From positions 1-40,286 of the forward strand of contig NW_014040077.1 in NCBI RefSeq assembly GCF_001186125.1: a stretch of 40,286 nucleotides of DNA, in the 5' to 3' direction. The translations under genes were made by a program, and so were the position numbers. This DNA comes from Sphaeroforma arctica JP610 (taxonomy: Eukaryota). The notes beneath the pieces were generated by a model. The model was given only the letters and a program-made list of their open reading frames with translations, ran no database searches and had not been told where the DNA came from. This document shows, piece after piece, positions 1 to 40,286 of this stretch (positions are counted from its first letter, which is position 1; each line of letters opens with the position of its first letter).

Positions 1-121
1 TATATATGTATATACCTGCATCCAGAGCACCGAGAAATAGAACAAAGAATTTTTGTTAGTGAGTTCACTATAGAATTAGCTAGCCAGGTCAAGTAGAACA
101 AGGCTATATCACACCCTGAAT

Positions 122-451
122 ATGTATAACTCATGGTACAGTTTCATACCTATCAGAGCACCGAGAGAAGTGAATTCGGACAATCTGTGTGGACGCCGCT
201 TTAATAGCAACGATTATAAGGAACTGTCCGAAAGTACGCTCAAGAATGAGTTAGCGAGACTGACCGATGAAGTAGGTCGGCTCAACATGCTGCTACTCGA
301 TAAAACGAATACCCAGTTGATACCAGAGGCAGATATATGGGATATACACAGGCACATGACTTATATCGAGAGACAGGTGGGTGAGGTTAATTTGCAGAGG
401 TACAGCCGTAAGTATATGCCATTACTCAATCCGTTGGATAACCGAGTGTAA
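122..451 (+). CDS. Possible terminal exon of an unidentified host gene (short helical/coiled-coil-like peptide)
   Basis: 109-aa ORF with protein-like composition (ELSESTLKNELARLTDEVGRLNMLL). A candidate splice acceptor (cctatcag) lies near 156. No family recognised. Confidence 0.3.
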   Translation: MYNSWYSFIPIRAPREVNSDNLCGRRFNSNDYKELSESTLKNELARLTDEVGRLNMLLLDKTNTQLIPEADIWDIHRHMTYIERQVGEVNLQRYSRKYMPLLNPLDNRV

Positions 452-1408
452 ATCCGAATTTTAAAGCACAATTATACGTGTGTGGTGGTAAATTTGGTGC
501 AGTCGCGATGCTCTGTTCCTCCACCCACGAATGTGGAGTGTTATTCAACTATATGTTCAAGGGCAGCGTGGACGCTATTCATGAAAAAAATCTTGTTTTA
601 TAGCTTGGCTACGCACGATAGTGTGCCGTGCTGATTTATTGACCTGCATACACGCCTTTCAACATCATGTGAGGATAACATGTATATAAATTATAAGGTA
701 ATTTCGGTATACATATGCTGACGTGCATAGATCACAATTGGGAAGTTCTATCACCGTTCTACAGCATAGTTCTAATCAGTATGGTTTCAACTAAAAGAAC
801 ATGAGCATATTCGATGGTATTTATGCAGGGCTATCTGGGACACATATCTTTAAGGTAATCTTTGTACAAATATTGCCAAACCCTCGGTAATACGCCTTGA
901 TGTTTTAATGGGTTAGGTCGGATATATGCCCAGTTTCCTGCAAAATACAACTCGTGGTTCAAATACGATTGACACACCCTGTCAAGTATACCTGCGTATT
1001 TAAGTATGTGGATATACTCATATTTGTTGTCTTTAAACTATTTTTTCTTCAACGCAGATCAAAATCCTTGCCAAGAAGAAGAACAGCAATACATGTAATA
1101 CTGACGAACAATCCCTTCCAGAAAACTTTGCTAAAGAGACAACGAAGTCATCCAAAGTCAAACATGACGAGAGTATAAGTGAACGGAAAACTGAATACAC
1201 GAAGAGAACTTCTGTACAATGCGACATGGGAGAATAAAACGCACTTCTGATTAATTTTCCCTCGAGTTTATACACCCTAGCTATAGGGAAATGTTTAGAA
1301 CATTTTAAATGGTTTCTAGAAATGGTTTCTCGATATGCATTGTAACGCAACAGCTGTTGAGTGACTCATATATGCTGTTATGTATGTACAGAATAATATG
1401 TATCAGCA

Positions 1409-1759
1409 TATATATATATATATAGATATATAGATATATANNNNNNNNNNNNNNNNNNNNNNNNNNNNNNNNNNNNNNNNNNNNNNNNNNNNNNNNNNNN
1501 NNNNNNNNNNNNNNNNNNNNNNNNNNNNNNNNNNNNNNNNNNNNNNNNNNNNNNNNNNNNNNNNNNNNNNNNNNNNNNNNNNNNNNNNNNNNNNNNNNNN
1601 NNNNNNNNNNNNNNNNNNNNNNNNNNNNNNNNNNNNNNNNNNNNNNNNNNNNNNNNNNNNNNNNNNNNNNNNNNNNNNNNNNNNNNNNNNNNNNNNNNNN
1701 NNNNNNNACGTTCATATACTGATATATACATATATATATATATATCTCAGTATATGAAC

Positions 1760-1790
<31 letters not shown>
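1409..1790. repeat. (TA)n/(TG)n microsatellite spanning an assembly gap
   Basis: tatatata runs on both sides of the N-gap 1441-1707, followed by (tg)n. Confidence 0.9.
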
Positions 1791-1791
<1 letters not shown>

Positions 1792-2621
1792 TTGTGTCTA
1801 TAAACAATCTGCCCAAACATCCATGTCTGCAGAATGAATTCAGAAGCAAGCGCACGTGCACACCCTGGGAAACTTTATAATCCTGCGTCATAACTCTCGT
1901 TCAGGAATGAGTTCATTGATTGCCACTTACGGACTGGCGAGCGTAAGAGTATATTCGGAGGAGCGGATACCTCTTATTGAAAATGTGTGAGGATATGTTG
2001 CATTAATTTAGTTTACACAATAGTAGATGTCGTAGCAAAAGATACCGAATATCTTCTCTGCGCTACACAGTCACCAGTAATATAAAAACATGCACGCGTG
2101 CACACAGTATATATGAATATGCATAATCAAATGTTTGTATGTCTCTGTTTGTGCCATGCGAGTTTGCAAAAGTGCATCCATTATCTCACTTGTCGCAGAA
2201 CAATCGAGTGTTCACCAGGTGTATACAACGCAGACAAGGAGTATACTGTAAATGTGTGTGAACAAACATGCGTACAAATGGAAAAAAAATGGTCCTTAAA
2301 CTACTTATTCAATACGTTCATACACGCTTCAATTAATATAGATTGCTACTTGAGGAAGCAAGATGTGGGACCACCTCGTAGAGGGCAGGCGTATGAGTGC
2401 TTCCTATAAATCGAAGATTACCGCAGTTGTTACAGCGATTTAGTCATGCTATGGCTGAAATGCTAAATTTGGATTAATAGTGGCGTCATATTGATTCCCA
2501 TCGTGTGCAGTTGTGTGCAGGTGCTAGAGAGGGCGCGTGCAACACAAACGCCGGGTACAACAGATCCGTTGTCCACCAAGTTTACAAGGTGTAACCGTTT
2601 AGATTAAACATCATATATTTA

Positions 2622-3839
2622 TTAAGTTTCCATTGCGGACATAGGAACCGAAACTGCGGATTCCGGTGGCAGATCTACCATGCATTTCAACATATCCACT
2701 AGTTCAGCCCTCTGCGCCCCCTCTACACTTCGCAAATGAAAGTTGGTAAATCGTATGGAAGTGTGATGACAGGCCATCTCATTGATTTTAAACCACATCA
2801 ACTCACGATATATCTCGAACGTGGTCAACGAAGGGCTTGTGATGTAAGTACTCCGATCATATACGCTTCCATATGTGGGATAGAATATCGGCTGTGGGTT
2901 CAGATGTACGCGTTTTGAATGTGGACTCCTCGACCTAAGAATACAACTTGATAATGTGCGCGTAAGGATTGGTTCTGTTACGGTTCGTTTAACTTGGCGG
3001 CTACCCGCCGCAGAGTTGTGTGCAACTAATAAGCCCCGTTCGAGTTTACAAGGATGCAAAGCAGGCGACCGCATGGTCGTATTAGCAGATTGTTGAGTTC
3101 GATTGTTGAGTACGACATTTCGCTGAGATGATGCTGGCTCTCTGACTCTTCGTATCATACTGTCACTGTTCGATTTACCAAGACGATTCTGGGATGGAAT
3201 GGGTGACTGGTTGGGCAACAACGGGACAGGTGATTTTTTTGGCACGTGAAGTGGGGCTGGCGATGCTAAAGGCACATAGGAAATACTCCAGTCAGGCAAA
3301 AATTCATTTTCATTCCCTTCGTTCACAGTAGCTCGTTCATCGTTATTGCGAATTGGCGGAACCCCCTGTACGCTAGTGGACTTAATAGGAACGGGCTGTG
3401 AAGACACCTTCAGGCATGACTTTAACTCGGCTTGTGGTATCGTGCATGTACTTTCTGCGATATCCGACTTCCGTGCGGAAGTTTTGGACACTAGAACATT
3501 ATTTGAAGAAGTCACACCTGGGATTGTGTTAGATTCAACCACCGCTGATGATCGCGCTGAAGGTCGCGCTGATATGTTTTTCACACGGGAACGTTTTACC
3601 TCTTCTCCAAGTTTGTTACTCGATACACGGCCTTGGCCTAGATTGACGTTTTTCAATTTAGAGCATTCGTGTACCAGATCATGAGTACTCTTGCCATCCC
3701 CATTACTGCCAGCAAGCGTTTGATTTTCGATCTGAACCAGCGTCTCACACACAAGGAAGTTAGGAATCGTCGCGTGACTATTATTTTTGTCCTTATTAAA
3801 CATGCGGCGTATACCGGAAAAGTGTTTTGAATGTACCAT
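2622..3839 (-). CDS. Ser/Pro-rich protein with C-terminal Phactr/Bni4-like PP1-binding domain (putative protein phosphatase 1 regulatory subunit)
   Basis: Uninterrupted 405-aa ORF with a disordered N-terminus. The C-terminus KRVHLNPQPIFYPTYGSVYDRS..SLTTFEIYRELMWFKINEMACHHTSIRFTNFH resembles, from recall, the Phactr/fungal Bni4 tail (RVxF-like motif, YDR, LT, I++EL..FK..EM..H..S...T.FH). The true start may lie in an upstream exon. Confidence 0.7.
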   Translation of the reverse strand: MVHSKHFSGIRRMFNKDKNNSHATIPNFLVCETLVQIENQTLAGSNGDGKSTHDLVHECSKLKNVNLGQGRVSSNKLGEEVKRSRVKNISARPSARSSAVVESNTIPGVTSSNNVLVSKTSARKSDIAESTCTIPQAELKSCLKVSSQPVPIKSTSVQGVPPIRNNDERATVNEGNENEFLPDWSISYVPLASPAPLHVPKKSPVPLLPNQSPIPSQNRLGKSNSDSMIRRVREPASSQRNVVLNNRTQQSANTTMRSPALHPCKLERGLLVAHNSAAGSRQVKRTVTEPILTRTLSSCILRSRSPHSKRVHLNPQPIFYPTYGSVYDRSTYITSPSLTTFEIYRELMWFKINEMACHHTSIRFTNFHLRSVEGAQRAELVDMLKCMVDLPPESAVSVPMSAMET

Positions 3840-4199
3840 ATTGACAGAAATGTTTTTACAATCACTTGAAATATGGATTCTTTTGTCATGATGTTCATCA
3901 TCTTTATATACATCACGCGTGTAGCCGTATACAAAACTGCGAAAGTCGAATGAAGTATTTTACTATTTTACAAAATGAATATCTAAAAAGAGTATACCGA
4001 ATAAAATTTAATCACCACTATTTCGTTATCTGCTATATAACATTCATATTTTGCTTTTTCTATTCATCAAAGAGAGAAAATACTCGGCGATAAAAATTTA
4101 TAGAAAATATCACGTAATGAAGTAAAGTTCAATAGATTAGAAATTTAGAGTTAAGTACACAAAGGACTAAAGTAAAAATTACTGAAATGAGCGAACATT

Positions 4200-7100
4200 G
4201 CTGCAGGAGTCGTAGAGTGTAGACTGTAGACTGTAGACTGTAGACTATAAATAGAGTATAGATAGTGTAGACTGGATGTAGGACTGCAGTGTAAACTGCA
4301 GACTGCAGAGTGCAGACTGTAGACTGCAGACTGAAGAGTGCAGACTGTAGACTGCAGACCAGTGACCAGTCTGCAAAACAAAACAAAAAATACTGGTTTT
4401 GTATTTGTTTTTGGTTTTTATTTCTATTATTTAAAACAAATATCAATAAACAAGTTGCGAGACTGTCAACGTCGTGCCTTGTACACATAAATAGTCACAT
4501 ACTGCCACTTTCTTGCCAGTGTCAGTCTGCCAGCGCCAATCTACTAATAATATCAGTAATAATTAAATAATAAACAGCCTATGTAACACAAACTCTCTCT
4601 CTCTCTCTGTGGCCTACTGGTGGCCTGTGATGTAGAGTGTAAACTGAAGCGAGGAGAGGCAAAGTTAGTAAAATAAATATATTGCCAATAGAATGCTGAG
4701 ACTCAGACAGACTCGAATACACTTTAGAAGTCAGGTCTCAGGCCTCAGACTCAGAGCCTCATTCCCTACTCCCCCACAAATGATAACCCCCCCCCCCCCC
4801 CAGAGTCATTCAGTCCATCTATCAGTCACTCACAGACTCACTTTGCCAGCAGAGTATAGTAGACTCTATTTAATAGTATTTAAAAATAGATAGAGTAGCC
4901 GTTACAGTGTAGCGAATCTCTCTCAACCAGTAGATTAGTAGAGAGAGAGAAAACAAGAGCAACTGAACAGAATACCCAGCGACCCAGACTCCCAGACTCC
5001 CAGACCAGACTGGCAGACTCCCAGTCCCAGTCACTCCCACCAGGGAGAGAGAAGCGCGAGGAGAAACTGAGGAGACTGGACTACTGGAGTCTGGACTCTC
5101 ACTCTGAGTCTGGGACTGGAGTGACAGTAATAAACACTAAACAGTAAAATAGTATATACTATTCTCATCATGTACCTCTTCACAGTGACACTGTGGCAGT
5201 CTCTGTCGCTCGTGGAGAGAGAGTTTCTACTCTCTACTCTGTGTGTGTGTGTGTGTGTAGAGAGTAGTCATTACATTACTCTCTATTTAGCTCAAATAAT
5301 CTGCAGAGTGCAGACCTGACTCTGCAGAATGCAGAATCTGCAGACTGCAGACTGCAGATTTGCAAGTCTACTGCTCAATACGTTTTTTAGTACTATATAC
5401 GGTCAACGTAAATACAATTTTTACAATAAATAAATCACCGCTAGGAAGCCTCAGGGACTGAAAGCGTATAGTAACAGGGGCAAGCAAGTGACCTAAGAAT
5501 AGGCAAGATAAATAAATTATATGTATTCACATTTATTTATTTTTAGAAATCAGAAATTCTTGCTTGGGGAGTGTGGATTGGACTATAACTGGGAACTCCA
5601 GGGGGGTCTATAAATAGGCAAAAATCCTTCCTGACAGATTTTGCGTATAAACGGACAAAAAATCGGTGACAATGTCGGTAGTGACTTTTTTTTTAAACAG
5701 GAAAGCATACGCTTTCAGTGTATAAACGATATATTTATTTATTTTACTAAATACTGTGTTTTTAGGGGTCAAATAATGCACCTATTTACTTCCAACAAAA
5801 CGAATTAGCTCAAATCAACCAATGAACCTATCTTTAACGACTATTTCTAGCGCCGAAATTTAAAGACCAAAAATGAGGTCACTATGTAATATGACTACAC
5901 ATCATGTGTGAGTACTTCAGCAATGATAGCTCCGAGCCTCCGTGAGGAAGTGAGCGGTGAGCTTTGTTGAGCCATCAGAGATCAGACGACAAATACTACT
6001 TTTTTTTTAAGAGAATGGCCTCTTTTGATTTTGAACAATTTCTACAACAAAAAATAGATACTATTAATAGACCAATAGACGTCAGGGACAGGACTCCAAC
6101 AGTCCTACATACCCTTTACCCATTAAAAAAGGGTTTATAGCTATTTTGGGGTGTTTAAAATATGACTCACGCCTCACATGGCACATGATACTTCGGCTGA
6201 TGGTTCCTTCAGAAGTTCAGAATTCAGCCAAGAAAAGAGAGTGAGACTCATCACTCAGTCAAGAGACTCAAGACTCAAATCCTGTTTTTTAAACCTTTTT
6301 TGATGTTCTATTCTGTTTTCAACCCCCTCCTGAACCAGATATATATAAATAGATCTTATTGGATTTTGTTTTCGTTACATATTGTATATATTTATAATCA
6401 TTTGAGAACTTTCTTTTTCTTTTTAAATACACATTTCTGACATTGTTGTGTCGTGTCTTTTTAAATCAGCTGAAATCAGGGGTGGGTGCTTTTAGGCCCC
6501 TTCGGGTAGGATTGTTCTTTTTAGGAGGCTATGGTTTGCTTTCTGGAGTCGTTTTTATTCTCAATTCTGGATTCCCAATTCTTCAATGAACTTATTCTCA
6601 CTATTTACAAAAATTTTCAAGTTAAAAATTGTACTTCATCATTTCTGGATTCTGGATTCTCAATTCTGGATTTCATTTGTCTGCTAAAAAATGTATGTCT
6701 TGAGTATGTGTCTTTAGTGTCTATTTTTTCATATATAAATATATATATTTACACAATGTGTCTGTTTTTGTCTTTGTATTTTTTTAATATTTTTTTATAC
6801 AAAATACAACTACAGAAGTTTTCAAACTTCAAACTCAAAGTCGTCAACTCTCGTCATGTCGTCAACTTCAAAACCAAAAAATTTAAGCTTTTGTTTGTTT
6901 TGTATTTATCGTTTTTTTTCTTCATAACCTTCTGAAAATTACAACATATTTTTTGTTTTTGTTTTAGTTCATTTTGTAAACTTTTTTTCACTAAATTTGA
7001 AAACATCAAGAAAATAAAACTTGATCGCTGTGATGCGTATTTTTTAAAAAGGGGATATTATAGAATAACACAAACAATCCGACGACCCTTCGGATTTCAA

Positions 7101-9970
7101 AAAAAAACAATGTCCAAAAATTTGAGAATCCGACGAGTCGTCGGAATCCTAAGCACTAGATGTCTAATTTATATTGCACAGAGCCACAGAGCATAATCTA
7201 CTCTCTCTCTTTTTTGCTTTTCCATTATTTTTAAAACTAACTAGGACTCTCTCTCTCTCTCAGTAGAGAGTGTAGACTAGACTCGAGAGAGAGACACAGA
7301 TAATCAGACACAGAGACACTGAAGACCTGAGTCTCAGAGACTGAGACACAGAGTCACAGACATACACAGTGCCTGCGTAGCACCGGACAGGCGGACCTGT
7401 TTTTCTTTTTAAATTTTCAAACAAAAGTGACTATTTGTGAATTATGACTATGTCTGACTATTGGGGGTTTTTTAAACAAAAATACATACATTTGTAATAT
7501 CCCTCTTTTGTGAATTATTAGTAATAAAAATGAACCTGTGACAACTGAGTCACTGTCACACTGACCTTTGTGAGGCTCTCTCCTCACAACAAATCTCACA
7601 TCATGTATTTTTTTTAAATACACTATTCTCTCGCTCTTGCTCTCACTTTCTCTTCTTGTGTGTGTTGTGACTTGTAAAGTTGTGTGTGGGCAGACTGCAG
7701 AGTGCAGACTTCCAGACTGCAGACATCACGCACTCTGTTGTGCATTAATTTTGAATTTTCTTTTTGTGGTTCTTTTTAAAAAAATAGAAATATGAATGAA
7801 TGTTCATTGTGATACTTTCGTGACTCGTGAATCAAAACTCCAGACTCCAGACTCCAGTGTCTAAAAGTCGATATACGAATCTCGACAACGACTGTTGTGT
7901 GATGACGAAGAGAGCGACAGGCCGACATCGTAAGCGACAAATAGCTGTATTCAGTCATTTCAGTGTATGTATATTGTATTGACTACCATATTGAGCCGTA
8001 GAATGTAGATTAAGATTAAAGACGGACTGAGAGACTCTAAGCCCTAAGGACTTACATCACAAGAAGTCTCAAGACTCAAGACTCAGGACAGGACTTCTAC
8101 TCTCTAATAGAGTAGTAGTAGTAACAGAGGGCTCAGGTCTCAGGTCTCAGGACTGGAGTCAGGACTCAGGAGTCAACAACTTTGACAAATATCCATATTT
8201 GATATTTCATAGCGACCATATTTAGCGCCAACCATATTTAGCGCCACCTGTTTTACTCTGTAGAGACCGACTGACATTCTGACAGTCTGTTATCTGTAGT
8301 CTGTACCTTTTTTTAAACTTTTCTAAAACAATACCGGAAAGCACTTTTTTTTTAAATAACAAATACCGGAGGACGGCGTTAGAGCTTCAGGAGACAGGAG
8401 TTGAGGTCTTGAGGACTTTGGAGTTTAGGAAGTTCAGGTTGAGCCTTTGAGGCTTGAGGCCTTCAAGTCTTCAACTGGCGTCAAGGAGTTGTATTTGAAT
8501 TTTCAATGTTTCATTCGAATTTTCAATGTTTCGACGAGAATAGTCAGACTCAGAACTTCAGAAGGCGGAAGAAAAATCTCTCAATTTTATGCTTTTATTT
8601 CAATATCTTCTAAAATCGTCTCATTGTTGTTTTTACAAAAAAATAACAAACAAAAACAAAATAGAAAATATTTATTAAAAATGTTTTTTTTTACAAAGAA
8701 ACATAATTTTTAGCCTTTTACATTTCGACGTTTCTAAATACGAGTCACGACCGCAGGCCGGCGCAGGGCAGCAGGGTCAGCCGGCCAGGGCGCCAGGCCG
8801 CCAGCAGCAGCGCAAAGCGTTGCGGACGGGAGACTCGGGTATCTGTACTCCGCAGCCCGTACTCTCGGCAAATCGGCATTAGGTGCCACTGACCAGTGTT
8901 TGACGTTTGCACTTCTTGCAGGTGCTGCAGGCTGCACTCCTGCGACCTGCAGACGGGCTGCAGTCGGGAGTCGTGACTCGAGCACTTGTTGTTGTAGTAA
9001 TTTTTTTTAAACCAATTAAAAAGCCACTGAAACATAAACGGATAAACCCCTTTTTTTTAAATACACCTTGATTCATTGTTTTGTCATTTATAGTTTTATA
9101 CCGATTTTCAAAAACCAATTTGAAAAAAATGTATTTAATAAAAAAGTAAATTGTACTAATAAATAGTCTCGCGCCGGGCACGCTGGCAGAGTAGCAGCGC
9201 GTCCCGCATTCGGGGGGGGGGGGGGGGGTTACTTTCCACTCTTTCTCAGGCGGAGGGGAAGGGTCAGGAGTCAGGAGTCAGGGCCCCAATAGTGAGTTGA
9301 TTTTATTTATTTATCTAAAACAAAATGAAAATAATTTACTTGCAGCCTAGAAAGGGCCACAGGAGAGTCACGAGTCACGACTCACGAGCCTCACGGCTCA
9401 CGATAGTTTTTTTAAATATGTCAAAAGAGTAAAAAATACCCTGGAGTATTTGTTGAAGAAGTAATTCAAGAACGCAAGATAAAGACAAGAGTTTCTGGAA
9501 TGCCAGTTTCTTATGTAGTGCAGTATTCATTCGCTGACAAAGCCAGTATTTCGTTACTTAAATATTGAGTAAACTATTGACTATTCACTTATTTCACAAC
9601 TCCAAACTCCATAGGCTCGAAATTTGTATCGTGTCTACTGGTCCTAATAAATATAATACTGGAGAGAGCTTGAAGATTTTTCATTTAGAAATCAGAAATC
9701 TGTCGTCTGTCGAAGTGATTTTACTCATTGTAGTACAACTTTTTTTAAGGGAATCGCTTACATATGTATTGTTTTTTAAATTTTTATAGAAGGCTGAAAT
9801 TGCTTAAGAGTACATAAATAGGGCCATAGGCGGAAATGCGAAAAACTTGTGGTTCAGACTTCATGGTTTTAGGGTTTATAGTTTAACTCTCCACCCCCCC
9901 CCTCCCTACCACCAGTCCACCACACCCCAGTCCCCACAGGCCACAGGCCACCGACTCTTTGACTGCAGAT
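4200..9970. repeat. AT-rich region dense in 2-8 bp micro-tandem duplications (GACT/AGTC/CAG/CTG-centred) and expanded homopolymers
   Basis: Examples: (TGTAGAC)4 at ~4218-4246, CCCAGACT repeats ~4983-5010, CAAGACT x2 ~6260, (GTCAGGA) repeats ~9263-9282, (CCACAGG)2 ~9934, poly-C ~4787-4801, poly-G ~9212-9228. No credible long ORF. Confidence 0.75.
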
Positions 9971-12520
9971 GTGATTCTTTAACAATATACTATGGTACAT
10001 ATAATGAAACCAAGTAAGTGCGTTAGTGCATGTTTTACGAGTGACTGGGCAGAAAGCTCAGTCTGAGTTGCTATATTTATGACAACAAAACTGAATCGAT
10101 GCTTGGTATATTCGAATATTTAAGGGGTTTTGTGATTTAAAAGTTTACTTTGTCAGTACGATACTAGGAGATACGCAGATTATCTCAGTAGAGTTGTCCA
10201 TGGTATGGCAGTCGTGTGTGGAGAGATTTTGGATAGCGACTGCACCATTGTCAAAGTTCGTAATAAGTTATTCGGGATATTTTCAGTGTGCCAAAATCAG
10301 TGATAACACACTTGAGCGTATGATGTTGTGTTCTAGCGATTATACTCACATACTCAATACACGAGCATATTTATGACATTCTATCATTATAGATGTAGGC
10401 GTGATACAAAACAGAAAGCTTTTCTTGCAACACAAATATTGAACCCTAAAAAAAAGTTCAAAGAAAGGATATAAATGAAGAAATTTACAGACTACAACAC
10501 TCAGAATAGTAGTACAACACATATAGGTTGCAGTTACACGCGGTCCCAATGCTGTTCACGATCAATGGCGTCGTGCACTATATATAACTAGAAAAAGACT
10601 TGTGTGACCTTGGAAGGATATCATCTGAGCTTATTTGGTATAAGCAGTTGTTTATAGTATGGCGAAAATATTTGTACTCGTTAAGAAAATAAGTGATAAT
10701 GCGTGATGGATGGATGTTAATTCCGAGTACGTGAACGCTGAATTAGATCGACGATGNNNNNNNNNNNNNNNNNNNNNNNNNNNNNNNNNNNNNNNNNNNN
10801 NNNNNNNNNNNNNNNNNNNNNNNNNNNNNNNNNNNNNNNNNNNNNNNNNNNNNNNNNNNNNNNNNNNNNNNNNNNNNNNNNNNNNNNNNNNNNNNNNNNN
10901 NNNNNNNNNNNNNNNNNNNNNNNNNNNNNNNNNNNNNNNNNNNNNNNNNNNNNNNNNNNNNNNNNNNNNNNNNNNNNNNNNNNNNNNNNNNNNNNNNNNN
11001 NNNNNNNNNNNNNNNNNNNNNNNNNNNNNNNNNNNNNNNNNNNNNNNNNNNNNNNNNNNNNNNNNNNNNNNNNNNNNNNNNNNNNNNNNNNNNNNNNNNN
11101 NNNNNNNNNNNNNNNNNNNNNNNNNNNNNNNNNNNNNNNNNNNNNNNNNNNNNNNNNNNNNNNNNNNNNNNNNNNNNNNNNNNNNNNNNNNNNNNNNNNN
11201 NNNNNNNNNNNNNNNNNNNNNNNNNNNNNNNNNNNNNNNNNNNNNNNNNNNNNNNNNNNNNNNNNNNNNNNNNNNNNNNNNNNNNNNNNNNNNNNNNNNN
11301 NNNNNNNNNNNNNNNNNNNNNNNNNNNNNNNNNNNNNNNNNNNNNNNNNNNNNNNNNNNNNNNNNNNNNNNNNNNNNNNNNNNNNNNNNNNNNNNNNNNN
11401 NNNNNNNNNNNNNNNNNCTATAAGAAAGCATGGAGTGTAAACTATACCCTAATTCGTCGGCGGCAAGGATGCGGCTAGATAATCCACCGAAGTAAGCCAT
11501 GCAGCCATCATTGCCAGAGAGACGAGAAAGAAATATGTACAAAGCAGGCCACGGCTGTCCTTCGGATCACAACTAGTCCATTCAGACTTGCACTGAAGAA
11601 GAAAAATGTGTATGTCACGATGGTAGAGAGAGTTCTGCTCCACATCTCCACATAAGATAGTAATACAGCAGGCCCGCCATTTTCAATAGCACTTCCACCA
11701 TAACTATGTAATCATTTCAGTTAGACAACTTAACTCCCTTTACTAGAAATTACAACTCGACTTTGGCCACATCAGCCAAGAGTACGATATACCAGTCTTT
11801 TATAGGGGATAAAATTGAGAATCAGAGGCCTGTCATCAAGATTGTCATGTTTTGTAATAGGAGTATTGACTTATTTGTATGCTAAGTAACGGCAATTCCC
11901 ATAATAAGCGTGCCAAATTCAAGATTTGTGAGCATATAATTCTGGAACATAGAGTCAATTAGAACGTTATTTTTAAAGAAACAAAGAGTATCTCATCCAT
12001 ATAGATGAGCAATGCGAGACGACGGGAGGCATAAATCTAGGTTTAGTGAATAAGTTATATGACTGAACCAATCAACGTAGTACTAGATTAGTCGGTTCGT
12101 TCGGTCATTTGCCTTATTTACTACACAGGTACACTCATCTACTATTAATTGAGTTAAGCCAAAAAAAACCCCCCCCGAAGGCTGCCACCACTGATGTTAT
12201 GGTTACAAAAACTGCAGATTGCTGTATACTTGCTGACCTTTTTGAAGGAAAAATAAAGAACATGCGGGTATCGGGCTTACCATAGAGGAACGCTGCATCA
12301 AGGTTAGTGAGTATATTTAACCCTCTACTAAAGGTGTATTTACGTGTTCTACCGCCTTGCATATTTATGGCGAAATTACTGTTCATTTCTAATATTTGCC
12401 ATAGTCCAATATTCCAAACTATTGATATATTTTTGATAGATATTGATCTTTTACTGCTAACACTTCTCTAAAGTAGATATTGAGAAAGTATATAGTGAAC
12501 ACAGTCTTATACGAATGGGG

Positions 12521-12990
12521 TTAGCTTTCCCTAGATCTGTTTTCGGGTGAAGCGAGTGGAACGTCGCTGAGCAGACCAGAAGTATGTCGCAAATGCGTGG
12601 GCCGTGGAGTAGTTTTGGCTAGAATATCGGCCTGATTGTCGTATGAGGAGAAATAGTTGGCTTGAATAATACCGGCATGTTGGAGTTCTTTGTTATGATG
12701 CACCCGAATATCGATGATATGTTTCAAGTGTTTGGTCGGACCAGTAGATGCGATGGCGTGGATGGCTGATTTTTTTATCACGGTAGGCTATAGTTGAAGA
12801 AAGCGCAATAGTTTTGAATGTTTTACAACCACTGAATATATTTTACAGCCTCTGATGCGGTTAAATTCGGCAGTACTGGTGGACAGTGTGGGTTGGCGTT
12901 TGACTTTCCACCCGACAAGGATGCAGCTGATGCGAAGGATATATCTGATGGTTGAGCGGCGGGTGTCGAAGAAGGCGGCATAACCAGCAC
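12521..12990 (-). pseudogene. Copia RNase H domain
   Basis: Manual translation AGYAAFFDTRRSTIRYILRISCILVGWKVKRQPTLSTSTAEF, then ORF 12521-12781 SAIHAIAS..TKHLKHIIDIRVHH..QADILAK. Confidence 0.88.
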
Positions 12991-13408
12991 TAGGGATAAT
13001 ATTATTTATTTCAAAACAAAATTATAAGATATAATGTATGTCTATTATAATGTATGAACATATGGTATGGCTCTCATAGCCGTTGTAGTGGTTCGGGAAA
13101 GATCGATGGGAAGAAGTGGTCTGGAAATTTCCATTTGAAGCTTGGGCCAAGTGAGTTGACGATGGAGGATATGCGCTGAGTCAATTCGGGCCGGTGCTGA
13201 CAAAACACTGATACCATCGAATGTACCATGTATTCGCTTGCTGACCTACTAAGTAGCGTACCCACCTCTGTGGTACGGATGGGGTCTGCGCCGTGTAGTG
13301 CCGTGGAATGGGATAGTGCAGAGTACGAAATACCGAGTAGGACCAGGCTATCCGTCATAATTCGGTCGAGGAGCAAGAATGGAGGTGAGCCAATGCCGCA
13401 CCAGACCA
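12991..13408 (-). mobile_element. Unclassified ~420-bp insertion X, copy 1 (ORF 3' end plus AT-rich 3' UTR)
   Basis: Highly similar to 22765-23165. Encodes ...HRPELTQRISSIVNSLGPSFKWKFPDHFFPSIFPEPLQRL*, followed by an AT-rich tail with AATAAA. Interrupts copia just before the RNase H (D)ADYA-like motif. Confidence 0.65.
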
Positions 13409-13475
13409 TGGATGTATTTGGTATGTGCTGGCTGGCCTGGATCGGAAGTATCATAGGCGGGACCAGTAGGCGCAA

Positions 13476-14051
13476 TTATTTGGTTTGAACCGAAATTTGG
13501 AAGCAGTACTTCAACAGCGTGATTAACCCGGGTATAGGGAACATCTGTTGATGTGTCAGAGACGGGTGATCAGTGTTTTCAGTAATTAACTTACTTATGT
13601 GCGTTAGCTTAGTAGTCTCGGACGTAAATTCGGGTTTGCCACTTGAGCTTGCCTTCTCTTCTGGTTCCATCATAGGTTCCTTCTGAGATTTGTTCTTGTC
13701 CCCTATAATTAGGGTCTCCCTAATAATTGGGAACTCTTCTTTCTGAGTTTTGTCAGAAGAATGGGTTGGGGCGTCTTGAGACGTATCCCTTGTCTCACTT
13801 CTTGGCTTCGTAAATGCAAGCTTTGAAGTTGAGGCAATAATTGGCCCTCCGACTCTGTCAGTGGGAGTAGTCTCCTTAATCGGAGTGGCTACATCCTTAT
13901 CTGAAGCATTGTCCTTTTGACTATAATTGTCGGAGGCAAGTGCTTCGGCTACAGTGCGGTTAAACGCATCAGCAGCGGCAGCGATTTCTCTCTCTATCTT
14001 CTTCTTTTCAGCTCTATGCATCTTAGAAGGAATATTGTCTTTCTTGGTCAT
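13476..14051 (-). pseudogene. 5' fragment of gag/ORF1 of gypsy-family element C (truncated)
   Basis: 191-aa low-complexity ORF (MTKKDNIPSK..) starting ~130 bp downstream of LTR 14179-14948. The layout parallels element A, where MTKSNKK follows the LTR. Confidence 0.6.
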
Positions 14052-14178
14052 AATCTTAACCTATGACAACTAGCTTGTCTCTTAAAGGACTAGCTTGGAC
14101 AAGAGAACTTTTGTGGTAGTTAATCTACCTTGACGCTAAAGTAGTCTAAGTAATTAATACTTTTGCTAACTTTAAATG

Positions 14179-14948
14179 TGTAAGATTCGGTCTATTGAGA
14201 CGATATTAACGCCTTAGAGTAAATAAATGCGTAGATAAATTCTAAGTATCGTGAAATTATCAAAGCAAATAAACGAAATGAAACTTTTAGTAAAGTTAGG
14301 TATGCCTCGTGAAAACAGCAATACTCTGAGGGATTGTGAGGCTGAGACATTGCCTATATATAATCCTCTCAGTACTGTTTCCGCCGAAGGGATTTTATTT
14401 AGTGTTTCGTTGTCGCTCTAATAGAAACTATGGTATGTTTCATTGGGGCGAATCTGAGAGACTCATAAAATCCTGTCTTTAGAAACAAAAATAGAAAAAA
14501 AAGGAAAAATACACTTGATGTCCTCAGTTATTGTCTTAACCAATAACTTGCCACTTATCAAGAATTACCGACTTAGCCTTCATCAGACTGGCACATCTGG
14601 TTGGCTGATCGGAGGATCAACTAGGTAACGTTAATAGTCCCTAGAAACCTATATTCGGTTGAGCCATCTCGCTACCGAAGTATTCAGATCTAAATAAAGT
14701 TGGAAAGTAGATATAGTTCTATTAATAGAACTAGACCAACTCTTATGTTTGGTATTTTACTAGGGCCTTTTAATGGCCTCGTCCAAATATCTGATATGTA
14801 AAATGGAAAAGGTATTAATTTATAAAACCTTTAAAACCCATTTAGGAAACTTAAGTTCCTCGTACTATTAAGAGTACATTTATAATTTACGTACTGCTTA
14901 AGAGTACGTTTATAACACAGAGTCTAATGTGGAGGCCCGGCTATTACA
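14179..14948 (-). repeat. LTR of family C (770 bp; 5' LTR of truncated element C inserted in the integrase of element A)
   Basis: TGTAA...TTACA termini. Reverse-complement homolog of 33503-34844 and 35353-36084. TATATATA box near 14355-14362. The right flank resumes the element A integrase. Confidence 0.85.
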
Positions 14949-15240
14949 ATGCAACATCAAACACGTGACAGACATATTTATCCTTCGTGTGTTCGGACGT
15001 GGGTAGTTCAACCAAATCAATGATAACCGGCGCCACGACTCGTCTTCTGATACGCTGCGTAGAGGTGCGTATCCGTAGCGCTTGATCCGGTTAACTTCGC
15101 AGTTGCTACATTCGTGATACACCTGAGATATATATTGCTTGAGGTTCGGGTGTACGATTCCGTACCTCTTGCAATCTATATCAGTTCTAACCTTATCCAT
15201 GTGCTTACGAGCATGATTTTGTCTTAACCACTTCAGAATC
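14949..15240 (-). pseudogene. Gypsy A integrase N-terminus (HHCC zinc finger and start of DDE core)
   Basis: ORF 14910-15554 contains ILKWLRQNHARKHMDK..LKQYISQVYHECSNCEVN..APLRSV..WRR. Truncated by LTR C. Confidence 0.85.
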
Positions 15241-15669
15241 GCCTCCTGTGATTTACTTGTTACATCGAAATCAGGAGGTGAGGATTCCACCGCGTCATCA
15301 CCTGGACTCGAAGACTCGTCTTGTCCAATATCGCCTAAAGCTTTTACATCGTGAATCCGACTAATGTTTGATATATCCATTAGTTGGATCACATGATCAT
15401 ATACCTCGGGAAAGTCATTCATCAATTGCTTAAGCAATCGAGTTTCTGCTTGGTATGCAGTTTCCCTGTCAGACCGTATTTGTTGTAGAAGGCTTTCGCT
15501 AGTGATGCGCTCCTCATTGATTCCCTTGAATTTGGCTGTATCTCGGTAACACATACTGCAGGTGCTTGTGTTGTCCCAGTCTCTGATTGAGACTTAGGAT
15601 TCAAGAGTGGAATCTTGGTTTCCTCCATCTTCTGTTTGAAAGTCTCGGATGGTGTCCACTTGGTTGTTC

Positions 15670-16080
15670 CAACTGGACCTATTCGACATATAATAGTATG
15701 TCGCCAAGGCGTCTTATGGAATGCACGGGTACCCTGGTAGAGAAAAGTATCTACCTTTCTATCTACATAGATCGGCTCACATTGTATCATCGAGATCAAC
15801 TGTGGTAGCCATTTATCTGAGTGTCTTAGGGGACAACACAACGTGATGGTACCATCTTGAATATGTACATAATTTAGCAACTGTGGTATTAATAACCATG
15901 GAGGATTTGCCCAGGCATTCTCATTAGACAAGTCAATCTGGAATCCATCTCCTTTCGGATGTTCCAGTGTCCGGTACCTCGGCAGTTGTGCATTATGATG
16001 AGCGGCAAACATATCTATGGTATGTAGTCCATGTATGTTGTCTGCGATCTTAAACCACCTAGGATTGACCATCCAATCCG
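15670..16080 (-). pseudogene. Dam-like N6-adenine DNA methyltransferase domain (DIRS-type) in gypsy A pol
   Basis: DWMVNPRWF (~16078), IDMFAAHHNAQLPRY (16004-16018 for IDMFA), DGF, WANPPW (NPPW 15896-15907), TLCCP..WLPQL. Lies in the same ORF (15422-16498) as RNase H. Confidence 0.88.
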
Positions 16081-16139
16081 TAGCTAGTAACTCCCTAACC
16101 ATCTTATTAAGTCTGGTACGAAGTGAGACAACATGTCGG

Positions 16140-16500
16140 GTAAGTGATTGTGAATACCCGGTATATGTGTCATGCCACCGACTGACTAACTGTGAGTTAG
16201 GTTTCATCTTCTTTAGGTGTTCCAATGACTTCTGATCACATAGCACATCAAAGTGTGTGCCATATAGATAATCTTTAAAATGAGTGAGTGCAGTAACAAT
16301 AGCCAAAAGCTCTTGTTGCACGGTTGGGTAATTGATCTGAGACGAATTCATAGCTCTGCTAAAGAACTGTACATTTCCCGGTTTCCCATCAATCATTTGA
16401 TACAGAACGCCGCCGAGTGTCATGTCGGATGCATCTGTTGCTACCATAAATGGAATACCATCCTTTGGTGGCTGGACTACTGGTGCCTGTTGAACCACTG
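16140..16500 (-). pseudogene. Gypsy A RNase H
   Basis: FMVATDASDMTLGGVLYQ..FFSRAM..NYPTVQQELLAIVTALTHFKDYLYGTHFDVLCDQKSL. Confidence 0.92.
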
Positions 16501-16537
16501 TTTTGAGCTGCTTAAATGCGTCATCACAGTCTTTGGT

Positions 16538-17330
16538 CTACAGCCCGCCTAGTTTGCCTTTATGACATCTCAAATGTCCAAAGGGCTTTAAATATCTTGC
16601 CAGGTGTGGTACTCTGTTAGACAAAAAGTTCCCGAATCCGCACATGCTGTTGACATCCTTACCCGTGGTAGGAGTTCTCCAGTCTAGCAAGTGTCCGACC
16701 ATCCCGGGATCGATCATGATTCCATCCCCGGATACTCGGTAACCCAACAGTTGAATCTCGTTAACACCGAAGTGACATTTCTTACTGTTGATCTTAAAGT
16801 TGTGCTTGTTGAGTCTGTCTAGAACATCTCGCGCAACCTTGTCGTGCTACTCTTTGGTTTTGGTGAATATCACAATGTCATCAATGTATACTTGTACATT
16901 GTCCATGTCCATAGACAAGTCTTGCATAATTTGTTGAAAGAACGCAGGTAACATGTGTAACCCAAAGGGGGCACCTTTGAACGAATACTGCTGACCCTCC
17001 CAGGTAAAGGTGAAATACTTCCGATGTGGTCGGTAGATCTTCATCTGGTGGTAGCCCTGCGTCATGCCGATAGCGGAGAATATCTTAGCTCCCTCCATGC
17101 GCCTGAGTAGTTCGTTTATCCTTGGTAAGTGAAAATTGTGTGTCGGTATCAAAGCGTTAATTGGGCTCATAACCAAACACACTCGAACTTTCGAAGTGTC
17201 CCGTCAGAGTTGAATTGGTCGACGGCTAAAAGCACTAGGTTGACGGGAGTCGGTTCATAGTTGACTGCGATCACTCCGTCATCTAACCATGCTTCAACCT
17301 GTTCCCGTACGACCTGCTCATGATGCCATG
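16538..17330 (-). pseudogene. Gypsy A reverse transcriptase
   Basis: LPRINELL..IFSAI..QGYHQ..FTW..PFGL..PAFFQ..YIDD (16877-16888), then LGYRVSGDGI..GFGNF. Confidence 0.93.
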
Positions 17331-17579
17331 CAACATAAAAACGTGTAGGACACTTTAGCTTCGAGAAATCTACTCTCGTCAGGTCTAGACTAATGTATCC
17401 GTTATTGAATTTGAATTTAGCCCAGTCCATGATCCGAATCTTGTCATTCTCGAAAATCAAGTCCTTGAGTTTCTCTGTAAAGTGAGGGATCATCTCCTTC
17501 ACAGTTTTCGAAGGTTTACATTCTGGTTTCAACAAATTGTCGTCCGACTGATCCTTCTGTGGTTCAATGTTAGTAGGTA

Positions 17580-17890
17580 AGCCTGTAATTGTGATACCTA
17601 ATGACAATAAATCACCCATACCTACTATGAGATCATAGTCGGCTGAAGTGTTACATATGACTGCCTTAGTAACTGTAGTACGTTGGTCTGTCAATGTAAA
17701 CCTAAGATCGATTGCCATTTCTCTGCAAGTGATCTCTCTTTCATCAGCCAGTTTCAACATAGTTGGCTCTGACCTACGAGTAACGTCTGTGATTTTACAG
17801 AATCTAGAGGATATACATGAAATTTGAGAGCCCGGATCTAACAACGCTTTTATTTCATGTCCGTTAACTCGTACGGCAAGGATTACACGC
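17580..17890 (-). pseudogene. Gypsy A aspartic protease
   Basis: VRVNGHEIKALLDPGSQISCIS..LADE..YDLIVGMGDL. Confidence 0.9.
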
Positions 17891-17939
17891 TCGTCTTGAG
17901 GTGCGTCCTTTTGTCTTATTGACAAGACCCGGTATGTTT

Positions 17940-20717
17940 GTCACTTGACTGCAACTTCTGGTTTCACCTTACACGTATGCTTGTGGTAACCTCCAGTCCC
18001 GGTACAGTCGGCACACTTCTCGATAAAGTGCTTACACTTTTCTGCGTGCCTTCCATTCCATCTGCCATTCGGTTTATGTTGGGTCATTCGTCAATTGCAA
18101 TCAATCTCACTACAGTTCTTGACCTCCCTATGCCTGGGCTAAGGGTTGCCTACCGGCGGTCCATTTCTGTTGGTATGGTTACCCTTAGGGACGACATTGA
18201 TCTTGTTGCTGTCAGAACCATTTATATTTTTGTTCTTATTGCCACCCTTGTCAACCCCTTTGTGTACCTTCTGACCTCCATTAGTGAATTGAGAGTCTCG
18301 ACCATGGCAGATCCTCCGGTAAGATTGCCGTTGATCTTCTTCTGAGCATTAGTGACTTTCACCACGGAATTAGGGCGTTTGGTAAACGTCTGATCCGCTC
18401 TCGAGTAAAATTCTGCCTAGGTTAAGTCCGCTAGCTTCATTATACCGTAGGTAGGTCCCTCGATGGAGATCTCTCGTACCTTGTCCGGGTATGATTGATG
18501 CATATCGGCGTACAGAATCTCTTGATCTCTCCTATGTAGGTTTGACCCAAAGATTGTCTGCACCCATAGTACACACATTGATAGCTTATCAGGTGACATC
18601 TCCTGAGTCTGGGCCCGTGACATGTGTGTGTCCAACTCTAATAAGCCGGTGGTATCATGATCGATACAAGCAATTCCGGTCGAGGGTCCGTCGAAAATAA
18701 GAGGACGATCATCTCACTCTGCTCTTTCCACGTTTTCAGCTTAGTGATCGATTGGTTAGCCTTCTCTAACTTGTTGTACTTGGAAGAGGACGGCTTAAAG
18801 CTCTGCTGCGCTGCTTCGAACCATAGGTTCTTTCGTAGATTGGCTGTAAGCAAAATCTGTCCAAACTCTTTCAAAGACCTAGATAACAACGCCAGACTGC
18901 TAGTATCGATTGGATCCTTTCGGTCTTTTCGATCAGATCTATATGTCGTTGGTAGTTTGCCTATGTCCTTTATAAACTTCTTGCCTTCCACAGCCTTCTC
19001 GGTCTGAATCACTCTTTGTTCTGAACCAATCTTAATCTGGATATACGTAGTCATTGTCATATAACGACTAGCGGCATCAATCCTACCTAGATCCATTGCC
19101 TCGAGTGAAGCTGCCTCGGCCTTGTTCATTTGAACAGTGAATTCAGCAATTTTCAGATCCCTACTTGAGTGATCTGATCCCTTCTTTTCTGATTGCATCA
19201 GACCATGCAGTCAGTTATCTGCCTCATCCTTTGATCCATCGATCTGTTCAATATTAATGAACGCTTCGGATGGGACAGCATCTTTTGTCGTCTTTGGGAT
19301 AGCCGCTGGGGGCGAACTGTCTCCCGATGACGACAAGAATTTTCTCGCTTTCACCTGATCAGGTTTCGGCTCTTCCGTCGGTTTGTCCTTCTGAAATATC
19401 TCTGGGGCACTCTGTGGATTTCCTTCCGGAAATGAATTTGGATTAGACTCCTGTTCAGATGCCATTCGCGACATTGCTGTTGCGTCCAATTCAGGAGAGG
19501 GATGAGTTTCGGGTGATGAAGATCTGATTCTGTTTGCCTCTCCATTGTCTGACAACATCTCGAACGCCAATATGACTTTATAGAGTGCCAAATAGTTTGA
19601 TATCAAGTCGGGAAGATCTACCAGAAGATCCCGAATTGCGTACCAAATTAAGTATGCAAAACTTACATCTCCCCTAGTTCCGAATACCTCCGGCAGTATC
19701 TTTTAAAACTGACGGAAATTTTTGCGTACTTGCTTACCGTCGTCAGTTTTCATTTATTTTAGCCGTTTGTAATATTTGTTATCCCTAAACAAATCGTATC
19801 CAAACTTTCTTACCGCTGCATTCATAACATACCTCGGTGAGATAGTACCATCTAGTTTGGTCTTCAATACGTCCAGAAAGAACGTTCCATACGTATTTCG
19901 AAACAACCATGCCCTGTTGGCCCGCTGTCGGATCAACTCTCGTTGACCCTCCTCCTGAAGATCAATCTGTGCCTGGTATGAATTGCCCAGATCAAAGTTC
20001 TGTCGCCAAGCCGATCGGAGTGGTGTTTTGGGTATACGCAGGAATTGTGAGGCAATCCTGCTGCCCGAATCGTCGTCATGACGGTGAAATGTCTGGTCCA
20101 CATCATCCGGACCTATATCCACGAATCGCATTTGTTCTTCCGATACGTTGATTTGGGGTTGATCCAACAGTGCTGTTGGCGCATCCTCCGAGTCATCCTT
20201 CCCTGATTCGTCCTGACTTTGATCCTTCGCTGCGGCTTGCTTTTTCTTCCGCTGCTTAGTAGGTCTCAAATCATGTACCATTGGTAGGTAGTTCTTCAGG
20301 AAGGCTCTCCTATCTCTTGCTATCATGTGATAAGTAGGATCTCGCCTACGTGCTTTGCGCGTATCCACTGATGGAGATGGTACATCTGATTCCAGTGCAT
20401 GTCGGACTTCCTCTGAAGTTGAGTTGCCCGAGGAATGCGTTTTCTCGACCTTTCCCTTTCGAGATCTCGCCTTCTTCGCTGGTGGCTTCTGTGGCTCCGT
20501 AGTCACATTACCTCCGGATGCACCTATACCTGAGTCAGCCAACTACTTACGTTTTTGTTTAGTCGGAGTTGGTACTGGCGGTCTCGGCGTGATCTCAGAT
20601 ACGTCAGAGTCCACTGATGATGCCGGGGGTGTTTTTTTGCTTTCCATCGCCTCCAGTAAACCAATTTACTTTTGCAGCCTTAGCTACATTCGCTGCCTTC
20701 TTGTTACTTTTCGTCAT
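17940..20717 (-). pseudogene. Long gag/ORF1 region of gypsy A (fragmented)
   Basis: Consecutive minus-strand ORFs 20604-20717, 19754-20542, 19211-19606, 18638-19198, 18417-18635. The last two are conserved with element B (KDIGKLPTTYR..DPIDTS). Cys/His cluster at ~17965-18110. Confidence 0.7.
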
Positions 20718-20748
20718 AATATCGATAGCGTACATAAATTTAAAAATA

Positions 20749-21649
20749 TGTAAAAGTCGGTCTCCTCTAGGCTGACTATACGATATCAATACGTTTACGT
20801 TAATAAGACAATACGATAAACGTTAAAATGCAAAATGTTAAAAATAAGTTTAGCTTCAGCCCTTGGTAGTGAGCAAAAGATTAGGGGATTATAGACTGAG
20901 ACTATTGTCTATATGCTCTGCTCTAATCACTCACTACTTCGGCCTAGATTTATTTATGTTTTAGTTACTAAGATTAGATATCATTTCATTGGACGCATAT
21001 TTACATTTCACGCCTCGAAACAATTATCTACTCAAAATAACCAATAAAATAATCCCTAAGTCCAACTTAAGAAAAGAAAAAAGGAAATCAAAACACCAAG
21101 CTGGTGCAGTATATATCTGCAGCTAAACCCCATCACTTGGTACCTAGCTCCCCATCCCATATAAGGCATAGACGGGCACATCTAGTTGGCTGGCTAGGAG
21201 GAATCAAAACCAGGTTGTCCTAAATTCTAACAACTCTGATCATGTCCTTTTCTCAGTGGATTATCTTGCTCTGAGATTATTATCGATTATACCATAGGTT
21301 TGTACCAACAACCATTTCATGCCTGAGACCCTCTCTCATGGTACTCCCGTTAATTAGAGATTCTCAAGGTGTCACTTTCAGGTGTCAGATTTGTATCATT
21401 CCTATATTCTGTACAAATCTAATTTCAGTGGAAAAAAACCAATCTATATTTGGAAAACCACCTAATTGTCCACAGTAAAGTCCCATACTCTACTGAGTAC
21501 TATCACATATTCAGAATCTTAATATCTCAATTATTGTTCATGTCCAATACATTAAACGTATTCCAGTATTATAAGTATAAACGATAATACGTCAATACGT
21601 TTATAATATACGTTAACTGTGCAACTACTATTAGGAACCCGCTGATGCA
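20749..21649 (-). repeat. 5' LTR of gypsy A (~901 bp)
   Basis: Begins TGTAAAAGTCGGTCT on +, like LTR C TGTAAGATTCGGTCT. Shares blocks GGGATT..CTGAGAC..CTATA and GGCACATCT(A/G)GTTGGCTG with LTR C. Ends ..GATGCA at 21649, where copia sequence resumes. Confidence 0.75.
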
Positions 21650-21769
21650 GGTAAAGTGGCTGGTGGTGAACTTGTGGCTATCCGGGCAGACAGGGCAGAG
21701 ACAGCCGTCGGTGCGGTAGTCGAGCATTAGTGATGGCATCAGCGACTAGAGGGTTATTTTGAAAACGGT

Positions 21770-22690
21770 ATGTCAAGCCAAGATGAGGAGTCTATTTAAG
21801 ATACTGGAGTACGCGAAGGCCAGCTTGCCAATGTTGCTATAACGGGTTGTGCATGTAGCGTGCAGCAATGCGTGTCAACACCGAGGATATTGTTATGTAT
21901 CAATGAGTTCTCGGTATGCACATTTAAATGCAGAACCGGTGCTTTGAGAAACTGGGTCCAATGTGGCGAATGTAGGAGCGGGATGGCAGTTTGTCATGTC
22001 GAATCTCGAGGGCTTTCTTGATCTTATTATCTTGTCTGAGACTGATAGTGTCGTGAGTTGTGAGGACACGAACACTTATTTGCCTTTGCAGGTCGCCGAG
22101 ATCCTTACAACTAAATTCATGTTAGAGAAGAGACTAAACGCCGAGATAAAATTGATGGTGTTACCACAGAAGAATGTTTCCGGGTTTGCCATAAATAGGC
22201 AAAGGTCTGAAGCAGCTTGAACAAACCCCATGGCAAGAAGTTTAGATCGGATGAGTTCGTGCCATAATCGGCTCAGCAGTTTCAGGCCGTATAAACTTTT
22301 CTTCAGTTTCATAATTTGATCATCGGGGAGGCCGGTGGTGAACGAGCCAGAGGGGGTTTTATGTAGATTGACTGGTCGATATTAGCATAGAGATGAGCGT
22401 TGTCGACGTCGAGTTGTTCGGCATGTCATCCGGCAGAGACGGCAATGGCAGGTAGATGCATATGTCTCGTTGTAGTTAGGCAGAATTCGTGTTTTCGACT
22501 AAACCATCGACCATTTTTATCCTACATATCCATTTCCTAGTGACAGTGAAAGCGTCGTCGTGAATGTCATCAGGATGAATGAGTTCACAGTACATGCCGG
22601 CCCTACGAAGACTATCGAGTTCACGTTTGAATGATTCGCGCCAAAGATCAGCATCTTCCCCCTTTATGGCGGCACGGAGGGTAGTTGGGG
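21770..22690 (-). pseudogene. Copia reverse transcriptase (decayed, internally deleted)
   Basis: Manual translation: PTTLRAAIKGEDADLWRESFKRELDSL, QLDVDNA, MKLKKSLYGLK..W..L..MGFVQAASDLCLF, YRELI, HWQAGLRVLQYLK*TPHLGLTY. Confidence 0.9.
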
Positions 22691-22765
22691 TAAGTGGATT
22701 GGAATGTGCGGCATTACCGCCAGTGTAGAGTTTGTGAACCGTTCCATCGTAGAGCGCCTGTTGAT

Positions 22766-23200
22766 AGGAATAAAATTATTTATTTCTAAAAAGATAAGAT
22801 ACAATGTATGTATGTTACAATATATGGCTCTCATAGCCGTTGTAGTGGTTCGGGAAAGATCGATGGGAAGAAGTGGTCAGTAAATTCCCGTTTGAAGCTT
22901 GGGCCAATTGAGTCGACGATGGTGGATATGCGCTGAGTCAATTCGGGCCGGTGCTGACAAAACACTGATACCATCGAATGTACCATGTATTCGCTTGCTG
23001 ACCTACTAAGTAGCGTACCCACCTCTGTGGTACGGATCGGGTCTGCGCCGTGTAGTGCCGTGGAATGTGTTAGTGCAGAGTGCGAAATACCGAGTAGGAC
23101 CATGTTATCCGTCATAATTCGGTCAAGGAGCGAGGATGGGGATGAGCCAATGCCGTACCAGACCACAACGTTTGGGCACTAGAGGGTAAAGAAATGTGAG
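22766..23200 (-). mobile_element. Unclassified insertion X, copy 2
   Basis: Near-identical ORF 22831-23166 to that at 13074-13408. Candidate 7-bp TSD TGTTGAT at 22759-22765 and 23201-23207. Confidence 0.6.
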
Positions 23201-24399
23201 TGTTGATTGGAGTGGCGAGATCGTGTATGTGGTCGTCTTAATCAAGGATGTTCGAGGCTGTGGAGAGCGGCACTGGTGGTGGTACGAGCATGTTGAAGAA
23301 CATCTCGTCTGTACTGTTTGTCGGCTTTGTATTGTTTATGAGCATGTTTAACATGAGCTAATACTCGCTGATATTTATCGCGCAGGGTGAGTTCCTTGGA
23401 CGTGGTGTCCATGGAAGCGTCGGAGAGTGAGGAAGAATGAAGATAGTGAACGTGACGATAAATGTTCTAGAGATCTGTAGCCCAAGTGACGTTTGGAGAG
23501 CGTGTGGGGGGAATGTTGAAAGGCGAGATATCACTGGATTAAGGGAACGGAGGGCTCCCCTGGCTGCTGAGGGGTGGGAAGTGTGGAAGTAGGCTTCCCT
23601 GATTGCTGCGTAGCGGGTGTCATAGAAGGTACCCTGGGTGACTGTGTGGTGAGTAGGGGACCGTCCCCTGGTTTCGTGACATCTGTGGGGGTCAATAGCT
23701 TCCCTGGTTGCATGACACCGGTGGGTGTGGAGGGAATGTGTTGTGCCACTGGTTGGTGAAGGACGGGGAGTGTGAAATTAGGCTCCCCGGGTTGCTGCGT
23801 AGCAGGTGTCATAGGAGACACCCTGGGTGGCTGTGTGGTGGGGTTAGGGGACAATTTCCTGGTTGCGTGACATGCGTGTATCTAACGAGCGCGTTGACGA
23901 GTGATGCGCACGTTGCCCGGTTTGAAGAAGGCCCTTTAAGGTACGGGATGTCCGGTGTTTAGCAAGGTGGCTGGCAAGCAGGTTGTTGATGATATTTTCT
24001 AAAGAAGGGACAGAGGTAGTGATCGAGAAGGAAGGTGTGGGGAGAAGTGGGGTGAGCGATGGTGTGGGAACTGGCGTGTGTGTAGGAAGGGCATAGTCGG
24101 GATGTAGAGGAGATATTGGCGGAGAAGTGATGGGAGCAGGGTGAACGGTGGTGGCCTGGAGTGACGGGTGTTGGAAGTAACGGTGCAGTGCTGTTGGAAG
24201 AGGATGGTGTAGATATGGTATTAGGGTTGAGTTGGAGCGAAAGTGTAAGTTTGCGTATGGTGGGGACATGGCGGACGGGGTATGGAAAAAGGGACTGGCG
24301 TCGTCCCAGCCATGGTCCACGTCGGGAAGAGTTCTTAACATCGCGGGAACGGCATTTTTTCTTCTTCCATACTTTAGACTGAGAATGAGGAAATCGTCA

Positions 24400-25611
24400 T
24401 TGTACCTGGATGAGCGATCGTGACCGAGGTATACGCCGAGTATTGTGGGGTCATCGAGTTTGCCCTGTTGGTCCTGATTCACGAATGCGACTTGACAACC
24501 ATATACATGTATGTTCTTAAGGCGAACGGTGGGGAATTCGCCGTAAAATATTTCCCGGGATGGTTATTGGTCAGAGTTGTGCTTGATAAGTTGGTCAGTC
24601 TTAGTTATAGTCTCGAGTAGAATAGCTTCAGCCCACATACATTCGTGTCGTTGAGCATTTTTGAGCATGTAGTTCATGATGTTCTTGATACTGCCGTTGG
24701 TGCGCTCTATCAAGCCGTGAAGGACAGGGGAGTTAGTGGGGATAAACGTGACCTTAATGTGAGACAGGGTATTGATACGTTGGGAATTCTTGAGAGATAA
24801 AATCGCCGCCCTGGTCGCACTTAATTTCGGTGAATTTACTGAGATATGTTTTCCCGATATCGGTATAAAACTGGGCCAATGTGTGGTACGCATCATTCTT
24901 GATCCTGAGTGGGTAGACGAACCACGTACTTGATGTTAGATGTGTACCCATTGAGAGAGGAGGAGAGGCCAGTTCTAAATCTACGTGAAAGACAGTACCG
25001 AGAGGTGGAAGATAAGTGTGGTCTTTGTGGGTGTGCGAGATAGGCTCGCTGACGCATTTTGCCTGTACCACAGGGTGTGCAGAAACTCAGCGGACGAGGG
25101 TGAGCGAGAACATCGGCTTCGGCGGACAGTAGCTTGGTAATGGGCGGGACAGCAGATGTAGTGTTGCCAACACGTGCGATGTTCAACATGTGAATTGAAT
25201 TGGAAGAGAGTTTGTATATAGTTGCGTGTGTTTGGTGTGAGAGGAAACACCATGGTGATGAGGACGTTTTCTCGTTCGAATTTGAGAAGTGTCTTTCGCC
25301 ATGTTGGCTTGCGAAAAGGAATGTTACCATACAAGTGTTTGTTGTGTTGACGCCATGATTGCGTGAATATATCGTGTAAGGGTGTGCCAGGGTCGAGACT
25401 GCAGTATCTGGGAACCTGAGCGTTGTGAGCCGTAGCGAAAAGGTCGATATCAAGCGGTCCAAAGACATCAACTACATATGTTTGGAAAAGGTCAGAGTGG
25501 AGTTTCTAGTCGTCATATGAAGGTGAAGGTATCGGAGATGGTGTGATATTGCTGTTGTGTAGGATGCCGCATTTTGACATCCGGATGTGCGTGACCAAGC
25601 ATTGTATGCCA
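24400..25611 (-). pseudogene. Copia integrase (GAG-pre-integrase zinc finger, DDE core, SH3-like), interrupted by an MTase domain
   Basis: WHTMLGH 25591-25611, CTPCGTGK 25058-25081, VFHVDL, EIKCDQGGDF, GLIERTNGSI..WAEAI, GKLDD..GVYLGHD. Frameshifted. Confidence 0.88.
25200..25514 (-). pseudogene. Dam-like N6-adenine DNA methyltransferase domain (DIRS-type) within copia pol
   Basis: Manual translation in the frame of ORF 24981-25334, extended upstream: DD*KLHSDLFQTYVVDVFGPLDIDLFATAHNAQVPRYCSLDPGTPLHDIFTQSWRQHNKHLYGNIPFRKPTWRKTLLKFERENVLITMVFPLTP. IDLFA at 25434-25448, NIPF at 25314-25325. Confidence 0.85.
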
Positions 25612-25759
25612 GTTGGCGAGTGTGTGTGTACTAAGTGGGGCTAGTGCGTGTTGGCCGGCAGTGTTTTGGACGCGATTGATAGTATGACCGGCTTGTTGGA
25701 TATGGCATTCGGTAGGTTATGATTCGTCGACCGCAGGTGGAAAGTAAATAATGTAGCGT

Positions 25760-25980
25760 GACGTTGAAGGAGTTGAACGGAGAGTATACTTTGGGTGTCT
25801 GTGGGCATGATGAGGACGCGGCCAAGACCTGGAAGAAGGCCGTGTTGGAGTAGAGTAATTTGCCTTTTGTCAGGGAACTCGACGATAAAATTGCCGTGTT
25901 CGAAACTACTAACGCCGAATGTGGTAGCGCGGATATGTACCATGGCCCCAGAGTCGATGAGGGATGCCCAGAGATGATCA
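25760..25980 (-). pseudogene. Copia aspartic protease
   Basis: WASLIDSGAMVHI..G..L..VLIMP..SILSV in ORF 25641-26096. Confidence 0.8.
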
Positions 25981-26056
25981 GCGGTTGAGGGTCCAGTTGT
26001 AGCTGTCTGTAGAGTATGAAGACGATAGCGTCTAACAGGCGGAGGTATAAAAGACT

Positions 26057-26327
26057 TGGTACAGTGGGAGTGTCGAGTAGATGGTATGTGAACCACCGGT
26101 TACAGGGGCGCCGTAATAACACTGCATGCATGCAGTATCGTTAGGACCAACACGGGTACATTTGCTATATTTGAGGTAAGAGCGGTCGACACCTGGTACA
26201 GTGGGAGTGTCGAGTAGATAGTATGTGAACCACCGGTTACAGGGGCGCCGTAATATCACTGCATGCATGCAGTATCGTTAGGACCAACACGGGTACATTT
26301 GCTATATTTGAGGTAAGAGCGGTCGAC
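26057..26327. repeat. 137-bp tandem duplication in the copia gag zinc-knuckle region
   Basis: TGGTACAGTGGGAGTG...GCGGTCGAC occurs at 26057 and 26194 with only a few mismatches. Confidence 0.92.
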
Positions 26328-27000
26328 GGGACAGGTGCGACCGATGTAGTCGTGTGATGGCCAAGGGTCAAACATAGGGAATATTTGCGTTCATGGTGTG
26401 TGCTGTGGGGAATCTTGGTGTGAAGGATGTTGAGGCTGGAAGGAATGGGCTGGGCGATAAGATGATGGTCGCCTTCAAATTTCAAGGTGAGGTGATAGAC
26501 TTCCTCCAGACTGATTGTATCCGTGCCCTTGGCAAATACTGTAGAACGTAGTAGGTTATAGTTATCGCTACGACTGTATAATAAAGCACAGATAAAATAC
26601 TTATCTGGTATTACTTCACCCACGTCGAGTAACTCTTGGCGTATTTCCTCGAGTGTTTGCATGCTTGTTTCAGTAGAGCCCGTAGCAGTGAAGTATGTTA
26701 AGCGTTTTATACCATCTCAGAAGCGACCATGGCTGCCAGTGTTATTAGTGATGCAGATGTAATTGAAGAACTCAGAGAGGGATTTAGAAATGTGACCCTT
26801 GTAGACGGCGTTGATTAATTTATCACTAATAGAGATATTGAGTATGCGACGGTTTTTGGCATCGGCGAGCATGTCTGCGCCTTCACCGATGGACGTCATG
26901 ACATCGAGAATATAGACTATGCAGTGTACCAAAATGTTCATGTTCCATTTTGAGACCAGTGTACCAGATGCCAAAATCGGCGTACCCTTTTGTAGTTCGT
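26237..27000 (-). pseudogene. Copia gag
   Basis: LEEIRQELLDVGEVIPDKYFICALLYSRSDNYNLLRSTV (copia gag-type L..G..I.D.....LL.SL...Y pattern). N-terminal PIL..W..I motif and degenerate CCHC knuckles (YSLCLTLGHH, SKCTRVGPNDTAC). Confidence 0.8.
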
Positions 27001-27689
27001 TGTCTTTATATTTTGGACATTCGGAGGTGGGGAGGTCACGTTGATCAGGCTGGACATCGTACAAGGACCGTGGTTCATGAGGCATACTTTTACTTTGCTT
27101 CTCGTTAGTTTCGAGGTATTCGACATCAGCTCGTTCCTTCACGTCTCCAACATTCTCAGATCCATTCACGAAAAATAGTGAAATAGGTTAAATCGATGAA
27201 TACAGACAGTGCATGTATGTTTAAAATCAACCTCAAGTTATGCGTTTGTGGCTAGCTCAGAGCTGATCATACCTCCAATTCGTGGAGCCTTTTCGATCAT
27301 TGTATCCTTCTTCTGGGCAACAGATTTTGCTTTCTCGTGATCATAATCTAGACAGTGCGTGTGCGAAGCTCTAAGGATATCTGGCTTAGACTGGATCGAT
27401 GTGTAAGCGCAAGGCAGCACCGTTTATATGAGTGATACAGACATTTTTATTATTATAGCGATTATCATCTTGCATGTGTTTGTGTTTCTGCACTTTAGAC
27501 AAATTACACTCTCCATGGGTCCCAGTGCATGTGTGTAAAATTTCAACGGATGAATTTTTTTTAGGGTGGGTGATCAAAAACCCAAACCCTGCCACCCCCA
27601 AGTTAGGGTAATTAGAAAACGATTAAACGTATGCTACTATTAACTACCCCGCAAGGGTAGTGGAAAGTGGGGTATCTCAAATATAATTA

Positions 27690-28158
27690 CTTTTTACAAT
27701 TTAACATGTTTTTTTAACTCAACGTTTAGTACGATATAGTCGGTTTGGATAAATAAACATTCTAAGTTTGATTCCTGTTTAAACTATGACGAATGCAAAG
27801 GGATCGGCTAAGGCTTCGAATTTCTCGTCATGGAGGACTAAGGTGCTGAGGTCGCCAGTATTTAATTTCTTTTCACAGTTCAATATAAATATTTTAACTC
27901 AAATATTCAGTACGATATAGTCAGTTTGGTTAAGTAAACATTCTAGGTTTAATCCCTATTTAAACTATTGCCAAGGTCGCCAGTATTTAATTTCTTTTCA
28001 CAGTTTAATATAAATGTTTTAACTCAACGTTCAGTATGATAAAGTCAGTTTGGTTAAGTAAACATTCTAAGTTTAATCCCTATTTAAACTATGACGAATG
28101 CAAAGAAACCGACTAAGGCTTCGAATTCCTCGTCATAGAGGACAAAGGTGCCGAGGTC
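27690..28158. repeat. Tandem array of three ~180-bp units (middle one internally deleted)
   Basis: TTTTAACTCAA..GTACGATATAGTC..AAACATTCTA..TTTAAACTAT recurs at ~27712, ~27892 and ~28017. ATGACGAATGCAAAG..CTCGTCAT..GAGGTC is present in units 1 and 3 only. Confidence 0.88.
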
Positions 28159-29090
28159 TACGGTAAAAATATGAGACTGATAATGATATCAGCCAGTTTA
28201 CGTCTACTACGTCTATATATATNNNNNNNNNNNNNNNNNNNNNNNNNNNNNNNNNNNNNNNNNNNNNNNNNNNNNNNNNNNNNNNNNNNNNNNNNNNNNN
28301 NNNNNNNNNNNNNNNNNNNNNNNNNNNNNNNNNNNNNNNNNNNNNNNNNNNNNNNNNNNNNNNNNNNNNNNNNNNNNNNNNNNNNNNNNNNNNNNNNNNN
28401 NNNNNNNNNNNNNNNNNNNNNNNNNNNNNNNNNNNNNNNNNNNNNNNNNNNNNNNNNNNNNNNNNNNNNNNNNNNNNNNNNNNNNNNNNNNNNNNNNNNN
28501 NNNNNNNNNNNNNNNNNNNNNNNNNNNNNNNNNNNNNNNNNNNNNNNNNNNNNNNNNNNNNNNNNNNNNNNNNNNNNNNNNNNNNNNNNNNNNNNNNNNN
28601 NNNNNNNNNNNNNNNNNNNNNNNNNNNNNNNNNNNNNNNNNNNNNNNNNNNNNNNNNNNNNNNNNNNNNNNNNNNNNNNNNNNNNNNNNNNNNNNNNNNN
28701 NNNNNNNNNNNNNNNNNNNNNNNNNNNNNNNNNNNNNNNNNNNNNNNNNNNNNNNNNNNNNNNNNNNNNNNNNNNNNNNNNNNNNNNNNNNNNNNNNNNN
28801 NNNNNNNNNNNNNNNTATATATATATATATATATATATGAATATATGGTAATGCCTCACTACAGTAATAAGATTCGCGCTCAAATCATTCATTTGTGCAC
28901 GAAGGCATGCACTAGTGCGTACAGTCTAAAATACGCATGCATTGCATTCAAAAAATAACTTCTCTTAACATTTAGAGGTATATTTTTGAGATGTATGTAC
29001 AATCCGTGACTATGCTCGCGTGCTTATCCGTGTACATAAAGTTGCATCTACGCATGAACCTGTGCGCAACGGTGCGCTAATTACTGTTTG

Positions 29091-29178
29091 AGCCAGCGAG
29101 AGGCGAGAGTGGGACGTTTATCTAGCGGGAGGAGAGAGTGGAAAGCTTATCTAGCGGGAGGCGAGAGTGGGACGCATA
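29091..29178. repeat. Three ~29-bp tandem units (CTAGCGGGAGGCGAGAGTGGGACG..TAT)
   Basis: Directly visible; related to the units at 30491-30550. Confidence 0.85.
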
Positions 29179-29289
29179 AGGCAACAGTACAACATACATA
29201 TATATGCAAGTATACAATATATATATATATATATATAACACTCAATACACGTCCAAGCTGGTTCTTTCGGCGGCGACAAACTGTCAAGC

Positions 29290-30117
29290 ATCTCCAGATA
29301 CATGAAGTGAAGATGGGGCCGATAGTAGATGTTGATATGAATCCTATCAGCTGCGATGCAGGCATCCACGTGACCTCTAACCTCGTCAGAATATGCCAAT
29401 TGCCCAAAACTTCTGGACGTCAAATTCCAAGTTAAGTATCTAGATGTTGTCACTTTCACTTTACACTTTACTATTATATCTCACACGCCACGTACAGATA
29501 TCAATGCTATACATAATAAAAATGGCTAAGAAACACAAAATCATTCATCCAGGTGCCAGACTTAACCATAGCAGACCTCCATTTTGCAAGGGCTGCCTTC
29601 CAGTCACGATCGGTGGAAAAGAATAGATTCTGTGCATACTCCAACAATAGATCGTTGTCACACGTCGCCACGTTTTGCCTGAGTACCATATGGGGATGCT
29701 CGCACCAGCTCTTGGAAGACAATTGCCATCCCCCACCACATTCTGAACACGGTACAGCTTCTTATCGGGTAGTAAAAATAGGGTACCTGTCTTTATCTCA
29801 TGCTCGTGCGCATGAGTCAACTGTTCAAAGCGTATGTTAGGCAAACCCTTGTGGCTTTTGCTTTTCCTCCTTACCTTTGGGTTCCTTACCTCCAGGGTCA
29901 AGAGTTTTGGTTGGTCGGTCGCTGTTGTGGCCAGACAACTTTCGTTTACGATTGCTGCTATCCTCACCGTCTGCGGCTTGATCCTTTTCATACTTTATAC
30001 AGTACGGATTATTGGACTTCGCTTCTCGTTTTGGGGTTATTCTCGTGGGTGTTGCGTCAACATCGACAGTTCTACCCTTTACTTTCGGTTTAGTGGTGTA
30101 GCCAGCTTACTAGCCAT
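29290..30117 (-). pseudogene. OTU-family cysteine protease/deubiquitinase-like gene, frameshifted (probably transposon- or virus-derived)
   Basis: VVGDGNCLPRA (GDGNC 29719-29733). Next frame gives HMVLRQNVA..MVKSGTWMND, then IHINIYYRPHLHFMYL in ORF 29151-29459. These match the OTU Cys loop, W motif and His loop in order. Confidence 0.75.
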
Positions 30118-30490
30118 CGTACAAACTTCAAGTATACTGTATTACACAAGTCAAATATGAATGATGATCCTGTTGCACTAGTTATTATATATACCCTATT
30201 TCACTACAGTCATGCAATTGATTGACATTGCGTGATAAATATTATATGGTGCATATGTTGATATGGCAGTAAGTGAAATTTGCTGGTTATGTAGCATATG
30301 ATGTAGCATGTGTTGGTATGGCAGTATGCGATATATGCGCTATATGTTGGTTATGTAGCATAAATTATTAGAGATTACTATGGCAGTATGTGATTTATGT
30401 CCGTTATGAATAAAATATTACGTGCAAGTATTTTATTTTTTAGTCTGAGTTGAACGCGTATTGGGTAAACTTATTATAGCGTGGGGCGCC

Positions 30491-30648
30491 TACTTGGAGG
30501 GAGGCGAGAGAGGGGCGCTTAACTTGGAGGGAGGCGAGAGCGGGACGCTTAACAGCCGTAGTCTTAACGGGACGCTTAACTGCCGTAGTCTTAACGGGAC
30601 GCTTAACAGCCGTAGTCTTAACGGGACGCTTAACAGCCATAGTCTTAA
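30491..30648. repeat. Minisatellite: 2 x 30 bp (ACTTGGAGGGAGGCGAGAGCGGGACGCTTA) then ~4 x 27 bp (AACAGCCGTAGTCTTAACGGGACGCTT)
   Basis: Directly visible near-perfect units. Confidence 0.92.
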
Positions 30649-31151
30649 GGGCTTTAGTCCTCGTGTGTGTGTGTGTAAATTGTGTGTGTTTTTGAACATA
30701 AAAATATTTTGATGAAAACGTGGTCCTAATTTCCGACGGTCTTGAGGCTTAGATCTCAACTGACTTTATCTAATGGAGGCTATGCAAAAACAAAACAAAG
30801 GAAAAAAAGAAGGAGCCGGCCTGTCTGCTCTGCCGCCTGTCACAGTCTCAGTATCAGTGGCCCAGTGCGGTGAGTGCCGCGGTGCGACTTTGGCTTTGAC
30901 TTGTAGAGGGTGGCTTTGGGAATTTGAGTCGATTTTCAAACGACTGGAAAATATGCAGGGCATAAATGTTGTGGTGGGTGTATACGTATGTATATTAAAA
31001 TTTTGAAATATCGTACATCCAAAATATTCTTCACGGCAGGTGGGTGATGTTCAGCAAACGGTTTGTGTCCACTCGATTGACCTGTGCAGTCATACACATG
31101 GACATAGCACAACTAGGAGTAGAACACTCACATGTCATTCTCTGATACTCT

Positions 31152-31564
31152 TGTAAGACTAGCGAACCAACCTAGGTGTCGACCCTTTTGTACACTGGTT
31201 CTAGCGAGGCTAGCACAGTAAACGATGTGCACCCTTGAGATTACTACAACTAAGCTCTACTAGCCAACCTAACGGCAACAACTGTGAGATGAGTTAAGAC
31301 TGCGACCACTAAGTCTGACTTTTGGTTTTGCAACCATTAAGTCTGACGCTCTAGTCTAACGTGTTAAAATTGCGACTTAAACTTGCGACCACTGTCTGAC
31401 GCTTATGTCTGCGACTGCTATATTGGACGCTTACGCCTGCGTCCGCTAAACTTACGCCTACGACCCTTGCACCCTGCGACCACTCACAAATATGATTTGA
31501 AGCACATAGACAAAAAACTCACTTGAATTGTATAAGCAAAAAGAAGAAACGGGTCTCGATCACA
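31152..31564 (-). repeat. Candidate 3' LTR of element B
   Basis: TGTAAGAC...GATCACA boundaries just downstream of the integrase end, with internal TGCGACCACT(AAGTCTGAC) repeats. No partner LTR in the window and no clear PPT. Confidence 0.3.
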
Positions 31565-31759
31565 CAATGGCCTCTGTGCAATGCTTGTATTATATTTTCT
31601 TAGACAAAGTATACTTAGACTTTATAAGTTACTCGGTTACTCTATTACGTTTCGGTTTAGGTCCTTGAGGTCCCTGATAGTGGATGGGACATTTCTTAGT
31701 GCCTTTAGGAGGCACATACATTCCATGATCTTTTAAACTTGTGATCCGATATTAAGAGC

Positions 31760-32740
31760 ACTTGAACCATCACCAAAGTTAACTTCGTAAGTTCCGCTCT
31801 TCTTATTGGCCACTGAAATCTTGAATGGTCTAATGTATTCAGCTGTATGCACAGTTGTATCGGAGTTGCGAGCCATGATGATGACTATATCGCCCACCTC
31901 AAACTCGACTATCTTCTTCGAATCATTTCATCGCTTGTATCTTTTCTTGAGTGCGATATCCTTCATCTCTCTCAAGCTAGGAAAGACAAAATCTCTGGTA
32001 CGACGTATCTTCTCTAACCATGGTAGCACATGATCTTCCTGAGAATTCTTGTTGAAAAGTACTAGTAGTTCACTATAACGGCCTCTGAAATAGTGAGCGG
32101 GTGTTCTATCAGTGACTGTATCCGGTGTCTCGTTCATTTGTGTTTGTACCCAGTTAATTGAGTACATGTCACAATCGTCTAGTAACGCTCCACACATGAA
32201 CTTCTTCATCTTTCTGTGCGTACCTCGATTGCACCTTGTGTCTGATGCTTATATAGTACACCCATCTTTTGGCATGATCCCGCAACAAGTAATAGTGTTG
32301 TCATGACGTCTCCTGTAACTCACTACCGTTGTCGGGTCGATACATACAGTAGCTGGCCAGTCGAAATCTGCGAAACATTTATATATGCACTCAGCCGCAG
32401 TTTGTATTGATTTGTCTTTCAGATATAATAGTACATTCTATTTTGAAGCAACATCAAACACTGACAGACATACTTATCTTTCATGTGTTCGGACGTGGAT
32501 AGCTCAACCAAATCAATGACAACCCTGCGCCATTGCTCCTCTTCTGATACGCTTTGCAATTGTGCCTACCCGTAGCGCTTGATTCGATTAACTTTGCAGT
32601 CGTTGCATTCGTGATACACCTGAGATATATATTGCTTAAGCTTTGCCGTACCTTTTACAATCTTTCTCAGTCCTAACCTTATCCATGTGTTTAAGCGCAT
32701 GAATCTGCCTTAGCCACTTCAGAATATCTTCTTCCGGTGA
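31760..32740 (-). pseudogene. Gypsy B DDE integrase with HHCC finger and GPY/F-like module
   Basis: IHALKHMD..YHECNDC, VIDLVEL..FDVASK, MNETPDTVTDRTPAHYFRGR, FEVGDIV..YIRPFKI..GTYEV. Confidence 0.85.
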
Positions 32741-33169
32741 ACTTGCTATATCAAAGTCTGGAGGTGATGATTCCACTACTACATCACTTGGACTTGAAGA
32801 CTCGTCTGGTCCAATTTCGCCTGAAAGATCGGCCGTGTGAATTCTACCAATGTTCGCCCTGTCCATTAGTTGAGTTACATGATCGTATACATCTGGAAAA
32901 TCGTTCATCAACTGCTGAAGTAATTTTGTCTCGGCTTCGTATGCAGTTGCTCTGTCAGAACATATCTTCTTGTAGGATACTTTTGCTAGTGTTGAGTTCC
33001 TCTTTGATTCTGTAGGATCAGATTGTACCTCAGTGACGCATACTGCAGGTGCGTGTGTTGTCGCAGCCTCTCATCGAGACTTAGGTATCAAGAGTGGAAT
33101 CCTGCATTCTTCAACCTAACGTTTGAAGGTCTCCAATTGTGTCCATTTGGATGTTCCAACTAGTCCTAT

Positions 33170-34915
33170 TCGACATATAATTGTATGTCGCCAAGGCGAA
33201 TTTTGGACTGCACGGGTACCCTGGTAGAGGACAGTATCTATCTCTCTATCCACATATATAGGCTCACATTGTAACATCTATGTCAACTGTGGGCGCCATT
33301 TATCTGAATGTCTTAGGGAACAACACAGCGTGCTGGTAGCATCTTATATAGTACATAATTTAGCAACTGTAGTATCAACAACCACTGTGAATTCGCCCAT
33401 GTGTTCTCGTCTGTTAAGTTGATTTGAAACGCATGCCATCTGGATGTTCCAGAGTCCGGTATCGTGGCAGTTGCGCATTATGATGAGCAGCAAACATATC
33501 AATGTAATAAGCCGAGCCTCCACATTAGACTCTTATGTATAAACGTACTCTTAAGCAGTACGCAAATTATAAACGTACTCTTAATAGTACGAGGAACTTA
33601 AGTCTCCTAAATGTACTCTTAATAGTACGAGGAACTTAAGTCTCCTAAATGTACTCTTAATAGTACNNNNNNNNNNNNNNNNNNNNNNNNNNNNNNNNNN
33701 NNNNNNNNNNNNNNNNNNNNNNNNNNNNNNNNNNNNNNNNNNNNNNNNNNNNNNNNNNNNNNNNNNNNNNNNNNNNNNNNNNNNNNNNNNNNNNNNNNNN
33801 NNNNNNNNNNNNNNNNNNNNNNNNNNNNNNNNNNNNNNNNNNNNNNNNNNNNNNNNNNNNNNNNNNNNNNNNNNNNNNNNNNNNNNNNNNNNNNNNNNNN
33901 NNNNNNNNNNNNNNNNNNNNNNNNNNNNNNNNNNNNNNNNNNNNNNNNNNNNNNNNNNNNNNNNNNNNNNNNNNNNNNNNNNNNNNNNNNNNNNNNNNNN
34001 NNNNNNNNNNNNNNNNNNNNNNNNNNNNNNNNNNNNNNNNNNNNNNNNNNNNNNNNNNNNNNNNNNNNNNNNNNNNNNNNNNNNNNNNNNNNNNNNNNNN
34101 NNNNNNNNNNNNNNNNNNNNNNNNNNNNNNNNNNNNNNNNNNNNNNNNNNNNNNNNNNNNNNNNNNNNNNNNNNNNNNNNNNNNNNNNNNNNNNNNNNNN
34201 NNNNNNNNNNNNNNNNNNNNNNNNNNNNNNNNNNNNNNNNNNNNNNNNNNNNNNNNNNNNNNNNNNNNNNNNNNNNNNNNNNNNNNNNNNNNNNNAAAAG
34301 AGCTTGTATTAAATTATTTAAAATACAAATAAAAACCAATGTATTATCTCAATTGATCTTGATATTTTAGACTGACCGGAGGCCGTATTTCTACAAATAT
34401 AGGTTTCTAGGGACTATTAACGTTACTTAGTTGATCCTTCGATAAGCCAACCAGATGTGCCAGTCTGATGAAGGCTAAGTCGGTAATTCTTGAGAGTGGC
34501 AAGTTATTGGTTAAGACAATAACTAAAGACATCAAGAGTATTTTTTTTAAATTTCTTTTTTCTAAAGATAGGATTTTATGAGTCTCTCGGATTCGCCCCA
34601 GAATAGAGCGACAACGAAACACTAAATAAAATCCCTTCGGCGGAAAAAGTACTGAGAGGATTATATATAGGCAATGTCTCAGCCTCACAATCCCTCAGAG
34701 TATTGCTGTTTTCACGAGGCAAACCTAACTTTATTAAACGTCTCATTTCGTTTATTTATATCGATATTTACACGATATAGAATTTACCTACGCGTTTATT
34801 TATTCTAAGGCATTAGTATCGCCTTTATTAGACCGAATCTTACATCAATGGTATGTGGACACACATATGTTGTCTGCAATCTTGAACCACCTAGGATTGG
34901 CCATCCAATCGTAGA
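33170..34915 (-). pseudogene. Gypsy B adenine MTase domain, split by a solo LTR within the IDMFA motif
   Basis: HHNAQLPRYRTLEHP and WANSQW (decayed NPPW) at 33380-33485. The N-terminal part (DW..NPRWF) lies at 34845-34915. Confidence 0.82.
33503..34844 (+). mobile_element. Family C LTR insertion (solo LTR with internal gap), 4-bp TSD TCAA
   Basis: TCAA-TGTAATAAGCCGAGCCTCC...GACCGAATCTTACA-TCAA. Removing it restores colinearity with A. A 38-bp tandem repeat precedes the N-gap. Confidence 0.88.
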
Positions 34916-35352
34916 TAGTGACTCCCGGACCATCTTATTGAAGTCTGGTACGCAGCGTGAAAGCATATCCGGCAAGTGATTATGTACCCCCGGTATATGT
35001 GTAAATCCAAATGGAAATTTCGCGATCGTATCGTGCCATCGACTGACCAATGTCAATTGGGTTTCATGTTCTTTAAATGTTGCAACGATTTCTGATCGCA
35101 CATTACATTGATATATGTACCGTATAGGTAATCCTAAAAATGAGCGAGTGCAGTCACAATAGCCAATAGCTCTTGTTGCACCGTCGGGTAGTTGATTTGT
35201 GACGAACCCATAGCCCTACTAAAGAATTGCACGTATCTCGGTTTCCCATCTATCATTTGATACAGCACGCATCCTATCGCCATGTCGGATACATCTGTAG
35301 CCACCATGAACGGAACTCCATCCTTTGGTGGCTGCACTACGGGAGCTTGCTG

Positions 35353-36084
35353 TGTAAAAGCCGGGCCTCCACATTATAATCCTGTATTATAAACGTACTC
35401 TTAAAAGTACGTAAACTCAGTTTTCCTTAAATGGTTTTCAACGGTTTTATTAATTAAATACCTTCTCCATTTTACATATCAGATATTTGGACAAGGCCAT
35501 TAAATGGCCTCAGTAAAATATCAACTTTATGATTTGGACTAGTTCTATTAATAAAACTATATTTACTTTCCAAATCTATTTCTATCTGAATACTTCGGTA
35601 GCGAGATGGCTCAACCAAACATAGGTTTCTTAGGACAATTAGCGTTGCTTAGTTTATCCTCCGTTCAGCCAACCAGATGTGCCAGTCTGATGAATACTAG
35701 TCGGTATTCCTGGATAAGTGGCAAGTTATTGGTTAAATAATACAATAATTATGGACATCAAGAGTATTTTTTATTTTTATTTTTATTTTTTCTATTTATT
35801 TTTCTAAAGATAGGATTTCATGAGTCTCTCGGATTCGCCCTAACGAAACATAGTCATAGTTTCTAGTAGAGTCCCTTCGGCGGAAACAGTACTGAGAGGA
35901 TTACATATAGGCAATGTCTTAGCCTCACAATCCCTCAGAGTATTGCTGTTTTCACGAGGCATACCTAACTTTACTAAAAGACTCATTTCGGTTATTTACT
36001 CTTTGATTTTACTACACTTAGACTTGACCTAAGCGTTTAATTACTCTAAGGCGTTAGTACCGCCTTGATAGACCGAAACTTACA
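35353..36084 (+). mobile_element. Family C solo LTR (732 bp), 4-bp TSD GCTG
   Basis: GCTG-TGTAAAAGCCGGGCCTCC...GACCGAAACTTACA-GCTG. Interrupts B between RT and RH. Confidence 0.92.
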
Positions 36085-39000
36085 GCTGGACCATTGTTAT
36101 GAGCTGCTTAAGGCATCATCACGTTCGTTAGTCCATAACGCCCCCAATTTACCCTCATGGCATCGTAAATGTCCAAAAGGTTTAAAATAGGTTGCCAAGT
36201 GAGGTACTCCATCTGACAGAAAGTTGACGAAACCGCTTATACTGTTCACATCCTTCCCTATAGTGGGTGTTCTCCAATCTAGCAAGTGTTCGACCTTTCC
36301 GGGTTCAATCGTGATGCCGTCCCCGGATACACGGTACCCCAACAGCTGAATCTCGTTTACGCCAAACTGACATTTTTTTGCTGTTTATTTTAAACTTGTG
36401 CTTATTTAGCCTAGCTCAAACTTCTCGCACAACTCTACCATGCTCCTCCTTGGTCTTTGTAAATTACACAATATCGTCGATGTATGCCTATACGTTATCC
36501 ATGTCTCTAAACAGATCTTGCACGATTTGTTGAAAGAAGGCTGGTAACATATGAAGACCAAATGGTGCTCCCTTGAAGGAATACTGCTGTCCATCCCAAG
36601 TGAAGGTAGAATACTTACGATGTGGTTTGCGTATCTTCATTTGGTGGTAACCCTGCTTCAAATCGATGGTCGAAAACATTTTCGCACCTTCCATTCTTCT
36701 CGTGAAAGTTGTGTGTAGGTATAAAGGTATAGGAGCGTTTAAAGGGCTCATACTTAAGTAAGCATACGCGAACCTTTTTCAACGTACCATCTGAGTTGAA
36801 CTGGTCTACTGCCAAGAGTGGTAGATTGACTGGAGTTGGTTTGTAATTCGCAGCAATCACTCCAGCTTCTAACCAAGCCTTAACCTGTTCTCTGACTACC
36901 TGTTCATGACGCTATGCTACGTAGTTGCGCGTCGGACATTTCAACTTCGAAAAGTCTGCTTTTGTCCAGTCTAAGCTCACATATCCGTTGTTGAATTTGA
37001 ACTGAGCCCAGTCAGTAATCTTGATCTTGTTATTCTTGAAGATAAGATCCTTTAGCTTCTATGTGAATTGAGGTATCATTTTTCCTACAGTCTTAGAAGA
37101 AGGCTTATATACAGGCTTCAGCAGATTGTCATCTGACCGATCCTTCTGTGGGTTAATATTTGTCGGTAGGCCGATGACTGTTATACCTAAAGACAAAAGA
37201 TATATCCCCACTATCAAACCATAGTCTGGCGATGTGTTACAGACAACTGCCTTTGTGACCATTGTCCGTTGATCAGTGAGGGTAAACCTCAAATCTACGG
37301 CCATGTCACGACACGTAATCTGCCTTTTGTCAGCTAGTTTTAACATAGTAGGCTCTGATTTACGAGTTACATCAGTTATCTTACATAATCTCGATGATAT
37401 ACACGAACTTTACGAGCCTGGATCTAACAACGCTTTTATTTCATGCCCGTTAACCCGTATATCGAGAACGACACGCTCATCTTGCGATGCATACTTTTGT
37501 TTCAGTGCCAAGATCCGGTAAGATTGTCACTTAACTTCACATTCGGTTGCACCTTACACATGTGTTTGTGGTAACCTTCAGTCTTTGCGCAAGTCTGCAC
37601 ACTTCGCAATAAAATGTTTACATTTCTATGCGTGCCTGCCATCCCAGCGACCGTTCGGCTCATGTTGGGTCATGTGCCAGCTGCAATCCGTTTCAGCACG
37701 GTCCTTGATCTCTTTATACTTTGGCTTAAGAGGCTCAGCTGCCTGAGCGGATTTGTTGCCCAAGGTCCCGCAAGTGTTGACATTGCTCTTGTGACCATCA
37801 GTACCTTGCACATGCTTGTTCTTCTGGCCACCTTTATCTCCACCTTTGTTCCCTTTATTGTTTTCCGTTTCCGTATGAGAGTCTCGACCAGTACCTGGTT
37901 CTTCATTCGTGTTGGGTACAACCTTCTTACTTGGCTGAACGAATTTCACCACAGAACTCGGGCGTTTGGAAAACGTCTGGTCTACTCTCGAATAAAATTC
38001 AGTCCATGTCCGGTCGGCGAGTTTCATAATACCGTAGGTTGGTCCTTCAATTGAAATCTAACGTACCTTGTCTGGATAAGATTGATGCATGTCTGCGTAC
38101 AATATCTCTGTCTTTTTGGTGATGAGCTGACCAAAAGATTGTTTGTACCCACAACACACACATACTCAGCTTGTCGGATGACATCTCCAGTGTCTGAGCA
38201 CGTGATATATGTATGTCCAGTTCCAAGAGATAATGTGACACTAATGTCCCTTCATCCGGTGGTACCATGATGGATACCAGCAATTCCGGTCTGGGGACTG
38301 TTGAGAACAGATGGACTATCATCTCGCTCTGATCCTTCCACGTCTTCAGCTTTGTTACAGTGGTCTTTGCCTTCTCCAACTTATTATACTTCTAAGATGA
38401 TGGCTTGAAACTCTGTTGCGCTTAAATTTTCAGTAAGCATGATTTGACCAAATTCCTTCAAATGTCTTGATAATAACGCTAAGGTACTCGTATCGATGGG
38501 GTCCTTGCGGTCTTTTCGATTTGGACGATACGTAGTGGGTAGTTTACCTATATCCTTGACAAACTTCATACTGTCCACTGTCTTCTCAGCGTGTATGATG
38601 CGTAGCTCCGTATCGATTTTGGATTGAAAGTGCTTCGCCATAGTCATTCATTCTCAAGCTGGCTTGCTCGATCGTCCCTTGATTCATTGCTAGCGTTGCC
38701 TCCTCTTCCGCATTAAGCATCCCAGCTGTGAAATCAGTAATCTTCTTGTCACTCTTCGAAGTCTCGTCGATTCGTGCGTGCGTCCCCTTCATGCAATGTA
38801 GTCGCTGATCATCATTGTCATCATCGTCCTCCGGGTCCTCACTTTGCGTTGCCGTCGCCCTCGTAGTCTTGGACGTTTTCAACGCTTGACAGACGGCGGC
38901 TGGTAATCGGGTCCTGAAGAGTCTGGTTCCTCAAACTCTGGTGATGATTGACTCCCATCCCCGCTCGAGCTTTTCGACTTCTCTTCCACCTTAAAATTCC

Positions 39001-39463
39001 TCTTGTTGGTCTTTTTTCCGCTTCTGGTATTTATCAAAAGCGGATGCCAAATTGGGGAACATTCACTTGTAATCGTCGGTGTCAAGATCTGAATTTGATT
39101 CTACTTCCATCGATTCCGAACCCGGTTCCGATTCTGATACCAAGGCCACTTGTCCTTGATGTGTCGGGCTTTCCGGTTCTGGTTCAGGTTCCGGTTTGCT
39201 TTGCCTCCTCCAGTGAGTCCTTCTCTGCTCTTTTCTCAACCTTCTTTTCCTTGGACTTCTTAGTGACCTCGTCACCCACCTCTTCCTTTGACTTCTTGGA
39301 ATTTTTGTACGGTCCTTCGGGCGCCTTGAGGGGTAAAGCCACCGCCATCAAAATTTCGACCTTGTCGTCCTCCGAGGAGTCGGGGGTCAAGGTGGTCTTG
39401 GAACTCGTCGCCTTAGGTGGGTTCTTACATGAAACCAAACTCTCAGTTAGTTCATAATCGAAC

Positions 39464-39615
39464 AAAGTCGCTAAATGTACATTGAAAATGTGGAAAAGTC
39501 ATTAAATGTACATTCACCCTTTTTCTCGATGAAAACGTACTGAAATATGGATCAAATATGTACAAATGTACATTTAGCGACAATTATAATTTTTTTATGT
39601 ACATTTAGTGACTTT
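39464..39615. repeat. MITE-like inverted-repeat structure at the truncated 5' end of B
   Basis: AAAGTC(G/A)(C/T)TAAATGTACAT at 39464 and 39495 faces inverted copies at ~39566-39581 and 39597-39615 (18/19 match for the outer pair). Confidence 0.75.
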
Positions 39616-40094
39616 ATTGTGCAAAAATTGCTTAAATTTAAAATAAATAGCCTTCAGCTATATCCATTTTTCACGCATAAATGTGTTGAGGNNNNNNNNN
39701 NNNNNNNNNNNGGGGGGGGGGTATGTTGTCTTATATTATCTGTTGTTTGTATATGCTACTTCATTCGAACATATCTCACTGCCTAGTGCGCAACTCACGT
39801 GGTCGATGATGCTCTTTTACAGGACCATACGAGAATTGTATTTTCATCTTACTATATAAATCAGCTCTAGCAGGAGTTGGCATAGTATCTAATATGATAT
39901 CTGTAGCATTACTATATACAATGTAACAATCGCCAGGTTCCAATGTCCGTTCCTTTGATTCCACAGGATCAAAATTTCGGACCCATGTGCTGCTCCCATC
40001 GTAGACATACGCAGCCTACACAGCATGTAACTCGTTTGATTTGTGTACAGCTCAGCTGTTAATTTCACAAAACGTATAGAGCATGAAAATTTAG

Positions 40095-40127
<33 letters not shown>

Positions 40128-40286
40128 CTATATTTAATATGCATATATAAAATGTAAATAATATATATATATATATATACATATATATTTACATAGACAT
40201 ATTTATAAATAATAAATGTATATGATACGAATATAAAAATATAAGAATATATATATATACATACATACATACATATATATTTATAT
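40095..40286. repeat. (TA)n-rich microsatellite
   Basis: Long TA/TACA runs. Confidence 0.9.

Follow-up and report, generated by a model that had tools for sequence, protein, structure and literature searches.

Retrotransposons named DAM-LTRs were described by Fernandez-Moreno et al. (bioRxiv 10.64898/2026.05.21.726589, May 2026), including a chromodomain-less ichthyosporean lineage with plain Ty3/Gypsy organisation in Pirum, Abeoforma and Sphaeroforma arctica. DAM-LTR copies were found to be more methylated (6mA) and more expressed in two ichthyosporeans, both as correlations, and DAM domains expressed in dam- E. coli yielded no 6mA. The domains were reported in DIRS and Ty3/Gypsy-like elements only, with a tree built on RVT_1 and 46% of the domains left as 'orphan'. 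The words 'copia' and 'Ty1' do not occur in the main text of the preprint, whose figures and supplements could include such an element, and the main text makes no mention of PCIF1. The methyltransferases (MTases) of DIRS elements belong to the PCIF1 clade and are thought likely inactive according to the accessible part of Iyer et al. 2016, in which 'copia' is likewise absent. A parallel is found in the retrotransposon cytosine DNMTs, where elements of the LINE, DIRS and gypsy types captured a methyltransferase into pol; Symbiodinium copia elements are reported to be without a DNMT (de Mendoza et al. 2018, PMC5890265). The cytosine DNMTs are C5 enzymes of an unrelated fold class. No publication on a copia element with an adenine MTase was found in a literature search that reached few subscription papers or Repbase reports.

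The window analysed here is a stretch of 40,286 nucleotides of S. arctica JP610 (NW_014040077.1). It carries two copies, A and B, of a Ty3/gypsy LTR retrotransposon with a domain of predicted N6-adenine MTase fold between RNase H and integrase. Both copies are broken. Copy A lies on the minus strand in the order protease, RT, RNase H, MTase (IDMFA..NPPW), zinc finger and integrase. Its 5' LTR (20749..21643) has the inner ...TTACA end, a motif common to the C-family LTRs of the window, whereas its outermost ~9 bp, TG end included, are missing; other contigs continue beyond 21643. The adjoining region of several broken ORFs (17941..20700) is collinear with copy B and has no informative Pfam match, and its putative gag role is assigned by position. 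The aspartic protease and the start of the RT occupy 17170..17940 (Asp_protease_2 E 3.5e-6; LLDPGS at 17844-17827), in agreement with the original prediction, which was made from the sequence letters. The RT (16538..17203) matches RVT_1, has Ty3 RT as its closest solved structure (E 6e-30, the next at E 5e-18) and contains in-frame stops at 16849 and 16540. ORF 15422-16537(-) extends over 371 aa from stop to stop and encodes a gypsy-type RNase H (16163..16537), recognized by Pfam (RT_RNaseH_2 E 5e-28, RT_RNaseH E 2e-26) and by a purpose-built HMM. The same ORF encodes the N6-adenine MTase domain (15680..16081), with motif I IDMFAA at 16018-16001 and motif IV NPPW at 15907-15896 (ANPPW at 15910-15896). 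The original prediction had the MTase followed by an HHCC finger. RNase H and MTase do share the ORF and all motifs are present, and a frameshift near 15500 puts the finger (HARKH 15215-15201, CSNC 15110-15099) in a frame other than that of the MTase. The integrase (14949..15230, located by motifs and by tblastn with the intact relatives P0001 and P0002) consists of this finger and ends at 14949, just past the first catalytic Asp, where it is cut by a C-family LTR.

Copy B (31739..38600, minus strand) is decayed, 72-80% identical to copy A, and has the remainder of the integrase. The DDE core and GPY/F-like stretch anticipated for this copy are present at 32530-31740, scattered over several frames. 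The LTR truncating copy A (14179..14948, minus strand) has TG..CA ends, no TSD and, next to it, a gag-like ORF (14060-13476) downstream. Two solo C-family LTRs on the plus strand interrupt copy B, one in the MTase (33503..34844, spanning an N gap; TSD TCAA) and one in the RNase H (35353..36084; TSD GCTG), both with TG..CA ends. The expected 4-bp TSDs of the C family are thus seen for two of three LTRs. A TG..CA LTR had also been claimed for the MTase-bearing element itself, but copy A keeps the CA end only. Copy A has a single, clipped LTR, with neither a 3' LTR nor a TSD of its own within the window, and because the outer ~9 bp are missing, LTR ends and TSDs are demonstrated for the C family and not for copy A. 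All three C-family LTRs of the window sit in pol genes of the A/B family (integrase, MTase and RNase H), which may reflect a nesting preference or chance within a TE cluster. A TGG-type primer-binding site is absent 3' of both LTRs (20748-20720 and 14178-14150) and no tRNA-type primer site is apparent there; self-priming complementarity reaches at best 9 nt in C, with none in copy A. ApT enrichment is not evident within the elements (o/e 0.93-1.08). The density of GATC, rounded down and given here without statistics, is ~8/kb in copy A (14950-20700), ~3 in copy B, ~2 in the copia element described below and ~1 in 2000-10700.

Intact relatives clarify the architecture that the broken copies no longer encode in one piece. 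A phmmer search with the MTase against 1.84 billion representatives returned 984 proteins at E<=0.001, the best 150 of which were used. P0001 and P0002, which are 68% and 65% identical to copy A across the MTase domain, encode RT, RNase H, MTase (Dam), H2C2 and rve in one ORF each, with a protease match also in P0002. Their integrase is complete, with an HHCC finger, a D-35-E triad (its spacing established by manual count in P0002) and an rve match at E 6e-9, and neither has a Chromo match in Pfam at E<=0.5. The order PR-RT-RH-Dam-H2C2-rve in single ORFs bears out the proposed LTR/DDE lineage with an MTase. The RT tree comprises 62 rows (copy A plus 61 relatives that each align over 120 residues or more, all MTase-bearing); its bootstrap is unsettled, it is built without Repbase reference elements, and its DIRS-like rows are labelled by architecture, a rule that mislabels the short Abeoforma row P0003. 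Copy A groups with P0001 and P0002 at 100/99, and in a 12-row set with P0003 and P0006 of Abeoforma whisleri at 96/96. MTase trees were built for 84 and 44 rows, the remaining listed matches being left out. They place copy A with Abeoforma elements in an 18-row set that also includes environmental rows (97/87), and under a mixture model this grouping stands at 93/93 and 92/81. Among the matches listed, the closest named relatives of the copy A MTase are P0003, P0005 and P0006 of A. whisleri.

The comparison with the ichthyosporean DAM-LTRs reveals no difference in kind. Copies A and B match that lineage in every feature tested and represent a known class rather than a new one: the Ty3/gypsy organisation and the Dam-like domain in pol are the same, the NPP triplet is kept in copy A, and no chromodomain is seen in the intact relatives P0001 and P0002. 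The gypsy element is almost certainly a DAM-LTR as defined by Fernandez-Moreno et al., and the novelty that the original prediction implied for this design is superseded by the preprint (bioRxiv 10.64898/2026.05.21.726589). Alternative placements of the same MTase are seen in P0020, P0063 and P0039: in P0020 the domain precedes an aspartic-protease-like DSAA motif, while P0039 has it between an endonuclease/exonuclease/phosphatase domain and the RT.

The gypsy MTase domain is modelled as a Rossmann amino-MTase fold. The structure model of the copy A domain (156 aa) has a mean pLDDT of 91, which together with the 984 relatives at E<=0.001 argues that the MTase match is not due to chance. Foldseek ranks PCIF1/CAPAM first (E 8e-5, TMq 0.60), then KsgA and RlmJ, and VIA-align gives PCIF1 at Z 10.7 (rmsd 3.3, 148 aligned), DIMT1 at 9.4 and KsgA/ErmE at 8.8, making RNA-acting enzymes the nearest solved folds. 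The Dam enzymes of E. coli (Z 8.2, 112 aligned) and T4 (8.1, 106 aligned) follow, and the amino-MTase fold proposed for the domain is therefore upheld. By sequence, the family is nearer to phage Dam PF05869 than to the Pfam PCIF1 model: of 60 members, 55 match the former, at E 9e-17 in the best case, and 13 the latter, at E 1e-3 in the best case. In the window, the Pfam Dam scores are 19.9-22.2 bits for the gypsy domains and 20.6 bits for the copia domain, below the cut-off of 28.1 that several relatives exceed; a profile search of the region thus recovers Dam in the copy A ORF at E 6e-4, yet at a subthreshold 19.9 bits. Searches of solved structures with the sequence and the family profile gave chance matches only. 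A tblastn search of phages produced seven weak matches (E 0.4-1), every one an annotated methyltransferase, and the phage family PHROG 111 was matched at E 2e-3 and 5e-4.

Signs of selection on the domain come from comparisons among copies. P0001 and P0002 are identical at 103/148 positions of the MTase (70%), 75/101 of the RNase H (74%), 92/151 of the RT (61%) and 32/117 of the linker (27%). Conservation of the MTase at the level of RT and RNase H, against 27% in the linker, shows past selection on the domain. Differences between copies A and B in the 3' part of the MTase show a third-position excess (17/118, 10/117 and 33/117 by codon position), which is stronger in the RT (23, 21 and 103 of 209) and lacking in the short 5' part of the MTase (3/32, 4/32 and 4/31). 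The motif IV of N6-MTases, (D/N/S/H)PP(Y/F/W), is retained in copy A (NPPW) and lost in copy B (NSQW), so the claim of an intact NPPW stands for copy A but not for copy B. NPPW or NPPF is found in 69 of 84 aligned domains, with DxFA predominant at motif I, and NPP[WF] in 17 of 20 LTR-type rows. The other three of the 20 depart from it, and variants occur in intact elements as CPPW in P0002, NIPF in P0015 and HPPW in P0045. The intact NPPW of copy A is by itself no demonstration of activity.

A second element of the window differs from the DAM-LTRs of the preprint in having RVT_2 and an MTase domain inside the integrase finger. This copia-type element (27187-21727, minus strand) has gag, protease, integrase, an RVT_2-type RT and the start of RNase H in copia order, with Pfam matches to Retrotran_gag_2, SH3_retrovirus and RVT_2 that all fall below cut-off. 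Gag covers 26240..27187 (Retrotran_gag_2 E 5e-4 on 26240-26716), and the protease (25644..26099) has no Pfam match and is assigned by motif only, LIDSGA at 25961-25944, which we take to be the copia protease motif. WHTMLGH (25591..25611, no match to Pfam gag_pre-integrs) and CTPCGTGK (25058..25081) presumably represent the copia patterns WHxRLGH and CxxCxxGK, which would make them the two halves, HH and CC, of the zinc finger of the integrase. The two halves (25611-25591 and 25081-25058) are 509 nt apart, and the MTase domain lies between them (25170..25514; IDLFA 25448-25434, NIPF 25325-25314; Pfam Dam E 4e-4; model pLDDT 80). The integrase core with its SH3-like part (24400..24990) contains FHVDL, CDQGGDF and HGLIER; its look-alikes in the Atlas are rve clusters (0.91-0.93), with SH3_retrovirus at E 1e-3 and rve_3 at E 0.14, and a sequence search of the integrase pieces against solved structures found no match. 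The frameshifted and truncated RT with the RNase H start (21727..22800) is recognized by RVT_2 (E 2.5e-5 and 1.3e-4) and motifs. The 3' end of the element has been replaced by other insertions. Very high-copy repeat pieces without notable Pfam match (12991-13408, 22765-23165 and 21644-21726; summed contig depth ~1000-fold above single-copy parts) truncate or interrupt C and copia elements. A 137-bp tandem duplication (26054-26327) lies at the copia gag/protease junction and a cluster of 120-180-bp repeats (27681-28158) upstream of gag. Elsewhere, the window has a tandem array with a 27-bp unit (30541-30675) and an ORF without Pfam match (29545-29994, minus strand) containing VVGDGNCL, which in our view resembles the OTU cysteine-protease motif.

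The copia domain itself is a member of the MTase family, scoring 64.6 bits on an HMM from which it was left out, where shuffles reach at most 8.2 (446 reported of 500), and with 137 blastp matches among 151 relatives. It is no assembly chimera, as a 3004-bp contig present in three runs from three studies, one of them possibly the source of this DNA, spans 23110-26113 with zero differences. Two further contigs of the same organism with ~80% likeness join copia parts in each of the three runs. One links integrase (24463-24521 and 24614-24656) with MTase motif I (25422-25453) through a 32-letter side, and the other links MTase (25212-25292) with the CC region (25051-25123). Among the few contig differences in a filtered list, 8 of 9 are at third positions and 7 of 9 are synonymous, the three within the MTase among them. 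The NIPF variant is shared with one other of the 84 rows, and the loose end of the second linking contig, read by hand, has I-P at motif IV too, so that NIP looks like a family trait rather than decay.

The fusion of the MTase to the copia element is probably real, judging from these sequence comparisons. Intact copia-MTase proteins were absent among 175 long-homologue candidates, and a census by alignment found none in 3846 candidates, though it also missed the positive control P0001 and so carries no weight. Relatives of the copia MTase were found in none of nine stretches of viral contigs and relatives of the copia RT in none of ten; eight metagenome loci that share a related RNase H carry no MTase. 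With frameshifted pieces and no intact copia copy recovered, the fusion is likely rather than demonstrated. Regarding its donor, the copia MTase falls on the LTR side of the MTase trees (98/84; 95/96) and is sister at 100/86 to P0015, an intact chromodomain-bearing gypsy pol of a chromovirus sharing the NIPF variant; this sisterhood is lost once the motif columns are dropped. A position on the DIRS side (p 0.24) and an origin in the gypsy family of the window (p 0.32) both survive AU tests. We favor with moderate confidence that a Ty1/copia lineage built an adenine MTase of the DIRS/DAM-LTR type with a NIP motif into the spacer of its integrase finger (HH-MTase-CC), and that this is a real and undescribed arrangement, which would make it the first Dam-bearing copia. 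The capture was likely separate from that of the gypsy element, with a domain from one and the same family added at the N-terminus of the copia integrase, where the enzyme would be placed on the cDNA before integration.

Other origins of these domains have to be weighed for both elements. The RT-RH-MT order of the gypsy element is that of DIRS1-type elements, which have the same MTase family at the end of pol, and the MTase is directly terminal in most of its relatives. Copies A and B might then be a DIRS retrotransposon, or a gypsy copy with a nested DIRS piece. We consider this hardly credible given that the RT tree splits 16 LTR-side rows, including copy A, from 46 DIRS-like rows at 100/100, as the proposed Ty3/gypsy identity entails, and that protease, gypsy RNase H and D-35-E integrase share one ORF in P0001 and P0002. 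The gypsy RT and probable direct TG..CA LTRs further separate the element from the DIRS1 type, and the tyrosine recombinase that DIRS elements, which have no protease, use in place of a DDE integrase was not detected in the 27 of the window's 125 ORFs scanned with Pfam. Nesting is a weightier concern for the copia element, whose MTase could be a passive gypsy/DIRS fragment in a dead copy that was never part of a polyprotein. Insertions are nested within one another in the window, and HH, MTase, CC and core occupy different frames; the missing intact protein and the absence of RVT_2 from the 40 MTase relatives scanned by Pfam, a set drawn from the matches listed, would also follow. All four parts nevertheless lie on the same strand, and the domain is flanked by neither RNase H nor any other donor sequence, with 120 HSPs confined to 25125-25517 and zero shared 6-mers on either side. 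The coding strand of the domain has the base composition of the copia protease and integrase (C 0.30/G 0.15), unlike the gypsy MTase (0.21/0.21), and both the linking contigs and the synonymous third-position differences speak against a passive fragment. We thus regard a passive fragment as the less probable origin, deserving some weight, and retain the captured domain as the preferred reading.

What the gypsy MTase acts on is a separate matter. On balance we lean slightly toward the view that intact relatives of the decayed copies A and B methylate adenines of their own reverse-transcription products in the virus-like particle. As a working mechanism, methylation of the own cDNA stands evenly poised in our judgement. 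The MTase would be made within Pol and thereby carried into the particle; the travel of Pol into the particle is standard Ty3 biology. There it would methylate adenines on single-stranded, hybrid or newly made DNA of the element, so that a new insertion might arrive pre-marked with 6mA. In the model of the preprint, whose 6mA and expression data are correlations, the mark would afterwards be upheld by host AMT1, which would keep the copy transcribed. With no separate target-recognition domain in the 156-aa model, ssDNA or an RNA:DNA hybrid would be a likelier substrate than naked dsDNA, and the negative result on dsDNA would fit such a non-duplex substrate as well. The position of the MTase beside or inside the integrase in both superfamilies would likewise fit action on cDNA. 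Against such methylation stand the negative E. coli result, the inactivity suspected for DIRS MTases, and the departures from NPP[WF] in three of 20 LTR-type rows, with CPPW in P0002, a close and otherwise intact relative. The weaker third-position excess of the MTase compared with the RT, the RNA-acting nearest solved folds, the subthreshold Dam scores, the broken state of copies A and B, and the lack of evident ApT enrichment count against it too. An RNA methyltransferase like PCIF1/CAPAM might instead methylate cap-adjacent or internal adenines of the genomic RNA for stability, translation or packaging, leaving 6mA on DAM-LTR DNA secondary to transcription. Such a role would explain why two methods put PCIF1 on top of the solved folds, followed by rRNA m6A enzymes, and is consistent with the PCIF1 matches among relatives and the clade assignment of DIRS MTases noted above; the preprint, silent on PCIF1 in its main text, assayed E. 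coli DNA only. We nonetheless think it unlikely, as sequence similarity lies with phage Dam, and PCIF1 may rank first only for want of a closer solved structure, the family profile matching none. The gypsy domain resembles PCIF1/CAPAM in its NPPF-type motif (PMC8287941) but shares 11-15% identity with it, is embedded in a retroelement polyprotein, and has neither a WW domain nor the helical domain that serves cap recognition in PCIF1. The variant motifs of intact elements, the failure of the E. coli assay to show 6mA and the inactivity suspected for DIRS MTases could alternatively indicate a domain without catalysis that binds nucleic acid, SAM or some host protein and is retained for example for steering integration or recruiting AMT1. 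This too seems improbable, because the prevalence of NPPW or NPPF and of DxFA at motif I would be needless for a pure binder.

The gypsy element alone adds a further member to a class described in 2026. The copia fusion, if true, would show adenine MTase capture reaching the second LTR superfamily within a single genome, and both LTR superfamilies of one host would have converged on delivering an N6-methyltransferase together with the integrase. Such a co-occurrence would point to an advantage arising from the 6mA system of the host and not from gypsy biology. A Dam-bearing copia would have been missed by screens based on RVT_1 and might be hidden among the 46% 'orphan' domains. The PCIF1-like fold points to RNA or single strands as a second candidate substrate class for all such domains. 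An MTase located inside the copia integrase would make cDNA in the pre-integration complex a candidate substrate, and so bear on the substrate question that the negative result in E. coli raises.

What the first reader, a model, noticed from the sequence alone, without database searches (positions are those of the whole stretch)
15670..25514. Convergent acquisition: the same MTase family fused to the integrase N-terminus in two unrelated LTR superfamilies in one locus
Seen: gypsy IDMFAAHHNAQLPRY versus copia IDLFATAHNAQVPRY. The motifs are shared but the remaining sequence is divergent, so this is not a recent local copy. Although copia and gypsy order their domains differently, the MTase lies at the N-terminal end of integrase in both. 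Inference: repeated selection in this host for an integrase-tethered adenine MTase, for example to mimic host 6mA-marked active chromatin, evade silencing, or mark self. This would be a TE-host epigenetic conflict system.
Basis: inference. Interest (0 to 1): 0.88.

Follow-up and report, generated by a model that had tools for sequence, protein, structure and literature searches.

The report
Copia integrase with embedded adenine methyltransferase
Two decayed jumping genes side by side each carry an adenine-methyltransferase domain: the gypsy-type one belongs to a kind described in a 2026 preprint, while the copia-type one, found in several diverged copies, has the domain wedged inside the zinc finger of its integrase, so it would travel with the integrase and likely methylate the element's new DNA copy.

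Summary
Both motifs are real Dam-like (PF05869) domains. The scan noted such a gypsy before on another genome. The new part is the copia. Its Dam sits not in front of the integrase but inside the HHCC zinc finger, between HH and CxxC. Two Sphaeroforma arctica proteins (P0004, P0015) and two further contigs share the linkage, so it is a family, not a one-off. There is no nucleotide match to the neighbouring gypsy. The copia Dam is as conserved between copies as the integrase core (61-63%) and folds like PCIF1/T4 Dam. The preprint's main text never mentions copia, and seven literature searches found no copia-Dam. The donor (DIRS or gypsy) is unresolved: five trees split 3:2 and no AU test rejects either. 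Every copy seen is broken or partial; activity and substrate are untested. Verdict: new variant of a known kind, interest 0.57.

The parts
26237..26716 (-). Copia gag remnant
   Evidence: Retrotran_gag_2 E 5e-4
25641..26099 (-). Copia protease ORF (LIDSGA motif at 25961-25944)
   Evidence: Motif and position; C-terminal part resembles the start of P0015; motif named from recall, no Pfam hit
25591..25611 (-). First half (HH) of the copia integrase zinc finger, WHxxLGH
   Evidence: the homologous stretch of P0015 hits gag_pre-integrs profile positions 14-34 of 67 (E 0.16, weak) and stops there
25166..25511 (-). Dam-like N6-adenine methyltransferase inserted in the zinc finger; this copy has a stop at its first Trp codon and lacks 80 nt near 25180 relative to P0004, which shifts the frame
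   Evidence: PF05869; 61% identical to P0004 over 102 aa and 63% to P0015 over 75 aa; deletion size; motif IV is NIPF
25058..25165 (-). Spacer helix and second half (CxxC-GK) of the zinc finger
   Evidence: spacer 61% identical over 28 aa to the residues that follow the MTase in frame in P0004; predicted helix 151-162 in the P0004 model
24400..24993 (-). Copia integrase core and SH3-like domain, frameshifted
   Evidence: 55% (80 aa) and 77% (26 aa) identical to the rve part of P0015; rve_3 E 0.12; SH3_retrovirus E 1e-3
22076..22381 (-). Copia reverse transcriptase remnant
   Evidence: RVT_2 E 2.5e-5
17167..17940 (-). Gypsy 1 protease ORF
   Evidence: Asp_protease_2 E 3.5e-6
16166..17203 (-). 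Gypsy 1 RT and RNase H, broken by stops and frameshifts
   Evidence: RVT_1, RT_RNaseH
15674..16078 (-). Gypsy 1 Dam-like methyltransferase (NPPW), in frame with RNase H
   Evidence: PF05869; 66% identical to intact polyproteins P0001 and P0002; dN/dS about 0.16 against gypsy 2
15099..15215 (-). Gypsy 1 integrase HHCC; the core is cut off near 14951 by an inserted repeat
33161..33503 (-). Dam domain of a second gypsy copy (outside the finding's range), split from its first residues by an insertion

Best explanation
A low-copy, decayed Ty1/copia family, likely of an ichthyosporean host, carries a transposon-type Dam/PCIF1-like methyltransferase domain inserted between the HH and CC halves of its integrase zinc finger, so the domain would stay part of the mature integrase and likely methylates adenines in the element's own cDNA, which host AMT1 would then maintain as transcription-permissive 6mA. 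Shown: the architecture, several diverged copies, conservation equal to the integrase core, no recent copying from the neighbouring gypsy. Predicted: the fold. Inferred: protease cannot release the domain without splitting the zinc finger; integrase supplies the DNA binding that this short Dam lacks; the mark benefits new insertions. The neighbouring gypsy is an ordinary member of the published ichthyosporean DAM-LTR kind.
For: P0015 has protease end, WHxxLGH, a 24-residue linker and the Dam N-half in one frame, then a copia integrase core. P0004 has the Dam to its end and, in frame, the spacer that leads to CxxC in the window. They lie on different S. arctica contigs. Two more contigs at about 80% identity join Dam pieces to the zinc-finger CC part or to the integrase core, seen in 2 of 4 runs and 3 of 4. 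One 3004-nt contig at single-copy depth spans HH-Dam-CC-core without differences, so the window is not a mis-assembly (some runs may be the window's source). Same pair window/P0015: Dam 63%, integrase core 55% and 77%, pre-integrase piece 41%. Base composition of the Dam matches its copia flanks, not the gypsy. AF2 model pLDDT 83; best structural matches PCIF1/CAPAM Z 10.9 (rmsd 3.2, 136 aligned), T4 Dam 8.6, E. coli Dam 8.2. The preprint reports 6mA, more methylated DAM-LTR insertions and higher DAM-LTR expression in S. arctica.
Against: No intact copia-Dam polyprotein was found; the layout is pieced together from three broken or partial copies. The zinc-finger call rests on recalled motifs plus one weak Pfam hit (E 0.16). 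TE Dams gave no 6mA in E. coli (preprint), and Iyer et al. judged DIRS MTases likely inactive. Motif IV is NIPF, seen in 3 of 152 rows against NPPW/NPPF in 110. The top fold match is an RNA cap methyltransferase. The 6mA data concern gypsy elements, not this copia. The host is inferred from relatives.
Confidence: 0.5

Rival explanations
1. Same fusion, but the enzyme acts on RNA or an RNA-DNA hybrid (cap-adjacent or internal adenosine of the element's RNA inside the particle), like PCIF1.
For: PCIF1/CAPAM ranks first in both fold searches; Iyer et al. place DIRS MTases in the PCIF1 clade; no activity on E. coli DNA, and the preprint itself raises hybrids.
Against: Feature neighbours are phage Dam clusters, 30 of 30 hits; T4 Dam and E. 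coli Dam rank second and third; DAM-LTR insertions carry more DNA 6mA; a seat inside integrase suits DNA better (inference).
Confidence: 0.17
2. The domain is catalytically dead and serves integrase as a nucleic-acid or chromatin-binding module, for example a reader that steers integration to 6mA-marked regions.
For: Iyer et al. call DIRS MTases likely inactive; negative E. coli assay; altered motif IV and a long branch; copia elements have captured a reader domain before (CopiaMBD).
Against: Motif I and the motif IV Asn are kept in all three copia copies; NIPF also occurs in an intact chromodomain DAM-LTR, P0018, and NIPY-type motifs work in Erm/KsgA enzymes (recalled).
Confidence: 0.2
3. A neutral passenger: a Dam fragment landed in one copia, and the chimera made a few copies before dying.
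For: Few copies, all broken or partial; none found outside Sphaeroforma among the 150 hits listed.
Against: Copies are about 40% diverged in protein yet the Dam is as conserved as the integrase core; the insertion is one whole domain with linkers, in frame on each side in P0015 and P0004.
Confidence: 0.1
4. On origin only: the copia took its Dam long ago from a gypsy DAM-LTR in the same host lineage (one capture, then shuffling), not independently from a DIRS element.
For: 2 of 5 free trees place it on the LTR side, unsupported; forcing it with the neighbour gypsy family is never rejected (p-AU 0.29, 0.51, 0.43); second-best non-copia hit of P0004 is the gypsy P0018, which shares NIPF.
Against: 3 of 5 free trees place it among DIRS (in 46 and 47 the DIRS rows were picked partly for likeness to it); none makes it sister to the neighbour family; motif I-IV spacing is 40 as in 55 of 81 DIRS rows, against 36 in the neighbour family and 33-36 in 17 of 23 LTR rows.
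Confidence: 0.4

Closest known systems
DAM-LTR retrotransposons, ichthyosporean lineage (Fernandez-Moreno et al., bioRxiv 10.64898/2026.05.21.726589)
   Same: Gypsy elements here match: Ty3/gypsy order, Dam in pol, no chromodomain hit in the intact relatives P0001/P0002, relatives in Abeoforma whisleri. Same proposed role in 6mA chromatin.
   Different: All DAM-LTRs in the preprint are Ty3/gypsy-like and were classed with RVT_1; 'copia', 'Ty1' and 'PF07727' occur 0 times in the main text. The copia here has RVT_2, and its Dam is inside the integrase zinc finger. Supplements were not visible.
DIRS retrotransposon methyltransferase domain (RT-RH-MT)
   Same: Same domain family; same motif I-IV spacing as the copia Dam; most hits of the profile search are DIRS-like (88 of 151).
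   Different: DIRS use a tyrosine recombinase and carry the MT after RNase H; here it is in a DDE integrase.
CopiaMBD (de Mendoza et al. 2019, PMC6673714)
   Same: A copia family that took an epigenetic domain into pol.
   Different: That is a host-derived 5mC reader in arthropods; this is a putative adenine writer. I did not establish where the MBD sits in pol.
PCIF1/CAPAM and T4 Dam
   Same: Best structural matches to the predicted copia domain.
   Different: 11-12% identity; the copia domain is much shorter and has no separate recognition domain; substrate unknown.

Membership tests
Ty1/copia | Order gag-PR-IN-RT-RH | tested here: met
   gag 26716, PR 25961, IN 25611-24400, RT 22381, on one strand; RH only as a decayed trace near 21700
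Ty1/copia | RVT_2-type RT and copia-type gag | tested here: met
   RVT_2 E 2.5e-5 and Retrotran_gag_2 E 5e-4, both under gathering score; P0015 neighbours in the Atlas include gag_pre-integrs/rve clusters
Ty1/copia | Paired LTRs and target-site duplication | tested here: inconclusive
   No LTR pair found in the window; the 3' end is decayed and interrupted
Ty1/copia | Contiguous HHCC (GAG-pre-integrase) domain | tested here: not met
   HH and CC are separated by the Dam domain: 530 nt in the window even with 80 nt missing
Ty3/gypsy DAM-LTR | PR-RT-RH-Dam-IN in one pol (gypsy element) | tested here: met
   Window in pieces; intact in P0001 and P0002 at 66% identity
Ty3/gypsy DAM-LTR | RVT_1 gypsy RT (copia element) | tested here: not met
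   The copia element has RVT_2 and IN before RT
Eukaryotic TE Dam family (PF05869-like) | Sequence and fold similarity | tested here: met
   Pfam Dam E about 1e-3 for P0004 and P0015; Atlas 30 of 30 Dam clusters; fold matches
Eukaryotic TE Dam family (PF05869-like) | NPP catalytic triplet | tested here: not met
   Copia has NIP in the window and P0004; gypsy 1 has NPP
Eukaryotic TE Dam family (PF05869-like) | N6-adenine methyl transfer | not testable with these tools
   Needs an assay
Eukaryotic TE Dam family (PF05869-like) | Descent from a DIRS donor | tested here: inconclusive
   Trees and AU tests unresolved

The most novel reading that the evidence does not exclude
A Ty1/copia lineage captured an adenine methyltransferase independently of the gypsy DAM-LTRs and built it into the integrase zinc finger, making an obligate integrase-methyltransferase that writes 6mA on the cDNA or target site at integration. 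That would be a third retroelement superfamily with Dam and the first architecture that pins these enzymes to the integration step, explaining why free domains show no activity.
Probability: 0.3. Interest if true: 0.8.

Novelty: new variant of a known kind. Interest (0 to 1): 0.57.

Why it matters
What retrotransposon Dam domains do is open: they were called inactive in 2016 and showed no activity as free domains in 2026, yet DAM-LTR insertions carry more 6mA. A copia in which the domain is wedged inside the integrase zinc finger points to the pre-integration complex as the place of action and gives a direct test: assay the domain fused to integrase, on cDNA ends, hybrids and RNA. It also suggests that Dam surveys with an E 1e-5 cut-off and RVT_1-based classing miss a superfamily (inference: these domains score only E about 1e-3 in my Pfam scans).

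Tried and rejected
No whole genome is held for this window, so no genome census or AMT1 search was possible. Word-index searches with the copia Dam and with the copia SH3 region found nothing (weak evidence). Metagenome scans gave no copia relative: none, one ordinary DIRS element (L001). Viral contigs: none. No RNA holder was listed, so expression is untested. A sequence-profile search of PDB gave only chance hits. A complex prediction of the HH and CC halves with Zn was not available, so no result. Rejected: an apparent shared C-terminal motif between copia and gypsy Dam is out of frame in the copia, after the 80-nt deletion; and profile A2 still contained those residues, searches did not. 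The first spacing count had a faulty pattern and was redone. Rejected: mis-assembly and recent local recombination. The careful search did not finish (quick tree shown); two AU tests did not finish or were skipped.
Full report
OBSERVATION. The window is repeat-rich eukaryotic DNA. Two broken LTR elements lie on the minus strand. Gypsy 1 runs PR (17940-17167), RT, RNase H, Dam (16078-15674), a linker and the integrase HHCC (15215-15099), and is cut near 14951 by an inserted repeat. The copia runs gag (26716), PR, integrase, SH3 and RVT_2-type RT (22381). Both quoted motifs are present and both ORFs hit Pfam Dam weakly. The two domains share a 26-residue BLASTP match and no nucleotide match over 17 nt. 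The copia Dam has the C-rich, CpG-neutral composition of its own flanks (CpG o/e 1.06 against 1.17 and 1.01), unlike the gypsy Dam (0.68).

THE GYPSY IS KNOWN. Intact relatives P0001 and P0002 (66% identity) have RT-RH-Dam-linker-IN in one ORF. Three further hits are named Abeoforma whisleri proteins. The preprint 10.64898/2026.05.21.726589 (whole main text read; supplements not visible) describes DAM-LTRs, including a Ty3/gypsy lineage in Pirum, Abeoforma and Sphaeroforma arctica, an association with AMT1 (9 of 13 species), more 6mA and expression on DAM-LTR insertions, and no activity of the domains in E. coli. A rough codon count between the two gypsy copies in the window gives dN/dS 0.16 for Dam, 0.06 for RNase H, 0.05 for one RT part (the other was saturated) and 0.32 for the linker. 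In the gypsy the Dam directly follows RNase H, as in DIRS, and ends 145-196 residues before the integrase HHCC; whether it stays on integrase after cleavage is unknown.

THE COPIA IS THE NEW PART. Its Dam lies between WHxxLGH (25611-25591) and CxxC-GK (25081-25058), the two halves of the copia integrase zinc finger (motifs recalled). A profile search of 1.84 billion representatives gave 2250 hits at E 0.001, of which 150 were listed. Of the 151 proteins then held, flank similarity classed 88 as DIRS-like and 19 as gypsy-like (one of these, P0060, groups with DIRS), left 42 unassigned, and 2 were set as copia-type by hand. P0015 carries the protease end, WHxxLGH, a 24-residue Pro/Thr-rich linker and the Dam N-half in one frame, then a copia integrase core; its gag_pre-integrs hit covers profile positions 14-34 of 67 only (E 0.16). 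P0004 carries the Dam to its end and in frame the spacer that leads to CxxC in the window. Both are S. arctica JP610 proteins on different contigs. The window copy has a stop at the start of the Dam, frameshifts, and 80 nt fewer than P0004 near 25180. Contigs laid at 80% likeness show two more copies: one joins Dam 25292-25212 to the zinc-finger part 25123-25051 with 134 letters between instead of 88, and one holds Dam motif I and the integrase core (2 of 4 runs; 3 of 4). Their loose ends, translated by hand, differ from P0004 and P0015 at those places, so up to five copies are seen. A single 3004-nt contig spans HH-Dam-CC-core unchanged (some of these runs may be the window's source). Between the window and P0015 the Dam is 63% identical, the integrase core 55% and 77%, the pre-integrase piece 41%. 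The host is likely Sphaeroforma or a relative; this is inferred from these hits. Hits ranked below 150 were not seen, so copia-Dam in other species is not excluded.

FOLD. P0004 folded with 58 rows gives pLDDT 83 and pTM 0.76. Foldseek ranks human PCIF1/CAPAM first (E 3.9e-4). VIA-align ranks zebrafish CAPAM Z 10.9, T4 Dam 8.6, E. coli Dam 8.2. Atlas feature neighbours are all Dam clusters. Motif IV is NIPF in the window and P0004, and in one intact chromodomain DAM-LTR, P0018.

ORIGIN. The copia Dams form a long-branch clade with full support in all five trees. They fall among DIRS and on the LTR side, never with strong support and never sister to the neighbour gypsy family. Rows: one search used 152 (one short protein dropped); searches used 61 and 36, with DIRS rows chosen partly for likeness to P0004; searches used 37, with every fifth DIRS row and the out-of-frame tail removed. 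AU tests reject nothing: with the neighbour family p 0.29, 0.51, 0.43; with the wider ichthyosporean-type group 0.40, 0.49; with all LTR rows 0.56, 0.48. Motif I-IV spacing is 40 in 3 of 3 copia rows and 55 of 81 scored DIRS rows, but 33-36 in 17 of 23 scored LTR rows (36 in the neighbour family; the other 6 have 38-43); a shorter internal spacing is intermediate (copia 24, DIRS mostly 26, neighbour 22). This leans mildly away from the neighbour family. So two superfamilies carry the domain at different sites, which needs two insertion events, but whether the donors were separate is open.

MECHANISM. Shown: architecture, copy number, conservation. Inferred: a domain inside the HHCC cannot be cut free without splitting the zinc finger, so it would ride on integrase into the pre-integration complex. 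These short Dams lack part of the recognition region (preprint), so integrase may supply DNA binding. Methylated cDNA could then be maintained by AMT1 and favour transcription, as the preprint proposes for gypsy; 6mA tracks with transcription in AMT1 species, ichthyosporeans included (PMC12695648, passages). Rivals: an RNA or hybrid substrate like PCIF1; a dead domain used for binding (Iyer et al., PMC4738411, passages); a neutral passenger.

NOVELTY. The preprint's main text has no 'copia', 'Ty1' or 'PF07727'. Seven searches (listings only unless cited) turned up no copia with Dam. Related precedents are DNMT capture by DIRS, LINE and gypsy (PMC5890265, passages) and MBD capture by copia (PMC6673714, abstract start and passages). 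Subscription papers, Repbase and the preprint's supplements were not searched and could hold it. The scan's own notes hold one gypsy-Dam case on another genome and nothing by sequence or place.

VERDICT. Gypsy half already known; copia half a new variant with an informative architecture, limited by broken copies, one host lineage and no activity data. Interest 0.57.

Noticed in passing
window 31700-39000 (-): Second gypsy DAM-LTR copy, 72-80% identical in nucleotides to gypsy 1, with integrase core; its Dam is split by an insertion of the repeat family that also truncates gypsy 1 near 14951.
   Followed up: partly
window 12500-13050 (-): A separate copia-like RNase H remnant (motifs recalled; no Pfam hit), probably a second copia element.
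   Followed up: no
window 22823-23166 and 12991-13408; also about 21450-21730: Very high-copy short repeats inserted in the copia; hundreds to thousands of contigs lie on them.
   Followed up: no
proteins P0025 and P0092: Unusual order: Exo_endo_phos - Dam - RVT_1 - RNase H - Integrase_H2C2 in one 2100-2400 aa ORF, from unnamed ENA/JGI records for P0025; may match the preprint's Dam-LTRs with mixed features or be another placement.
   Followed up: no
proteins P0020 and P0040: Dam near the N-terminus of the ORF with no RT before it, P0020 followed by a protease-like stretch (read by eye); another possible placement of the domain.
   Followed up: no
window 26054-26327: 137-nt tandem duplication at 98% identity in the gag zinc-knuckle region of the copia.
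   Followed up: no
window 2622-3959 (-): 445-aa Ser/Pro-rich ORF without a Pfam hit, possibly a host exon.
   Followed up: no

What the first reader, a model, noticed from the sequence alone, without database searches (positions are those of the whole stretch)
33170..33502. MTase domain shows purifying selection between gypsy A and B
Seen: over HHNAQLPRYRTLEHP the two copies differ at 5 of 15 codons (gca/gcg, ccg/cca, agg/cga, aca/act, ccg/cca), all synonymous. Downstream LRHSDKW, CEPIYVDR, LYQGTRA and PWRHTIICRIG are also retained, whereas the 5' ORF1 regions of A and B are not alignable by eye. Inference: the MTase was functional cargo in both active lineages. NSQW in B is probably post-insertion decay.
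Basis: partly seen in the sequence, partly recalled or inferred. Interest (0 to 1): 0.7.

Follow-up and report, generated by a model that had tools for sequence, protein, structure and literature searches.

The report
Adenine methyltransferase in gypsy and copia
Two broken gypsy retrotransposon copies show that the adenine-methyltransferase-like domain in their polymerase gene was conserved by selection, a recently described arrangement, and a copia-type retrotransposon beside them carries a related domain between the two halves of its likely integrase zinc finger, an arrangement I did not find in print.

Summary
Confirmed, with corrections. Across the whole domain (133 codons) copies A and B differ by 35 synonymous and 30 non-synonymous changes, dN/dS 0.19 (0.11-0.32). 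The non-synonymous rate (about 0.10) matches the decay estimated from stop codons (0.13-0.15), so amino-acid change during the active phase was likely near zero. B's domain is now dead. The unalignable ORF1 is a poor control: synonymous divergence drops sharply at the RNase H/MTase boundary (110 of 179 versus 25 of 97 four-fold sites), so the MTase-integrase half likely recombined recently. Ty3/gypsy elements with this domain (DAM-LTRs) were described in a May 2026 preprint, and this scan met one before on other DNA. What I did not find in print: a decayed Ty1/copia element in the same window carries a related domain between the HH and CC halves of its integrase zinc finger. Four Sphaeroforma arctica proteins are its closest relatives; three show the same copia context. 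No intact copia copy was found. Both predicted folds match the RNA cap methyltransferase PCIF1 better than Dam. Catalysis and substrate are untested.

The parts
33167..33501 (-). Gypsy B N6-adenine MTase-like (DAM) domain, main piece (the finding). Dead: two 1-nt deletions, two stops, motif IV NSQW
34849..34930 (-). Gypsy B DAM domain, N-terminal piece up to motif I, separated from the rest by an insertion
33503..34844 (.). LTR-bounded insertion (TG...CA ends, 4-bp target duplication TCAA, 629 N inside) splitting B's DAM domain
35353..36084 (.). Solo LTR of the same repeat family inside B's RT-RH connection, 4-bp target duplication GCTG
34940..35352 (-). Gypsy B RNase H (decayed)
36087..38760 (-). 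Gypsy B 3' part of ORF1, protease and RT (decayed)
31739..33166 (-). Gypsy B DAM-integrase linker and integrase (decayed)
   Evidence: tblastn of intact relatives
15680..16100 (-). Gypsy A DAM domain, open, with motif I (IDMFA) and motif IV (NPPW)
   Evidence: Pfam Dam E 6.4e-4; model pLDDT 90; fold match 6irx Z 10.2
16112..17880 (-). Gypsy A protease, RT and RNase H
16066..16186 (-). Breakpoint in A-versus-B synonymous divergence at the RNase H end / DAM start (likely recombination)
14951..15679 (-). Gypsy A linker and integrase N-terminus, truncated
14179..14948 (.). Third copy of the solo LTR, at the point where gypsy A ends; flanks do not form a target duplication
26240..26716 (-). Copia element: gag
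   Evidence: Pfam Retrotran_gag_2 E 5.1e-4
25650..25964 (-). Copia element: protease region (DSGA motif; motif assignment recalled)
   Evidence: aligns with P0005 and P0004; no Pfam hit of its own
25591..25611 (-). Copia integrase zinc finger, HH half (WHTMLGH; motif recalled)
   Evidence: six-frame translation; same motif in P0004 and P0005
25097..25514 (-). Copia DAM-like domain (IDLFA, NIPF), with one stop at its start and a frameshift near its end
   Evidence: Pfam Dam E 3.9e-4; 57-64% identity to P0003 and P0004
25058..25081 (-). Copia integrase zinc finger, CC half (CTPCGTGK; motif recalled)
   Evidence: in frame with the DAM C-terminal stretch that P0003 covers
24400..25023 (-). Copia integrase core and SH3-like region (frameshifted)
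   Evidence: aligns with the rve part of P0004; SH3_retrovirus E 0.001
21750..22650 (-). Copia-type reverse transcriptase (frameshifted)
   Evidence: Pfam RVT_2 E 2.3e-4 and 2.2e-3 in two frames

Best explanation
The stretch is the broken adenine-methyltransferase-like domain of a Ty3/gypsy retrotransposon; it was under purifying selection before the copies decayed, and it likely worked as part of the Pol protein by adding N6-methyladenine to the element's own reverse-transcription product. Shown: the domain lies between RNase H and integrase, in frame in two intact relatives; dN/dS is about 0.2; B is dead. Inferred: active-phase dN was near zero, and the MTase-integrase half was exchanged between lineages by recombination. 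Inferred mechanism: the domain travels with integrase and marks the cDNA or RNA:DNA intermediate, and the host AMT1 enzyme then maintains the mark, giving new insertions permissive chromatin (the model of the 2026 preprint). The copia element, where the domain lies inside the integrase zinc finger, would keep it tethered to integrase, which favours a DNA-stage role. Odds: identity and selection about 0.9; catalysis on DNA or hybrid about 0.45.
For: dN/dS 0.19 (0.11-0.32), 0.23-0.28 with transition weighting. Zero-fold sites differ at 27 of 250, four-fold at 14 of 45, P = 0.0009. Stop-codon decay of 0.13-0.15 per site (17 stops in 950 codon pairs) covers the dN of about 0.10 seen in PR, RT, RH and DAM. 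Intact single-ORF relatives P0001 and P0002 have RT-RH-Dam-IN. Between them DAM is 68% identical, against RT 61%, RH 74%, integrase core 56% and linker 34%. The model is a confident SAM-dependent MTase fold. [quoted passage not shown] Copia context.
Against: No activity has been shown: heterologous expression in dam-minus E. coli did not raise 6mA. Iyer et al. judged DIRS MTase copies likely inactive. P0002 has CPPW at motif IV in an intact ORF. The closest solved fold is an RNA enzyme, PCIF1 (Z 10.2, against 7.5 for T4 Dam). DAM is only marginally more constrained than the adjacent linker in A versus B (27 of 250 versus 43 of 256 zero-fold sites, P = 0.054). The C-terminal half alone is marginal. 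Only two decayed copies were compared. No intact copia copy was found.
Confidence: 0.6

Rival explanations
1. The domain is conserved but not catalytic: it binds the element's RNA or cDNA, or acts as a structural partner of RNase H or integrase.
For: Iyer et al. 2016 consider DIRS copies likely inactive. The E. coli assay was negative. Motif IV varies: NPPW, CPPW, NIPF, and FPPF in several DIRS-like relatives.
Against: Motif I (D-x-F-A) and motif IV are kept across gypsy, copia and DIRS-like copies. DAM-LTR insertions are enriched for 6mA in three species (a correlation only).
Confidence: 0.25
2. The domain is an RNA N6-adenosine methyltransferase like PCIF1, marking the element's genomic RNA (cap-proximal or internal A) rather than DNA.
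For: Both models match zebrafish PCIF1/CAPAM best (6irx: Z 10.2, rmsd 3.2, 141 aligned; Z 10.7, rmsd 3.4, 138 aligned; the two models share most alignment rows). Weak Pfam PCIF1_WW hits in 10 of 30 relatives. Iyer et al. place DIRS MTases in the PCIF1 clade. No activity on E. coli DNA.
Against: A shared fold does not fix the substrate. The position inside the copia integrase zinc finger points to the DNA stage (inference). Published 6mA enrichment is on DNA.
Confidence: 0.2
3. The low dN/dS only reflects the need to keep the Pol frame open to integrase, plus recent recombination; the domain itself is a passenger.
For: The linker is also below 1 (0.31). DAM versus linker is P = 0.054. The 3' half has a recent common ancestor.
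Against: Keeping a frame open does not suppress missense changes. Between the two intact relatives DAM is 68% identical and the linker 34%.
Confidence: 0.07
4. The copia-associated domain is a chance nested fragment of a gypsy or DIRS element, or an assembly error, not copia cargo.
For: The window copy is frameshifted. No intact copia-DAM polyprotein was found. The S. arctica proteins are gene models whose DNA I could not see.
Against: Single contigs in two runs span 23110-26113 with no difference (one of those runs may be the source of the window). P0004 and P0005 run from protease through the HH motif into DAM, P0021 from the HH motif into DAM, and P0004 goes on to rve; the four proteins lie on contigs of four different lengths. 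The copia domains form their own clade, 100/100.
Confidence: 0.12

Closest known systems
DAM-LTR retrotransposons, ichthyosporean lineage (Fernandez-Moreno et al., bioRxiv 10.64898/2026.05.21.726589; main text read in full, supplements not seen)
   Same: Ty3/gypsy organisation with a Dam-like domain in Pol and an Asn-Pro-Pro motif. The lineage is reported from Sphaeroforma arctica, whose proteins are the closest named relatives of the copia domain in this window.
   Different: The main text has no selection test ('purifying' 0 hits) and no copia ('copia' and 'Ty1' 0 hits). Its RT tree used RVT_1 only, whereas copia RT is RVT_2. The recombination break at the RH/DAM boundary is not discussed there.
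DIRS1-type retrotransposon MTase domain (Iyer et al. 2016, PMC4738411; passages read)
   Same: Homologous domain, placed directly after the RNase H terminal motif as in gypsy A and B.
   Different: DIRS use a tyrosine recombinase. Here the elements have protease and a DDE integrase, and in the copia element the domain is not next to RNase H.
PCIF1/CAPAM cap-specific adenosine N6-methyltransferase (PDB 6irx)
   Same: Best structural match of both models; NPPF-like motif IV (PCIF1 motif recalled).
   Different: 11-12% identity; no WW or helical domain; substrate unknown.
T4 and E. coli Dam (PDB 1q0s, 2ore)
   Same: SAM-dependent amino-MTase core; weak Pfam Dam match.
   Different: Lower Z (7.4-8.3), aligned over 109-115 of about 240 residues; Pfam scores below the curated cut-off.

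Membership tests
DAM-LTR (Ty3/gypsy) | Ty3/gypsy Pol order PR-RT(RVT_1)-RH-IN | tested here: met
   Pfam on A and on P0001/P0002, tblastn onto A and B
DAM-LTR (Ty3/gypsy) | Dam-like domain in the Pol frame | tested here: met
   In frame in P0001 and P0002 (Dam E 7.4e-6 and 7.6e-5) and in A's 371-aa ORF; all below Pfam's cut-off
DAM-LTR (Ty3/gypsy) | Asn-Pro-Pro catalytic triplet | tested here: met
   NPPW in A and P0001; NSQW in dead B; CPPW in P0002
DAM-LTR (Ty3/gypsy) | Paired LTRs flanking the element | tested here: inconclusive
   No paired LTRs found for A or B by blastn; both copies are truncated or interrupted
DAM-LTR, ichthyosporean lineage | Clusters with the published Pirum/Abeoforma/Sphaeroforma sequences | not testable with these tools
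   Published sequences not available; host assignment is inferred
DAM-LTR (Ty3/gypsy) | Raised 6mA and expression of insertions | not testable with these tools
   No methylation data
N6-adenine methyltransferase | SAM-dependent Rossmann-like fold with motifs I and IV | tested here: met
   pLDDT 90 and 77.5; top structural matches are amino-MTases. Foldseek gave no E <= 0.001
N6-adenine methyltransferase | Catalytic activity | not testable with these tools
   Published heterologous assay negative
Ty1/copia (second element) | Order gag-PR-IN-RT with RVT_2-type RT | tested here: met
   Retrotran_gag_2, SH3_retrovirus and RVT_2 in that order, each weak; P0004 resembles gag_pre-integrase/Pol_BBD/rve clusters
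Ty1/copia (second element) | RNase H after RT, and paired LTRs | tested here: inconclusive
   A copia-like RH stretch at about 12480-12990 by recalled motifs only (no Pfam hit); its link to this copy is unproven; LTRs not mapped
DIRS1-like | Tyrosine recombinase, no protease or DDE integrase | tested here: not met
   Both elements have protease and integrase regions

The most novel reading that the evidence does not exclude
Ty1/copia retrotransposons of Sphaeroforma captured a PCIF1/Dam-like adenine methyltransferase, probably from a co-resident gypsy DAM-LTR, and inserted it between the HH and CC halves of the integrase zinc finger. It was kept across at least two diverged copia families. This extends MTase cargo to a third retrotransposon superfamily and makes the enzyme an inseparable part of the integration complex.
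Probability: 0.6. Interest if true: 0.62.

Novelty: new variant of a known kind. Interest (0 to 1): 0.45.

Why it matters
The gypsy result adds a direct selection test to a class described only in May 2026, and the break at the RH/DAM boundary suggests the MTase moves with integrase as one cassette. The copia arrangement, if it holds, shows the cargo crossing retrotransposon superfamilies within one host. It also constrains the open question of what these domains methylate: a domain inside the integrase zinc finger would act at the cDNA or integration stage, while its fold points to the RNA enzyme PCIF1. Both readings can be tested in a culturable protist with published 6mA maps.

Tried and rejected
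No whole genome was held, so no family-wide dN/dS was possible. Searches for a long intact copia-DAM protein found none: 0 of 174 candidates and 0 of 7,986 scored; these word-based searches also missed P0004, so the blanks are weak. Foldseek against the PDB gave no match at E <= 0.001. The sequence search of the PDB with alignment A1 was dominated by RT/RH columns; PCIF1 scored only E 0.59. No RNA holder was listed for the copia stretch; this is no evidence on expression. No read or contig layout was obtained for the gypsy A stretch, so other copies across the breakpoint are unexamined. Profile comparison of the putative copia RH with A1 was uninformative. Pfam found nothing relevant in five short fragments. 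LTR pairs for A and B were not found. Base composition does not explain the lower 3' divergence (expected saturation 0.70 versus 0.74). ApT and CpG ratios and GATC counts showed no clear pattern. Literature searches for copia plus adenine MTase listed no paper describing it; most were judged from listings only, and passages were read in PMC5890265, PMC4738411 and PMC11673190. Trees: 34 rows, then 29 after dropping 2 long-branch and 3 short rows.

Full report
Setting. The window is eukaryotic DNA with assembly gaps and nested, decayed retrotransposons on the minus strand. Gypsy A runs from about 20,500 to 14,951 and gypsy B from about 39,500 to 31,700. B is interrupted twice by a TG...CA repeat with 4-bp target duplications, and a third copy lies where A ends. 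No whole genome was held. The closest named relatives of the copia domain are Sphaeroforma arctica proteins, so the host is likely an ichthyosporean (inference).

The observation. The cited codons are as described, except that the last Pro sits beside a 1-nt deletion in B. I set frames from two intact relatives and counted only ungapped, stop-free codon pairs. The whole domain (133 codons) gives 35 synonymous and 30 non-synonymous changes, dN/dS 0.19 (bootstrap 0.11-0.32), rising to 0.23 and 0.28 with transition weights of 2 and 4. Without the hand-picked codons it is 0.21. The halves differ: 0.11 for the N-terminal half and 0.36 (0.15-0.91) for the C-terminal half. For comparison, RT is 0.03, RH 0.07, the DAM-integrase linker 0.31 and the integrase N-terminus 0.22. 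Zero-fold sites differ at 27 of 250 and four-fold sites at 14 of 45 (P = 0.0009), while two non-coding solo LTRs show no phase bias.

Decay. dN is about 0.10 in PR, RT, RH and DAM alike. Over 950 codon pairs A has 3 stops and B has 14, which gives 0.13-0.15 neutral changes per site; the Poisson range of 10-27 stops widens this to roughly 0.07-0.25. Decay can therefore account for most or all of dN (inference). Against the intact relatives, 18 of 31 amino-acid differences in DAM are B-derived, 5 A-derived and 8 unresolved; a few of these lie beside B's deletion, where the alignment is unsure. NSQW is B-derived.

Four-fold sites differ at 110 of 179 positions upstream of A 16119 and at 25 of 97 downstream. 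None of 10,000 permutations gave so strong a break, and the support range is 16066-16186, the end of RNase H. Transitions and transversions are 38 and 72 upstream but 15 and 10 downstream; K2P distances are 1.29 and 0.32; base composition is similar. The simplest reading is that the DAM-integrase half was exchanged by recombination (inference). The unalignable 5' part of ORF1 is then no measure of how long the domain was kept in two separate lineages.

What it is. P0001 and P0002 are intact polyproteins with RT, RH, Dam and rve in one frame; P0002 also has the protease by Pfam. Between them DAM is 68% identical (95 of 139), RT 61%, RH 74%, integrase core 56% and the linker 34%. The model of A's domain has pLDDT 90. 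Its best match among 48,161 chains is PCIF1/CAPAM (6irx, Z 10.2, rmsd 3.2, 141 aligned), ahead of T4 Dam (Z 7.5); Foldseek gave nothing at E <= 0.001.

What is known. bioRxiv 10.64898/2026.05.21.726589 (main text read in full; supplements not seen) describes DAM domains in Ty3/gypsy elements, including an ichthyosporean lineage. It reports higher 6mA and expression for those insertions and a negative E. coli assay, and proposes marking of reverse-transcription intermediates with maintenance by host AMT1. PMC4738411 (passages) places DIRS MTases in the PCIF1 clade and considers them likely inactive. PMC5890265 (passages) mentions Dam-like domains only in DIRS. PMC11673190 (passages) names the domain only in a figure legend. 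The gypsy finding alone is thus a further member of a known kind.

The copia element. A second Dam-like domain lies at 25514-25097 (Pfam E 3.9e-4). Its neighbours are a copia gag, a protease region, an integrase core with an SH3-like tail, and an RVT_2-type RT, in copia order. The domain sits between WHTMLGH and CTPCGTGK, which I read from recalled motifs as the two halves of the integrase zinc finger. Single contigs in two of four runs span 23110-26113 with no difference; one of those two may be the window's own source. Of 30 hits in 1.84 billion representatives, the best three are P0003, P0004 and P0005 (57%, 64% and 53% identity); these and P0021 are S. arctica proteins. P0004 and P0005 run from protease through the HH motif into DAM, P0021 from the HH motif into DAM, and P0004 continues into rve. 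P0003 covers the domain up to the residues just before the CC motif. P0004 resembles gag_pre-integrase, Pol_BBD and rve clusters. The copia domains form one clade (100/100) that groups with the gypsy domains at 92/85 and 91/92, below the tool's bar for firm support and on long branches.

Limits of the copia claim. No intact full-length copy was found. The S. arctica entries are gene models whose DNA I did not see. The preprint's main text has no mention of copia, its RT tree used RVT_1, and its cut-off of 1e-5 is likely stricter than these domains reach (E 0.001-0.005, a different search set-up). Its supplements could still include such elements. Six searches listed no paper on copia with this domain; most subscription journals are not covered.

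Mechanism. I commit to a Pol-borne methyltransferase that marks the element's cDNA or RNA:DNA intermediate, with host maintenance after integration (about 0.45). Rivals are a non-catalytic binding role (0.25) and RNA methylation (0.2). The link to integrase in both superfamilies, and the exchange of DAM with integrase as one block, favour a DNA-stage role. The PCIF1-like fold, the CPPW motif in P0002 and the negative assay count against it.

Verdict. The gypsy arrangement is known; the copia arrangement is a probable new variant. Interest 0.45.

Noticed in passing
window 25514-25097 within 27187-21750: Copia-type element with a Dam/PCIF1-like domain between the HH and CC halves of the integrase zinc finger; same context in three S. 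arctica proteins.
   Followed up: yes
window 16066-16186 (A): Sharp drop in A-versus-B synonymous divergence at the RNase H/DAM boundary, likely recombination.
   Followed up: yes
window 14179-14948, 33503-34844, 35353-36084: Three copies of a 730-770 bp TG...CA solo-LTR family inserted into both gypsy copies; two copies differ by 11.5%.
   Followed up: partly
window 22823-23166 and 12991-13408: Very high-copy short repeat (contig depth over 1,000 times its flanks) inside the copia element and again near 13,000.
   Followed up: no
window 21000-21726: Further high-copy repeats between the copia RT and gypsy A ORF1; possibly A's 5' LTR, not shown.
   Followed up: no
window 12480-12990 (-): Copia-like RNase H stretch by recalled motifs; if it belongs to the copia element, gypsy A is nested inside it.
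   Followed up: partly
window 24521-25454: In three runs a contig matches both the copia DAM motif I region and the integrase core with unknown sequence between, hinting at another diverged copia-DAM copy.
   Followed up: no
P0002: Intact gypsy polyprotein with CPPW at motif IV; Asn to Cys needs two base changes, so one decay hit is unlikely.
   Followed up: no
P0023: Unnamed 1,208-aa gypsy polyprotein with chromodomain and a Dam domain whose NIPF motif matches the copia domains.
   Followed up: partly
window 26054-26327 and 30541-30648: 137-bp tandem duplication in the copia gag-PR region; 27-bp tandem array near B's 3' end.
   Followed up: no
window 13476-14060 (-) and 2622-3959 (-): Open frames of 194 and 445 aa without Pfam hits.
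   Followed up: no
L001 and L002: Two apparently intact DIRS-like elements (RT-RH-MTase plus a recombinase-like ORF) from metagenome contigs.
   Followed up: partly
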